From NCBI GenBank assembly GCA_963834385.1, contig CAWIBO010000005.1:352001-416000 (forward strand): a DNA stretch of 64,000 nucleotides, in the 5' to 3' direction. This DNA comes from an uncultured Verrucomicrobiae bacterium. GTDB lineage: Bacteria > Verrucomicrobiota > Verrucomicrobiia > Chthoniobacterales > UBA10450. Positions within the stretch are counted from its first letter, which is position 1. Each line of letters starts with the position of its first letter. Both the position numbers and the translations under genes were made by a program. The notes beneath the pieces are model-generated. The model did not search any database, was not told where the DNA came from, and saw only the letters and a list, made by a program, of their open reading frames with translations. This document shows positions 1 to 64,000 of this stretch, piece by piece.

Positions 1-648
1 GCCCTGGAGGCCGACCACCTGGAACCCGTAGGCGCGTCCGAAATAATTGTAGGCGTCGTGGCTGGTCACGAGGATGCGCCGTTCCGGCGGCAGCTCGGCC
101 GCTTTCTGCACCGCCCACTGGTGCAGGGTCTCGAGGCGTGCGCGCGTTTCCTGCGCGCGGCGGCGGTAGAGTTCGGCGCCGGCCGGGTCGGCTTCGCTCA
201 GGCCTTTCTCGATCGTGGCCAGACATTCCTGCCAGAGGGTGACATCAAACCAGACATGCGGGTCGTAATGGCCGGCGAACTCGGGGGGCTCGAGCAAACG
301 CTCCGGCGGGATGGTCTCGGTTACGGCATAAACGAAACGCTGGGAGCGGGCGAGCTTCGCCAGGACATCCTGCATTTTGCCTTCGAGGAGCAGGCCGACG
401 TAGAAAATGATATCGGCGTCGCGGAGCCGGGTGAGATCGGCCGCGGTGGCTTTGTAAAGGTGGGGATCGACGCCGGGCCCCATGAGCGGGGTGACCGCGA
501 CCCGGTCGCCGCCGACCTGTTGGGCGAGATCGGCGATCATGGCGACGGTGGTGGTGACCTTGAGCGGGAGACTGGGTTCGCGGGCGGGGGGCGGGGAACA
601 GGCGTGGAAAAGAGCGGGGAGCAGGAGGAGAAGAAAGCGGCGCTTCAT
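1..648 (-). CDS. Mn/Zn/Fe ABC transporter substrate-binding lipoprotein (TroA/MntA family), runs off the window start
   Basis: Not in the ORF track; translated by hand from ATG at 648: MKRRFLLLLLPALFHAC (lipobox-like)...VTTTVAMIADL...GPGVDPHLY...DPHVWFD...LVTSHDAYNYFGRAYG; open to position 1. Confidence 0.9.
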   Translation of the reverse strand, partial: MKRRFLLLLLPALFHACSPPPAREPSLPLKVTTTVAMIADLAQQVGGDRVAVTPLMGPGVDPHLYKATAADLTRLRDADIIFYVGLLLEGKMQDVLAKLARSQRFVYAVTETIPPERLLEPPEFAGHYDPHVWFDVTLWQECLATIEKGLSEADPAGAELYRRRAQETRARLETLHQWAVQKAAELPPERRILVTSHDAYNYFGRAYGFQVVGLQG

Positions 649-769
649 TATAGGAAATACAAACAAAGTTAGGCAAGACTAAATCCCGGCGGCGGGGTTG
701 TCAAGCCGGAAGGTGGGCCCGGCCGGATTCGGTGGCAGAGGGGGCTGACCCGCGCTTAGGTGGCGCTGC

Positions 770-1996
770 ATGAAGGCGCTCTTCCTGACCAACGAGTATC
801 CTCCGCACATCTATGGCGGCGCCGGCGTGCACGTCGATTATCTCTCGCGCGAACTGGCCCGGCTGATCGAGGTGGAGGTGCGCTGCTTTGGCGACCAGCA
901 AAGCGAGGGGAAAAACCTGCGCGTGCGCGGGTTCGAGGCCGACACCGCTGCCTACGCCTGCCCGAAGCCGCTTCGGTCCGTCTTCGGTGCCCTCGAGCGC
1001 TGCAACGATTTCAACGCCGCCGGGATCGACGCCGACGTGGTGCATTGCCACACCTGGTACAGCCATTGGGGCGGGATTCTCGCGAAAAAGAACTACGGTC
1101 TTCCGCTGGTGATCACGGTGCACTCGCTCGAGCCGTTGCGGCCCTGGAAACGCGAGCAGCTCGGCGGCGGCTACGATTTCAGTCTCTGGGTGGAAAAAAC
1201 CGCGCTGGAAATGGCGGACGCCGTCATCGCCGTTTCGCAGGAGACCAAGTCCGATATCCAGCGCCTCTTCAAGGTGCCGGATGATCGGCTGCATATTGTC
1301 TACAACGGGATCGACCTGGAGGAATACCGGAAGGTCACGACCACGGCGGCGCTGGAGCGGTTCGGGATCGATCCGGCCCGGCCTTTCGTCCTCTTTGTCG
1401 GGCGGATCGCCCGCCAGAAGGGCATTGTCCATCTTGCCCGGGCGATCGCGCACATGGAGAAGGGATTCCAGGTCGTCCTTTGCGCGGGGGCGCCCGACAC
1501 CCCGGAGATTGCCGCGGAGATGAGCGCAGCGGTGGAGGCGGCCCGGGCCGGCCGGGGCGACGTGATCTGGATCGACGAGATGGTGGACAAAAAATCGGTC
1601 ATTGAACTTTACTCCCAGGCCGCGGTTTTTTGTTGTCCGTCGATTTACGAGCCGTTTGGGATCATCAACCTCGAGGCGATGGCGTGCGAAACCGCGGTGG
1701 TGGCGAGCGCGGTCGGCGGGATCAAGGAAGTGGTGGTGGACGGCCAGACCGGGCTGCTCGTTCCGCTCGACCAGATGGAGGAAAGTCCGTTCGAGCCGCG
1801 CGACCCCGAGGCTTTTTCCCGCGCGTTGGCGGACCGGATCAACGAGCTGATGCGCGACCAGGAACGCCGTGAAGCCTTCGGGCGGGCCGGCCGGAAACGG
1901 GCGGAGCAAAAATTCGGATGGAACGCCATCGCGCGCGAGACCGTGGCGGTCTACGAGAAGGTGCTCCGGACGGGCGGGCGCGCCGCCGTTTCCTGA
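770..1996 (+). CDS. glgA: GT4 glycogen synthase of the actinobacterial GlgA/GlgM type
   Basis: TNEYPPHIYGGAGVHV, HSLEPLRPWKREQLGGGY and PSIYEPFGIINLEAMAC motifs. Confidence 0.88.
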   Translation: MKALFLTNEYPPHIYGGAGVHVDYLSRELARLIEVEVRCFGDQQSEGKNLRVRGFEADTAAYACPKPLRSVFGALERCNDFNAAGIDADVVHCHTWYSHWGGILAKKNYGLPLVITVHSLEPLRPWKREQLGGGYDFSLWVEKTALEMADAVIAVSQETKSDIQRLFKVPDDRLHIVYNGIDLEEYRKVTTTAALERFGIDPARPFVLFVGRIARQKGIVHLARAIAHMEKGFQVVLCAGAPDTPEIAAEMSAAVEAARAGRGDVIWIDEMVDKKSVIELYSQAAVFCCPSIYEPFGIINLEAMACETAVVASAVGGIKEVVVDGQTGLLVPLDQMEESPFEPRDPEAFSRALADRINELMRDQERREAFGRAGRKRAEQKFGWNAIARETVAVYEKVLRTGGRAAVS

Positions 1997-2044
1997 CCCG
2001 ATTTCGCGCGGGACAGGTTCGCCGAGGAGTGGCACTTTGGACCG

Positions 2045-3175
2045 ATGTTTGTCGACCGAATAAGGATCTTTGCGCAGGCCGGGAAAGGGGGGCGCGGCTG
2101 CGTCAGCTTCCGCCGCGAAAAGTTTGTGCCCAAGGGCGGGCCGGACGGTGGCGACGGCGGCAAGGGGGGCGACATCATTTTGCAGGCGGACAAAAACACC
2201 GACAACCTGACCGCGCTTTTCTACGAGCCGATCGTCAAGGCCAAGAGCGGCGTGCACGGGCAGGGGAAGAAGAAGCATGGGCGTTCCGCCGTGGCGAAGG
2301 TGGTGAAGGTGCCGGTGGGCACAATTGTTTACGAGGCGGCGGCGCCGGTCCGGCGGGACGAGTGGGAAGAGGAGAAGGTTGAGGCGGGAGAAGAGAAGGC
2401 GCCCGTCTTGCCGCCGGTGTTGGGCGAGCCGGTCGCGGACCTGGCGCGGGACGGCGAGGAATTTGTGCTTTGCCGCGGCGGCGCAGGCGGCAAGGGCAAC
2501 GTGCATTTCAAGAGTTCACGCAACCGGGCGCCGATCCAGTACACCGAAGGCGCGGACGGCGAGGAGGGCCATTTCCTTTTCGAGCTGCGGACCATCGCTG
2601 ACGTCGGGCTGGTCGGTTATCCCAACGCGGGCAAGTCCACCCTGCTGACGCGTCTTTCCGCAGCCCATCCGAAAATTGCGCCGTATCCGTTTACCACCCT
2701 GCATCCGGCGGTCGGGGTGGTGGAGATGGGCGAGTACGCGCGGATCACGGTGGCCGATATTCCCGGCCTGATTGAAGGGGCGCATCGAAATCTCGGGCTG
2801 GGGCACGATTTTTTGCGGCATATCACCCGCTGCCGCGTCCTGTTGTTCGTGCTCGACACGGCGGGGAGCGAGGGGCGGCATCCGGCGGAGGATCTGCAGA
2901 CGCTGCGGCGGGAACTGGACCTGTATGATGCCCGGCTCTCGCGCCGTCCGTGGTTCGTCGCGGCCAACAAAATGGACCTTCCGGGCGCGATTGAGCATCT
3001 GGAGGCGCTGCGCCAGCGTTTCCCCGGGGTGAACATGGTTCCCATCTCGGCGGAGAAGCGCGCAGGGCTGGACGAACTTAAAGAACAACTGGCACGGATG
3101 TTACCTTCCGAGCCGGCCGCGGACGCGCCGAAAGAGGAAGGCGCCGACATGGTGGAAGCCGAGAATATCCGTTAG
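2045..3175 (+). CDS. obgE: GTPase ObgE/CgtA
   Basis: MFVDR...GGPDGGDGGKGG Obg fold; GYPNAGKS, YPFTT, DIPG, NKMD. Confidence 0.97.
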   Translation: MFVDRIRIFAQAGKGGRGCVSFRREKFVPKGGPDGGDGGKGGDIILQADKNTDNLTALFYEPIVKAKSGVHGQGKKKHGRSAVAKVVKVPVGTIVYEAAAPVRRDEWEEEKVEAGEEKAPVLPPVLGEPVADLARDGEEFVLCRGGAGGKGNVHFKSSRNRAPIQYTEGADGEEGHFLFELRTIADVGLVGYPNAGKSTLLTRLSAAHPKIAPYPFTTLHPAVGVVEMGEYARITVADIPGLIEGAHRNLGLGHDFLRHITRCRVLLFVLDTAGSEGRHPAEDLQTLRRELDLYDARLSRRPWFVAANKMDLPGAIEHLEALRQRFPGVNMVPISAEKRAGLDELKEQLARMLPSEPAADAPKEEGADMVEAENIR

Positions 3176-3177
3176 AC

Positions 3178-4434
3178 ATGGTGAAAAGTTCCGCCCAAAG
3201 TCGGCCTCCCATGGAGGCGCGCACGGTTGCCAGCTATTGCACCACCTTCCTCAAGCCGGAGATGCTCCATGTCTACCGGCAGGTGACGGGGCTGCAGCGT
3301 TATCGCACCTTTGTCATGACACGGGCGTTGCAGGACGCCGACCGTTTTCCGTTCCCCGACGTTGAGATCCTGCCGCGGCCGCACATGAATCTGTTCCGGC
3401 ACGGGTATCTGAAGTTCATCGAGAAACGGCCGCCGGTGATTTACCGGGGCGAATACCAGATGCTCTCGTCGCTGCTCGAGGGGCGCGGGGCCGACCTGAT
3501 GCACATTTATTTCGGGCACACCGGAGTCCATTTGCTGCCTTTCATCGAGGTCTGGAACAAGCCCTGCGTGGTCTCGTTCCATGGCGCGGATGTGGCGGTG
3601 AAAAAGGATGTGCCCGATTACGCCGCCAAACTGGCGCGCCTCTTCAAGGCGGCCACGCTCGTCTTTGCGCGCTCGGAGTCGCTGGCGGCGCGTTTGCGGC
3701 AGTTCGGTTGCGCCGAGGAAAAACTCCGGATCAATCGCACCGGCGTGCCGCTCCATCGTTTTCCCTTCCGGGAGCGAACCCCGGCCGAGGCGGGCCAATG
3801 GAAGATCGTGCAGGCCTGCCGCTTGATTCCGAAAAAGGGGCTGGTCACCGCCCTGAAGGCCTTTGCCCGGGTCCTCGCGCGCCATCCGCAGGTCCATTTT
3901 TGCATCGCCGGCAAGGGTCCGATGCAGCGGGAGCTGGAGGAATTGTGCGACCGGCTGGGCATTGCGGAGCACGTCACTTTCGCCGGCTTCCTTTCGCAGG
4001 AAGATCTCTGCGAGCTTTATCACGAGTCCCATCTGTTCCTGCACCCGAGCGAAATGCAGCCGGACCAGGACCAGGAAGGCGTGCCCAACTCGATGCTGGA
4101 AGCGATGGCCACCGGTCTGCCCGTGGTGGCCACCCGCCATGGTGGCATCCCGGAGGCGGTGGAGCATGGCGAAACCGGTCTCCTGGTGGAGGAACGGAAC
4201 GAAGTGGCTCTGGCGGACGCGATCACGACACTGCTTGAGTCAACCGAGCTGCAACGGTCGCTCGGGCGCGCCGCCAGCCATTCCGTGGCCCACCAATTCG
4301 AGCAGCAGACGCAGATCGCGCGGTTGGAAAGCTTTTACGATGAGGCCATTGCCCGCGGCGCGGAACAGCCGGCGACCGAGCCCGTCTCCACTTTTCCCGG
4401 TCTTTCCTTGCAGGGCCAGACCGCGTTGAAGTAA
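3178..4434 (+). CDS. Glycosyltransferase family 4 (WcaL-like); start may be 3211
   Basis: SFHGADV, RLIPKKG, EGVPNSMLEAMATGLPVVATRHGGIPE. Confidence 0.88.
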   Translation: MVKSSAQSRPPMEARTVASYCTTFLKPEMLHVYRQVTGLQRYRTFVMTRALQDADRFPFPDVEILPRPHMNLFRHGYLKFIEKRPPVIYRGEYQMLSSLLEGRGADLMHIYFGHTGVHLLPFIEVWNKPCVVSFHGADVAVKKDVPDYAAKLARLFKAATLVFARSESLAARLRQFGCAEEKLRINRTGVPLHRFPFRERTPAEAGQWKIVQACRLIPKKGLVTALKAFARVLARHPQVHFCIAGKGPMQRELEELCDRLGIAEHVTFAGFLSQEDLCELYHESHLFLHPSEMQPDQDQEGVPNSMLEAMATGLPVVATRHGGIPEAVEHGETGLLVEERNEVALADAITTLLESTELQRSLGRAASHSVAHQFEQQTQIARLESFYDEAIARGAEQPATEPVSTFPGLSLQGQTALK

Positions 4435-4598
4435 CGGGCGCGCTTTCTCTCCAAAAAAAGGGCGGAAAGTCGCTTGTCAGAACCGCAAAACAGGCTTTGC
4501 TATGCGCGCACGCAAGCGTCCCTTGTGTTGAGTGCGAGGCCTCGCGGCCGCCGCACCGGCAGAGAGTTCGGGCCGCTGCCTTGCAGATACCCATACGC

Positions 4599-5543
4599 AT
4601 GCCGTTTCGTTCCTTTTTAGTTTTTGTCAGCCTGTTCTTCCTCGTCGCCGGCGGGGAAATGTTCGCGGCCGCGCCGGCCGCGGATCAACACGGGACCGCC
4701 GCGGGCGAACACGCCGCCGGGCACGACGAACACCACACTCTGCCGCTGCACGCGGTGCCCCTTTTCCAGATCGGCAAGTTCCCCGTGACCAACTCGATCC
4801 TGGTCACCTGGGTCGTGGCCGCCCTCATCATCTTTTTCGCGCAGATGGCCACCCGCAAAATCCAGGCGGTCCCGAGCGGCGCCCAGAATTTCTGGGAATG
4901 GCTCGTGGAAAGCCTCTACGATTTCCTCGGGAACGTCATCGGGGCAAAGCTGGTGAAGATGACCTTCTGGTTTTTCGCCACCACCTTCATCTTCATCCTT
5001 TTCCTTAACTGGTTCGGCCTCATCCCCGGCGTGGGCACGATCGGCTGGGGCCATACCAATCCGGCTACTGGCAACTTTATCGTCACGCGCCCGCTCCTGC
5101 GCGGCGCCAATGCCGACCTGAACCTGACGCTCGCGATGGCCTGCGTCTTCTTCGTCCTCTGGATCATCTGGGCCATCCGGATGAACGGCGTCGGCGGCGT
5201 GCTCGTCCACGTCTTTGGCCCGAAAGGCGAGACCTCGGGCGCGCTCAAGGTCCTGATGGTGGTCATTTTCTTTCTCGTCGGCATCCTCGAGGTGGTTTCG
5301 ATTCTTTTCCGCCCGATTTCGCTCAGCTTCCGGTTGTTCGGAAACATCTATGCCGGCGAAGTGATGCTCGAGTCGATGGCGGCGGTGGGCGGCCAGTTTC
5401 TCGCCTGGCTTGTCCCGATCCCGTTTTACTTTTTGGAATTGCTGGTGGGCCTGGTTCAGGCCCTCGTTTTCATGCTGCTCACCGGGGTCTTTACGCTCCT
5501 GATTGCGCCGCATGAACCGGGGCACGATTCATCCCATCACTAG
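4599..5543 (+). CDS. atpB: F0F1 ATP synthase subunit a
   Basis: FRPISLSFRLFGNIYAGE, LELLVGLVQALVF; first gene of the atp operon; ATG at 4599 preferred. Confidence 0.95.
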   Translation: MPFRSFLVFVSLFFLVAGGEMFAAAPAADQHGTAAGEHAAGHDEHHTLPLHAVPLFQIGKFPVTNSILVTWVVAALIIFFAQMATRKIQAVPSGAQNFWEWLVESLYDFLGNVIGAKLVKMTFWFFATTFIFILFLNWFGLIPGVGTIGWGHTNPATGNFIVTRPLLRGANADLNLTLAMACVFFVLWIIWAIRMNGVGGVLVHVFGPKGETSGALKVLMVVIFFLVGILEVVSILFRPISLSFRLFGNIYAGEVMLESMAAVGGQFLAWLVPIPFYFLELLVGLVQALVFMLLTGVFTLLIAPHEPGHDSSHH

Positions 5544-5609
5544 ATAAACAATTTTGGCGGTTGTGACCGTGGTTCCCGCGGAAGCCGCCGAAGAGAAAGG
5601 AAAAAACAA

Positions 5610-5819
5610 ATGACACCAATACTCGCAGAATTAACAGGCAGCCTTCACGTCGGTCTCGCGGCGCTGGGCGCGGCGGTCGGCGTGGGTTTGATCGGCATGG
5701 GCGCCTCGAGCGCGGTCGGTCGCAACCCCGGCGCGGCCACCCCGATCCTGGTGCAGGCGATTCTCGCGATCGCGCTCGCGGAAGCGATCGTGTTCTACGC
5801 CCTGTTCCTCGTTAAGTAA
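5610..5819 (+). CDS. atpE: F0F1 ATP synthase subunit c
   Basis: GxGxGxG helix, GRNP loop, LAEA carboxylate. Confidence 0.96.
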   Translation: MTPILAELTGSLHVGLAALGAAVGVGLIGMGASSAVGRNPGAATPILVQAILAIALAEAIVFYALFLVK

Positions 5820-5823
5820 TCCC

Positions 5824-5856
5824 GCGGGCGCGGGCGCTTCGGCGTCCGCGCCCCGC
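5824..5856 (+). other. GC-rich stem-loop between atpE and atpF (possible mRNA stabiliser or attenuator)
   Basis: gcgggcgcgggcgc-ttcg-gcgtccgcgccccgc followed by actttt. Confidence 0.5.
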
Positions 5857-5867
5857 ACTTTTCCCTT

Positions 5868-6407
5868 ATGTATCTCCATATTCTAGCTCAAGCCGACCTT
5901 CTCGAGACCGCCCGGACCACGGGCGAGACTTTCGGGTTCAACATGTGGCTTTTCCTTTCGCAGGTGATCTCCTTCGTCATCGTGGCCCTGGCCCTGCGCC
6001 GTTTTGCCTACAAGCCGATCCTGGCCGTGCTGGAACAGCGTCGCCAGCAAATCGCCGAGGCGCAGATGAACTCGGAGAAGATCAAGCAGCAACTGGCCGA
6101 GGCCGAGCAGCGTTACGCCGAGATCCTTTCCAAGGCGAACGCGCAGGCGCAGAAGATGATCGACGAGGCGCGTGAAAGCGCCTCGCACGTGGCCGAGCGC
6201 AAACAGCAGGAGGCCGTGGCCGCGGCCGAGCAGATCGTGGCCAAGGCGCGCGAAGCCAGCGCGATCGAGCACGAGCGCACCATGGCGGAGTTGAAACGCG
6301 AGCTGGGCCGCCTGGTCGTCGACACCACCGCGAAGGTCACGGGCAAGGTGCTCACCCCGGAAGACCAGCGCCGGCTCCAGGACGAGGCTTCCCGGCAGGT
6401 CGCCTGA
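5868..6407 (+). CDS. atpF: F0F1 ATP synthase subunit b
   Basis: Single TM helix, FAYKPILAVLEQRR, long coiled coil; operon position. Confidence 0.95.
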   Translation: MYLHILAQADLLETARTTGETFGFNMWLFLSQVISFVIVALALRRFAYKPILAVLEQRRQQIAEAQMNSEKIKQQLAEAEQRYAEILSKANAQAQKMIDEARESASHVAERKQQEAVAAAEQIVAKAREASAIEHERTMAELKRELGRLVVDTTAKVTGKVLTPEDQRRLQDEASRQVA

Positions 6408-6417
6408 CCGTTTCCCG

Positions 6418-6810
6418 ATGAAGGTCAACAAGGAGATACGGCAAATGTCGCGGGCGCTCATGCGGAGCAGCTTCACCGACGGCCAGCTCGACCAGGGGCG
6501 CATCGCCAAGCTGGTCGACTCGATCATCGAGAAAAAGCCGCGCAGCTATCTCCGCATCCTCGAGGAGTTCAAGCGTCTCCTTCGTCTCGAGGTGGAAAAA
6601 CGCACCGCCACCGTGGAAAGCGCGGCCCAGTTGAACCCCGAGGCGGCCGAGAAAATCGTCGTCAACCTGAAGCGGAAATACGGTTCCGATCTTCAAACCA
6701 ATTTCACCACCAACCCGGACCTGCTCGGCGGGATGCGCATTCGCGTCGGCAGCGATGTCTGGGACAGCAGCGTGCGCAATCGCCTCCAGCGCCTCCAACA
6801 ACAACTTTAA
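6418..6810 (+). CDS. atpH: F0F1 ATP synthase subunit delta (short form)
   Basis: [22 protein letters not shown]-terminal motif; operon position. Confidence 0.92.
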
Positions 6811-6821
6811 CCTACCAAATC

Positions 6822-8357
6822 ATGAGCACCATACTCGAAGAAATCGAAACCAAGATCGCGGGGCTGAAGACCTCAACCTCCAAAAGTAACGTCGGCATCG
6901 TGCGCGAAGCTGGCGACGGTGTCGCCCGCATTGAAGGCCTGAGCGATGTCATGCTCAATGAAATGATCGAGTTTCCAGGCGGGGTCTTTGGTCTTGCGCT
7001 CAATCTGGAGGAGACGGAAGTGGGTGCAATCCTGCTCGGAGATGCCACCAAAATTTCGGAAGGGGACGAGGCGAAAACGACCGGCAAATTGCTTCAGGTC
7101 CCGGTCGGAAAAGCGCTGCTCGGCCGGGTGGTCAACACCCTGGGCCAGCCGATCGACGGCAAAGGTCCGATCAAAGCGGAGACAAATTATCCGCTGGAGA
7201 AGATCGCGCCGGGCATCATCAAACGTCGCAGCGTCAACCAGCCGGTCCAGACCGGCATCATGGCCATCGACGCCATGATTCCCATTGGCCGGGGCCAGCG
7301 TGAACTCATCATCGGCGATCGGGCCACCGGTAAATCGACCATCGCGATTGACACCATCATCAGCCAGGCCCGTCTCAACCGCGCCGCGGAAGAAGGCCGC
7401 CTGAAGGATCATCGTCCGCTCTATTGCATTTACGTCGCCATCGGCCAGAAGAACTCGAACGTGGCCCGATCGCTGGCGGTCCTGGAGAAGGAAGGGGCGA
7501 TGCCTTACACCACCATCATTTCGGCGCCTGCTTCTGACAGCGCGACGAACCAGTATCTGGCTCCCTTCGCCGGTGCGGCCATGGGTGAGTGGTTCATGGA
7601 TAACAAGATGGACGCCCTCATCATCTATGATGATTTGTCCAAGCACGCCGTGGCTTATCGGCAGGTTTCTCTGGTGCTGAAACGCCCTTCGGGCCGCGAA
7701 GCTTATCCCGGCGACGTTTTCTACCTCCATTCCCGTTTGCTCGAGCGCAGCGCCCGCGTGACGGAAGAATTTGGCGGCGGTTCGTTAACCGCACTGCCTA
7801 TTATCGAAACGCAGGCGGGCGACGTCTCGGCCTACATTCCGACCAACGTTATTTCGATCACGGACGGCCAGATCTATCTGGAGACGGATCTCTTCTATCA
7901 GGGCGTGCGTCCCGCGATTTCAGTCGGTCTTTCGGTCAGCCGCGTTGGTTCCGCGGCGCAAATCAAGGCGATCAAACAGGTGGCCGGCAAAATCAAGCTC
8001 GACCTGGCGCAGTTCCGCGAACTCGCGGCCTTTGCCCAGTTCGGTTCCGATCTTGATGCCGGGACCAAAGCGCGCCTCGATCGCGGTCAACGGATCGTCG
8101 AGCTGTTTAAACAGGTTCAGTACAATCCCATCGCCGTGGAAGAGCAGGTCGCCATTCTCTGGGCGATGCAGAACGGGTTTTTCGATGCCGTGCCCGTGGA
8201 GAAGGTGAAACAGTTCCAGGTCAAGCTGCAGGAATATTTGCAGACGCGAAAAGAGAGTGTCCTGGCGGCGATCCGGGACAAAAAGGCGATCGACAAGGAT
8301 CTGGAGGCGGAACTCTCCTCCGCCCTGAACGATTTCAAGGACACCAGCCCGGTTTAG
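6822..8357 (+). CDS. atpA: F0F1 ATP synthase subunit alpha
   Basis: [38 protein letters not shown]. Confidence 0.98.
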
Positions 8358-8360
8358 GCC

Positions 8361-9239
8361 ATGGCGAGCACCCAGGATATCAGGCGCCGGATCAAATCGA
8401 TCCGGAACACGGCCCAGATCACCAAAGCCATGCAGATGGTGGCGGCTTCGAAAATGCGGAAGGCGCAGCAGCATGCTTTGGCGGGCCGCCCTTATGCCGG
8501 CCTGATGAATCGTGTTCTTGTCTCTCTCCAACAACGCACGGACGCAAAATTGCATCCGCTTTTGCAGGTGCGTGAGGTGAAGAAGGAACTTGTCCTGATC
8601 ATCAGTACCGACAAGGGCCTGGCGGGCGCGCTTAATACCAATCTCCTGCGCGAAACCAGCAATTTCGAGACGGAGAAGACCGACTACGTGGCCTCCGGGA
8701 ACAAGGCCAAGCAGTATGTCACGCGGACGCGGCGAAATCTCGTGGCCGACTTTCAATTAAAAGACGCTCCGACCTTTGCCGAGACCAAGACGATCTCGAA
8801 TTTCCTGATCGAGAAGTTTCTGAGCGGCGAAGTGGACAAGGTCTCAGTCCTCTACACCCATTTCGTGAACACGATCAGCCAGAAGCCGATCAACGCCACC
8901 CTCCTGCCCATCACCAACTTCGAGGCCGTCCAGACGGAGGCCGAAAAAGAGGCAGGGAGCAAGGGCGCCGACCCGTTCAACGGCTACCTCTTCGAGCCGA
9001 GCCCGGAAGGGGTGCTCGACATTATGCTTCCTTACTACATCCAGTTTCAGGTTTTTGCCATGATCCTGGATGCGCGGGCCTCGGAACACAGCGCGCGCAT
9101 GGTCGCGATGAAAAACGCGACGGATAACGCCAAGCAATTCATCAAAGACCTGACGCTCGAATACAACAAAGTGCGTCAGGCCGCCATCACCACGGAGCTG
9201 CTCGAGATTTCGACCGCCCAGATGGCCGTCTCAGGATAG
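8361..9239 (+). CDS. atpG: F0F1 ATP synthase subunit gamma
   Basis: IRRRIKSIRNTAQITKAM, SEHSARMVAM, RQAAITTELLEI. Confidence 0.98.
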   Translation: MASTQDIRRRIKSIRNTAQITKAMQMVAASKMRKAQQHALAGRPYAGLMNRVLVSLQQRTDAKLHPLLQVREVKKELVLIISTDKGLAGALNTNLLRETSNFETEKTDYVASGNKAKQYVTRTRRNLVADFQLKDAPTFAETKTISNFLIEKFLSGEVDKVSVLYTHFVNTISQKPINATLLPITNFEAVQTEAEKEAGSKGADPFNGYLFEPSPEGVLDIMLPYYIQFQVFAMILDARASEHSARMVAMKNATDNAKQFIKDLTLEYNKVRQAAITTELLEISTAQMAVSG

Positions 9240-10667
<1,428 letters not shown>

Positions 10668-10700
10668 GGATCCTTTCCTCCTAACTCTCAACTTCCCCAG

Positions 10701-11111
10701 ATGGCTGAAACCTTAAGACTCGAGATCGTGACTCCCGACGCGAAGGCGTACTCGGAGGACGTGAACATGGTCGTGATTCCGGGCACGGAGGGTGAGCTTG
10801 GAATTTACCCTCGGCACGTCCCCCTGCTCACCACTCTGAAACCGGGTGAATTGCGCGTGCTCAAGGATGGCCGGGAATCATTTCTGGCCGTCGGCGAAGG
10901 CTTCGTGGAAGTGACCGGCGATAGTGTCTCCGTCCTGACGGATGTTGCTCTGGAGGCGTCGAATATCGATGTGGAGGCCGCGGAAGCCGCGATCGAACGG
11001 GCGAAGAAGGCCATGAAGGAGGATCTCGGTTCCGAAGAGATCGCGGCGGTGCAGGCATCGATGCAAAAGGCGCTGGCGCAATTGCACGTGAAACGTCGGC
11101 GCCGCTCCTAG
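10701..11111 (+). CDS. atpC: F0F1 ATP synthase subunit epsilon
   Basis: LEIVTPD, GELGIYPRH, GFVEV. Confidence 0.96.
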   Translation: MAETLRLEIVTPDAKAYSEDVNMVVIPGTEGELGIYPRHVPLLTTLKPGELRVLKDGRESFLAVGEGFVEVTGDSVSVLTDVALEASNIDVEAAEAAIERAKKAMKEDLGSEEIAAVQASMQKALAQLHVKRRRRS

Positions 11112-11137
11112 CGCGGGGCGTGGTTGAGTTCTGATTC

Positions 11138-11170
11138 AGGGGCACGTCCCCAGACGTTGGACTGTGCCCT
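11138..11170 (+). terminator. Hairpin after the atp operon
   Basis: aggggcac-gtcc...ggac-tgtgcccct inverted repeat; weak U-tract. Confidence 0.4.
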
Positions 11171-11217
11171 CACAAACGCCTTTGCCCCGGCGCGAATTCC
11201 TGACCTAATCATCGGCC

Positions 11218-12036
11218 ATGGAAGGGAAGCCGCCTGCCGTCCTCGGTTTGATCGCCGGGAACGGTGTTTATCCGCTCGAATGGGCTGACGCGGCGCGGGC
11301 TGCCGGCGTGGGCCGGATTGTGACCGTTGCTTTCACCGGCGAAACGCGGCCGGAGATCGCGCAGAAGACCGACGAAGTGCACTGGCTCCGGGTGGGCCAG
11401 CTCGGCCGGATGATCTCCTTCCTGGCCGAGGCCGGGGCGAAACAGGCGATCATGGCGGGCCAGATCGCGCCGCGAAACCTGTTTGATCTCCGGCCTGACT
11501 GGAAAGCGCTGCTGCTTTTGGCCCGGCTGAAACAGCGGAACGCCGAATCGATTTTCGCCGCCATCGGCGACGAACTGGCCCGGAACGATATTCAACTTTT
11601 GCCCGCGACCACGTTCCTCGAGGGAGCGCTGGCCCCGGAGGGACTGATCGTGGGCCGGCGCCTTTCGCGCCGTGAGGAAGAGGATGTGGCCTACGGCTGG
11701 CAGATCGCGAAGGAAATCAGCCGGCTCGATATCGGACAGACCGTGGTGGTGCGTAACGGCACCGTGCTCGCGGTTGAGGCTTTTGAGGGCACCAACGAAG
11801 CCCTGACCCGTGGCGGAACGCTCGGGCGCAAAGGAGCCGTGGCCGTGAAAGTATCAAAACCGAACCAGGACATGCGCTTCGACGTCCCGGTCATCGGCCC
11901 GGAAACCATCGAGATCGCAGCGGCCGCGTCCCTCCGGGTCATCGCCGTCGAAGCCGGCCGCACCCTGCTCCTGGAACGCGAGAAACTCCAGGCCGCCGCC
12001 ACCACCGCCGGCATCACGCTGGTGGGAAAACGCTGA
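11218..12036 (+). CDS. lpxI: UDP-2,3-diacylglucosamine diphosphatase LpxI
   Basis: GLIAGNG, LDIGQTVVV, AVEAFEGT, KPNQDMRFDVPVIG. Confidence 0.93.
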   Translation: MEGKPPAVLGLIAGNGVYPLEWADAARAAGVGRIVTVAFTGETRPEIAQKTDEVHWLRVGQLGRMISFLAEAGAKQAIMAGQIAPRNLFDLRPDWKALLLLARLKQRNAESIFAAIGDELARNDIQLLPATTFLEGALAPEGLIVGRRLSRREEEDVAYGWQIAKEISRLDIGQTVVVRNGTVLAVEAFEGTNEALTRGGTLGRKGAVAVKVSKPNQDMRFDVPVIGPETIEIAAAASLRVIAVEAGRTLLLEREKLQAAATTAGITLVGKR

Positions 12037-12437
12037 AAACTGAAAAGCTGAAACGCTGAAATCCGGAAAGGATCAATTTGGAAACCAGGAATCCAGGAAA
12101 GGAGAGAGGATTGAATCAGGAAAATAGGAACGCAGGAAAAAGCGGAAATCAGGAAAGGATGAATTTGGAAGCCAGGAAACCGGGAATGAGGAGAGAAGGC
12201 TGAAGAACTGAAGATGAATCAGGAAAGCAGGAACACAGGAAGAAGAGGGTAAGATGGAGAACGTGAACCCCGAGCCCTGGCGTCCAAAACAGAATCAGAA
12301 ATCCCACCCTCCCTTCCTGCTTTCCTGAGTTCCTAATTCATTCCTTCTTCTTGGCTTCCTGGTTTCCAAATTAAAAGTCTCTTTCCTGCTTTCCTAAGTT
12401 CCTAATTCATTCCTCTGGTTTCCTGGTTTCCAAATTC
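12030..12437. repeat. Long imperfect inverted repeat built from GAATTTGGAA(A/G)CCAGGAA..CAGGAA modules, preceded by GCTGAAA tandem units
   Basis: Purine-rich left arm (~12070-12242) and pyrimidine-rich right arm (~12313-12437) are reverse complements, two modules each. Confidence 0.8.
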
Positions 12438-12483
12438 AAAAATGCTTGCACCGGTGCCGTATCGCGGCCAGCAATGAACGCGC

Positions 12484-13779
12484 ATGAGCAACGCCGATAG
12501 CATTCATTCCAAGCGTTCCACCCGGATCCTGTTTGGGCTCATCATCGGCGCGGTCCTTGGGGGCGTCGCCCAGGCCTGGTTCGGCGGGCCCGGGCTCGAC
12601 GCGGCCGTGGCCAACGTCATCCGGCCGATCGGCAGCATTTTCCTCCGGATCATCTTCATGATCGTGGTTCCGCTGATCATCTCCGCGATCGTGCTCGGGA
12701 TTGTCGGCCTCGGCGATATTCGCCGGCTGGGCCGCGTCGGTTACCGCTGTTTCCTGCTCACCCTTTTGCTCTCGGGGATCAGCGTCATCCTTGGCCTTAC
12801 CCTGGTGAACATGGTGCAGCCCGGACGGTTTCTTGACGCCGATGTGCGCGACCGTCTCCAGACCACTTATTCCACGGATGCGGGGGACAAAATCACCCAG
12901 GCCCAGCAGGCCAAGCCGCTCTCGCAGACTCTGGTCGAACTGATCCCGCAGAATCCGCTCGAGGAAGCGGTCAATTCCTTCAACCCGGCCATCGCCAAGG
13001 GCGGCATTCTTTCCGTCATGGTCTTCAGCGTCTTTGTCGGCGTGGCCATGACCATTCTCGACAAGAAAACCGTGCAACCGCTCACCTCATTTTTCGAGGC
13101 GGTTTTTGCCGTCACCCTCAAGATTATCGATTTTGCCATGGCGATCGCGCCGATCGGTGTGGCCTGCCTCAGTTTTGCGCTCATGGCGACGACGGGCTGG
13201 GATCTGCTCCGGTCGCTGGCGGTTTACATCGTGGTCGTCCTCGGCGGCATGATCCTGCACCAGTTCGGGGTTTACTCGATTGTCCTGCGCACGCTCGGCG
13301 GCAAATCGCCGCTCGCGTTCTTCCGGGAGGTAAAGGAAGCGATGGTGACCGCGTTCAGCACTTCCTCGAGCAACGCCACTTTGCCGGTCTCGCTGCGGGT
13401 GGCCGAGGACGAACTGAAATTGCCGCCGCAGATATCGCGGTTTGTCCTGACCGTGGGCGCGACCGCGAACCAGAACGGGACCGCGCTTTACGAAGGCGTC
13501 ACCGTGCTTTTTCTGGCGCAGGTGTTTGGGGTCGACCTCACCCTCACGCAACAGATCGTGGTCGCGCTGATGTGCGTGCTGGCCGGGTTCGGCACCGCCG
13601 GGGTGCCGGGCGGTTCGCTCCCGCTGGTGGTGGGTGTCCTGATTTCGATCAATGTTCCGGCCCAGGCCATTGCCATTATTCTGGGGATCGACCGGATTCT
13701 CGACATGTGCCGGAGCGCGCTCAACGTTACCGGCGACCTCGTCATCGCCACGGTCGTGTCGAAGACGAAGATTGAATAG
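12484..13779 (+). CDS. Dicarboxylate/amino acid:cation symporter (DAACS, GltP-like)
   Basis: AFSTSSSNATLP, GATANQNGTALY, GIDRILDMCR. Confidence 0.93.
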   Translation: MSNADSIHSKRSTRILFGLIIGAVLGGVAQAWFGGPGLDAAVANVIRPIGSIFLRIIFMIVVPLIISAIVLGIVGLGDIRRLGRVGYRCFLLTLLLSGISVILGLTLVNMVQPGRFLDADVRDRLQTTYSTDAGDKITQAQQAKPLSQTLVELIPQNPLEEAVNSFNPAIAKGGILSVMVFSVFVGVAMTILDKKTVQPLTSFFEAVFAVTLKIIDFAMAIAPIGVACLSFALMATTGWDLLRSLAVYIVVVLGGMILHQFGVYSIVLRTLGGKSPLAFFREVKEAMVTAFSTSSSNATLPVSLRVAEDELKLPPQISRFVLTVGATANQNGTALYEGVTVLFLAQVFGVDLTLTQQIVVALMCVLAGFGTAGVPGGSLPLVVGVLISINVPAQAIAIILGIDRILDMCRSALNVTGDLVIATVVSKTKIE

Positions 13780-13867
13780 GACAGGCAGCGGGCGAGCAGC
13801 GAAGGCAACGGAGCTGTCCGCTTCAGGAAGGCCCCCGCGTGGCGGATCAGCGTTCCAAATGAAGCCG

Positions 13868-13940
13868 TGGAGCCTAGGGGATTCGAACCCCTGACCTCCT
13901 CAATGCCATTGAGGCGCTCTACCAACTGAGCTAAGACCCC
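13868..13940 (-). tRNA. tRNA-Ala(GGC)
   Basis: GGGGTCTTAGCTCAGTTGGTAGAGCG-CCTCA AT GGC AT TGAGG-AGGTCAGGGGTTCGAATCCCCTAGGCTCCA; CCA not encoded. Confidence 0.96.
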
Positions 13941-14147
13941 GGGTCAGCCGGGGGGAAGCCGAAGGCGTCCCCCGCGTGAAGTGTGAATGGTAGATGGGGA
14001 ATCGGGAAAATCAACCCGTTGGATGCCGCCCGTGCGCACCCTGCCGACGACTCGCTGGGCCGAAGGTTGATGCAGATCAGAAAAACCGATCCAACCCACC
14101 CATTACAAGTGGTGCAGACAGGTTTAAGAGCAGAATCGTCTTCAACA

Positions 14148-14352
14148 AATCCTGCAAAATCCTGTTCATCCTGTCCTCTTGTGAACGGCGGCAGGGCGAT
14201 GATGGACAGGATTTACATGATTTACAGGATGAACGGAGAGACCGTAGCTCCCAACGCCTTTTGATCCGTTATCCTGTCTTTAAAAAGCGCCGGCCGAGAT
14301 GGCTGGCTCGGTCGGCTCGCTCCGTGATGTCGGGGCGATGGTCTCCGCCTGC
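14148..14352 (+). repeat. ~205-bp diverged direct repeat, copy 1 (partner 17598-17805), containing an ATCCTG/CAGGAT inverted repeat
   Basis: aaatcctgcaaaatcctgttcatcctgtcc...aacggcggcagggcgatgatggacaggat...aaagcgccggc.gagat...tccgtgatg...gatggtctccgcctgcgg in both copies. Confidence 0.85.
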
Positions 14353-14416
14353 GGGATGGGGCTAGCCCTGTTAAAGAGGCATCCGGGAGAATTTCGACCG
14401 GCGATTGGATCGTGGC

Positions 14417-14623
14417 ATGGTCTTGCGCACCCTGTTTATTCTGCTTTGCCTGATCGCGGCCGGTTCGGCGCGCGCCTGTACCGTCTGTGATTCCGAGAGA
14501 GGCGTGGCGGTCCGGTCCGGAATTTTCAACGAGTCTTTCTTTTCCACCCTGCTCGAGGTAGCTGCGCCCTTCCCGGTCCTGGGCCTCGCGCTGTACTGCA
14601 TCAACCGCTGGCTGCCCGATTAG
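14417..14623 (+). CDS. Small exported/membrane protein with CxxC
   Basis: Signal-like N-terminus, ACTVCDS, C-terminal hydrophobic helix; 4 bp upstream of the DUF2243-like gene. Confidence 0.6.
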   Translation: MVLRTLFILLCLIAAGSARACTVCDSERGVAVRSGIFNESFFSTLLEVAAPFPVLGLALYCINRWLPD

Positions 14624-14627
14624 CCCT

Positions 14628-14828
14628 ATGAACACCGCAACCGTCACCAAACCGCTCACTCGCGCCGGTATCTTTCTCGGAATCGGGCTGGGAGGATTCA
14701 TCGATGGCATCCTTTTTCACCAGATCCTTCAGCTCCACAACATGCTGACCGCGCGCATCCCGAAGGACACCATCCCGAATATCGAGATCAACATGGTCTG
14801 GGGAGCAGGATGGGCTGAAGGACCGTAG
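14628..14828 (+). pseudogene. Truncated DUF2243-like membrane protein
   Basis: GIGLGGFIDGILFHQILQLHNML matches the family N-terminus; similarity ends at NMVW where DGLFH would be expected. Confidence 0.7.
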
Positions 14829-14847
14829 AACCCGATTGGAGGGGGGA

Positions 14848-17460
14848 CTAGGGCTGATGATAGGCCTCTATCAAGCCGACCCCGGTGCCGGGACCAGCGC
14901 TCTCGAGAATCACGGTATAGCCGCCAGGGGCGAACGAAGAGATCAGGGCGGCCTCCCGGTCGTCGTTCGGCGCGAGCCCGGCCTCAATCAATTCAGCCTC
15001 CTGGTGCTCACGCCAGTTATCGTTGGTGACCATGGTCTGCCCGTTTTGATTAACGACACGGATCTTCGGATTTGGCAGCGCGTTTTGAACGCCTGCCGAG
15101 GCGAGAGTCGGCCCAGGCCGCGGATGACAATGCTCGTTGCCATGCCCGGCGAACCGTAGGCGGCAATGAAGCCCCCGATCATCACATTATCATTCGTGCC
15201 GACGAAACCGCGGGTGCTGATGTTCGCGAGAATGGATTCGGAAATCGAATCCCCATTGTAAACCTCCACCATTCCCACGCCTGTGCCGTTCTTCCCCCGC
15301 ACAATGGCCGTGTAAGCGCCGGGCCACAGATCGACCCCGATGGCCGCTTCCCGGTCGACGACAGGCGCCAAGCCTCGCTTCGAGACCTCAACTGACGGGT
15401 TATCCTTCCAATCGTCCATGGTGACGAACAAATGGCCCGTCCCTGTGTAAAGCTCCAGAACCGGATCCTGCAACACTCCGGCGACGCCGTAACGGCTCAA
15501 GGACGGACCAAGCGCACGAACGACCACGAATTTAGGACTCGCCCCGTTGACGATGAAACCCGCGATCCCCACATTGTCTCCGGTCTGGACGGAAAGCCGC
15601 GTGCTGATATTTGCCAGTTTTGGGGCCACCGGCGTCATCGGTGTCAGATGAACATAGGTGCCCGCCTCGGGGACATGAGTGAATGTTTCTGAACCAAGAT
15701 AGCCCAAGGCGATGCCGTCAAACTCGTGGCCGACGACCAGGCGCCCACTCGAATCGATGTCGATGTCCAGCAAGTAAAGGTGGCCCACTCCTGCACTCCA
15801 TTGCAGGCTGCCATCGGGGGCCAAACGATGTATGGCTCCGCCCCGTCCGCAGACGAAAACCGAACCGTCCGCATCGACCGCAAGCGCGGTGATCGGATTG
15901 TGGATCGCCACATATGGGTCAATTTCAAAGGTTCGGACGAAATCGAGGGTATTCGGATCGTAGACGTCGACCAGAACCGCCCGGCTCTGACGTGGAGCAT
16001 AGTAATAAAGCGCGTAAACCATCCCATCGAGACCGCAGGTGACATCGATGTAGTCGCGGCCTTGCGCGAAGCGGACGGAACTGTTGTTGGCCGGATCGAA
16101 CCGGATCAGTCCGGCGGTATGATCGGGCATTTGCCCCCCGGGCGAGGCAACATCCGTGGCGAAAAGGAAAGGGCCGTTAGAATCGAAGCCGGTCGCTCCT
16201 TCGTTCGTCCACCCTGGCTCGAGTCGATGTTCAACCTGACTTGAACTGATCAACGTCAAATGGGCGTCGGGACGGCCATTTGCGACAGCGAACCTTGAGT
16301 CCGGCGCAACAGCCACCCCGCGCAGCGGATCATAGGAAGTCGGCGACCCGAGCGCCGGCACCTGGATTCCGGCGACCGGCCAGAGTTGAGGGGTGAACTT
16401 CCGAATTGTCCGATTCGAAGTTGTTACGATGTCACTCAGGGGTGCCGGAGTGGCCGTGGGGGCAGGCGTGGCGGGCGGTTCAGGCAATGGGGGGTTCGGT
16501 TGTGGGAACTGCCGGGCGAACGTCACGAAGCTGAAGTCTGAGTTGACCACAAATGAAGCAAAGCTGGTCAGCGCTGTGGTTGTGATAAGAACGCGACCCA
16601 GCCGCTCGGCTATGATGACCGTGCCAGCGGGATTGACTTCAATATCGTGTATGTTGTCGAAACCTGTGGACGCTTCCTTTTCCACGGTGCCCGAGGCATT
16701 CAGCCGAAAAACACGGCCGTTCGTCCAGCCGGCAAGAAACATCCGTCCGGCCCCATCCACCGCGATGCCGCGTATATCGGCGGCCACCAGTTCTGATGAA
16801 AGGGTGATACGGTTGAGCAAGAGACCCGAGAGCGGATCGAATGATTCGATGTGGGTCGCCGCGCCGTAAACGCCCCCACTCTGCGAGTAGAGGACGTAAA
16901 GTGTTCCGTCCAGGCCGATATTCAGATCAAGGACATCCCGGCCCTCGCCGATACGAATCCATTCATCCGTAAAAATGTCGTAGCGAATGACACCATTCCA
17001 CCCCAAGCCATCGAGCCAAAAATCAGCGAGAAAAAGATAATTACGAAAAGCGGCGATGGCTCCATGGGTCCCGTTAAAGCCGGTATTCCAAAGCGGAAAA
17101 GTCCGATCAGAGAATTTGCCGCTGGAAGCCTGATAACGTGTCAGAAAGGGAGTCAGCGTTCCGTTATATCCGGCAATGGCGCCGGTCCCATCAATCACGA
17201 TGTCTCGGAGAAATTCTGTCGAAGCGAAATAAGGACGGGTGCTTCCGGCGAAGGAAATTGTCTGCACCAACTGGCCTCCGGTGGTGTACCTCCAGGACCT
17301 GGCTCGCGCTCCCAAAGGTAGCGGAAACCAGGATGTTATTCGGGTTAAGCGGCGCGGCCGACGTCGTCGCCACCAACATCAGCGGCAAAGCCTTGGCGAT
17401 GAAGCGGCCAAGAAATGCCCTTCCGGCGAATCCAAACGGAACATTGAACGGTGGAAACAA
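14848..17460 (-). CDS. Exported beta-propeller repeat protein with two C-terminal NISTR modules (frameshifts near 17290 and 15110)
   Basis: Joined from ORFs 17191..17460 (signal peptide), 14988..17315 (two repeated propeller-like blocks, Pro linker, LANISTR twice) and 14848..15033 (NDNW...GLAP...GVGLIEAY). Confidence 0.75.
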
Positions 17461-17597
17461 CCGCGGCAGGGTCGCATATCTCTACACCCGCGCCAAGACC
17501 ATTGGTGCAAATCCGGAGCCTGGAGGATGACCGAGGGCGTTGAAGCCCTCGTCATGTCGTGCCGCATCTTCACGAGGAGCCTTAATCAGTCCTCTCG

Positions 17598-17805
17598 AAA
17601 TCCTGCAAAATCCTGTTCATCCTGTCCTTTTTTAAACGGCGGCAGGGCGATGATGGACAGGATGGACAGGATGGACAGGATGGGCGTAGGAACCACGCAG
17701 CCCAGCGTCTTCGGCGCCCGATTGCCTGTCTTCAGAAAGCGCCGGCTGAGATCGCAGGCTCGGGCTGCTCGATCCGTGATGCGGGAGTGATGGTCTCCGC
17801 CTGCG
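17598..17805 (+). repeat. ~205-bp diverged direct repeat, copy 2; overlaps the 3' end of the 17732-18361 gene
   Basis: Matches 14148-14352; includes tandem GGACAGGAT x3. Confidence 0.85.
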
Positions 17806-18361
17806 GCACGGGTTCCATCAGGCCGGCCCGGCGGAACCGGGCCAGCTCGAATTCCTGGCGCTGGCCGAACGACGCGCCTTTGGTCCGGTTGAGACGGCCC
17901 GGCATCAGTTCCAGGTTGGCGAGGACGTTGTCGAGCTCGGGCACGAGGGAACGCGGCACAATATGGTCAACCGTGAGCAGGTCCCCGGCGTAAGGTCCGT
18001 TTCTGACGGTGGGACATTGTCCGCGCCGCATCTTCGCCATGCCTTCGTCGTCGAGGCAGCCGAGCTTGGTCGCGATATCGAGATTGCGCAGCATGGCGGC
18101 CGCGGTCAGCCGCCCGCGTTCGTCTTCCCAGGCCAGTTGCCGAAAGGCTTCGGCCATGACGTCACCGGGTGTCTGTCCCTCACGCCGGGCTGTTTCCAGC
18201 CAATATACGATTTTCTGCACCCGCGGATTGGCGCCCCGTTCGCCCAGGGTGGCGAGCCGGACCGGGTCGGCCAGGGCGGCAATGTTCCGGGAATAATCGG
18301 GGGCCGCCTGCGCGGTGGCGACGAGGCAAAGACAAAGAAAGAGGGGAAACCGCAGAAACAT
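17732..18361 (-). CDS. Exported protein with an HNH/DUF1524-like His-Me finger motif
   Basis: Signal peptide MFLRFPLFLCLCLVATAQA; TVDHIVP...NLELMPGRLNRTKG. Confidence 0.65.
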   Translation of the reverse strand: MFLRFPLFLCLCLVATAQAAPDYSRNIAALADPVRLATLGERGANPRVQKIVYWLETARREGQTPGDVMAEAFRQLAWEDERGRLTAAAMLRNLDIATKLGCLDDEGMAKMRRGQCPTVRNGPYAGDLLTVDHIVPRSLVPELDNVLANLELMPGRLNRTKGASFGQRQEFELARFRRAGLMEPVPQAETITPASRIEQPEPAISAGAF

Positions 18362-18508
18362 GGTGCTCCCCTGAAGCAAGGGGCGCACCCGATACGATGG
18401 CGTTGGGCCCTCCGCAACGCATTTTTACGGTATGTTCATATGCACATACCGTTGGGCGGTCGCTATTTAGGCTGTTTTGGACCCCGGTTTGGGGTCGTCG
18501 GAAGCGGC

Positions 18509-18907
18509 TTATTCGGCCAGGAGGGCTTCGCAGGCTTTGACGCACCGGTGGCAGGCCTCGGCGCAAACCCGGCAATGCTCCATCTTTTGCCCGTGTTTCT
18601 CACAGTGCGCACCGCAAATGCGGCAGGCCTCGATGCAGGCCCGAAGCTGCGCGCCCGCCAGCTTCTTGTCGGTGCGGGTCAGGCGGGAAATAATGCGCGC
18701 GGTGGCGAGACAGACGTCGGCGCAATCGGTGTTATCGCGAATACACTCAACCAGTGAAGCCACTTCCTTTTCGCCGAGGCAGGCATCGGCGCAGGCGTTG
18801 CACGCCTCGGCGCAGGAATAGCAGGCGGTGATGCACTCGATGGCGACGCCCCGGTCCGATGAAGGATGCACCGGGTGCGTCTCGAACATTTGTTTGATGT
18901 AACTCAC
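18509..18907 (-). CDS. Four-helix-bundle Cys-rich copper storage protein (DUF326/Csp3-like)
   Basis: Repeated CxxxCxxC units (CITACYSCAEACNACADAC...HCRVCAEACHRCVKAC); GTG start. Confidence 0.88.
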   Translation of the reverse strand: MSYIKQMFETHPVHPSSDRGVAIECITACYSCAEACNACADACLGEKEVASLVECIRDNTDCADVCLATARIISRLTRTDKKLAGAQLRACIEACRICGAHCEKHGQKMEHCRVCAEACHRCVKACEALLAE

Positions 18908-18926
18908 AGGCTTGCGCTCGCTCCGA

Positions 18927-19112
18927 TTACAGACCCTCGATCTCGGTCCGGAGATCTTCCTTGGAACGCCCCAGCTTCTCCTGGAGCCGGCCGAGCATCT
19001 CCTCTTCCTTGCCTTCGGCAAAAGTCAGGTCGTCGTCAGTGAGCTGGCCGTACTTCTGCTTCAGCTTTCCTTTCACCTGATTCCAATCGCCCTTGAGACT
19101 TAACTTGTTCAT
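18927..19112 (-). CDS. CsbD family general stress protein
   Basis: KGDWNQVKGKLKQKYGQLTDDDL. Confidence 0.92.
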   Translation of the reverse strand: MNKLSLKGDWNQVKGKLKQKYGQLTDDDLTFAEGKEEEMLGRLQEKLGRSKEDLRTEIEGL

Positions 19113-19153
19113 ATAAATGTAACGCGTCTCGGACGCCCGGCAGATGTAACCGC

Positions 19154-19492
19154 CTAATCGACCCGTGGAGAACCGCTCCGGCGCAGCTCCTCCTCCGCGC
19201 GCCGCCAATGGTCGTCCGCCCGGCCGTCCGGTCGGCCTTCCTCTTCCCATAACTGTTGTGCCCGTTGCGCGATCCGGTCTTCCGAGACGTCCACCGGATT
19301 GGTCTGGCTCCCGGGCACGCCGACGCCCGGGGTGTTGCCATGGCCGCGTTCGTTCTGCCCAAACGCATCGTTGACCGGTTCGCTGGCGGGAATCGGTTTA
19401 TCATCGGGATGTCCGCCGCCGGAAACGGAATCACCGCCATGTTCGGGCGCGCGAAAGATGCGCACGCGCGCGGTTTCGAGGAATAGGTTCAT
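19154..19492 (-). CDS. DUF2934 domain protein
   Basis: RIAQRAQQLWEEEGRPDGRADDHWRRAEEEL. Confidence 0.8.
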   Translation of the reverse strand: MNLFLETARVRIFRAPEHGGDSVSGGGHPDDKPIPASEPVNDAFGQNERGHGNTPGVGVPGSQTNPVDVSEDRIAQRAQQLWEEEGRPDGRADDHWRRAEEELRRSGSPRVD

Positions 19493-19724
19493 ACAAGGAA
19501 ATCGCAGCCGGAGAACGCTGTAGATTGGTTTCCCGTGCGAACCGCACCCGGCGTTTCCGTTCCTTCCATAAGGGTGACGTATTCGTAAAAAATGTTACGA
19601 GGGCGCCCAAGGTCTCCGGCCGCAAAACAGAGAAAAGAGAGCGCGCAGGGAGGTTGAAGGGCGAAAAGAATAGGAGAGACAGGGCCCGCGCAGGCGGCTT
19701 CGGTCTGGCTGGATATATTCCCAT

Positions 19725-22062
19725 ATGACACCTTCCCAATCCGCCACCGCCGCTCGCGACCCGGTCTGCGGCATGACCGTCCAGCCCGAGGAGGCAGCCG
19801 GAAGCCTGGAGCACGAGGGGACGACATACTATTTTTGTTCCGCCGGTTGCCGGGAAAAATTCAAGTCCGACCCGGAGCGTTACCTCGGCGAATCGGAGGG
19901 CGGCGCTTGCTGCGGTCACGCGGCGACGGCACCGGCCGAGGCGGCGCCGGGCGCGATTTACACCTGCCCGATGCATCCGGAGGTGGAACAGGAAGGGCCG
20001 GGAGACTGTCCGATCTGCGGCATGGCCCTGGAGCCGAAGAATGTCGCGGCCGGTTCCGCGCCGGATAACTCCGAGCTGCGCGACATGACCAGGCGTTTCT
20101 GGGTCGGGGCGGTTCTCAGTCTGCCGGTCTTTCTGCTGGCCATGGCGCATCTCTGGCCAGACGCGCCCGGGTGGTTGGAAGGCGAGTTTTCGCGGTGGAC
20201 CCAGTTTCTCCTGAGCACGCCGGTGGTGCTCTGGTGCGGCTGGCCTTTTTTTGTGCGCGGCTGGCGCTCGGTCCAGAACCGGTCGCCCAATATGTTTACC
20301 CTGATCAGCATCGGGGTGGGGGCGGCTTACTTCTACAGCGCGGTGGCCATGCTGGCGCCCGGTCTTTTCCCAGCCGCTTTCCTCGAGCATGGCCGCATCG
20401 GCGTTTATTTCGAGTCGGCCGCCATCATCACGGTGCTGGTTTTGCTCGGCCAGGTTTTGGAACTGCGGGCGCGGGAACGCACGGGCGGCGCGATCCGGGC
20501 GCTTGCTCGATCTCGCGCCGAAGACCGCGCGGGTGGTGCGCGATGGCGCGGAGGAGGAGGTCTCCCTCGAGGAGGTGCGGCGCGGCGACCGGCTCCGGGT
20601 GAAACCGGGCGAGAAAATTCCGGTGGATGGCGAGGTCACCGAGGGCCGCACCAGCGTGGACGAGTCGATGATCACCGGCGAACCCATCCCGGTGGAGAAA
20701 GGCGAGGGCGACCCGGTCACGGGCGGCACGGTCAACCAGACCGGCAGCATCGTGCTGGAGGCGCGCCGGGTGGGGAACGAGACCATGCTGGCGCAGATCG
20801 TGGAGATGGTCGCGCAGGCGCAACGCAGCCGGGCGCCGATCCAGGGCGTGGCTGACAAGGTGGCGAAGTTTTTCGTCCCGGCCGTCATTGCCTCCGCCGT
20901 GGTGACTTTCGGAATCTGGGCCGGTGTCGGGCCGGAACCGCGCTTTGCCCATGCCATCGTGAACGCGGTCGCCGTGCTCATCATCGCCTGCCCCTGCGCG
21001 CTTGGGCTGGCCACGCCGATGTCGATCATGGTCGGGGTCGGGCGCGGGGCGCAGGCCGGCATCCTGATCAAGAAAGCTGAGGCGATGGAGCTGTTGGAAA
21101 AGGTGAAAACGCTGGTGGTGGATAAGACCGGCACCCTCACCGAAGGCAAACCGGTTTTGCGCGAGGTGATTGAGACCGGGGGAATGGCCGCGGACGACGT
21201 CCTGCGGATGGCGGCGTCGATCGAGGCGCAGAGCGAGCATCCGCTGGCGGGCGCGATCGTGGCCGGCGCGAAGGAACGGGGACTCGACCTGGAAACGGTG
21301 GAAGATTTTCAGTCGGTCACCGGGGGCGGCGTGCGCGGCACCGTGGCCGGGCGGCGCGTGGTCGTGGGCAAACCAAGTTTCCTGGAAGACGAGGGCGTGA
21401 CCGGGCTGGAAGCGCTGGAAGGGCCGGGGACCGGACTGCAGGAGGAAGGGCAGGGGGTGGTTTTCGTGGCGGTGGATGGAAAAGCCGCCGGTCTGCTGGC
21501 GGTGTCGGACCCGATCAAGGAATCGACCCCGGCCGCGATCAAGGGACTGCACCGGCTCGGGTTGAAAGTGATCATGCTGACCGGGGACAACGAACGCACG
21601 GCCCGCGCGGTCGCGCGTGAGCTGGGGTTGGACGAGGTGGAAGCCGGGGTGGAACCGCAGCGCAAAAATGAGCGGGTGCGCCAGTTGCGCCGGGGCGGGG
21701 GACTGGTGGCGATGGCGGGGGACGGCATCAACGATGCGCCGGCGCTGGCCGCGGCCGATGTCGGCATTGCCATGGGAACGGGGACCGACGTGGCCATGGA
21801 GAGCGCGGGAGTCACCCTCTTGAAAGGCGATCTGCGGGGGATTGAAAAGGCCATGCGGCTGAGCCGGGCCATGATGCGGAACATCCGCCAGAACCTGTTC
21901 TTCGCCTTTGTCTATAACACCATCGGCATTCCGGTCGCCGCCGGTCTGCTTTACCCCTATTTCGGTCTTCTCCTCAGCCCGATGATTGCCGGGGCGGCCA
22001 TGAGCCTGAGCTCGGTCTCGGTGATCGTGAACGCCCTGAGACTGCGCGCCTTGAAATTATAG
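19725..22062 (+). CDS. copA: Cu(I)-translocating P1B-type ATPase with N-terminal YHS and heavy-metal-binding domains (frameshift near 20505)
   Basis: DPVCGM...YYFCSAGC (YHS), [32 protein letters not shown] and MSLSS; split between ORFs 19725..20855 and 20389..22062. Confidence 0.92.
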
Positions 22063-22137
22063 GAATTGCGGCGCTTTTCGCCGGGGAAAAAAGAGGAAAC
22101 CGCTGGAGTGCTTCGCGTATCCGGCTATTACTTTGCC

Positions 22138-24993
22138 ATGCTCGCTCGCTTCCTTGTTTGCTCCCTCATGTTTGCCACCGCCGCGCTGCTGCCGGCGCAG
22201 GCTCCCTCACCCGCGGCTAGCCCCGCCGCAACGGCCGCCCCGACCGCTTCTCCTGCGGCCGCGGTTGCCGCTTCCCCCGCTGCTCCAACCACTTCTCCCG
22301 ACGCCGCGGTCGCCGCTTCTCCTGCTGCCGCTGCTTCCCCCGCGGCCACGCCTTTTGAGCTGAGCGATGTCTATTTCAAGAACCTGAAGGTGCGCGCCAT
22401 CGGCCCGGCTGTCATGGGCGGGCGGGTCTCGGAAATCGCGCTCGATCCGCGCAACCCCAATGTCTTTTATGTCGGGCTCGGCACCGGCGGCTTGTTCAAG
22501 ACCTCCGATAACGGCGTCAGTTTCAGCCCGATCTTCGACAAGGAACCGGTCCTCTCGATCGGCGCGGTGGCGGTGGCGCCTTCGAACCCGGACGTCGTCT
22601 GGGTCGGGTCGGGCGAGGCGAACGATCGGAATTCGTCGGGCTGGGGGAACGGCGTCTACCGGTCCACCGACGGCGGCAGCACCTGGACAAACGTCGGTTT
22701 GAAAGAAAGCCGGGCGATTGACCGCGTGGTGGTGCACCCGACCAACCCGGAGACAGCTTATGTGGCGGTGGCAGGTCATTTGTGGGCCGACAGCCCCGAG
22801 CGCGGTTTGTATAAGACGACCGACGGCGGCAAAACCTGGAAAGCGGTCCTGCAGGCGCAGGGCGCGAACGCGCAAAAAGTCGGCTGCACGGACGTGGTCA
22901 TGGACCCGTCGAACCCCGAGGTGCTTTACGCGGCGCTCTACGCCCGGCGGCGCACCCCCTGGAGTTTCACCTACGGGGTGAACGCCACCAACGGCGAGGA
23001 TGCGGGCGGCATTTTCAAGAGCACCAACGGCGGCGGCACCTGGAAAAAACTGGCGGGCGGGCTGCCGGGACAAACCGGCAACATCGGTCTCGCGGTCAGC
23101 GCCTCGAATCCGAAGATCGTGATGGCGGTGGTGCAGAGCGATGAAGGCGGCGCGAGCGACATCAGCGATGTGCACAGCCGGCGCGGCGGCGTTTTCCGCT
23201 CGGAAGACGGCGGGGAAAAGTGGACGCGAATGAACTCCATCAACCCGCGCCCGTTTTATTTCAGCCAGATCCGGATCGACCCGGCGAACGACAAACGCGT
23301 TTACGTCCTCGGTTACGCGCTCCTGGTTTCCGACGATGCCGGCCGGAATCTCCGGGAAGACCTGAGCGACAAGGTCCATCCCGATATTCACGCCCTTGTC
23401 ATTCAACCCGGGACAACGCCCGCGCCGAAGCCGGCCAAGCCGGAGGAAAAAGACAAGGCGCCCAAGCCGCAGGTTTGCCAGCGGTTGATCATGGGCACCG
23501 ACGGTGGCGTTTACCAGAGCTACGCCGCGGGCAATGGCTGGGATTTCCTGAACACCATCCCGTCCGGCCAGTTTTATCGGATCAGCGTGGACGACAGCCG
23601 GCCTTATTACCGGGTGGCAGGCGGTCTGCAGGATAATTGCAATTTCGTCGGACCCACCGGCGTGCCGAGCAAGGAAGGCATCCGCAACTCCGACTGGACC
23701 AACCTGGCGGGTGGCGACGGTTTTTACATTGTCTTTGACCCGACCGACAAGGACATCTTCTACGCGGAAAGCCAGGAAGGGTTCGTCCATCGAATGAACC
23801 TGCGCACGGGTGAAGTGAAGGGGCTGCGCCCGGAACCGGCCGAAGGCCAGCCGCGCTACCGCTTCCACTGGAACTCGCCTTTGATCGGCAGCAAACACAA
23901 ACCCGGCGTTCTTTACCTCGCCGGGAACCGCGTCTTTCGACTGACCGAGCGGGCCGAGCATTACACCGTGATCTCGCCTGACCTCACCCACAGCGATCCC
24001 GCAAAGATCGCCGCGACCGGGAGCGGCGCGGAAAATTTCGGGGTCATCTATGCGCTGGCGGAATCGCCGGTGAAGGCCGGACTGCTCTGGGCCGGGACGG
24101 ATGACGGCCGGCTTTGGGTGACCGAGAACGACGGCGGCAAATGGACGGAGCTGACCGGGAAGCTGCCGGACGACGTGCGCGGGCGCTGGATCGTGGGGAT
24201 TGAGGCGGGCGCGGGCGACCCGAAAGTCGCCTACGTGGCGCTGAACGCTTATCGCACCGGCGATGATCGCCCGATGATCGTGCGCACCGCGGACAGCGGC
24301 CAGACCTGGCAGAGCGTGGTCGGCGAAGGCCTGCCGGCGAATGCGCCGGTTGAGGTGGTGCGCGAGGACCCGGTCAACCCCCGGCTGCTCTACGCCGGGA
24401 CGCACTTCGGCCTGTTTGCTTCCTTCGACCAGGGCGCGCGCTGGATGCGCATGGGCGACATGCCGGCGGTACGGGTGGACGACATCAAAATTCATCCGCG
24501 CACGGCTGATCTCGTCATCGGCACGCACGGCCGCAGCATTGGCATCTTGGACGACACCCGGCCATTGCGCGAGCTGACCCCGGAAGCCGCAGCCCAGCCG
24601 GCTCAACTTTTCAGCGTGCCGCCGGTGAACGGGTTTTACCTTCTGCCGGGCTGGGTCGACTGGAGCGGCAAAGGCGAATTCCGTGGCGAGAACCCGCCGG
24701 AAGGCGCGCTCTTCACCGTCTGGGTGAAGGAATTCACCGGCGACGAAATCAAGATCGCCGTGACCAACGCGAATGGTCAGCCGGTGGCCAATTTGAAATC
24801 GCCGGGCGCGCCGGGCATGACGCGGATGAACTGGGACCTGCGGGTGACAAAAGATCTACGGACCGAGTACGGCGGCGACGATCCTCAAAGATTCGTGCCG
24901 AGTGGCGATTACACCGCCGAGCTGACCTACGGGAAACACAAGGCGAAGCAGACGTTCAAGGTCGAGATCGCCGAAGGAATCAAGACGAGATAG
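22138..24993 (+). CDS. Exported BNR/Asp-box (VPS10/sortilin-like) beta-propeller protein
   Basis: Signal peptide, Ala/Pro-rich ASPAA repeats, IGPAVMGGRV, many SxDGGxTW boxes, THGRS. Confidence 0.88.
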   Translation: MLARFLVCSLMFATAALLPAQAPSPAASPAATAAPTASPAAAVAASPAAPTTSPDAAVAASPAAAASPAATPFELSDVYFKNLKVRAIGPAVMGGRVSEIALDPRNPNVFYVGLGTGGLFKTSDNGVSFSPIFDKEPVLSIGAVAVAPSNPDVVWVGSGEANDRNSSGWGNGVYRSTDGGSTWTNVGLKESRAIDRVVVHPTNPETAYVAVAGHLWADSPERGLYKTTDGGKTWKAVLQAQGANAQKVGCTDVVMDPSNPEVLYAALYARRRTPWSFTYGVNATNGEDAGGIFKSTNGGGTWKKLAGGLPGQTGNIGLAVSASNPKIVMAVVQSDEGGASDISDVHSRRGGVFRSEDGGEKWTRMNSINPRPFYFSQIRIDPANDKRVYVLGYALLVSDDAGRNLREDLSDKVHPDIHALVIQPGTTPAPKPAKPEEKDKAPKPQVCQRLIMGTDGGVYQSYAAGNGWDFLNTIPSGQFYRISVDDSRPYYRVAGGLQDNCNFVGPTGVPSKEGIRNSDWTNLAGGDGFYIVFDPTDKDIFYAESQEGFVHRMNLRTGEVKGLRPEPAEGQPRYRFHWNSPLIGSKHKPGVLYLAGNRVFRLTERAEHYTVISPDLTHSDPAKIAATGSGAENFGVIYALAESPVKAGLLWAGTDDGRLWVTENDGGKWTELTGKLPDDVRGRWIVGIEAGAGDPKVAYVALNAYRTGDDRPMIVRTADSGQTWQSVVGEGLPANAPVEVVREDPVNPRLLYAGTHFGLFASFDQGARWMRMGDMPAVRVDDIKIHPRTADLVIGTHGRSIGILDDTRPLRELTPEAAAQPAQLFSVPPVNGFYLLPGWVDWSGKGEFRGENPPEGALFTVWVKEFTGDEIKIAVTNANGQPVANLKSPGAPGMTRMNWDLRVTKDLRTEYGGDDPQRFVPSGDYTAELTYGKHKAKQTFKVEIAEGIKTR

Positions 24994-25050
24994 GTCGGCC
25001 GCGTGTTTGGGAACGAAAAGGCCTGGGGTGGAAACGCCCCCGCCTTTTGA

Positions 25051-26313
25051 TCAGTCGCCCCCAGGCGGCAGGTCCGCTGCTTTCCAATCCATCGCGCGAC
25101 GAATACGACTGCGGCCGCTTGGGTGATCGAAAAAGATGATTTCTTCTAGCTGCGTCGGTTCGAGTTTGCGATAGGCGCCCAGCTTCAGCGCGACCGTGGC
25201 GGCCGCGTCGGGCTCGCGCGCCGTGTTCAGGGCAAAGGCATCGGCCTCGTGCTCGATCGTCCGGATGATCGTGTTGGTCACCGGGGTGAGCACGAGGAAA
25301 ATGGCGGCGATAATGAGCGAGAGCAGCGGCAGGCCCGCGGGATCGGAAATCCCGCGCACACCCCAGGTCGCGCCCCAGCGTCGCAGGGCCACGTCAAAGG
25401 CAAGCCGCGTCAGGCCAAAAGAGACAAAGAAGAGGACACCGAATGCGAACAGGAGTTTGACCGTGTGGCCGAGGATGTAGTGCCCCATCTCGTGGGCCAT
25501 GACGAGGCGGATCTCCGGGAGAGAACATTGTTTAAGGAGATTGTCGTTCAAGGCGATGCGAGTGGTGCCGAGAAAACCGGCCACGTTGGCGCTGATCCGC
25601 TTGGTCTGGCGGGAAGCGTCGACCTCGAAGACCTGGTCGACCGGGATCTGGTTGGCGCGGGCCATGGCCAGGATCGGGTCGCGCAGTTCTGGCTGGGTCA
25701 ACGGCTTGTAGGTGTTAAAGAGGGGCTCGATGTAGACCGGCGCGATCATGGCGAAGAAGGCGAAGAAAAGGACGCAGACCGCTGTGGCCCAAAGCCACCA
25801 GGTGCGCGGCGCGCGCCGGAAAACGGCGTAAAGGATCACGAAGAGGACGGAAAAGGCCACGAGGTTGATGAGGAAGGCGAGGAGTTGTTCGCCGAACCAT
25901 TGCGGGAAGGTCTGCGTGGCCATGCCGTAGGCATGTTCGCGGACAAAATATTGGTACCAGGTGAGAGGAAAGGCCAGAATGGCGCTGATGGTGACAAATG
26001 AGATGACGTAAAGGACCGTTTGCAGCCATTTCCAGCGGGCCCATTGTTCCGCGCGATTACGGAGGTAGGCGGAGAGCCGCGTCGTGAGGAGGAGCAGAGA
26101 GATCGCGGCCGTGACGAGAAAATTCCAAAGGATCAGCCAGTAGCCCCCCTCGAAGTAGGCCTCAGAGCGGGCGCGTGTTTCCGCCGGCACGGTGGCGAGC
26201 CAGGCGGCAGTGGCCTCGGCCGGCGCGAGTGAGGCGGCGGCAGCGGGTGTCGCGGCCGGGACGGGCGGGACGTCCTGCGCGAAAGCCGAGGCGCCGAGGC
26301 AAAGGCTCGCCAT
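25051..26313 (-). CDS. M48 family (Ste24-like) membrane metallopeptidase; start uncertain
   Basis: AHEMGHY, EHEADAFA, DHPSGRSRI; multiple TM helices. Confidence 0.9.
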   Translation of the reverse strand: MASLCLGASAFAQDVPPVPAATPAAAASLAPAEATAAWLATVPAETRARSEAYFEGGYWLILWNFLVTAAISLLLLTTRLSAYLRNRAEQWARWKWLQTVLYVISFVTISAILAFPLTWYQYFVREHAYGMATQTFPQWFGEQLLAFLINLVAFSVLFVILYAVFRRAPRTWWLWATAVCVLFFAFFAMIAPVYIEPLFNTYKPLTQPELRDPILAMARANQIPVDQVFEVDASRQTKRISANVAGFLGTTRIALNDNLLKQCSLPEIRLVMAHEMGHYILGHTVKLLFAFGVLFFVSFGLTRLAFDVALRRWGATWGVRGISDPAGLPLLSLIIAAIFLVLTPVTNTIIRTIEHEADAFALNTAREPDAAATVALKLGAYRKLEPTQLEEIIFFDHPSGRSRIRRAMDWKAADLPPGGD

Positions 26314-26354
26314 CGCGCCAAGCAAAGCGGGCCGACCCGCTCGAGGGAAAAGCC

Positions 26355-26786
26355 TCAAGAATTTGTGGAATACGGCGTGGTGCTGCCGCGCCGGAGCCGG
26401 TCGAGGCTCCAGACGCCGCCCCCGGCGATGGCCAGGAAAAGACAAACGAAACAATAGGCGATGGCCAGTTCACCCTTGTTCAGGATCGGGAAAAAACCCT
26501 GCGGCGCGTGCGCCATAAAATAGGCCACGGCCATCAGGCCGGAGAGCAAAAACGCCGCCGGCCTGGTGAAAAGACCAAGCACGAGCAGAACGCCGCCAAT
26601 GGTTTCGAGCAGCGCGGCAAAACCAATCAGGGAAAGATAGTCCAGCCCTTCGTGCGGTTTGCTGCCGGGCGGAAAGCCAAACCATTTCTGCAACCCATGC
26701 TGCAGGATCAGGAGCCCGACAATGATACGCAGGATGCTGAGGACGCGCGGCGTCCACCTGGCGGCGAAATTTCCGGAATCAGCCAT
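26355..26786 (-). CDS. DoxX family membrane protein
   Basis: LRIIVGLLILQHGLQKWFG, LGLFTRPAAF, NKGELAIAY. Confidence 0.9.
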   Translation of the reverse strand: MADSGNFAARWTPRVLSILRIIVGLLILQHGLQKWFGFPPGSKPHEGLDYLSLIGFAALLETIGGVLLVLGLFTRPAAFLLSGLMAVAYFMAHAPQGFFPILNKGELAIAYCFVCLFLAIAGGGVWSLDRLRRGSTTPYSTNS

Positions 26787-26873
26787 GAATCGCATCCTTC
26801 CGAATCCCGCCCTCCCTGACAAGCCAAAAGCGGCCAGGCCTTCCTTCTCCTACTCGCTGAAAATTCGGACAAG

Positions 26874-27061
26874 GGATGAATTTGGAAGCCAGGAAAGCAG
26901 GAAGGGAATGAGGATGGAGGATGGAAGATAGAGGATAGCGAAGTGATCACCGACCACTGATCGCCGATCACCGATCACCGATCACCGATCAGATCAGCGT
27001 GTCAGCGTGTCAGCGTTTCCCCTCAGCGTGTCCAGCTCCCAAGCTCCCAGCTCCAAGCCCC
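26874..27061. repeat. Mosaic of short tandem repeats
   Basis: GAATTTGGAAGCCAGGAAAGCAGGAA, then (GAGGATG)n, (CCGATCA)n, (TCAGCGTG)n and (CCAGCTC)n blocks. Confidence 0.8.
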
Positions 27062-27062
27062 G

Positions 27063-27996
27063 CTACCGCCCCGGCGCCAGCCGTTCCTGCAACAAAACAT
27101 TTGCCCCGCTTTTCACCCGCCGCACAACCTCCACCGGTCGCCCGGCTCTTCCCGTCTCCCGCACAACCAGCTCATCGCCTTCCATCCGGGCAAACCCTGG
27201 ACCAACCTCAACGAGCGCAGGCCGCGCCGCCGCCATGACGGCAAGCGCGTCGAAGACCGGTCCGCCCTCGAGGCCGAGCCACTTCGTCCAGAACCAGAGC
27301 CAGAACCCACTGCGTTTCGCGACAAACCGGCTTCCCGCCCGGTCGTTGGTCAGCATGGCTTCGCGCGTCCCGGGGCGCAGACGCAGACCGGCCGCCACCT
27401 CGATCGGAACCAGCAGCAACCGCGCGGGCCCGGCCAGGACGCGGCCCGCCGCCGCCGGATCCTTCACCACATTGGCGTCGCTGATGGTGACATGGCGGGT
27501 CCGGCCAAAACGAAGAGCGTCGGAAGGCCGTCGTCCGCCGAGAAAGATCACGCGCCGCAACCGGCGCGCGCTTTCGGGATGCTGCGCCTGGAACGCCGCC
27601 AGGTTGGTCAAGGGACCGAGGGCGATGTAGGTGAGGTTTGTTTCCTTTTCGAGCGCCCGCGCCAGGGCGCGGCTGGCCGGACTCGGGTCGAACCGGCCCG
27701 GCCCGGCTGCTCCCTCGTAAACCGGCACCTTCTCCGCCCGGGCGGCCCGGCGCAGTTCTTCCATGACAGCGCCCGTGCGCGCGAGCGAAGCGTTTCCGTA
27801 GGTGGTGCTGATTCCCACCAGGCGAAGCTCGGGACTGTGCCGGGCCAGCAGAAAGGCAAAGGCATCGTCCACCTCCCGCCAGGGAGCCCCGAGCGAGGGA
27901 TCCATGTCGAGCCAGACCGCGGTGGACGCATCCAAGGCCCGGGCACCGGCGAAAAACAAAAGGAACAGGGTCGCCGGGAGGGAAAGAGCTTTCCAA
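27063..27996 (-). CDS. Nucleoside hydrolase (inosine/uridine-preferring family), probably with a signal peptide; start uncertain
   Basis: DMDP...VDDAFA, GISTTYGN, ALGPLTNLA, DANVVKDPAAA, VFDALAV; KALSLPATLFLLFFAGARA signal-like segment. Confidence 0.85.
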
Positions 27997-28047
27997 GGGC
28001 AGGTGAGACGAACAAAATTGGGGCGGCCAAGCCTGGAGAACGAACTG

Positions 28048-28776
28048 ATGCGCATACTGAAGATTCTATTGTTGACCGTGATGACCCTGGCGGCCACCGC
28101 GGAGAGCCGGGCCGCGGACGCGCCCTGGACGGAAACCTACGCCGACCTCTTGAAGCGTTACGTCACGCCGGAGGGAAACGTCCGTTACCAGGCCTGGAAA
28201 GCGAACGGCGCCGATCTCCGCCGTCTTAATCAGGTGGTGCAGGGGATCGCCGGGGCCGACCTGGGCCGGATGAACCGCGCCGAGCAGCTCGCCTTTTACC
28301 TGAACGCCTACAACGCCTGGATTCTGCATGAAGCGCTCGAGAAATATCCGACCAAGTCGGTGAAAGACCTTCTCTTCACCTTTTTCCTGAGCAACCGGCT
28401 GACCGTGGCGGGGGAGAAGATGAGTTTTAATCGGCTGGAGAAGGATATCATCCGCCGGAAATTTGATGAGCCGCTGATCCATTTTGCGCTCAACTGCGCC
28501 AGCCAAAGCTGCCCGCCGCTGCTGGACGAGCCTTACCGGGCCGGGAACCTCAAAGCCACCATGGAAAAGCAGACGCGCGCCTTTGTGAACTCGCCGCGGG
28601 GCGTGGTGGTCGATGGGAAAACCGCGCGGCTCTCGAAGATTTTCGATTGGTACAAGGAGGACTTTCCCAAGGGTGACGTGCTGGGCTTCGTTAACAAATG
28701 GCGGAACAAACCGATTCCGGCCGGGGCGAAGATCGAATACCAGGATTACGACTGGGGCTTGAACGCGGCCCGCTAG
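28048..28776 (+). CDS. Exported DUF547 domain protein
   Basis: Signal peptide; LAFYLNAYNA, IHFALNCASQSCPPL, LSKIFDWYKEDF, YDWGLN. Confidence 0.92.
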   Translation: MRILKILLLTVMTLAATAESRAADAPWTETYADLLKRYVTPEGNVRYQAWKANGADLRRLNQVVQGIAGADLGRMNRAEQLAFYLNAYNAWILHEALEKYPTKSVKDLLFTFFLSNRLTVAGEKMSFNRLEKDIIRRKFDEPLIHFALNCASQSCPPLLDEPYRAGNLKATMEKQTRAFVNSPRGVVVDGKTARLSKIFDWYKEDFPKGDVLGFVNKWRNKPIPAGAKIEYQDYDWGLNAAR

Positions 28777-28781
28777 AAATC

Positions 28782-30227
28782 ATGGTCGCCCTGGTGGACA
28801 CGAGCACGGAGAGACGGCCGCATTGGCGGGCGCGCTGGCATGCCTTTCGGCATCCGATTCATGAGGAAAAGGCAAAGGTCCTGCGGGAGCGCTGGGAAAC
28901 GTTGCCGGCTGAGCTGCGCACGCCGAACCAGATTTCCGGGCGTCACCTGACGCATTGCGGGTTCACCCTGGGCGCGAGCTATTGTTCCTTTCATTGCACT
29001 CATTGTTATCTGCCGAAGAACGCGAACGAGATTCCGATCCCGTCGCTGGAGCAGGTGAAGGAGCAGATCGACGCCAACCGCCGTTTGCAGGGGCCGGGGG
29101 GCGGACTGCAAATCACGGGGGGCGATGTCGCCGACGCTTATTGGAAGAGTGGGCGGGGCGATGAACTGATCGAGATCGTGCGCTACGCCTACTCGGTCGG
29201 ATCGATCCCGATGCTGATGACGCACGGGCAGACGTTGCTCGAGCAACCGCAGTTCCTCGAGCGCCTCGTGGTGGAGGCCGGGCTGCGGCAGATCTCGGTG
29301 CACGTCGACATGACCCAGGCCGGGCGTCATGGCTATCCGATCGGACGGATCAAGTGCGAGGCCGATCTGCATCCGGTGCGCCAGGCTTTCACCGACCTGG
29401 CGCGCGACATCCGGAAGCGCACCGGTTTCCCGCTCGAGTATGCGCTGAGCTTCACCGTCACCCGGCGGAACATTGACGATGTGCCGGAAGTCATCCGCTG
29501 GTATCTGGCCGACCCGGAACGGTCGCTCATCTGGCGCATGCTCAGTTTCCAGCCCGAAGCCGACACCGGGCGGACGATTTTTTCGCAGCGTCCCATCACC
29601 GCGGCCGATGTCTGGGAGAAGATCTGCGAAGGCGTGGGCCTGCCTTTGCGCCGTGACGTTTCGATCTTCGGGCATCCCGATTGCAACAGTTGGGCCTCGC
29701 TCATGGTGGCGCGGCCGTCGGGCGCGATCCTGCCGCTGCTGCCCGATGACAAAAAGTTTGATGTGATTCTTGGCGAGGTGCTCGAGCGGATCGGCGGACT
29801 TTCCCTGGTGAACGATGATGCCGGCACGCCGCCTTACCGCCTGGCCGGGGTCCTGTTCCAGAACCCGCTCCTGGCGCTCCGCCTGGCCGGTCGGTTGCTC
29901 GGTTATTTCACTTCACGCAAGGCGCCGCCCGAGATTCTGCGCTCGATCCTGCGCGGCCGGGTGCATACCCTCGGCGTCGGCATGCATAATTTCATGGGCG
30001 CGGAACAAGTGGCACGGGCGGGGAGCGATCCCGTGATCAAGGCGCGGCTTGATTCCTGTGTCTTCAAGGGAGCGGTCAAGCGCGACGGCAAATGGGAGGC
30101 CGTCCCGATGTGTTCCATGAACCAGCAGACCTGGTCCGAGGTTTACGACGAACGGCTGCGCGACCCCGAGCTTCTCCAGCAGTCGCAGGTCAACCGGCCC
30201 CAGGTCGCCGCCGCGGCGGCGGATTGA
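28782..30227 (+). CDS. Radical SAM enzyme of unknown function with extra C-terminal Cys residues (COG1964-like)
   Basis: CSFHCTHC (CxxxCxxC), ITGGD, THG; GHPDC, RLDSC, VPMCSMN. Confidence 0.85.
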   Translation: MVALVDTSTERRPHWRARWHAFRHPIHEEKAKVLRERWETLPAELRTPNQISGRHLTHCGFTLGASYCSFHCTHCYLPKNANEIPIPSLEQVKEQIDANRRLQGPGGGLQITGGDVADAYWKSGRGDELIEIVRYAYSVGSIPMLMTHGQTLLEQPQFLERLVVEAGLRQISVHVDMTQAGRHGYPIGRIKCEADLHPVRQAFTDLARDIRKRTGFPLEYALSFTVTRRNIDDVPEVIRWYLADPERSLIWRMLSFQPEADTGRTIFSQRPITAADVWEKICEGVGLPLRRDVSIFGHPDCNSWASLMVARPSGAILPLLPDDKKFDVILGEVLERIGGLSLVNDDAGTPPYRLAGVLFQNPLLALRLAGRLLGYFTSRKAPPEILRSILRGRVHTLGVGMHNFMGAEQVARAGSDPVIKARLDSCVFKGAVKRDGKWEAVPMCSMNQQTWSEVYDERLRDPELLQQSQVNRPQVAAAAAD

Positions 30228-30234
30228 TTCCGCT

Positions 30235-30984
30235 GTGGCCTCGACCGCACCGGAGCACGAGGCGGGGCCGCGCGTCAGCGTGATCATTCCGGCCTGGGGC
30301 GACTCGGTCAGCCTGGCCGCCATTTTACCGACGCTCGAGGCGTTGCCTTTGCACGAGATCATCGTGGTGGATGTCTGTGCCGACACGGCGGACTGCCGGC
30401 TTCCGGGCGGCGGACGGGCCCGGTTGATCTGCACCTGTTCGCCGAGCCGGGGCCGGCAGATGAACCTTGGCGCGGCGGCCGCCGAAGGCGATGTGCTTGT
30501 TTTTCAGCACGCCGACACCCTTTTCTCGAGGGAACATTTGTCGGCGCTGAAGGCGGCCCTGCGCGACAACGCCTCGATCATCGGCGGCGCCTTTCATCGC
30601 CGGTTTGATGGGCGCCATCCGCGGCTGCGCTGGCTGGAGAAAGTGGCGCGTTTCCTTTCCCGGCATGGCGGCACCCTCTTTGGAGATCAGACCGTGTTTG
30701 TCCGGCGCGAGGTGTTTCAGCGGTTACACGGGTTTGCCGAGATCCCGCTGATGGAAGATGTGGAGTTTTCCCGGCGCCTGCGCGCCGCCGGACGGGTGGT
30801 GGTGCTCGATCCGCCCGTGGAAACATCGCCCCGCCATCACCAGGAGAACGGCGCCTGGCGCACCAGCATTCGGAACGGCCTTTTCCTCCTCCTCTTCCGT
30901 CTCGGCGTCTCAGCCGAACGATTGCACGCATGGTATTACCGTCGCCCGCGGCCGGATGTGGGCGCGGCGCCCGTCGGCGCGTGA
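30235..30984 (+). CDS. GT2 glycosyltransferase, TIGR04283 type (arsenosugar-cluster associated)
   Basis: VSVIIPA, RGRQMNLGA, FQHADT, FGDQTVFVRR, IPLMEDVEFSRRL, TSPR. Confidence 0.85.
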   Translation: MASTAPEHEAGPRVSVIIPAWGDSVSLAAILPTLEALPLHEIIVVDVCADTADCRLPGGGRARLICTCSPSRGRQMNLGAAAAEGDVLVFQHADTLFSREHLSALKAALRDNASIIGGAFHRRFDGRHPRLRWLEKVARFLSRHGGTLFGDQTVFVRREVFQRLHGFAEIPLMEDVEFSRRLRAAGRVVVLDPPVETSPRHHQENGAWRTSIRNGLFLLLFRLGVSAERLHAWYYRRPRPDVGAAPVGA

Positions 30985-30998
30985 GGGGCGGGAATGAA

Positions 30999-31229
30999 GG
31001 GGCGTGAATCGTAAATCGTGAATCGTGAATAGTGGGGAGCTCCCCCGGTAGGGCGACGCTCCGCGGAGCCTGAGAGCACGCGCCGCCAGCTAACCGGAGG
31101 GACGAGCTTCCGCTCGTCCATGGACCTGCGGAAGCAGGTCCCTCCGTAAGAAAAATCCCCCTATCTCAGTGCCCTCTGTGTCCTCCGTGGTAAATCCCTC
31201 CGCGCCCTCTGCGCCTCTGCGGTAAAAAC
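30999..31229 (-). repeat. Composite modular repeat, copy 1 (downstream of arsS)
   Basis: Read on minus: CGCAGAGG/CACAGAGG module, GGAG-REP doublet, GTAG-REP, (ATTCACG)n. Confidence 0.85.
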
Positions 31230-32189
31230 TCAGAGAAGCGCCCCGCCGCAGCTCGACCCCGCGCCCGCAGTGCACCCGAAACAATGTTCGCCGGTCTGGA
31301 TCTCACGCTCTTCCACCGTCTCCGGATCGATCTCCCAGAGATGCAGACCGCGGTCGCCGTCACGCCACTGCATCTTCAGCATCTGATTGAAATCGCAATC
31401 AAAGACCTCGCCCTGCCAGCTCACGTTGATGGTGTTCCGGCACATCAGCCCCTCGACCGTCGCCGGGTTGAAGGCGTCGTTCAGGAGCAACATGTAATCG
31501 GCCAGCTGCCCGTTGTTCTTCAACCAGGAAGCAAAACGCGAGACCGGGAGGTTCGTGATGGTGAAGAGCTTGTTGAAGACGATCCCGAAATGTTCCTGCA
31601 ACTCCCGTTTGTAATCGGCTTCCAGCTCCGCCTGCGGCCCGGGCAGGAACGCGCCGTTCGGGTTGTAAACCAGATGGAGCGGGAGCCGCGGGTCGGTCCC
31701 GTAACCGAGGCTGTTCAGAAGCTGCAATCCCTTGATGCTGCCGTCGAAAACGCCTTCCCCGCGCTGGGCGTTCACGTTCTCGGGCGAATAACAGGGCATC
31801 GAGGCAATGACCTCGATCTCGTGCTCCGCGAGGAACTGCGCGTAATCCTCAAAACCGGGCTCAACCAGGATGGTGAGGTTGCAGCGGTCGATGATGTGCC
31901 GCGGCGGCGTCAGCGCTTTGAGGCGGCGCACCAAATATTTGAAGTCGGGAATCATCTCCGGCGCGCCCCCGGTCAGGTCGACCGTCGGAATGTCGGTCCG
32001 CTCCAGCCAGTCAATGATGCGATCAACCGTCTCGCGGGTCATGATCTCCTTCCGCTTCGGCCCGGCGTTCACGTGGCAATGGATGCAGGTCAGGTTGCAA
32101 AGCTTGCCGACATTGACCTGTAAAATCTCGGTGCGGGCGTGGCGCAAGGTGAGCTGATGCTCGAGCAGCCTGTGGGAAAAACGGTTCAT
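31230..32189 (-). CDS. arsS: Arsenosugar biosynthesis radical SAM enzyme ArsS (with DUF3641 C-terminus)
   Basis: LQVNVGKLCNLTCIHCHV, DLTGGAPE, IDRCNLTIL, ASMPCY, LMCR, DCDFNQML, HCFGCTAGAGSSCGG. Confidence 0.92.
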   Translation of the reverse strand: MNRFSHRLLEHQLTLRHARTEILQVNVGKLCNLTCIHCHVNAGPKRKEIMTRETVDRIIDWLERTDIPTVDLTGGAPEMIPDFKYLVRRLKALTPPRHIIDRCNLTILVEPGFEDYAQFLAEHEIEVIASMPCYSPENVNAQRGEGVFDGSIKGLQLLNSLGYGTDPRLPLHLVYNPNGAFLPGPQAELEADYKRELQEHFGIVFNKLFTITNLPVSRFASWLKNNGQLADYMLLLNDAFNPATVEGLMCRNTINVSWQGEVFDCDFNQMLKMQWRDGDRGLHLWEIDPETVEEREIQTGEHCFGCTAGAGSSCGGALL

Positions 32190-33308
32190 GACGGACGGGT
32201 GCCCCAGAAGATCAGGCCGCCGAGGAGCGCGGCGCAGGGGAGAGTGACAATCCACGAAAGAACGATGTTCCGGATCACGGCGGGATGCGCGCGCCCGGTG
32301 ACGAGGCCGATGCCGAAGAGCGAGCCGACCGAGACATGGGTCGTGGAAACCGGGAGACCGAAAAGGCTGGCGGAGACCACGAGGCAGGCGGTTGAGAGGT
32401 TGGCCGAGAAACCCTGGCCATGGTTCATGCCGGTGACCCGCCGGCTCATGGTGTGGGCGACCTTGCGCGCGTGGAGCAGGCCGCCGACGGCCATGGCGCC
32501 GGCGATGGCGAGAAAGGCGTAACGCAGCTCGAGCCCCTGCCAGAGCAAGAGGAGCGCGGCGATCTTCGGGGTATCGTTCAGGCCCCGGGCAAAGCTGACC
32601 ACGCCTGCGCTGCCAAAGTGCGCCGCGTCCATGGCCTGCTGCGCGCCCAGGCCGAGAAAAGAGCCGGCGTAACGTTCCTGGCAGTTCTCCTGTTCATCGA
32701 CGGTGAGGGAGAGCGGAGGCGCCGGCGTTTGAAACGAAAGAAGCGAGGCAGGCTGCGCCATGGCGACGACCCGTTGTTCCGAGCCCAGACAGACGCACCA
32801 TTCCTTGCCGATGCCGGTCAGGAGCCGGGTGGTGCGGAAGAGGAAATAGATCAGCGCGCCGAGAAGAAGGGCGGCGAGCGGGCTCAGGAGCAGCGGGAGA
32901 ACAAAGCCCTGGCCGAGCGCGGAAAAGTTGAGGGCCGGGCCGACCGCGACCAGTCCGCAGCCGACGATCGCACCGGTCAGGGCGTGGGTGGTGGAAATGG
33001 GAAAACCGGTGCCGGTGGCCAGGATGACCGTCAGCCCGGCGCCGAGAGCGACCGCGAGCACGAAGTATTCCGATCCGACCACCGCCTCCGGCACGAGGCC
33101 TTTGCCGCTGAACTTTTTCAGGAGCGCCTGGGCGAGGAAAATGGAAGCGAGCGAGCCGGCGAAGGTGGTGACGGTGGCCCAGGAGAGGGCGGTGCGATAA
33201 CCGCAGGTGCGGCTGCCGTAGAGGGAGGCCACGCCCTTGAAGTTGTCGTTGGCGCCGTTGCTGTAAGCCAGGAAACAGGTGGCAAGGAAAGAGGCCGGCC
33301 AGGAGCAT
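32186..33308 (-). CDS. Inorganic phosphate transporter (PiT family), frameshift near 33285
   Basis: NGANDNFKG, PISTTHAL, GLNDTPK, PVSTTHVS; N-terminus MLLAGLF in another frame. Confidence 0.88.
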
Positions 33309-33311
33309 CGC

Positions 33312-34190
33312 TCAGGCCCGGTAGGCGCCCTTGAAGAAGAGCCGGTAGACCGCGCCGCCAGCCAGTCCGCCCACCAAAGGTGCGATGATGTAAACCGTGA
33401 GCCAGCCCGCGCCGTTGACGCGGAACGGCACCGAACCCCAGCCGGCCAGGGCGGAAAAGAGACGGGGACCGAAATCACGCGCGGGATTAAGGGCGGCCAT
33501 GGTGAGCGGCCCGAAAAGCGAGATCAACAGGGTAAGGGTGAGCCCGATGGTGGCCGCGGTCAGGATCTGCGGGCGGGTGGCGTTCCGCTCGTCGGTCACG
33601 CAAAAAATCACCAGGACAAGGATGGCCGTGCCGACAACCTCCGCGCCAAAGGCCTGGGCCGAGGTGATCAGGAGGGGCGTGGCCGCGGCGATCGGTTTGC
33701 CGCCCGGGTTCGGGAAGTATTCGCCGAAGACCATGGCGGTGGCCTCGCTCCCGGGTCCGCCGCGCACGATGTCGTTCTTCGCCTCGTAAGCGGCGAGAGC
33801 GTTGTTGAAGATGGCGTAGAGCAGGGCGGCGGCGACAAACGCCCCGAGCAATTGGACCACGACGTAGGGAAGGACAAGGCGCTTCGGGAATCGCGCCCAG
33901 ACCGCCGCCGCGACCGTCACGGCCGGGTTGAAATGCGCGCTGCTGAGCGATCCCGTCAGGTAAATCGCCGTGGCCAGGCCGAGACCCCAGACAATCGCCA
34001 CCTGGAAAATGCCGACCTGCGCCCCGGTGGTGACGGCGGTGCAAAGGCTGCCGCAGCCGAAGAAAACGAGCAGGAACGTTCCGAAAAACTCACCAACAGC
34101 CCATTTCGGGATGCGGGCCTGGGCTACGGCGACGTCGGCGGAAGGATGCGGGGGCGGTTCGGGGCGGGTGGCGCGGATGGTATCGCTCAT
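33312..34190 (-). CDS. MIP family channel, GlpF-type aquaglyceroporin
   Basis: AHFNPAVT and ALNPARDFGPR (NPARD is the glyceroporin signature). Confidence 0.92.
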   Translation of the reverse strand: MSDTIRATRPEPPPHPSADVAVAQARIPKWAVGEFFGTFLLVFFGCGSLCTAVTTGAQVGIFQVAIVWGLGLATAIYLTGSLSSAHFNPAVTVAAAVWARFPKRLVLPYVVVQLLGAFVAAALLYAIFNNALAAYEAKNDIVRGGPGSEATAMVFGEYFPNPGGKPIAAATPLLITSAQAFGAEVVGTAILVLVIFCVTDERNATRPQILTAATIGLTLTLLISLFGPLTMAALNPARDFGPRLFSALAGWGSVPFRVNGAGWLTVYIIAPLVGGLAGGAVYRLFFKGAYRA

Positions 34191-34200
34191 GGCTCTGGTT

Positions 34201-35358
34201 TTAGCAGCAGGCGCCGCCGTCGCAACAACTGCTGTTGGCCTCGGTCGTCACCTTGTAATCCTGCCCCTTGGTTTCCTTCGGATGCCGACGCGCCGTGCGC
34301 GAGCAATCAAACGGCTTGGCCTCGTCCGCGGGCACGGGGTTGATCGGATCGATAAACTCGAAGAACTCCCGGTAAGGCGCCTTGCGGTAGAGGTTGTAAG
34401 TCTTGTCGCAGACGGCGTAACGGCCGCCACGTTCCATCCGGTGATTATCGTCGTCGAGCACCTCGCGGAACGGTCCCTTGTAAATGACCGCCTGGTTCCG
34501 TTCGACGCACGGGCCCTGTTTGCCCTTGAAAGCCTCGATCGTGACCGAGCGGAACTCGATGCCTTCGACCGTCTGCCACGGTTCCCCGTCGCGTTTCAGG
34601 ATCTGGATGCCGTAGAAGCCGGCCTCGCTGAAGGCCTGCAGGAAACCTTCCTCGGTGAGCGCGCCGGAGATGCAGCCGCTCCAGAGGGTGGGATCGTTCT
34701 GGAGATGTGCCGGGACTTCCTCGTCGCACACGATATCCGAGATGACGGCGCGGCCGCCGATGCGCAGGACCCGGAAAATTTCCTGGAAAAGCTGCTGTTT
34801 GGCCGTGGCTTCGACGAGGTTAAGGACACAGTTGGAGACCACCACATCGACCGATTCATTGGCCACGAGCGGATGTTTGACCCGAAGATCCTGGGCGAGC
34901 TCATCGGCGCGGAGGAACGAAGCGGCATCGGTGATCGGGCGCGCCTTCAGTTCCTCGTCGAGACGTTCCAGGTCGAGGGCCAGATCCTGGATCCGGCCTT
35001 TGCGGAACTCGACGTTCCCGTAACCGATCGCCTTGGCCACGGTGGGAGCGTTCCGGCGCGCCACTTCGAGCATGTCATCGGTCATGTCCACCCCGATGAC
35101 CCGGCCCTCGGGGCCGACCACCTGGGCGGCGATGAAACAGATCTTGCCGGTACCGCTCCCGAGATCGAGCACCGTCTCGCCCGGTTGGAGGTAACGGGAA
35201 GGATCGCCGCAGCCATAATCGCGCTCGATCACCTCCTGCGGGATGACCTTGAGAAACTGGGGATCGTAATCGACCGGGCAACAGAGCTGGCTTTCGCGGG
35301 CCTGCGCCCCGGCGGCATAACGTTCGCGAACAGCGGTTTCAGTATTGATCGTTTTCAT
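34201..35358 (-). CDS. arsM: Arsenite S-adenosylmethionine methyltransferase-like protein (long form)
   Basis: LCCP, RDYGCGDP, LDLGSGTG, SNCVLNL, LWSGCISGA; C-terminal SSCCDGGACC; operon with arsS. Confidence 0.85.
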   Translation of the reverse strand: MKTINTETAVRERYAAGAQARESQLCCPVDYDPQFLKVIPQEVIERDYGCGDPSRYLQPGETVLDLGSGTGKICFIAAQVVGPEGRVIGVDMTDDMLEVARRNAPTVAKAIGYGNVEFRKGRIQDLALDLERLDEELKARPITDAASFLRADELAQDLRVKHPLVANESVDVVVSNCVLNLVEATAKQQLFQEIFRVLRIGGRAVISDIVCDEEVPAHLQNDPTLWSGCISGALTEEGFLQAFSEAGFYGIQILKRDGEPWQTVEGIEFRSVTIEAFKGKQGPCVERNQAVIYKGPFREVLDDDNHRMERGGRYAVCDKTYNLYRKAPYREFFEFIDPINPVPADEAKPFDCSRTARRHPKETKGQDYKVTTEANSSCCDGGACC

Positions 35359-35510
35359 GGGCGGCAGGTGGCGGGGTTACCCGGCAGGATAGGCATGGAA
35401 AGGGTTGCGGTGGAGCTTTTTATTCCGGCCGGGGACCGGAAACAGGACGAGAACAGGCACGTCGGGGTTCTACGATCAGCGCCGCCTCCCGGATGCGGGG
35501 GAGGGGGGTG

Positions 35511-35650
35511 GCGAGTCGAAAAGCGTGAATCGTGAATAGTTAATGGTGAATCGTGTAGGAATAGCGCCTCCCCATCGTGCTCCTACTCGTAATCGTGCTC
35601 GTAATCCTCTTCTCCGGTCGATCCTCCATCCTCAACCCTCGATCCTCCCG
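35511..35650. repeat. Mosaic short tandem repeats between arsM and the cassette array
   Basis: (CGTGAAT)n, ctcgtaatcgtgctcgtaatc, (CGATCCT/CCATCCT)n. Confidence 0.7.
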
Positions 35651-35835
35651 CGCGAGCGCCCGCTCGCGCGCCTTTCCCGCTTGTCAGCCGAGAAAGCCCC
35701 GGCTAAAACCGAGCCGCCATGGATCGGGTGAAACCGACGCAGGGAACCGGGGCGCAACCGCAATGAACGCAATGATCGCGTCTTATACTGCGCAATAATT
35801 CGGTCCACTTCTCGTTAGCCTTAACGCACCTCTCC

Positions 35836-36373
35836 ATGCACAGCGCGTTCCTTGACTTTCCACGCGAGCGCACCGAGTTCAGCGACACAAACTACGCTAT
35901 AGTAGGACGCGCTCTTGCCTATGCCACTTCGTTCGAGGCCAGTCTGTCGTGCGTTGAGCAGTCTTCAGCACATTCGTCAGCGAGTCCGAGAGCTGGCCTC
36001 GTCTATCCAAGACGCAGATGAGGCGTTTGCGACTGCCGTCGCGGAGGTATGGGACCAGAGATTACGTCGGCACGCCACACGCATCTTGGAGTATCACGAG
36101 TTTCCGTCCGACATAGCGGACACGGTCAAGCGAGCTAAGTCAGCCAGAAACGAGATCGCGCATGAGATCGCTCTCGGCATTTCCGATACCGTTGAGACCG
36201 ACGCCGGCCGCTACGAACTTTTGTCTATACTATCTCGCCTTGTGCACAGCGTTGCCGAGGGCCATATCGTCGTCGAGCTTACGTCACTCAGCGAGACACA
36301 TAAGTCGTTTCCGACACCACAATTCCTGTCTTCTTATCCCCTACGGATTGTCGAGTGGGTTGCCCAACCATAA
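35836..36373 (+). CDS. Hypothetical protein, putative integron cassette 1 (frameshift near 35945)
   Basis: Joins ORFs 35836..36021 and 35915..36373; lower GC; preceded by GTTAGCC and followed by ATCTAAC. Confidence 0.6.
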
Positions 36374-36381
36374 CGAATGAG

Positions 36382-36421
36382 ATCTAACCAAGAGCTGCAA
36401 CCGAACTGGTTGTCGTTAGGC
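36382..36421 (+). mobile_element. Internally deleted attC site
   Basis: R'' ATCTAAC (36382-88) and R' GTTAGGC (36415-21) only 40 bp end to end; L' box missing. Confidence 0.65.
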
Positions 36422-36438
36422 GTTTTAGCACGCGTCCC

Positions 36439-37197
36439 GTGAAACCCGTCTCAAACGACAAATCCTCTCTGCCGCTCTTTACTCCTGCGCATGGTTTTTG
36501 TGCGTGCGGTTGCGGACGCCCGACAAAGATTATTGCCGGTAGGCACCTCAAATATTTCAGCGTCAAGCATCATCCGAAGTATCCGAACTGTCGACCCAAG
36601 CATCGCTGGATTCTACAGCGACCGCCTAGCCCGCCTCCCGCCTCGTCGCCGACCCCGGAGCCGCGACCCAAAGGGATGCGTGGGCCCATGCCGCGAACCC
36701 CCAAGGCACCCCCCATTCCACCACCAGCGCGAGGGAGCGCGCCTCAAGCGACTAATGATCGGCTTGCAGCGTTGGTTCACCGTATGCAATCCAACCCTGA
36801 ATTCGTCACCGAGCAGCGTCGGTGGCTTGGGGCCAATCAGGCCGGATCGGCACGGAAGTATTTTGCCGAACGCCGAAAGAATGATCCGAACTTCAAACTT
36901 CTGCAAAACCTCCGAGGACGGATCAACGCCGCACTCAAAGGTACCGGCAAGAGCAAGCGTACAATGCATCTAGTCGGGTGCTCAATCGCCGAACTGAAAG
37001 TGCATCTCGAAAAGCAGTTCACTCCCGGAATGAGGTGGTCGAACTACGGTGAGTGGCACGTTGACCATGTCGTGCCATGCCGTTCATTCGACCTTCGTCG
37101 CGCTGACGATCAACACCGCTGTTTTCATTTTACCAATCTCCAGCCGCTTTGGGCCGATGACAATTTTAAGAAGAGCGGCAAACACCCAAATGCCTAA
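36439..37197 (+). CDS. HNH/endonuclease VII-like protein of phage type, integron cassette 2
   Basis: N-terminal CACGCG; LRGRINAALKG...GCSIAELKVHLEKQF...WHVDHVVPC...CFHFTNLQPLWADDN; stop codon lies inside the R'' box. Confidence 0.8.
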   Translation: MKPVSNDKSSLPLFTPAHGFCACGCGRPTKIIAGRHLKYFSVKHHPKYPNCRPKHRWILQRPPSPPPASSPTPEPRPKGMRGPMPRTPKAPPIPPPARGSAPQATNDRLAALVHRMQSNPEFVTEQRRWLGANQAGSARKYFAERRKNDPNFKLLQNLRGRINAALKGTGKSKRTMHLVGCSIAELKVHLEKQFTPGMRWSNYGEWHVDHVVPCRSFDLRRADDQHRCFHFTNLQPLWADDNFKKSGKHPNA

Positions 37198-37351
37198 CCA
37201 ATCGATGGAGCTGACCGCGAGCCGCTCTGCGATCACACTTTCCATGATTCCAACCCCAGCAGTGTTTGCGACGCGCGCTCCCACGCCCGCATCGCTACGC
37301 GAAGCCTTGCGGGCAGGTCGTCCGCCGTCGCTCATCTTGTTCTCGTTAGAT
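37192..37351 (+). mobile_element. Integron attC recombination site
   Basis: R'' GCCTAAC, L'' GATGGAGC, L' GCTCATC (one extrahelical G), R' GTTAGAT; R'' is the exact complement of the cassette start G|TTAGGC at 36415. Confidence 0.85.
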
Positions 37352-37382
37352 CGCAATTCCAACACCGCACCAACCCCACCTC

Positions 37383-37625
37383 ATGATTGATGCCTACACA
37401 AAGTTCGTTCTCACCATCATAGCCATCTCGCTCCTCATCATTGCCGGCCGCGATTTGACTCTCATTCCCCAAGCTCACGCGCAAACAGACAGTGACGACC
37501 TTCTCGATATCAGAGCGTCGAAATCGGCGATCCAAGTCGACATCGTTTCTGTTGCTGGTAGGAGATTTTCGCCCCATGAACGTCGGTCTACCGGCGCGCC
37601 TCCCTGTTATTGGCGACGATCATGA
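37383..37625 (+). CDS. Small exported hypothetical protein (cassette-borne)
   Basis: MIDAYTKFVLTIIAISLLIIA...PQAHAQ signal-like; starts ~30 bp after attC. Confidence 0.55.
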   Translation: MIDAYTKFVLTIIAISLLIIAGRDLTLIPQAHAQTDSDDLLDIRASKSAIQVDIVSVAGRRFSPHERRSTGAPPCYWRRS

Positions 37626-37855
37626 TTAGCAGCTATTACATCGTGCGTGTCGCACGCGTGGATTCGAGGCGTCCCATTCCCGGCGAGTTTCTGGCCTTTC
37701 TTCGCAGCCAGTCCCACTTTCACGAGCTTACTGATACGGACTTCGTCTTTGCAGCGCCGAACGACACACTGGGACTGCGGGAAAAGATCAACACACTTTT
37801 GGGAACTGCGGGGAAGGCAGAAGTCAATGCCATCACATTCGATTCTCGGCCCTAA
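37622..37855 (+). CDS. Small hypothetical protein
   Basis: ATGA overlap with the previous gene; globular-looking composition. Confidence 0.5.
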   Translation: MISSYYIVRVARVDSRRPIPGEFLAFLRSQSHFHELTDTDFVFAAPNDTLGLREKINTLLGTAGKAEVNAITFDSRP

Positions 37856-38069
37856 GCGATTTAACCCATACGAAGAGTGTGAGCGGCTAATTTGGGAAAT
37901 TAGTGATTAGGATGGCGTGTTGGTAGACGTGATCTTTGAAATGCGGTCCCTGCGCTGCACCTGATCAGGAGCAAGGCTGTAATTCACGCTTTCCGTGCCT
38001 GCCATCGTGTATTTATGCTGCGTGGCAGGCACTGAAGCTCACCAGCTGACCTTGTGTCGCATTGAACAC

Positions 38070-38638
38070 ATGCTAGACAAGATTACGCGTCTACTCAGTG
38101 GCGAGTGTCTTCTCGCGCGACGCCCCAATGGAGGAGGCGTTATTCTTGCTCGCTCCATATACGTTTCGGTCATTGTCTACGCGGTGTCACTGATCATTAA
38201 AAGCGGAACAGAACCTGAAGCTATGTTGTCGTTCTCGTTCGCCGAGCTGAAGCGGAACATCAATGAGACTATTCCTTGGGTCGGAACAATCTTTGCCGGC
38301 GTGTATGCGGCTCTCTATACTCGTTATTCCAGCCAGTGGTCCTACCTGGTATCGCTCGGTACAACGAGCTTATGGCGGCAAAAGTGTCTGCCACCCAAGA
38401 CGCCGACCACGTCAACCGCGCCCTAGTAGACTGGCAAGCGGGGTTCGTCTCGGATGCATACACCCTACACTTAGACCGAAAGCCCCTTTTCAGGGGGGTG
38501 ATCGACCACCTTCTGACCAATGAGCAAGTTAAGGCGGAGACTCTAAAAAACTTCGATGGCGAGGACCTTGAGGAGTTTAAGCGTAGACATTTCCCGCAAG
38601 GCGTAGAAACGGACGCGCCTGATCGCCGCGCTGATTAA
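38070..38638 (+). CDS. Hypothetical membrane protein with two TM helices (frameshift near 38355)
   Basis: Joins ORFs 37995..38426 and 38276..38638 at SSQWSYL/ARYNELM. Confidence 0.55.
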
Positions 38639-38682
38639 CTCCGGCGTTCGGAAAAGCGAAGTCTCGCATCGGCGCGAAATCA

Positions 38683-38890
38683 GTGCCAGGCTATCCGCGT
38701 AAAGGCGAAGTTCACTACTGGAAGGAGACTGACGGGCGCTACCTTGGCTATCTCGACGCTTATCCTGATCACTGGACACAAGGTGATGATTTGGAGGACC
38801 TGAGGAAGCATCTCAAGGATCTGTTCGAGACCTTCGGCGCAGAGGACATTCCCGGAATCAAAAAGGAAGAAGAGCTTGAGGTGGCGTTAA
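38683..38890 (+). CDS. HicB-like antitoxin, apparently orphaned; stop codon apparently lost
   Basis: YWKETDGRYLGYLDAYPDHWTQGDDLEDLRKHLKDL...GIKKEEELEVA. Confidence 0.65.
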
Positions 38891-38987
38891 GCGACTTTCT
38901 GGGTGCGGTCGGCCGGGGCTGCCTACCCATTCTCCTGGAGGGCTTCTACCCTTGCTCGGAAAGGAAATGCCACTAAAGTGACACTGT

Positions 38988-39245
38988 ATGAGGACCGAGC
39001 TCGTCACCACCCTGAAGCGCAAGGCTACCGAAATCATCGCTGAGCTGGAAGCAAGCGAGGATCCGGTGCTCATTACGCAGCACGGCAAGCCTGCGGCATA
39101 TCTTATGGCGGTGGACGCCTTTGATGTTCTCAAGCGCCGCCTCGGCATTCTGGAGGGCATCGCTCGCGGCGAACGGGCCCTTGGGGAGGGCCGCGTTGCT
39201 ACCCACGCGGAAGCCAAGAAACGCATGGCGCGATGGCTGCGGTAA
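38988..39245 (+). CDS. Phd/YefM family antitoxin
   Basis: LVTTLKRKATEII, PVLITQHGKPAAYL. Confidence 0.9.
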   Translation: MRTELVTTLKRKATEIIAELEASEDPVLITQHGKPAAYLMAVDAFDVLKRRLGILEGIARGERALGEGRVATHAEAKKRMARWLR

Positions 39246-39556
39246 TCTGGACTGAGCCGGCTCTCCAAGATCTCGACACCATCGCCGATTATATCGCGCT
39301 TGATGACCCGCAGGCGGCGCGAGGTCTTGTTCAACGAGTGTTTCAGCGTGTCGCGCAACTGGTGGGGCAACCCGAGAGCGGTTCACGCCCGCCTGAGATG
39401 CGCAGGTCACGTTACCGTCAACTGGTCGAACCGCCCTGCCGCGTTTTCTACCGCTACGACGGCGCGCAGGTCTTCATCCTTTATGTCATGCGCGGTGAGA
39501 AACGTTTCCGGAAGTCCCGCCTCACCAAGCGGGACCGCGGCAATCAAAACGTCTAG
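39233..39556 (+). CDS. RelE/ParE family toxin
   Basis: VIWTEPALQDLDTIADYIALDDPQAA, PESG, YRQLVEPPCRVFYR; overlaps the antitoxin. Confidence 0.9.
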   Translation: MAAVIWTEPALQDLDTIADYIALDDPQAARGLVQRVFQRVAQLVGQPESGSRPPEMRRSRYRQLVEPPCRVFYRYDGAQVFILYVMRGEKRFRKSRLTKRDRGNQNV

Positions 39557-39666
39557 TCATGCCGCGCGGAAGCTTCCTAGGGACGGTTTTTGCAGGAACG
39601 GAGTTTCTTTCCCACGGGCGTAGTCTGATAGGGTCGCACGGTGAGCTGTTTCACCGCGCACGCCCG

Positions 39667-40449
39667 ATGATCACAACCCCGTCCTGTCATCCGGCGCCGT
39701 CTCTTGTTCCGGAGCAGCGGGCTGCGCCGGCTCGGTGCAAAGTCAGCATCGTGGTTCCGGTCTGGAACGAGGCGGGCCTGATCGGAACGTTTTTGCGGCA
39801 CCTGCGCCGTCGCGCGCCCAGCGCGGAGATCGTGGTGGTGGACGGCGGGAGCACAGACGGGACAAGGGAATTGGCGCGCCTCTGGTGTGATCGTCTCCTG
39901 GTGGTCGAGCGCGGCCGGGGCCGGCAGCTCAATGCCGGGGCGGCCGCTGCGCGCGGGGAGGTGCTTTGGTTTTTGCATGCGGATTCCCAGGTGCCGCCGT
40001 CGCCGCTGCGGGAGATCGAGAAGGTGCTGGCCGATCCAAGGCTGTCGTGGGCGGCTACTTCCGTATCGCGCTTCCGCGCACCCGGGTCGTTTATCGGCTG
40101 ACCGATTCCCTGGCGCATTACGCCGGGCTCCTCCTCCGGATCCGGTGCGGCGATCATGGTTTCTTTTGCCGGCGGGAACTGTTCGACGCCGTGGGCGGGT
40201 TTCCCGAGGTGCCGCTTATGGAAGATGTGGAGTTCTTTCGCGCCCTGCACCGATTTGGGCAGGTGAAAGCGGTCGGCGCCCGCCTGCTCATCAGCCCGCG
40301 CCGGTATGAACAGGTGGGTCGGTGGCGTTTGACTTGCGCCTATGGGTTGATCGCCACGCTCTATGCCCTCGGGGCGCCACTTGGCGTTCCTGCAACGGAT
40401 CTATGCCCGGACCTGCGAACCGGCTGCCCGCCCGCCCGCGCAAGGTTAG
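39667..40449 (+). CDS. Second TIGR04283-type GT2 glycosyltransferase (frameshifts near 40040 and 40380)
   Basis: VSIVVPVWNE, VDGGSTD, GRGRQLNAGA, FLHADS / CGDHGFF, VPLMEDVEF, ISPRRY. Confidence 0.8.
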
Positions 40450-40465
40450 GATTTGCTCTGTCTTT

Positions 40466-41575
40466 TTAGGCCGCCCCCAGGTTCGAGGGGAGCGTTTTCA
40501 CCGGGGGCAACACATCGCGGAAGGTTGTGCCGTAGATGTCCCAAACGGTCAGGAAAAGTCCGCAGACGATCGGTCCGACAATGAACCCGATCGGGCCGAA
40601 AAGGAAAAGGCCGCCGAGGGTGCCGACGAGGATGAGGAGGTCGGGCATCTTGGCGTCTTTCCCAACGAGGGTCGGCCGGAGGATGTTGTCCACCGTGCCG
40701 ACCACCGCGACGCACCAGGAGGCGAGCAGGATGGCGGCGAGTGTTTGTCCGGTGAGGAAAAGATAGATCACCGCCGGGATCCAGACCAGGGCCGACCCGA
40801 TCCCGGGCACGACGGAGAGCACGGCCATGATCGTGCCCCAAAAAGCGGCCCCGCCAATGCCCGCGACCCAAAAGCCGAGCCCTGCCAGGCCGCCCTGGAT
40901 GATGCCGATGACGATCGTGCCCTTGATGGTCGCGCGCGTGACCGAGGCGAGCTGCTCCAGGACGCGCACCTCGTCCTCATGACTTAACGGTGTGTAATAG
41001 AAAATCTTCCGGAGGATCATGCGACCATCGCGCAGGAAGAAAAACATCGCGTAAAGCATGACGAAGAAATTGAGGATGAAGGTGGCGGTCCCGGCGGTCA
41101 TGCGGGAGACGCCTGTGACGAGAAAGGCGCCGGTCGATTTGGCGACGGCCCCGAGGTTCTCGAGGATCTGTTCCTGGCTCGGCACGTATTCGGCGAGGGC
41201 GGGGAACCGCTGCACGGCCCAATCGTGCATGTCGAGGGTGCGGACCGCGCCGAAATGCTGTTGCAGCCAGGGAATGGCTTCGTTGCTGATGGCGAGCGCC
41301 TGGTTCACCACCACGCCAACAAAGGCGCTGATCGGCCCGACGATGAGGATGAAGAGAAAAAAGAGCGTGATGCCGGCGGCGAGAGAGGAGCGCCCGCCCA
41401 GCTTCGCCACGATCCAGCGGTAAAGGGGGTAGGAAAGCCCGGCGAACATGGCCCCCAAAACGAGCGGCTGCAGGAACGGCCAGGTGACCGCGAGAAACAT
41501 CCCGGAGACCGCGGCCACCAGGAGGAGGACGAAGCCGCTGCGAAAAGCGCTCTGGCTGATTTTCGACTGCTCCAT
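40466..41575 (-). CDS. AI-2E family transporter
   Basis: FFFLRDG, VPGIGSALVWIP, VDNILRPTLVG, GGLFLFGPIGFIVGP. Confidence 0.9.
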   Translation of the reverse strand: MEQSKISQSAFRSGFVLLLVAAVSGMFLAVTWPFLQPLVLGAMFAGLSYPLYRWIVAKLGGRSSLAAGITLFFLFILIVGPISAFVGVVVNQALAISNEAIPWLQQHFGAVRTLDMHDWAVQRFPALAEYVPSQEQILENLGAVAKSTGAFLVTGVSRMTAGTATFILNFFVMLYAMFFFLRDGRMILRKIFYYTPLSHEDEVRVLEQLASVTRATIKGTIVIGIIQGGLAGLGFWVAGIGGAAFWGTIMAVLSVVPGIGSALVWIPAVIYLFLTGQTLAAILLASWCVAVVGTVDNILRPTLVGKDAKMPDLLILVGTLGGLFLFGPIGFIVGPIVCGLFLTVWDIYGTTFRDVLPPVKTLPSNLGAA

Positions 41576-41678
41576 GGCGGGCATTATCGCTGCGGGGCGG
41601 GCCGTGGCCATTTTTTTCGCGGTGCCCGCCCGCACGCGGGCTTGCGTTGCGCCCGGGCCTGTCACCTATTGAGCGCGG

Positions 41679-42431
41679 ATGGAACCTTTGCGCCTCGGCG
41701 TTAACATCGATCACGTCGCCACCCTGCGGCAGGTCCGGTATGCGGACATGCCGGAGTCGCGCAATGCCGAGCCTGACCCGATCGCGGCGGCGTCGCTCTG
41801 CGAACGGGTGGGGGCGCACGGGATCACGGCCCATTTGCGCGGGGACCGGCGCCATATCCAGGAGCGCGACATCGAACGTCTCCGCGCCAGCATCGTGACC
41901 AAGCTCAACCTCGAGATGGGGAACACCGCGGAGATTGTCGATTTCGCCCTGCGCATCCAGCCGGACGAAGTCTGTCTTGTCCCCGAGAAACGGCAGGAGG
42001 TGACGACCGAGGGCGGGCTCGACGTGGTCACGCACCGGGCGCAGCTCGCGGGAACGATCAAACGGTTCCATGCCGCCGGGATCCGGGTGAGCCTTTTCAT
42101 CGATCCCGATCCGCCCCAGGTCGCGGCCGCGGCCGGGCTGGAGGCGGAGATCGTGGAACTGCATACCGGCAAACTGGCCAACGCTTTTACGGACAAGTTC
42201 GAGCGCCAGGAACTGGACCGGCTGCGGGCGGCGGCGATCCAGGCGGCCGGCCTGAAGATGCAGGTCAACGCCGGGCACGGCATCAATTACCGGAACATCG
42301 CGCTCATCCACAAGATTCCGCACCTGACCGAATTGAACATCGGGCACGCGATCGTGGCGCGAGCGATCTGGGTGGGCTGGGAAGCGGCCGTGCGCGAGAT
42401 GTTGCAGGCAATGGAGGGTTACCGCGGATGA
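41679..42431 (+). CDS. pdxJ: Pyridoxine 5'-phosphate synthase
   Basis: LGVNIDHVATLRQ, HLRGDRRHIQ, TTEGGLD, ELHTG, NAGHG, ELNIGH. Confidence 0.97.
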   Translation: MEPLRLGVNIDHVATLRQVRYADMPESRNAEPDPIAAASLCERVGAHGITAHLRGDRRHIQERDIERLRASIVTKLNLEMGNTAEIVDFALRIQPDEVCLVPEKRQEVTTEGGLDVVTHRAQLAGTIKRFHAAGIRVSLFIDPDPPQVAAAAGLEAEIVELHTGKLANAFTDKFERQELDRLRAAAIQAAGLKMQVNAGHGINYRNIALIHKIPHLTELNIGHAIVARAIWVGWEAAVREMLQAMEGYRG

Positions 42432-42814
42432 GTGTGCTCGGCGTCGGGGTGGACCTGGTGGAAACGGAGCGGATCAATCATTCGCTGGAACGATTCGGCG
42501 ACCGTTTCCTCCACCGCGTGTTCACCGAGGGCGAGATCGAGTATTGCCAGTCGATGAAGTATCCGGCACGCCATTTCGCGGCCCGTTTTGCGGCCAAGGA
42601 AGCGGTCTCGAAAGCGTTCGGCACCGGGATCGGCAAAGCCATTGGCTGGCGCGAGGTTGATGTGCGCAAAAAGGAAAGCGGCGAACCGTATGTGGTGCTG
42701 GACGGCGGAGCGAAGGAACTGGCGGAAGCGCGCGGCGTGATCTCCGTCTGGATCAGCCTGAGCCATACCGATCATCACGCGGTCGCGACCATTGTCTTGC
42801 AGGGATCAACCTGA
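42428..42814 (+). CDS. acpS: Holo-ACP synthase
   Basis: GVGVDLVE, RFAAKEAVSKAFGTG, SLSH. Confidence 0.96.
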   Translation: MSVLGVGVDLVETERINHSLERFGDRFLHRVFTEGEIEYCQSMKYPARHFAARFAAKEAVSKAFGTGIGKAIGWREVDVRKKESGEPYVVLDGGAKELAEARGVISVWISLSHTDHHAVATIVLQGST

Positions 42815-42815
42815 C

Positions 42816-43574
42816 GTGGCCCTCACCGACAAACTCGACTTCGTCATCGCCGGCGCCCAGAAAGGCGGCACCACCGCGCTGCATTATTTCCTGGAGCAAC
42901 ACCCGCGCATCGTCTTCCCGGGGAAACAGGAGCTCCATTTTTTTGACGACGAGGAACATTTTGCGCGGGGCGGGGGCGACGACGCGCTGGCCGCGAGTTT
43001 TGGACGGGTGCCGCCCGGGGCGGTCACGGGCGAATGCACCCCGGTCTACCTCTACTGGGAGCCGGCCCTGCCACGGATCAAGGCTCACAACCCGGCGATC
43101 AAGATCATCCTTACCCTGCGCAACCCGGTGGAACGGGCCTTCTCGCACTGGAACATGCAACGCCAGCGCGACCTCGAGGACCTTGATTTCCTGGATGCCA
43201 TCGCGGCGGAGCCGACGCGTGCCGCGGAGGAAGCGCCACGGCAATCGCGCCGTTACTCGTATCTCGACCGCGGGTTCTACGGCCGGCAGGTGGAACGGCT
43301 GCTGACGTTTTTCCCGCGCGAACAACTGCACGCGATCCGGTTCGACGACCTGCGCGCGGACGCCCCGGGAACGGTGGCCGGCGTCTGTCATTTTCTCGGG
43401 GTGGAACCGCCGGCCCGCCTGAAAGTGCGCGAGAAAAACACCATCGCCTACGATCGCCGGATGACGGCGCGCGAGCGATCGACCCTGTTGGCGCTCTACG
43501 CCGACGACCTGCAAAAGCTCGAGCAACTGCTCGGCTGGGATTGTTCCGACTGGCGTAACGTTCCGTCCTCCTAG
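42816..43574 (+). CDS. PAPS-dependent sulfotransferase
   Basis: GAQKGGTTAL, KQELHFFD, LRNPVERAFS. Confidence 0.9.
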   Translation: MALTDKLDFVIAGAQKGGTTALHYFLEQHPRIVFPGKQELHFFDDEEHFARGGGDDALAASFGRVPPGAVTGECTPVYLYWEPALPRIKAHNPAIKIILTLRNPVERAFSHWNMQRQRDLEDLDFLDAIAAEPTRAAEEAPRQSRRYSYLDRGFYGRQVERLLTFFPREQLHAIRFDDLRADAPGTVAGVCHFLGVEPPARLKVREKNTIAYDRRMTARERSTLLALYADDLQKLEQLLGWDCSDWRNVPSS

Positions 43575-44312
43575 AGGCGGAAGCGCGGTGTGTGCGCGGG
43601 ATCAGCCGCAAGCAGAGCTTTTGAGCGCACAATGACGGCGCCGGCATCGCGCAGGGTGTCGCGGACTTCCGGCGTCATGTAACGGCCTTCACCCGGCCGC
43701 GGGTTGAAGTCGAGCAAGAGGCGCCCCTCCGGGTTGAGCAGGCGGGAGCGAACGTCGTGAATAAAGAAGCGCCAGTCGTCCGGGGTCCACTCGATCCATT
43801 TGCCGCCGGTGCCCCGCTCCATTTTGTAAAAGCAGATGCGATGCGCGGTCACGAGATCGAACCGTCCGCCGAGATCGGGCAGGGGAACGCCCGCCTCGAT
43901 CCGGTGAATCACGCGCGGGATCCCAAGCATCTCGGTGGTCTCGCGGAAGAGCGGTTGCTCGTCGATGTCGACGCTGACGCCGTCGTGGCCAAGGGCGCGG
44001 CAGACAAACAAGAAATAGTTCGGGCCGCAACCGAGGTCGAGGATGCGCAACGGCGGCGCCTGGTCGAGCCAGAGATCCTGGGCGCGCTCGATGTTTTCCT
44101 TCAGCAGGCGACGCGCATTGGCGAAGCGGTTGATCTTTCGGATGAGTGCCGCCTTCCGGATAGCGTTCCCGGAGACGGGCGAGTTTGGCGGGGTCGATCC
44201 GGGCCAGGATGGGTCCGGCCGGGACCGGATGAGTCCAGCGCCGGGCATGGTCGCGCAGGCTGGCGAGGGCCTCGAGGGTGAGAAGCTTCTCCAGTTTGCG
44301 CGACAGTTTCAT
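43571..44312 (-). CDS. Class I SAM-dependent methyltransferase (frameshift near 44160)
   Basis: ILDLGCG, FDLVTA; N-terminus MKLSRKLEKLL lies in another frame. Confidence 0.75.
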
Positions 44313-44407
44313 TCCACGGACACCGTTGGTCAGGACGGGACCGCGCACAAGGCGCGAGAAAGCGCGGGGTGACTTTCGGGGGAATCTTCGGCATCTTGCC
44401 GGCGAAG

Positions 44408-45088
44408 ATGAGCGACCTGGCAACCAACCTGGCGGGGGTGGAGGAACAGATCCGGCGGGCGGCGGCGAAAGCAGGCCGCAACCGGGATGAGATTGAGCTG
44501 GTCGCGGCGAGCAAGAAACAGCCGCCGGAAAAAGTGCGCGCGGCGATCGAGGCGGGTCAGCTGCTCTTCGGCGAAAGCAAGGTGCAGGAGGCCCGGGCCA
44601 AGATCCCGGAGCTGCCCTCCTCGGCCCGGTGGCATTACATCGGGCGGCTGCAAAAGAACAAGGTCCGCCAGGCCCTGCCTCTTTTCGAGATGATCCACAG
44701 CATTGATTCGCTGGCGCTGGCGGAAGACATCGAAAGGATCGCCACGGAGGAAGGGGTTCGCGTCCGGGGATTGCTGCAGGTGAACGTGGCGGGCGAGTCG
44801 AGCAAAGCCGGGTTTTCGCCGGATGGGTTGCGGGAGAACCTCGAGGCCCTGCTGCGGCTTTCGCGGGTGGATATTGTCGGACTGATGACGATCCCGCCGC
44901 TGGCGCCGGAACCGGAACAATCGCGGCCGTTTTTCATCCAGTTGCGCGGGTTGCGTGACGAGTGCGAAAAAGCGGCCGGGATTTCGCTGCCGCATCTTTC
45001 CATGGGGATGAGCAACGACTTCGAGATCGCGATCGAGGAAGGTGCCACCCTCGTGCGGGTGGGCACGGCGCTCTTCGGCGAGAGATAA
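44408..45088 (+). CDS. yggS: YggS/PLPBP pyridoxal-phosphate homeostasis protein
   Basis: [42 protein letters not shown]. Confidence 0.95.
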
Positions 45089-45091
45089 TAG

Positions 45092-45123
45092 AAAAGGCGC
45101 GACTCTTTCGAGCCGCGCCTTTC
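45092..45123. terminator. Likely bidirectional intrinsic terminator
   Basis: aaaaggcgcg-actctttcgagc-cgcgcctttt between convergent genes. Confidence 0.7.
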
Positions 45124-45147
45124 CGTTTTACCTCAGTAACGGGGGCG

Positions 45148-46347
45148 TTACTGGAGGGAATAGACTTCGACCACGGCGATGCCGGTGGAACCGCCGCTGC
45201 CCGAGACGATGGCGGTGTACGATTCCGGCGGGAGCCGCATCAGGATGGCGGCTTCGTTGTCGTTCATCGGCGCGAGGCCGGTGGCGGTGATTTCAGCCTC
45301 CTGCGAAGATTTCCAGTTGTCATTCGTGACGATGACGTTGCCGTCCTTGTCGCGAAGGGAAATGACCGGGTCCGCCAGCGTGCCCATGACCGAGCCGGAA
45401 ATGCTGGGACCGATGGCCCGGAGGAGGAAGCGGGCGTTAACCCCACCGCGCGAGATGAAACCGCCGATGAGCACCTCATCACCCGTGCCGACGCGGCCGC
45501 GGGTCGAGATGTTCAGCATGCGCGAACCGGGATTCACCGTGGCGGCGATATCGACCACGGTTTCACCCGAGAGGGCCGCCGGGGCGATGGTCGCGGGGAG
45601 GGTGGCGCCGGCGGGCGCGGTGGCGGCGCCGGTCACCAGGTTGATCGCGTAGAGGTTGCTCGTGCCCGAAACAGTCAGGGCGGCATAGGCCACGCCGCTG
45701 ACGCCCGAGATGTCGAACCCGACTTCGTCGGTGGTATCGACGCCGAGGGAACCAACCGTGTTCAATTTGCCGTCGTTCGGCGGATTTTGGATAACGAGGA
45801 TATCGAGGGAGGAGTCGATGTCATAGAGAACGGTGCCCGCCGCGCCGGCGAAGCTGTTCGTGTAGGCGGCCCCGACAACCTTCGGGTCCTGGCCGTTGTT
45901 CACGTCGCCACTGGCGTAGGCGAGGGAGGCATCAGTGAAACTGAGGGCGCCGTTGTTCGGGTTGACCCGGAGATCCTGGTCGGTGTCGCTGACGATCCGG
46001 ATCCGGTCGACGGTCGGATTGAAATCGAAACCAAAGCGGGTGCCATTGAGGGTGAAGGCCCCGCCGGCGCCGATCTGGGTGGCGACGCCGGTTTCCTGGT
46101 TGATGGAATAGAGACGGCTCTGGCTGCCGAGACCGAAAAGCTCGCCCGTGGCCGGGCGGAAATCGATGCCGACAAGAGAATCACCACTGTTGAGACCGCT
46201 GACGGTGACGGTGCTGGTGACGGTGCCGGGGGAAGCGCTATCAACAGTGAGGAGTCGGTTGCCAGATGTGAGCACGACGATTGACTCCGCTTGCGCAAGG
46301 CTGGCGAAAGTCAGCGCCGTGACGACGCTGAGAAGAAAGGTTTTCAT
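45148..46347 (-). CDS. Exported DUF4394-domain protein with one C-terminal NISTR module
   Basis: Signal peptide; GIDFRPATGELFG, FDFNPTVDRIRIVS, GAAYTN, PPNDGKL; then LNISTRGRVGTGDEVLIGGF...TGIAVVEVYSL. Confidence 0.85.
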   Translation of the reverse strand: MKTFLLSVVTALTFASLAQAESIVVLTSGNRLLTVDSASPGTVTSTVTVSGLNSGDSLVGIDFRPATGELFGLGSQSRLYSINQETGVATQIGAGGAFTLNGTRFGFDFNPTVDRIRIVSDTDQDLRVNPNNGALSFTDASLAYASGDVNNGQDPKVVGAAYTNSFAGAAGTVLYDIDSSLDILVIQNPPNDGKLNTVGSLGVDTTDEVGFDISGVSGVAYAALTVSGTSNLYAINLVTGAATAPAGATLPATIAPAALSGETVVDIAATVNPGSRMLNISTRGRVGTGDEVLIGGFISRGGVNARFLLRAIGPSISGSVMGTLADPVISLRDKDGNVIVTNDNWKSSQEAEITATGLAPMNDNEAAILMRLPPESYTAIVSGSGGSTGIAVVEVYSLQ

Positions 46348-46439
46348 TCTTGCAGGAGATACGGCGGGTGCGGGCCGGCGGATGCGCGCGGGCACTTGAG
46401 TTCGCGGGCGCTCCTCGTAGTCTGCGGGTCTGATGAAGC

Positions 46440-46748
46440 TTGGGATCACAGTCGATCCAGTTGATTGGGAACGAGTTGGCCATCCGCTGGGAGGATGGGG
46501 AGGAGTCCTATCTTCCGTTGGAGTTTTTGCGGCGCGCCTGTCCCTGCGCGAGTTGCGGGGGCGAGCCGGACGTGATGGGAAACCTGGTCCGGCCCGAGGT
46601 GACCTACGGGATGAGCAGCTTTGAGTTGCGCGGCTGGGAGATGGTGGGCGGCTACGCCATCCTGCCGCGGTGGGCCGATGGCCACCAGACCGGGATTTAT
46701 TCCTATGCCTACCTGCGGCGGCTGGCGGCGGCGGCGGGGGAGGGTTGA
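46440..46748 (+). CDS. DUF971 family (gamma-butyrobetaine hydroxylase N-terminal-like) protein
   Basis: LRRACPCASC, VGGYA...WADGHQTGIYSYAYL. Confidence 0.85.
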   Translation: MGSQSIQLIGNELAIRWEDGEESYLPLEFLRRACPCASCGGEPDVMGNLVRPEVTYGMSSFELRGWEMVGGYAILPRWADGHQTGIYSYAYLRRLAAAAGEG

Positions 46749-46775
46749 CGCGGCTGCTAGGATGCCTTTCCGAAG

Positions 46776-47237
46776 ATGAACGCGTGGAGCAAGGCAGGTT
46801 TGATCGTCTTTTTCCTGGCGCTTTGCGCCGTGGCCACGGTGGCCACCCGCCCGTTGCGACGGGCAGCGCCGGCGCCCGATGCGCGCGTGCTCTACGCGGT
46901 GGTCAACAGCCAGCTCGCGGCCTTCCGCGCCCATGACTTCGGCCATGCCTATCTGTTGGCCGCCAGCGGCGTGCAGGAGAAATTTTCCGTGGACGAGTTC
47001 AAGGGGATGATCTTCCGGGAGTTCGCGGAGATGACCACGGAGGAGGGGGTGGAGTTTGGGCGCGCGGAAATGCGCGGCACAAACGCCGTGGTGGAGGTTT
47101 TCATCGAGCACCGTTCCGGCGCTGTCCTTGGTTATTCCTATCTCCTGGCGGCGGAGGAGAACGGCTGGCGGATCGAAGGCGTGGAACCGCTGGCCCGCCA
47201 CCCTCAGCGGCAGGGCACGGCCGGCCTGCGCCTTTGA
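46776..47237 (+). CDS. DUF4864-like membrane-anchored protein
   Basis: N-terminal TM; VVNSQLAAFRAHDFGHAY, F...F..MI, GWRIEGV. Confidence 0.7.
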   Translation: MNAWSKAGLIVFFLALCAVATVATRPLRRAAPAPDARVLYAVVNSQLAAFRAHDFGHAYLLAASGVQEKFSVDEFKGMIFREFAEMTTEEGVEFGRAEMRGTNAVVEVFIEHRSGAVLGYSYLLAAEENGWRIEGVEPLARHPQRQGTAGLRL

Positions 47238-48191
47238 TCAGGAGGGCAGGGTGATCCGCAGGAGCGACGTCCCGGGCGCGCCCGGACGGAGCATCCGGTC
47301 GGTGGCGCCGGCCGGGACGAGGAAGAAATAACCGGGCGCGAGCGAAACCCCCGCGCACTCAATCTGCCCGGAAAGACAGCCGACGATAACAAATTCTCCC
47401 GCGGGCGCGGCCTCGCGCGGCTCCGCCAGCTTCCATTGATCGACGGCAAAACATTCGTGCTCCGCCAGCCGTTCGGCCTCGGGTGAGAGCAGGGGAGGCT
47501 CGATATCGTCAAACTTGATCGAGCGCATGGCCTCCTCGTGATGCAGCGGGCGCGGTTTGCCCGTTCCGCCCGCGCGGTCCCAATCGTAAATCCGGTAGGT
47601 GGTGTCGCTGTTCTGCTGCACCTCGACGATGACGGTCCCGCCGCCGATGGCGTGGACGCGCCCGCTGGGCAGAAACATGGCGTCACCCGTCTTGACCGGC
47701 TGCCGATGCAGCAGGTCGGCCACGGCCGGGGAGGAGAGCGCCTTGGCGAATTCTTTCTTCGTGCAGCCTTTCCGCAGGCCGACATAAAGCTCGGCGCCCG
47801 GGTCGGCATCGACGATCCACCACATCTCCGTCTTGGGCTCGTCGCCAAACTCCTCCGCCACGTCGGCCGGCGGATGGACCTGGACCGAAAGCCGGTCGCG
47901 CGCGTCCAGCAGCTTCACCAGGATGGGGAAATGGGGCAGCTCGGGGCCGGGCCCAAACACCTCGTCGCGGTGGTGCTGCCAGAGCTCGTTCAAGGTTTTC
48001 CCGGCGAACTCGCCCTCGAGGACCACGCTTTGCACCTCGCCACGGTCGACGATTTCCCAGGATTCACCGATGGCCACCTCGGCCGGGAGTTTCTTGCCGA
48101 ACAGTTCCTCGAGCCGGCGGCCGCCCCAGATGCGCTCGATAAAAAGCGGCTGGAACTTGATCGGGCGCAGGGAACGGGCGGATGACGGCAT
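47238..48191 (-). CDS. manA: Mannose-6-phosphate isomerase, class I
   Basis: RIWGG, GESWE, FPILVKLLDA, LSVQVHP, KTEMW, EVQQNSDTTYRIYDW. Confidence 0.92.
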   Translation of the reverse strand: MPSSARSLRPIKFQPLFIERIWGGRRLEELFGKKLPAEVAIGESWEIVDRGEVQSVVLEGEFAGKTLNELWQHHRDEVFGPGPELPHFPILVKLLDARDRLSVQVHPPADVAEEFGDEPKTEMWWIVDADPGAELYVGLRKGCTKKEFAKALSSPAVADLLHRQPVKTGDAMFLPSGRVHAIGGGTVIVEVQQNSDTTYRIYDWDRAGGTGKPRPLHHEEAMRSIKFDDIEPPLLSPEAERLAEHECFAVDQWKLAEPREAAPAGEFVIVGCLSGQIECAGVSLAPGYFFLVPAGATDRMLRPGAPGTSLLRITLPS

Positions 48192-48250
48192 GGCTGCTTT
48201 ATAGTCGCCCCGGCTCGCCTTTGCAAAAAGGATGCGTAAGCTCGGCGCGC

Positions 48251-48706
48251 ATGAAAACCGGGGGATGGAAGCTGATGGCGGGCTGGGTGCCGGCCCTGAT
48301 CTGGATGACGATCATCTTTGTCGGCTCCACCGACCTGATGTCGGCCCCGCACACTTCCCGGTTTTTGGTGCCGTTTTTGCGCTGGCTCGCGCCGGAGATG
48401 GGGGTGGAAACGATTGCGCTGGTGCAGTTCGGTTTGCGGAAGCTGGCGCACGTGGCCGAATACACCATTTTGGCGCTGCTGCTTTGGCGCGGGGTGCGCC
48501 TGAGCCTGCGTCTTTCGCCGCGGCGGGGTGCGCTCCTGGTGGGGCTGATCGGCGTGGTCTACGCCGCCGCCGATGAATGGCACCAGAGCTTTGTCGTTTC
48601 CCGGACCGGCGCGGTGCAGGACGTCCTGATCGACACGATCGGCGTGGCGCTGGGGGTGACGGCGGGCTGGTTCTGGACCGCGCGGAAAAGAAAAAGCGCG
48701 GGTTAA
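48251..48706 (+). CDS. VanZ family protein
   Basis: RKLAHVAEY, YAAADEWHQSFV..R, DVLID. Confidence 0.9.
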   Translation: MKTGGWKLMAGWVPALIWMTIIFVGSTDLMSAPHTSRFLVPFLRWLAPEMGVETIALVQFGLRKLAHVAEYTILALLLWRGVRLSLRLSPRRGALLVGLIGVVYAAADEWHQSFVVSRTGAVQDVLIDTIGVALGVTAGWFWTARKRKSAG

Positions 48707-48709
48707 AAG

Positions 48710-48783
48710 TGGGCCTGACTGGGCTCGAACCAGTGACCCTGCGCTTATCAAGCGCATGCTCTAACCAACTGAGCTACAGGCCC
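48710..48783 (-). tRNA. tRNA-Ile(GAT)
   Basis: GGGCCTGTAGCTCAGTTGGTTAGAGCA-TGCGC TT GAT AA GCGCA-GGGTCACTGGTTCGAGCCCAGTCAGGCCCA. Confidence 0.96.
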
Positions 48784-48846
48784 GGAAATTGGGGAGCCCC
48801 ATCGTAAATGACCTTGTCGGTTTTGCAACCGCCGTCGGGCGGTTTT

Positions 48847-50087
48847 CTAGTGGCCGGCACGGGGGCGGCGCTGTCGCCACCAACCGACCATCCACGGCGC
48901 CGCTTTTTCGCGGAGACGGGTGAGGGGCGACTCGAAGAAACGGTAGAGCAACGCGCTGACCACGAACGCAAGGAGGACCGCGACCAGGGCGACTCCCCAG
49001 GCGCGGGCGGGGGACGAGTTCGGATCGAGGCCGGCGAAATGCTCCAGGAGGGTAGAAGATGGGGAAATGGGAAAGATAAAGCGCGTAGGACCAGAGGGCG
49101 GTCCGCCGCAGGCTGAGGCTGGCAACGTTCTCCCGGGTCAGTTTCCAGCCCGAGGCGAGGGGGAGGAGCAGGGCGAAACTGAGCGAGACCAGGCTGAAAC
49201 GGAAGGTGCGCGCGAACCAGGTATCGGCGCTCCAGTTCATCCCGGGCCCGGGCGCGGTGAAGAGGGAGACAATAGAGCACCGCGGCCCCGGCGATGCCGA
49301 GGAAGGCGCAGGGCCGGCGCCAGCGTTGCCAGCCCGCGGGGAAGCGGAGCGCGATCCAGGCCGCGACCACCCCCGCCATGAGCGCGTCAAAACGGAGGAG
49401 AACCGGTTTGCGCTGCCATTCCGTCCAGGTGGCTTCCGGCGCCGCGGCGGTGAACAGGCGTCCAAGGGTGGAGAAAAGCAGAAACGCCAGCGCCACCCCC
49501 AGCAGAACGCGATTGAACCGCCGTGTCCCTTGCAGGCAGAGAAAGAGGGCCAGCGGGAAAAGAAGATAGAACCATTCCTCAATCGCGAGGCTCCAGGACT
49601 CGCCGAAGAAGAGCAGGTCGGGGCCGGTCATGTTCCGCAGGAAAAAGGCGTGCCCGACAATTTCCGTGGGCGGAAAAGCACGCCGGTGCAGTCCCCATTC
49701 CAGAAGGAGATTGAGCAGGAGGAAAAGGAAGAAGAGCGGCAGGGTGCGAAACCAGCGGCGCAGGTAAAAGGTGGCGAGCGCATCCGGCCGGGCCAGTTGT
49801 CCGCCCTGGCGGACGAGGATGGTGCCGATGAGGAACCCGCTCAGGACGAAGAAAAGTTCGACCCCGAAGTAGCCGCCGTGGCTGGCATAGGTGGCCCACC
49901 AGGGAAGAGCCAGCTGCGGCAGGCTCAGGAGATGGGCCGCGAGCACGGCCAGCGATGGCGGTCGCCCGGAGGAAATCGAGGCCGAAGATCCGGCCGTGGG
50001 CCGAGTCCCGGTCGAGATGGGAGGGGAAGCCGATTGCGCTCGTCGGAGCCGGGGAGCGTGCGCAGGGGAGGCCCGGGGCGAGGACAT
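48847..50087 (-). CDS. Acyltransferase family 3 (OafA-like), several frameshifts
   Basis: GVELFFVLSGFLI, FYLRRWFRTLP, SWSLAIEEWFY, RFDALMAG, SYALYLSH, YRFFESP spread over three frames. Confidence 0.8.
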
Positions 50088-50184
50088 GGGCGGGAGGGTA
50101 ACCGGCTCAATGAACCGGGGCAACGCCGGGACTTTTCCGGGCAATAGGCTTGACAGAGCGGCGCGTGGACGAAACAAACGTCTC

Positions 50185-50943
50185 ATGAACAAGCAACTTC
50201 TGGCCGGGGTCGTCGCCACCCTGGCCCTGGGCGTGTTCCCGCTGGCGGCAGGTGAAAACGTGGCATTCGACGCGAAAGACGCCAAGCTGATGCCGGAAAC
50301 GCCGGTGGCTCCGCCGCCATGCACCTGGACCGGGTTCTACACCGGCCTGCATGTCGGCTACGGGTTCGGCGATGTGAGCCTGAACGAGTTGAATGAAGAT
50401 GACCCGGTTTACCATCTTGACCTTGCGGGCGTAATCCTCGGAGGGCAACTCGGCTACAACTACCAGATCGGCATGATCGTGCTCGGAGTGGAGGGAGAGT
50501 TTTCCTGGACGGATTTTGATGATCGCGACGACATCACCCAGCCGCAGGACGAGGAGTCGAAGAACGGCTATGTGGAGTCAGATTACCGTGCGACCCTGGC
50601 CGGCCGGATCGGCCTGAGCCTCGGCAACAACCGGTTCCTCCCTTATTTCAAGGCCGGCGGCGCCTTCATGAGCTTCGACTACGCTGTGATCGACCGGGAA
50701 TTCGAAAGCGGCGACACCGAGGAATGGCACGCGGACAAGGATCAGCTCGTGCCGATGATCGGGGCTGGGATTGAGTATGCGATCAATTGCCAGTGGTCGG
50801 TGAAGGTCGAGTACAAGCATTATTTCCTCGAGAACAACGATGTGAAGAGTCTGGAGAGCGACGGCGAAGAGATTGACGCGCGCACCTACCGGGTAAAGAA
50901 CGACCTTGATTCGGTCGAGGTCGGCTTGAACTACCGTTTTTAG
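50185..50943 (+). CDS. Outer-membrane beta-barrel protein (Omp25/Omp31-like)
   Basis: Signal peptide; WTGFYTGLHVGY, GGQLGYNYQ, GAGIEYA, C-terminal GLNYRF. Confidence 0.88.
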   Translation: MNKQLLAGVVATLALGVFPLAAGENVAFDAKDAKLMPETPVAPPPCTWTGFYTGLHVGYGFGDVSLNELNEDDPVYHLDLAGVILGGQLGYNYQIGMIVLGVEGEFSWTDFDDRDDITQPQDEESKNGYVESDYRATLAGRIGLSLGNNRFLPYFKAGGAFMSFDYAVIDREFESGDTEEWHADKDQLVPMIGAGIEYAINCQWSVKVEYKHYFLENNDVKSLESDGEEIDARTYRVKNDLDSVEVGLNYRF

Positions 50944-51161
50944 GTTATTTCCTGACCGCAGAGTTCCTCGATCGGGCTCCGCCTGGCCCCGAGGGCGCCG
51001 GCATTCTCGGGAGGGCGCCGAGGAATAAGCTTGACCGGGTGCTGGCTGTTTCCTCAGCCTGCCGATAGCCGCGCAAGCGGCGGGCGACAAATTCCGCGAA
51101 TCGATGCCGCACATCGGGTTCTGCGTTTGCCGAGGGATACCCCGTTAATTGGATCGGCACT

Positions 51162-53732
51162 ATGAAAACTCTTATCCCGTCTCTCTGCCTTGCCTGTGCC
51201 ATTTCGCTGCTTGGGCCGGTCATGCCGGTTCAGGCAGGCTGTGATGACACCTATCTCCCGGATTCTGACGGGGATGGCTATGGCGATTCAAACCAGCCGA
51301 CAAATTCGCAGGAGTGCACACCCCCGCCTGGATATGTCTACGAGTCCGAAGGCGGTGATTGTGACGATAGCAATCCCAACGTTCACCCTGGCGCGGCCGA
51401 GGTTTGCGACGGGCTGGACAACGACTGCAACAATCAGATTGACGATAATCCGACCGACGCGCCGACGTTTTATCCAGACGCGGATGGAGACGGCTACGGG
51501 GAACCGCACAATTCCAGGACGGACATGTGCGAGGGAAACAGCGACTACGTCCTGGATAACACGGATTGCAACGACAACGATTCCAGCATCAACCCGGGTG
51601 CTCAGGAGGTTTGCGACGGGGTGGACAACAACTGCAACGGTTTTATGCCCGGAACCACTCGGGTAGCCCCGGGCGGCGATGGCATCGATGAAGGGGTCAC
51701 GACGACCTACTACTACGACGGGGACGGGGATGGCTACGGGGACGAGAACAACACCATCGAGGATTGCTCGCCACCGCCTGGTTACGTCGAGGGAACCAGC
51801 GAATTTGATTGTAACGACGCTGACGCCAATGCCTTTCCGGGGAACTCTGAGATCTGCGACGGGGTGGATAATGACTGCAACGGGCAGATTGACGACAATC
51901 CGACCGACGCGCCGACGCTTTATTATGACGGGGACGGGGACGGTTACGGCGACCCGAATAATTCCCGAAACGATTCGTGCGCTTTGGGTAATGGCTATGG
52001 CTTCGACAACACTGATTGCGACGACAACGAAGCGACGACCAACCCAGGCGCGGAGGAGGTCTGTGACGGGGTGGATAACAACTGCAGCGGCGCCAACGGG
52101 AACGTGACGCGGATAGCGGTCAACGGCCATATCGATGAAGGCGTCAAGAACACCTATTATCGCGACGCGGACGGGGACGGTTTTGGAAACATGGGCGACA
52201 CCACGGAGGCGTGTTCGCCGCCGCCGGGTTATGTGGAGGATTCAACCGATTGCGATGATACCAACTCGGACGTGAATCCCGCGGCGCAGGAAACCTGCGA
52301 CGGGTTGGACAACGATTGCGACAATGAGGTCGATGAAGGGGTAAAATCCACCTTCTACCACGATGGCGACAGCGACGGCTACGGCGATCCGAACGATCCG
52401 CAGGAAGGGTGCAGTGAGACCGCGGGTTACGTGACCGACAGTTCGGATTGCGACGACAATGATCCCGCGATTAATCCCGCCGCCACGGAAACCTGCGACG
52501 GCGCCGATAACGACTGCAATACCGTCGTCGACGATGACTACTCGACTGACGCGCAAACGGGGTATCAAGACTCCGATGGCGATGGCTACGGAGATCCATC
52601 GGTCTCGTTCCACAGTTGCCAGGTGAACTGGCCTTCGGGTTATGTCCCGGATGGCACCGATTGCAATGACGCCGAGGCCGATGCCTACCCGGGGAACACC
52701 GAGGTCTGCGACGGGCTCGATAACGACTGCGACATGATGGTTGATGAGGGATTCCCAGACCTCGACAACGACACCATGGCAGATTGCGTCGACTCGGATG
52801 ACGACAACGACGGAGTCCCGGACACGGAGGACAACTGCCCGACGGTTTCCAACGCCGACCAGGCCGACAGCGACAACAACATGGTGGGCGATTTCTGCGA
52901 CGGGCAGAGGAACTTCGCCAACCTCTCCACCCGGGCCGAGGTCGGCACGGGTGAGGATGTCGAGATCGGCGGATTTATCACGCAGCCCGATGCGTTGCTC
53001 TTCCGGGCCAACCAGGCGCGGGCGCTGATCATCCCCGACAAGAAAATCCTGATTCGCGGAATTGGGCCTTCCATGGGAATGCCGGGCTACCTGGCCGATC
53101 CGTTCCTCGAGTTGTTCGACAGCAACGGGGTCTCGGTGGCCAGCAATGATAACTGGGGCGATTCGCCCGATGCCGCGGAGATCCAGGCCCTTGGCCTGGC
53201 GCCGGGCAATGCGAGCGAGTCGGCCATCCTGGCCACGGTGCCGGGAGACAGCAGCTACACCGCCGTCCTGAGCGGGGTTGCAGACGGCACCGGTCTGGGA
53301 CTGGTTGAGATTTATGATCTGAGCTTCAACAACGGCGCGCACCTGGCGAACATCTCCACCCGCGCTTTTGTCCAAACCAACGACGAGGTCCTGATCGGCG
53401 GTGTAATTGTGCGCGGCGCCGAAGGCGGACAGATGGTGGTGCGCGGGATCGGTCCCTCGCTGGACGCGCATGGCATCGCCAATCCGCTGGAGGACCCGGT
53501 GCTCGAGTTGCATGACGAGAACGGAAACCTGCTCGCGATGAACGACGACTGGGGTGATTCCCCGAATGCCCTGGCGATTGCCGCCATCGGGCTGGCGCCG
53601 ACGGATGAAAAAGAAGCGGCGCTCCTCTTCGAACCCGGGACGGCCAACTACACCGCCGTGCTGAAGGGAAAGAACGACGGGACCGGTGTCGCGGTGGTGG
53701 AAGCCTATTGGGTGAACCAGATCCTTGAATAA
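51162..53732 (+). CDS. Exported Asp/Cys-rich repeat protein (MopE-like metal-binding repeats, TSP3-like repeat) with two NISTR modules
   Basis: About seven DCDD..P..HPGA.E.CDG.DNDC units alternating with YxDxDGDGYG; DDDNDGVPDTEDNCP; FANLSTR and LANISTR. Confidence 0.85.
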   Translation: MKTLIPSLCLACAISLLGPVMPVQAGCDDTYLPDSDGDGYGDSNQPTNSQECTPPPGYVYESEGGDCDDSNPNVHPGAAEVCDGLDNDCNNQIDDNPTDAPTFYPDADGDGYGEPHNSRTDMCEGNSDYVLDNTDCNDNDSSINPGAQEVCDGVDNNCNGFMPGTTRVAPGGDGIDEGVTTTYYYDGDGDGYGDENNTIEDCSPPPGYVEGTSEFDCNDADANAFPGNSEICDGVDNDCNGQIDDNPTDAPTLYYDGDGDGYGDPNNSRNDSCALGNGYGFDNTDCDDNEATTNPGAEEVCDGVDNNCSGANGNVTRIAVNGHIDEGVKNTYYRDADGDGFGNMGDTTEACSPPPGYVEDSTDCDDTNSDVNPAAQETCDGLDNDCDNEVDEGVKSTFYHDGDSDGYGDPNDPQEGCSETAGYVTDSSDCDDNDPAINPAATETCDGADNDCNTVVDDDYSTDAQTGYQDSDGDGYGDPSVSFHSCQVNWPSGYVPDGTDCNDAEADAYPGNTEVCDGLDNDCDMMVDEGFPDLDNDTMADCVDSDDDNDGVPDTEDNCPTVSNADQADSDNNMVGDFCDGQRNFANLSTRAEVGTGEDVEIGGFITQPDALLFRANQARALIIPDKKILIRGIGPSMGMPGYLADPFLELFDSNGVSVASNDNWGDSPDAAEIQALGLAPGNASESAILATVPGDSSYTAVLSGVADGTGLGLVEIYDLSFNNGAHLANISTRAFVQTNDEVLIGGVIVRGAEGGQMVVRGIGPSLDAHGIANPLEDPVLELHDENGNLLAMNDDWGDSPNALAIAAIGLAPTDEKEAALLFEPGTANYTAVLKGKNDGTGVAVVEAYWVNQILE

Positions 53733-54210
53733 GGTTTCACCGCAGAGGCGCTGAGGACGCGGAGGGGGCGGAATTTACCACAGAGGGCACGGAGGGCACA
53801 GGAGAGGCCGGTAGGGCGAGATTTCCAATGGAGGGACCTGCTTCCGCAGGTCCAAGGACGAGCGGAAGCTCGTCCCTCCGCCCGGGGAAGCGGCGCTTTG
53901 GGAAGACAGGATTAACCGGATGGACAGGATTTCGGAGACGGAAGGCACCGCGCGTGGGGTGTTCGCGGCGCATGCTCCCAGGCTCCGCGGAGCGTCGCCC
54001 CACCGGTGGGGCGAACGCACCATTCACGATTCACAACGCACCATTCACGCCCGTCGCTTCCCCCGGTAGGGCGAGACTCTGTCGAGCCTGAGAGCACGGG
54101 TTCCAATGGAGGGACCTGCTTCCGCAGGTCCAAGGACGAGCGGAAGCTCGTCCCTCCGCCTAGAGAATCGGCGCTTGGGGGGACAGGATTAACAGGATGA
54201 CACAGGATTT
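53733..54210 (+). repeat. Composite modular repeat, copy 2 (expanded)
   Basis: CGCAGAGG module, GGAG-REP doublet (53829-53879 and 54107-54157), CAGGAT module twice, GTAG-REPs, (ATTCACG)n. Confidence 0.85.
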
Positions 54211-54407
54211 TGGAGAAGGAGAAACAGGGCGCGTGGGGTGCCTGGGAGTTTTCTGCTGAAAAGCCGAGAAGGTTCTTGCCCTCTCTTCCTTGCAAGCGCA
54301 CGATCGCCTCGTCGCATGGTGCGAGGAGCGCCCGGTCCGTTCGACACCAGAGAATAGTCAAGAGAGCAGTGGCCGGGGCAGGGGTGGTTGAAACCAAGGA
54401 TCACCCT

Positions 54408-57110
54408 ATGCAGAACACGCAATCTCCCACGACCACTCCGGCTCTTCGCCGGAAAACTGGGCCGGGTTCGGCCTTCGCTCTCTTTCTCGTTCTTCTCGCT
54501 GCCGGGAGCACGAATCTCCAGGCCAATGGATCCATTGACACCTGTGTCGATCCGCCGGCCGACATGGTGGCCTGGTGGCCGGGCGATGCAAACGCCGAGG
54601 ATCTCCAGGGCGATCACGATGGGGCCCTGGTCGGCGACGCCCATGCAAATGCCCCGGGAAAGGTCAGCAGCGCTTTCGAGTTCAACGGCATCAATGCCCG
54701 TGTTCACGTCAAGGATGCGGTGGCCCTGAACCCAACGCAGGAGATCACCGTGGATGCGTGGGTGCGGACGGCCAACGTCGCCGATTTTCAAGGCTTGATC
54801 AGCAAGTTTGATCATTCCAACGGCAGTTCGACCGACGATTCCTATCAGCTCTCAATCGAGACGGGCGGGACCGTGCGGTGGCAGATTGTGACGAGCGACA
54901 ACTCCTCGGGCTACATCGTGGATTCGCCCGGGCTGGTGGCGGACGGCACCTGGCATCACGTTGCCGGCACCTACGACGGCATGAAGGCCCGACTTTACGT
55001 CGACGGTGTTGAAGTCGCGATGGTCGACGCCACGGGCACGATCGTCGACAGTAGTACGCCGCTTTACCTGGGAGCCAGCCGCCAGAACAACGCGGACGCC
55101 GGTTTCCTGCTTGGTTCGCTGGACGAGGTGGAAATTTTTCAGCGCGCCCTGAGCGCCACGGAGATTCACACGTTGTTTGAGGCCGACAGCTTCGGCAAAT
55201 GCAAGTGCACCCCGCCGCCTCCGGACATGATCAGCTGGTGGCAGGGTGAAGGGAATGGGGACGATATCATCGGGCACAACACGGTCTCCGACCCGGGCAC
55301 GGGCTTTGGCTATGGCAGCGGCAAGGTGGGGCAGGCCTTTAGCTTTGATGGCATGCAGTATGCCACCGCCGGCACTCCGGCGAGCCTGGTCATCACCGGG
55401 AGTCAGGTCTCACTCGATGGCTGGATCAAGCCCACGCCGATGAATCCGACGGGTCTCTACATGGGAAGGAGTGTTTCGGGTGGAAACGATTACGCTATTC
55501 TTTACGTCAACGGCTGCTGCAGCGCGGTGGTCAAAACAACGGCAAACGGGGAAGTGTTTGTCCCCTCGATGTTCACTCCGCCGACGGATGAGTGGACTCA
55601 TGTGGCCATGACCTACGACGGCGACCAACATCCGTCTCTACGCCAACGGCCTGGAAGTGGGGTCGCCGCCCAGACGGGCACTATCTCCGATTCTGGTGCG
55701 CCCTTCAACATCGGCGGGCGCGGCGATGGGCTTGAGTTCACCGGGCTGATTGACGAGGTCGAGGTTTTCGCCCGCGCCCTCGCGGAATCTGAAATCGCGG
55801 CGATTTACCGGGCCGGGAGCGCAGGGAAATGTGTGCCGTGCGAGACCTATACCGGCGTCTTCGAACAAGGCCAGCTCGCCCCGGCGGCCGCTGCCCAGGG
55901 TTGGGTGGAATTTCGTAACTCTCTGCAGCCACTGAAATATGTCAGCGTCAACATCAGGGGAAGTTTCGAGCCGGTGGGCCGAACCCTGAATGACCCAGTC
56001 ATTGTTCCGCAGATCGCCGAGGCGCTCCGGGATGGATTTGCCGGCTCCTGGGATGCGGACGGTTTCACCTGGAATGTTGGAGTAAATTGCGGAGGCGATG
56101 AATACGCAAATAGCGTCGAGTTGAACTCCAACGTCCTGGATGATATTGGCACCTGCGCCTGCCCCCAAAGTCCGAGCTACATCGTCCGTCCGAACATCGG
56201 AAACTCCAACTGGGGCGGCGTCAATTCGACGACTTGCAGCGCGCCAAGCCAGACGATCACAGTCTCCTTCTGTGGTCCGCCGCCCGAGGTGCCGCGCCGT
56301 TTTGCCAATATCTCCGCGCGAGCGCAGGTGGGGACCGGTGAAGACGTCGCCATTGGAGGTGTCATTATCCGGCACGAGGATGGCACCGTCCGGACCAGTC
56401 CTGTTCCGGACAAGAAGCTGCTCATCCGCGGCCTCGGACCATCCACCGGCCTGGGCGGAGCATTGTCGGATCCTTACCTGATCCTCTTCGACAGCAACGG
56501 CATGGCGGTCGGATTTAACAACGACTGGGGGAATGCGGCCAACGCCAGCGAGATCAGCGCCACCGGACTGGCGCCGCTCGACCCGCAGGAAGCCGCCATC
56601 CTCATCGTCGCTCCGGGAGACATGTCCTACACCGCTATCCTGGGGGGCGTGGGCGACACCACCGGTCTGGGCTTGCTCGAGATCTACGATCTTGAGGTGG
56701 GTGCCAGTAGCTACCTGGCCAACATGTCCACCCGGGCCCGGGTCGGCACGGATGACGACGTTCTCATCGGCGGCTTTATCATGCGGGGCGATATCACCAG
56801 GGAGGTGGTCCTGCGGGCGATCGGACCCTCTCTTCCCGGCGTGGCTGATCCCCTGGAGGATCCGGTCCTCGAGTTGCACGACGCCAACGGTGCGCTGGTC
56901 GACATGAACGACGACTGGATCGACTCGCCCCAGGCCGCGCACATCACGGCTCACGGTCTGGCGCCGACAGATGATTTCGAATCGGCGATTGTTTTCACCC
57001 CGGCATCCGACAATTACACCGCGATCGTTCGGGGGAGGAATGGCGGGACCGGGGTGGCCCTGGTGGAAGCGTACCTGGTGGTGCCGCTGCCGAGTATTTG
57101 TCCGCCGTAG
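54408..57110 (+). CDS. Exported protein with two LamG-like jellyroll domains, a Cys-containing domain and two NISTR modules
   Basis: WHHVAGTYDG..RLYVDG, GSLDEVEIF.RALS twice; FANISARAQVGTG and LANMSTRARVGT; compensating indels near 55625-55665. Confidence 0.85.
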   Translation: MQNTQSPTTTPALRRKTGPGSAFALFLVLLAAGSTNLQANGSIDTCVDPPADMVAWWPGDANAEDLQGDHDGALVGDAHANAPGKVSSAFEFNGINARVHVKDAVALNPTQEITVDAWVRTANVADFQGLISKFDHSNGSSTDDSYQLSIETGGTVRWQIVTSDNSSGYIVDSPGLVADGTWHHVAGTYDGMKARLYVDGVEVAMVDATGTIVDSSTPLYLGASRQNNADAGFLLGSLDEVEIFQRALSATEIHTLFEADSFGKCKCTPPPPDMISWWQGEGNGDDIIGHNTVSDPGTGFGYGSGKVGQAFSFDGMQYATAGTPASLVITGSQVSLDGWIKPTPMNPTGLYMGRSVSGGNDYAILYVNGCCSAVVKTTANGEVFVPSMFTPPTDEWTHVAMTYDGDQHPSLRQRPGSGVAAQTGTISDSGAPFNIGGRGDGLEFTGLIDEVEVFARALAESEIAAIYRAGSAGKCVPCETYTGVFEQGQLAPAAAAQGWVEFRNSLQPLKYVSVNIRGSFEPVGRTLNDPVIVPQIAEALRDGFAGSWDADGFTWNVGVNCGGDEYANSVELNSNVLDDIGTCACPQSPSYIVRPNIGNSNWGGVNSTTCSAPSQTITVSFCGPPPEVPRRFANISARAQVGTGEDVAIGGVIIRHEDGTVRTSPVPDKKLLIRGLGPSTGLGGALSDPYLILFDSNGMAVGFNNDWGNAANASEISATGLAPLDPQEAAILIVAPGDMSYTAILGGVGDTTGLGLLEIYDLEVGASSYLANMSTRARVGTDDDVLIGGFIMRGDITREVVLRAIGPSLPGVADPLEDPVLELHDANGALVDMNDDWIDSPQAAHITAHGLAPTDDFESAIVFTPASDNYTAIVRGRNGGTGVALVEAYLVVPLPSICPP

Positions 57111-57367
57111 GGTTTCACCGCGGAGGCGCAGAGGACGCAGAGGGGGCGGAATTTACCACTGAGGGCACGGAGGGCACGGAGGGGAGGAGGGCGGCTGGGG
57201 GATGGCGTGGCCGGTGGGGAGAGGACAGGATTAACAGGATGGACAGGATTTCAGACGACAGGGAACGCGTGAGGTGTTAGCGGCGCGTGCTCCCAGGCTC
57301 GACGGAGTCTCGCCCTACCGGTGAAGCTTCACCCTATTCACGATTCACGACTCACCATTCACGCCCA
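57111..57367 (+). repeat. Composite modular repeat, copy 3
   Basis: CGCAGAGG module, GACAGGATTAACAGGATGGACAGGATT, inverted GTAG-REP, (ATTCACG)n. Confidence 0.85.
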
Positions 57368-57383
57368 TCATCACTAACAGGTG

Positions 57384-57516
57384 ATTGCCTCCACGTGAGG
57401 CTTTGGAGGCAAGGGGATTGGCCCGCCCGGCCCATCCGAGGAAGGAGCCCTGGCCTCAGGGGCCTTCTTTCTTTTTGAAAATTGCCTCCACGTGAGGCTT
57501 TGGAGGCAAGGGGATT
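57384..57516. repeat. 36-bp perfect direct repeat duplicating the tRNA-Ala(TGC) 3' end and trailer
   Basis: attgcctccacgtgaggctttggaggcaaggggatt at 57384-57419 and 57481-57516. Confidence 0.9.
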
Positions 57517-57573
57517 CGAACCCCTGACATCCAGCTTGCAAAGCTGGCGCTCTACCAACTGAGCTATGCCCCC
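57501..57573 (-). tRNA. tRNA-Ala(TGC)
   Basis: GGGGGCATAGCTCAGTTGGTAGAGCG-CCAGC TT TGC AA GCTGG-ATGTCAGGGGTTCGAATCCCCTTGCCTCCA. Confidence 0.96.
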
Positions 57574-57856
57574 GATTGAGCCGGGAATGTCGGGCGGGCC
57601 GGGGTGAATTCAAGGAGGAACCACGGGGCCGCCGGATCGGTACACAAAAATGCCGAACCGCGATTTGAGGTCGCTGTTCGGCATCTTGTTCATGTCCAGC
57701 AAAGACTGAATTGTGCGTTACTCGTCTTGTTTTTCTTAGGCCTCCCGCTCTTTCGAGCGGGGAGGTCTTCACGGCATGTCATGGTTTCCGAAGAATCCAT
57801 GGGTTAGCCGTCGACCTATTCAAACCACCGGCGAGCAAGCTCGTGGTGATTGAATA

Positions 57857-59428
<1,572 letters not shown>

Positions 59429-59603
59429 AAACGGTGAGACCCTTGCGAGCCTCAAAGTTTGCGCCGGCGCTCTGCTACGAGCCCGGCTCTGACCATTCTA
59501 AATCTGCCTCCGCCTTCCCGTGGGAAGGGGAAACAGGTTCGTCCGATCAATGAATCTTTTCCCGGTGGTGAAACCGGTAAAGTTTTTGTTCAAAGAATAC
59601 TTA

Positions 59604-59632
59604 ACGAATAACGCACAATTCAATTTTCGCTG
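59604..59632 (-). other. 5' arm of the 16S processing stem (pairs with 57697-57725)
   Basis: acgaataacgcacaattcaattttcgctg is a near-perfect reverse complement of cagcaaagactgaattgtgcgttactcgt. Confidence 0.75.
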
Positions 59633-59705
59633 ACTTACACATTTCAAATCCTGTCATCCGCCACCTTCACAGGCGACGCGTCGTGTGCAGGACTCAAAAC
59701 CAGAC

Positions 59706-59717
59706 TTTCAAAGAGCA
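59706..59717 (-). promoter_or_regulatory. rrn boxA antitermination element
   Basis: TGCTCTTTGAAA in the 16S leader. Confidence 0.7.
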
Positions 59718-59834
59718 ACCGTTCCGCCTCGGTACAAAGCAAAAGCCGACCCTGCCAGTGACTGACAACATCGGCTCGACTTGAGCCAGGAAGAACATCC
59801 GGCTTCTACCGGACCCGCACGGTGCGGGACGAGC

Positions 59835-59884
59835 AAGATAGTGTGGTCGCCCGACCCCGCAAGCACAATTTTTCAGATTTTTTT
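59835..59884 (-). promoter_or_regulatory. Putative rrn promoter
   Basis: TTGCGG-N16-TATCTT, GC-rich discriminator, upstream A-tracts (UP-like). Confidence 0.55.
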
Positions 59885-59923
59885 CCGGGGAACGCCGGGC
59901 AGGTTTTCCCCGCTTTTCCGGCC

Positions 59924-60304
59924 TTATCGCCGGGCGTGCACCAGGACCACGATCCGTCCGTCGCCGTTCCGGGCCCGGCAATTCCGCTTCGCGGCCCGAC
60001 GGGCTGCATCCGCGGTCGTGGCCCAGGAGGATCCCCAGCCGCCCGGGTTCTCATCCGAAATCGCCAGGGCCAGCCAGGCGTTCCGGGCCCACTTGGTCAC
60101 GGCGTCGCGGCTGCCGCACTCGCGCCGGGCGCGGTAAAGCGCTTCTTCCACGCTGGTGTAGCCATTGGCATAGCCGTAACGCCCCGTGCGCGGTGAATAG
60201 GCAAAGGCCGCGTAGTAATTCTGGCCGGCCGCTTCCACCAGTCCACTGGTTCCAAGAAGGCAGGCGGCGATGGTCAGAAGAAACAGAAAACGGCGTTTTG
60301 TCAT
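59924..60304 (-). CDS. Exported DUF4189-like protein
   Basis: Signal peptide; YAAFAYSPRTGRYGYA...A...A..EC, WG..WA...A...A..NC. Confidence 0.75.
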   Translation of the reverse strand: MTKRRFLFLLTIAACLLGTSGLVEAAGQNYYAAFAYSPRTGRYGYANGYTSVEEALYRARRECGSRDAVTKWARNAWLALAISDENPGGWGSSWATTADAARRAAKRNCRARNGDGRIVVLVHARR

Positions 60305-60429
60305 AAGCGGCGGAGTCTGCCTTCTCCCTCTGGCAGGTCAAGAATCATCTCCCCTTCCTGCCCGAAAACCTTTTGCGCCGACGCCAGGATTGGTGAGAGT
60401 GCGCGCCGTTCCCTGCGCTTCCTCCCCCG

Positions 60430-63076
60430 ATGAAGTTTTCCTGTCCTCATTGCCACCGCCCCCTCGAGCTGGACGACGCCCGCGCAGGCAGCCGGATCGA
60501 TTGTCCGATGTGCCACGGCGCGCTCACCGTGCCGCAGTCGGCACCGCCCCCGGGACCGCGCGGCCCCGGCCGGGCCCCGCCGGTGCGCGCGCCGCTGCAG
60601 CCCGCGCGTCCGGTTGGGCCGCCGCGGAGGCGCCGTCGCAGCCTCGGCTGTGGCAACATGCTGCTTTTTCTGGTCGCGCTGGCCGTGGGCGGCTTTTTTT
60701 ATGCCATGTATCGATGGCAGGAAACGCCCGACCGAGACCTGGCATCGGCTGGTCGCGATGGCCCGGGCTTACCTCGCCCCGACACCGGCGCCGACACCAG
60801 TAGTCGAAACCACGCCGGTGCCGCATCCCATGGTCACGCCCGCTCCGGCGGCGGAAGCGACACCGGCACCCGATCCGCTGGCCTGGCTGGCGGAGCACCG
60901 CTCCGCCTGGCCCAGGGAGATTGTCCTGCAGGACGCCTTTGAGTTCCCGGCCGTTTCCCAGGGCCGGGTGGCCGGTTCGTTGATGGTCCCGGCGGGAACG
61001 AAGGTGGGGCTCATCGAATGGGAGCGGGACGAACTGCTCGTGGAACATCTCGGTGGGCGCCGCCGGGTGCCGCTGGCCAAGACGGATCTGCGCGCGCGGG
61101 CCGTCGCGGCCATGGCCGAGGCGGCACGTGACCGGGCCCGGCTGGCGGCGCTTCCCGCCGCCGCGCCCGAACTCTCTCCGGAAATGATCCGCGAAGCCTC
61201 GGAGGAGGAAATTCGACGCGGCCTGGGCGCTCATTACACCCGGGCGGCCACCAGTTTTCGTCTCTTTGCGCCGCGCGCGAAAGAGGTGAGCGTCGTCCTT
61301 TATGCGCAGGCGACGGGCGAGGAAGGCCGGACGGTGATTCCCCTGCGCCGGCAGGCAAACGATCTCTGGGAGGGGACGGTGAAAGGCGATCTCCAGGGGC
61401 GTTATTACAATTTCCTCCTCGAAGGGAACGCCGGGGATTCCACGCGGGAAGTGCTCGATCCTTATGCGGTCAGCACGGTGGCCGACAGTTCACGCGCGCG
61501 GATCACACCGTTGACCCGGCCGGTGCCGCGCGGTCCCCGCCTGGCTTCGCCCACGGACGCGGTGATTTACGAGATGCACGTGCGCGATTTCACGGTGGCG
61601 CCGAGTTCCGGGGTGGAACGCGCCGGCCTTTACCTGGGCTGGACCGAGGGCGGGACGCGTCTGCCCGGCGACGAAACGATCACGACCGCGCTCGATCACC
61701 TGGTCGAGCTGGGGGTGACCCATGTGCAGTTGATGCCGGTGCACGATTTCGAGAATGACGAGTCGGCCCGCGGCTACAACTGGGGCTACATCACGAGCGC
61801 GTTTTTTTCCCCGGAGGGAATGTTCGCGACCGACCCGGACAATGGCAGCCGGGTTCGGGAACTGAAGGCGCTGATCGCGGCGCTGCATGAGCGCGGGATC
61901 GGGGTGATCCTCGATGTGGTCTACAATCATACCTCCGGGCGGGCCTCGCTCCTGCAGATCGCGCCGGAGCACTATTACAGGCACTGGCCGGACGGATCGC
62001 TCGCCGACGGGGCGGCCTGCGGCAACGAAGTGCGGAGCGAGGCGCCCATGACCCGCCGGCTGATCCTCGATTCGCTCAAGTTCTGGGTGACCGAGTACGG
62101 GGTGGACGGGTTCCGTTTCGACCTGATGGCGTTGCTCGACCAGGAAACGATGAAACAGGCCGGCCGGGAACTGCGCGCCCTCAACCCCGACATCCTGCTT
62201 TACGGCGAACCGTGGCTGGCGAAGGAGACGCCGCTGCGCAGCCGGACGGACAAAGGCGCGCTGAAACAGGTGCCGGTGGGCGCCTTCAACGACGATTTTC
62301 GCAATGCTCTCAAGGGTTTGCCCGACGGCGGGGAACCGGGCTGGATCCAAAACGGGACGCGGGTCGAGGAACTAAAGAAGGCGATGCTGGTGAGCGACTG
62401 GTTCGCGTCCCCGGCGCAGTCGATCAATTACATGACGTGTCACGACAACCTTGTCCTGTGGGACAAGCTCGGGCAGTCGATGCCCGGGGCGGGCGAGGAT
62501 CTGAAGATCGCGACGATGAAGCTCGGTTATCTGGCCCTGTTCACTTCGCAGGGCGTTCCGTTTTTCCACGGCGGCGAAGAGTTCGCCCGCACCAAGGGCG
62601 GCCATCACAATTCCTACGAAGCGCCTGATAGCGTGAACCAGGTGGATTGGGAGCGGAAGCGCGAATACTCGGACCTGAACAAGTGGGTTCGCGACCTGAT
62701 CGCGCTGCGCAAGGCGCACCCGCTCTTCCGGCTGCAGACAACCGCGCAGGTGCGGTCGCGGGTGCAATTCCAGCGCGTCCCGGACGAGCGGGTGCTCATG
62801 TATGCCATCAACGGCTCCGGGCTCCCCGGTGAAGAATGGAAACGGGTTTGTGTGATCCTGAACAGCGCCAGCGACGAGGAGATTGAGGTCCGGTTGCCGG
62901 CCGGGGAATGGCGGGTGGCCCTCGAACCGACGACGCCGGCCGGGAGCGTTTTCGGGGAACCGGATGGCGCGGCGGCGAAAGCGGCAATCACATCGGAAAG
63001 TGGCGCAGCCTCGCGTCGGGTTTCAGGGAAGCTCCTGTTGCCGCGCAAATCGGGCATTGTTCTTTATCAGCGCTGA
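60430..63076 (+). CDS. pulA: Type I pullulanase (GH13) with N-terminal zinc ribbon and TM anchor (frameshift near 60730)
   Basis: CPHC...CPMC and a TM helix in ORF 60430..60942; IYEMHVRDF, YNWGY, DVVYNH, DGFRFDLM, YGEPW, CHDN in ORF 60614..63076. Confidence 0.85.
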
Positions 63077-63371
63077 TTTTACCGCGGAGACGCAGAGGAC
63101 GCAGAGAGGCGGATTTGAGGACACCATTTACGATTCACGACTCACTATTCACGCCCATCGCTCCCCCGGTAGGGCGAGACTCTGTCGAGCCTGGGGGCAG
63201 GCGCGGCCCCGCTGAAGAGGACAGGATTAACAGGATGGACAGGATTTCAGGAGAAGGGGGCACATCGCGTGAGGTGTTAGCGACGCGTGCTCCCAGGCTC
63301 CGCGGAGCGTCGCCCTACCGAGAGGTCGCTCGCCTACCATTCACGATTCACGATTCACCATTCACGCCCCT
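63077..63371 (+). repeat. Composite modular repeat, copy 4
   Basis: CGCAGAGG module, (ATTCACG)n, GTAG-REP, CAGGAT module, inverted GTAG-REP, (ATTCACG)n. Confidence 0.85.
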
Positions 63372-63382
63372 CGTGCCCGCCA

Positions 63383-64000
63383 CTAGGCGGCCTCGCCGCG
63401 TCGGCGATAGAAATCCGCCAGAGGATAGGTTCGCGCGACCAGGCCGAAGGCGAGCGCGGCGACAAAGGCAAACCCGGCAAAGAAAAACATCTGGAAGGCC
63501 GTCAGGCCGAACCCGCTTCCTTCGATGAATCCGACGACCGCATCATTCTTGACCCCGGCGTTCACCACCAGCACCCAAAGGTTGCCGATCGTCACGGAAA
63601 GATTCCAGAAAGCCATGATGACGCCTTTCATGGCGAGCGGCGCCTGGCTGTAGGCAAACTCGAGCCCGGTGGCGGAGACGAGCACCTCGCCAAAGGTCAG
63701 GATGGCGTAGGGCAGAATCTGCCACCAGATCGAGAGCGGCGTTCCGCCATCGAGCGCCATTTGCATCACGCCGACGGCGATCCACGATACCCCGGAGAAG
63801 GCGATCCCGGCGGTCATGCGGCGGAGCGCGGTCATTTCGTAACCGAACCGGCGAAGCGCCGGGTAGAGCACAAGGTTGTTGAAGGGGATCAGGATCATGA
63901 CCAGGGCGGGATTGATCGCCTGCATTTGCGAAGCCTGGAACCAGCCCGGCATTTCCATCTTCTGGCCCTGCAAGATCCAGGTGGAAGCTTTCTGGTCGAA
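63383..64000 (-). CDS. POT/PTR family peptide MFS transporter (5' part outside the window)
   Basis: FDQKASTW, QMQAINP, GEVLVSATGLEFAYSQAP..MKG. Confidence 0.92.
   Translation of the reverse strand, partial: FDQKASTWILQGQKMEMPGWFQASQMQAINPALVMILIPFNNLVLYPALRRFGYEMTALRRMTAGIAFSGVSWIAVGVMQMALDGGTPLSIWWQILPYAILTFGEVLVSATGLEFAYSQAPLAMKGVIMAFWNLSVTIGNLWVLVVNAGVKNDAVVGFIEGSGFGLTAFQMFFFAGFAFVAALAFGLVARTYPLADFYRRRGEAA

What the first reader, a model, noticed from the sequence alone, without database searches (positions are those of the whole stretch)
27063..35358. Expanded organoarsenical (arsenosugar-type) biosynthetic gene cluster in a soil Verrucomicrobium
Seen: a tight minus-strand operon arsM-like methyltransferase, GlpF-type MIP, PiT transporter and arsS converges on a tight plus-strand operon DUF547, second radical SAM and TIGR04283 GT2; a nucleoside hydrolase is divergent from DUF547. 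Established: ArsM methylates As(III), and ArsS adenosylates dimethylarsenite to 5'-deoxy-5'-dimethylarsinoyl-adenosine, the first arsenosugar intermediate, known from cyanobacteria. DUF547 and TIGR04283 are recurrent ArsS neighbours, and the later pathway steps are poorly defined. Inference: this locus carries candidates for those steps (deadenylation, glycosylation, a further radical step) plus dedicated uptake, so it may make an undescribed arsenic natural product or arsenolipid.
Basis: partly seen in the sequence, partly recalled or inferred. Interest (0 to 1): 0.88.

Follow-up and report, generated by a model that had tools for sequence, protein, structure and literature searches.

The report
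Arsenic cluster with tetraether-synthase-like enzyme
A soil bacterium carries the two known starting enzymes of arsenic-sugar synthesis beside an unstudied relative of the archaeal tetraether-lipid synthase, a sugar transferase and a nucleoside hydrolase, which together likely build an arsenic-containing membrane lipid by a route nobody has yet worked out.

Summary
All eight genes are real. ArsS and the TIGR04283 transferase pass their curated cut-offs. The PiT gene has a frame break near its start, probably an assembly error. The 'second radical SAM' is no ArsS variant: its model matches the archaeal tetraether synthase Tes/GDGT-MAS (Z 30; next family 17) and keeps predicted ligands of its reactive auxiliary cluster. 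In 140 family genomes it co-occurs with the hydrolase (49/64 vs 3/76) and ArsM (56/64 vs 25/76), but not with ArsS itself (48/64 vs 61/76), because an unnamed radical SAM enzyme seems to stand in for ArsS (16 of 31 ArsS-less genomes; 13 of 13 with ArsM). The genes are usually scattered: only 12 of 64 are linked as here. One-strand operons exist in two relatives and on a Cupriavidus plasmid, where MTA phosphorylase stands in the hydrolase's place. Best reading (0.45): an arsenosugar-lipid pathway with a radical step on the lipid tail; nothing after ArsS is shown.

The parts
27063..28055 (-). Nucleoside hydrolase (IU-NH family), distinct subfamily with a 7-residue insert in the N-terminal Asp motif, Phe-Asp in place of His-Asp, and a signal-peptide-like N-terminus; start uncertain
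   Evidence: PF01156 124 bits; below all named NCBIfam hydrolases; alignment to solved hydrolases; hydrophobic stretch before the motif in 8 of 8 verrucomicrobial homologues examined, 0 of 2 distant ones
28048..28776 (+). DUF547 protein, predicted exported; invariant NAYN, His and Cys-x4-Cys-Pro
   Evidence: PF04784 90 bits; alignment of 41; model pLDDT 95.5 with no clear fold match
28782..30227 (+). Unnamed radical SAM enzyme, 481 aa, structural relative of tetraether synthase Tes/GDGT-MAS; CxxxCxxC plus conserved C301, H402, C426, C444
   Evidence: no NCBIfam model over cut-off
30235..30984 (+). TIGR04283 GT2-family transferase of the clade that accompanies the Tes-like enzyme
   Evidence: 193 bits vs 182; clade of 32 rows, SH-aLRT 100 in a quick tree; fused to the Tes-like enzyme in 5 proteins
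31230..32189 (-). ArsS radical SAM arsenic adenosyltransferase
   Evidence: TIGR04167 441 bits vs 300; PF12345 190 bits
32186..33308 (-). PiT-family phosphate/arsenate transporter; frame break near 33290, likely an assembly error
   Evidence: PF01384 208 bits
33312..34190 (-). MIP channel with two NPA motifs; direction of arsenite flow unknown
   Evidence: TIGR00861 187 vs 171
34201..35358 (-). ArsM-type As(III) methyltransferase, long form with Cys-rich C-terminus
   Evidence: best PDB matches are all arsenite methyltransferases, E 6e-35 to 8e-29; three conserved cysteines align, a Cys-Cys pair lies before the aligned part; below named cut-offs
39559..40469 (+). Second TIGR04283 transferase, split over two frames, 4 kb outside the finding
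   Evidence: halves score 111 and 88 bits on model positions 1-106 and 100-213

Best explanation
The locus encodes ArsS and an ArsM-type methyltransferase together with a Tes-like radical SAM enzyme, a TIGR04283 transferase, a nucleoside hydrolase and DUF547, and it likely makes an arsenic-containing membrane lipid: an arsenoriboside head on a lipid whose tail is likely altered by radical chemistry. Steps: (1) arsenate would enter by PiT and be reduced by an ArsC encoded elsewhere, arsenite crossing by the MIP channel (inferred). (2) The methyltransferase would give dimethylarsenite (family knowledge; untested for this subfamily). (3) ArsS adenosylates it to DDMAA (shown for the family; membership met here). 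(4) The hydrolase would remove adenine (inferred). (5) The GT2, likely with the TIGR04282 protein encoded on contig C2, would put the arsenoribose on a glycerol-lipid acceptor (inferred). (6) The Tes-like enzyme would abstract hydrogen from an unactivated lipid carbon, hold the radical on its auxiliary Fe-S cluster and form a new bond there, a chain cross-link or a similar coupling (inferred from fold and motif). (7) Exported DUF547 would handle the product in the envelope (speculative).
For: Fold: model pLDDT 91 matches 7TOL at Z 30.0, rmsd 3.3, 353 residues; the next family (viperin) has Z 16.9; profile E 3.9e-25. C301, C426, C444 and H402 align with three cysteines and the labile Met439 ligand of the C-terminal cluster region (mapped by hand; Met439 from PMC9433317). 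Link to arsenic genes: ArsM in 56/64 genomes with the enzyme vs 25/76 without; within-genus test p 0.0015 over 7 genera; ArsS or its stand-in in 61/64. One-strand operons: G377, G452 (arsM-PiT-arsS-hydrolase-[desaturase-like]-GT-rSAM), G363 (arsM-MIP-arsS-GT-rSAM), Cupriavidus KK10 plasmid (PiT-arsM-AhpD-like-arsS-MerA-like-TVP38-GT2-TIGR04282-like-MTAP-rSAM-DUF547); Burkholderia thailandensis plasmid has arsS, the rSAM relative, DUF547, TIGR04283, TIGR04282 and MTAP within 15 kb. Hydrolase directly after arsS in G028, G367, G377, G378, G387, G452. GT clade in 15/15 genomes with the enzyme in the 60-genome panel; GT-rSAM fusions. Lipid-type neighbours of distant members: Lgt-family protein in 21 of 49 loci of 5 kb or more. 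Removal of adenine after DDMAA is the accepted next step, with no enzyme named in the passages read (10.64898/2026.04.29.721666; PMC10456119).
Against: No substrate or product is shown. Physical linkage is the minority: ArsS near the enzyme in 8 of 99 close loci and in 2 of 80 distant loci, the stand-in in 4 of 80 (only 35 of these loci reach 9 kb). 8 of 64 genomes with the enzyme have no match to this ArsM, and 3 (G019 95%, G381 94%, G438 94% complete) have neither ArsM, ArsS nor the stand-in. ArsS-type genes are so common in the family (64 of 76 genomes without the enzyme) that 61/64 says little. 25 genomes have ArsM plus ArsS-type without the enzyme, and a cyanobacterial arsM-arsS cluster lacks it locally, so it is not needed for plain arsenosugar genes. 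The hydrolase here looks exported while ArsS is cytoplasmic. Distant members score higher on TrsS (function unknown to me) than on Tes. A shared fold does not show a lipid substrate. Kin are not independent: three genera hold 49 of the 64 positives.
Confidence: 0.45

Rival explanations
1. Two neighbouring but separate jobs: ArsM/ArsS make an ordinary arsenoriboside, while the Tes-like enzyme, DUF547, its GT clade and the hydrolase modify an arsenic-free envelope lipid or glycolipid.
For: The four-gene module is internally tighter (hydrolase phi 0.75; DUF547 adjacent in 84 of 99 loci; GT clade 15/15) than its tie to ArsM (phi 0.55). Most family members keep DUF547-rSAM between housekeeping genes (GT4, opcA-zwf). 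Three near-complete genomes have the enzyme with no arsenic gene found. Most distant loci show no arsenic gene.
Against: One-strand operons that interleave the two sets in two phyla; linkage in 8 genera of the family; within-genus co-variation with ArsM.
Confidence: 0.25
2. The Tes-like enzyme forms a carbon-arsenic bond itself: it activates the terminal carbon of a lipid chain and couples it to dimethylarsenite from ArsM, giving arsenic fatty acid or hydrocarbon type lipids in parallel with the ArsS branch.
For: It tracks ArsM more than ArsS. Tes activates terminal sp3 carbons through a cluster-sulfur adduct (PMC9433317). It lacks the rubredoxin and N-terminal cluster ligands of Tes, so its coupling partner may differ. 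Routes to these lipids are described as unknown (PMC11009773).
Against: The weak tie to ArsS is explained by a stand-in enzyme: all 81 ArsM-positive genomes have ArsS or the stand-in. It does not explain the fused GT or the hydrolase. No ArsL-like C-terminal cysteine motif for arsenic binding is seen.
Confidence: 0.14
3. The cluster makes a soluble, exported organoarsenical (an antibiotic-like or detoxification end product), the second radical SAM acting on the sugar or aglycone.
For: Exported-looking hydrolase and DUF547; transporters in the operon; precedents arsinothricin and bisenarsan (PMC8552651; PMC12159101).
Against: The only close structural relative is a lipid enzyme; no exporter, regulator or Acr3 match in the locus (no Acr3 hit in the genome with one query); conserved chromosomal position and genome-average GC fit housekeeping more than a mobile biosynthetic cluster.
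Confidence: 0.09
4. The set is misnamed: in these bacteria the main substrate is not arsenic (another metalloid or a thiol), and arsenosugar chemistry is a side reaction.
For: 41 of 109 ArsS genomes lack this ArsM; ArsS is present in 109 of 140 soil-type genomes; the methyltransferase passes no named ArsM cut-off.
Against: arsC, Acr3-like, MIP and PiT genes recur beside arsM-arsS; all PDB matches of the methyltransferase at E 1e-10 are arsenite methyltransferases.
Confidence: 0.07

Closest known systems
Synechocystis ArsM-ArsS, first steps of oxo-arsenosugar synthesis (TIGR04167; Xue 2019 and Cheng 2021, seen only as cited in PMC8552651, PMC12159101, PMC13598754)
   Same: ArsS family member over cut-off, next to an arsenite methyltransferase relative.
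   Different: Methyltransferase is of another subfamily (132/400 on NF038099). MIP and PiT sit inside the operon. A Tes-like enzyme, hydrolase, DUF547 and GT are attached; a Pseudanabaena arsM-arsS cluster has none of these within 9 kb.
NCBIfam 'arsenosugar biosynthesis' neighbourhood (TIGR04167, TIGR04282, TIGR04283, with DUF547, TVP38, MerA-like reductase)
   Same: ArsS, TIGR04283 and DUF547 in the locus; TIGR04282 and TVP38 elsewhere in the genome.
   Different: The Tes-like enzyme and this hydrolase subfamily have no model over cut-off; no close MerA-like match in this genome (best 28%).
Tetraether synthase Tes / GDGT-MAS (MJ0619; PDB 7TOL, 7TOM; NF045702) and the related TrsS model NF045646
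   Same: Whole-length fold (Z 30), radical SAM core, predicted C-terminal auxiliary cluster region.
   Different: 18-23% identity; no rubredoxin domain or N-terminal cluster cysteines; His where Tes has Met439; Tyr459 not kept; far below both cut-offs; bacterial, paired with DUF547 and a GT2.
Arsinothricin cluster arsQML (Burkholderia gladioli; PMC8552651)
   Same: Best HMM for the methyltransferase is NF040538 (349/500); a radical SAM plus methyltransferase plus transporter layout.
   Different: The radical SAM enzymes here are ArsS and a Tes-like protein; no ArsL-type model was hit.

Membership tests
ArsS (TIGR04167) | Score above the curated cut-off | tested here: met
   441 vs 300 bits
ArsS (TIGR04167) | CxxxCxxC and C-terminal cysteines shared with annotated ArsS | tested here: met
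   C31/35/38 and C250, C265, C303, C306, C314 align with Burkholderia and Pseudanabaena ArsS
ArsS (TIGR04167) | Forms DDMAA from dimethylarsenite and SAM | not testable with these tools
   reaction described in PMC13598754
ArsM arsenite methyltransferase | Score above a named ArsM model | tested here: not met
   349/500, 206/263, 132/400
ArsM arsenite methyltransferase | Conserved catalytic cysteines and closest solved relatives | tested here: met
   YGCG, SNCV and SGC cysteines align with 4KW7; 5 of 5 PDB matches are arsenite methyltransferases
TIGR04283 transferase | Score above cut-off | tested here: met
   193 vs 182
Tes / GDGT-MAS (NF045702) | Score above cut-off | tested here: not met
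   not listed at E 0.001 for the window protein; distant relatives 43-90 bits vs 450
Tes / GDGT-MAS (NF045702) | Overall fold | tested here: met
   Z 30.0, rmsd 3.3, 353 aligned; Foldseek E 2e-15
Tes / GDGT-MAS (NF045702) | Rubredoxin site and N-terminal Fe-S cluster ligands | tested here: not met
   one conserved Cys (C59) before CxxxCxxC; structural alignment starts at chain residue 59; Tes sites
Tes / GDGT-MAS (NF045702) | C-terminal auxiliary cluster with three Cys and labile Met439 | tested here: inconclusive
   three conserved Cys align; His402 falls on Met439 (by hand); the passages read did not name the cysteine ligands; no coordinates inspected
Tes / GDGT-MAS (NF045702) | Binds and couples lipid tails | not testable with these tools
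   needs protein
IU nucleoside hydrolase (PF01156) | Score and Asp-rich calcium motif | tested here: met
   124 vs 34 bits; DxD...DD and C-terminal Asp kept
IU nucleoside hydrolase (PF01156) | His before the C-terminal Asp | tested here: not met
   Phe (Trp in distant members) in its place; that an aromatic residue there marks purine-preferring hydrolases is recalled, not checked
Arsinothricin cluster | ArsL radical SAM with C-terminal CCxxC | tested here: not met
   motif; absent from both radical SAM proteins

The most novel reading that the evidence does not exclude
Abundant soil Chthoniobacterales, and some Burkholderiales, use a tetraether-synthase-like radical SAM enzyme to build an undescribed arsenolipid, either by cross-linking the tail of an arsenosugar lipid or by welding dimethylarsenic directly onto a lipid carbon. 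A second, unnamed radical SAM family replaces ArsS in part of the lineage. That would give the first genes for arsenolipid formation beyond ArsS and two new carbon-arsenic or lipid-coupling enzymes.
Probability: 0.3. Interest if true: 0.88.

Novelty: new variant of a known kind. Interest (0 to 1): 0.66.

Why it matters
The steps after ArsS and the origin of arsenolipids are open; papers read here call the routes unknown (PMC11009773). Bacterial Tes relatives are also without function (PMC9433317; PMC8941075). This locus joins the two questions and names testable enzymes. ArsS is in 109 of 140 and ArsM in 81 of 140 genomes of this soil family, so complex organoarsenic synthesis could be common in soils. 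A cultured Cupriavidus strain carries the set as one operon, so the test does not depend on uncultured organisms.

Tried and rejected
1) Interim reading that the Tes-like module is independent of ArsS chemistry (phi -0.06): dropped when the stand-in enzyme was found in 13 of 16 such genomes. 2) Recent mobile island: rejected; GC 62-66% like the genome, and relatives keep arsS near pdxJ and the hydrolase near lpxI/ATP synthase, both of which flank the locus here. 3) DUF547 fold search: no match (Foldseek best E 0.67; wide search best Z 5.5). 4) Complex prediction of the Tes-like enzyme with the GT was not available; no result. 5) Promoter scan: 0 sigma-70 sites, no informative terminator. 6) Sequencing runs: one DNA run with 6% of words, no RNA holder listed; its contigs did not cover the PiT break. 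7) Xue et al. 2019 is not held; Cheng et al. 2021 was not looked up; both are known to me only through citing passages, so their text and supplements may already discuss neighbouring genes. 8) Ten paper searches: no listed title or abstract describes a Tes-like enzyme, DUF547 or a nucleoside hydrolase in arsenic clusters; the library lacks most subscription journals. PMC7826186, PMC12608789 and PMC13188914 were read as passages and added nothing on this. 9) rSAM-DUF547 fusions (P0167, P0264) keep a signal-like segment between the parts, so I give them little weight. 10) ESM Atlas returned only unnamed radical SAM clusters. 11) The careful GT tree did not finish; the quick tree was used. The FastTree of 96 radical SAM rows shows arsenic-linked copies on several branches, but no order of events was tested.
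Full report
Observation. ArsS (441/300), the TIGR04283 transferase (193/182) and the MIP channel (187/171) pass curated cut-offs; DUF547, hydrolase and PiT pass Pfam. The methyltransferase passes no named ArsM model but matches only arsenite methyltransferases in the PDB and keeps their cysteines. The PiT gene has a frame break just after its start and a second TIGR04283 gene at 39559-40469 is split too. The assembly shows frame changes in 6 of 59 orthologous loci, so errors are likely but unproven. The host is a Chthoniobacterales-type verrucomicrobium by its closest named relatives; its genome is 89.6% complete.

The second radical SAM enzyme. It starts at 28782 (481 aa) and has no family model over cut-off. 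Its only PDB sequence match is GDGT-MAS/Tes (E 5e-4; profile E 3.9e-25). The AlphaFold model (32-row alignment, pLDDT 91.4) matches 7TOL at Z 30.0 over 353 residues, against Z 16.9 for the next family. Besides CxxxCxxC, C59, C301, C426, C444 and H402 are conserved in at least 90% of 32 rows. In the alignment, using a 20-residue tag offset that I inferred from the paper's numbering (PMC9433317, passages), H402 falls on Met439, the labile ligand of the cluster on which Tes parks its lipid radical, and the last three cysteines fall on Tes cysteines near 338, 455/456 and 470. The rubredoxin and N-terminal cluster ligands are missing. So it is not a Tes, but it likely works like one: hydrogen abstraction from an unactivated carbon, with the radical held on an auxiliary cluster. 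That it acts on a lipid is inference.

Neighbourhoods. In 99 loci of close homologues (19, 80, not de-duplicated) DUF547 was nearby in 84, a TIGR04283-like GT in 16, ArsM in 10, ArsS in 8, the hydrolase in 7 (51 loci had 8 kb on both sides: 44, 8, 6, 5, 4). Most sit between a GT4 gene and opcA-zwf. In 30 ArsS loci of relatives ArsM was nearby in 21, PiT in 9, MIP in 6, the Tes-like gene in 2. In 80 distant metagenomic loci (the best 80 of 353): DUF547 63, TVP38 15, MerA-like 11, GT 10, TIGR04282-like 7; hydrolase 5, ArsS 2, ArsM 2, stand-in enzyme 4; only 35 of the 80 reach 9 kb. The tie to DUF547 is thus near-constant and the physical tie to arsenic genes is a minority. It recurs, however, in different orders: one-strand arsM-PiT-arsS-hydrolase-GT-rSAM in G452 and, with a desaturase-like gene inserted, G377; arsM-MIP-arsS-GT-rSAM in G363; and PiT-arsM-AhpD-like-arsS-MerA-like-TVP38-GT2-TIGR04282-like-MTAP-rSAM-DUF547 on a Cupriavidus plasmid. 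A B. thailandensis plasmid has arsS, the rSAM relative, DUF547, TIGR04282, TIGR04283 and MTA phosphorylase; a Roseomonas plasmid has TIGR04282-DUF547-rSAM and the stand-in but no annotated arsS in the 36 kb viewed. That an adenine-releasing phosphorylase stands where the hydrolase stands here supports the deadenylation guess. Five proteins fuse a GT2 to the close rSAM family (two tested score 175 and 167 on TIGR04283, cut-off 182).

Whole-genome profiles. In 140 family genomes at least 90% complete (tallies in 86): Tes-like 64, ArsS 109, ArsM 81, hydrolase 52. Hydrolase: 49/64 with the Tes-like gene vs 3/76 without. ArsM: 56/64 vs 25/76. ArsS: 48/64 vs 61/76. Stratified by genus, the ties to ArsM and hydrolase hold (p 0.0015 each, over 7 and 5 informative genera) and that to ArsS does not (p 0.57); one genome per genus gives median phi 0.43, 0.83 and -0.13. 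Such tests overstate, as kin are not independent. Reading the coordinates by eye, 12 of the 64, in 8 genera, have the gene within about 10 kb of arsS or arsM; fragmented assemblies make this a lower bound. In the 60-genome panel all 15 genomes with the Tes-like gene have a member of the window GT's clade, against 7 of 45 without (quick tree; some low-scoring TIGR04283 hits were not in it). Across the phylum only 2 of 300 other genomes matched at E 1e-10. Unpublished genomes G007 and G429 are in the 140 panel (without them: hydrolase 48/62, ArsM 54/62), and G002, G007, G014 in the 60 panel; no operon cited above rests on them.

An ArsS stand-in. ArsM genes in ArsS-less genomes lie beside another unnamed radical SAM gene and a metallophosphoesterase (6 of 8 such loci fetched show the radical SAM gene, 7 the phosphoesterase). 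This enzyme is in 18 of 140 genomes: 16 of 31 without ArsS, 2 of 109 with it; all 81 ArsM genomes have one or the other; 61 of 64 Tes-like genomes do, as do 64 of 76 others. It is 23% identical to ArsS. Its C-terminal cysteines line up with those of ArsS in a six-row alignment, but pairwise BLAST aligns only the radical SAM core (E 2e-12), and its best model is Rv1681-like at 96/380. Replacement is therefore inferred from distribution and context, in four to five genera, not shown. It is absent from the window's genome with this query.

Other parts. The hydrolase has a signal-peptide-like start in 8 of 8 verrucomicrobial homologues examined and none in 2 distant ones; this is the main misfit with a simple cytoplasmic pathway. 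DUF547 looks exported and has no clear structural relative. The genome holds TIGR04282 (163/134), TVP38, MTAP and ArsC matches on contig C2, and no Acr3 match with one query, so the MIP may serve export as well as import.

What is known. ArsS makes DDMAA (PMC13598754, passages; PMC8552651, passages); adenine removal is assumed to follow (bioRxiv 10.64898/2026.04.29.721666, passages; PMC10456119, passages); arsenolipid routes are called unknown (PMC11009773, passages); bacterial Tes relatives lack assigned functions (PMC9433317 and PMC8941075, passages). The primary ArsS papers could not be read. NCBIfam already names ArsS, TIGR04282 and TIGR04283 as arsenosugar genes, so the neighbourhood is a known kind. 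My ten paper searches listed nothing on the Tes-like enzyme, this hydrolase or the stand-in in arsenic clusters. Earlier notes of this scan reached the Tes-like reading on other genomes; I saw them after and do not count them as support.

Verdict. A real, vertically kept gene set, here gathered in one place. New variant of a known kind. Best reading: arsenosugar-type lipid with a Tes-like radical step (0.45); separate modules 0.25; direct carbon-arsenic bond on a lipid 0.14; soluble product 0.09; non-arsenic substrate 0.07. Interest 0.66: it makes the open arsenolipid question testable in a cultured strain, but nothing beyond ArsS is demonstrated.

Noticed in passing
L303:6401-7348 (G400); L234:9739-10695 (G025); L233:11611-12588 (G004); L148:9179-10126: Unnamed radical SAM family, nearly mutually exclusive with ArsS (16 of 31 ArsS-less vs 2 of 109 ArsS genomes), in an operon with a TIGR04282-like gene, an FAD oxidoreductase and a metallophosphoesterase, often followed by arsM and MIP; candidate ArsS replacement.
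   Followed up: partly
L315:11967-22663 (NZ_CP073678.1, Cupriavidus sp. KK10): Stretch with no listed annotation in the collection carrying the whole set on one strand, with an ars cluster (MIP, two arsC) 4-6 kb further; best cultured test system.
   Followed up: partly
L202:2450-3154 and 20 other distant loci: An Lgt-family (diacylglyceryl transferase) gene lies beside DUF547 and the Tes-like gene in 21 of 49 distant loci of 5 kb or more, many of them near-identical.
   Followed up: no
L034, L035, L036, L037, L312, L313: A second, 60-67% identical clade of the Tes-like enzyme stands without DUF547 or GT next to it; several genomes carry both clades.
   Followed up: partly
window 39559-40469: Second TIGR04283 gene, split over two frames, close to the clade that sits near arsS and pdxJ in relatives.
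   Followed up: partly
window 19725-22062: Heavy-metal P-type ATPase-like gene split over two frames (seen; family recalled from motifs, not scanned).
   Followed up: no
window 35700-39560: Lower-GC stretch (0.55-0.59) right after arsM with a ParE toxin gene at 39233-39556 and short ORFs without family; looks like an insertion between the cluster and the second GT.
   Followed up: no
L290:8095-8865 and L291 (G000 contig C2): TIGR04282 gene with a TVP38 gene 7 kb away; the genome's arsC lies inside a phosphate-uptake region with a second PiT.
   Followed up: partly
L136:4441-5349; L294; L299; L300: A fatty-acid-hydroxylase/desaturase family gene recurs beside arsS and the GT genes in relatives, once inside the operon.
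   Followed up: no
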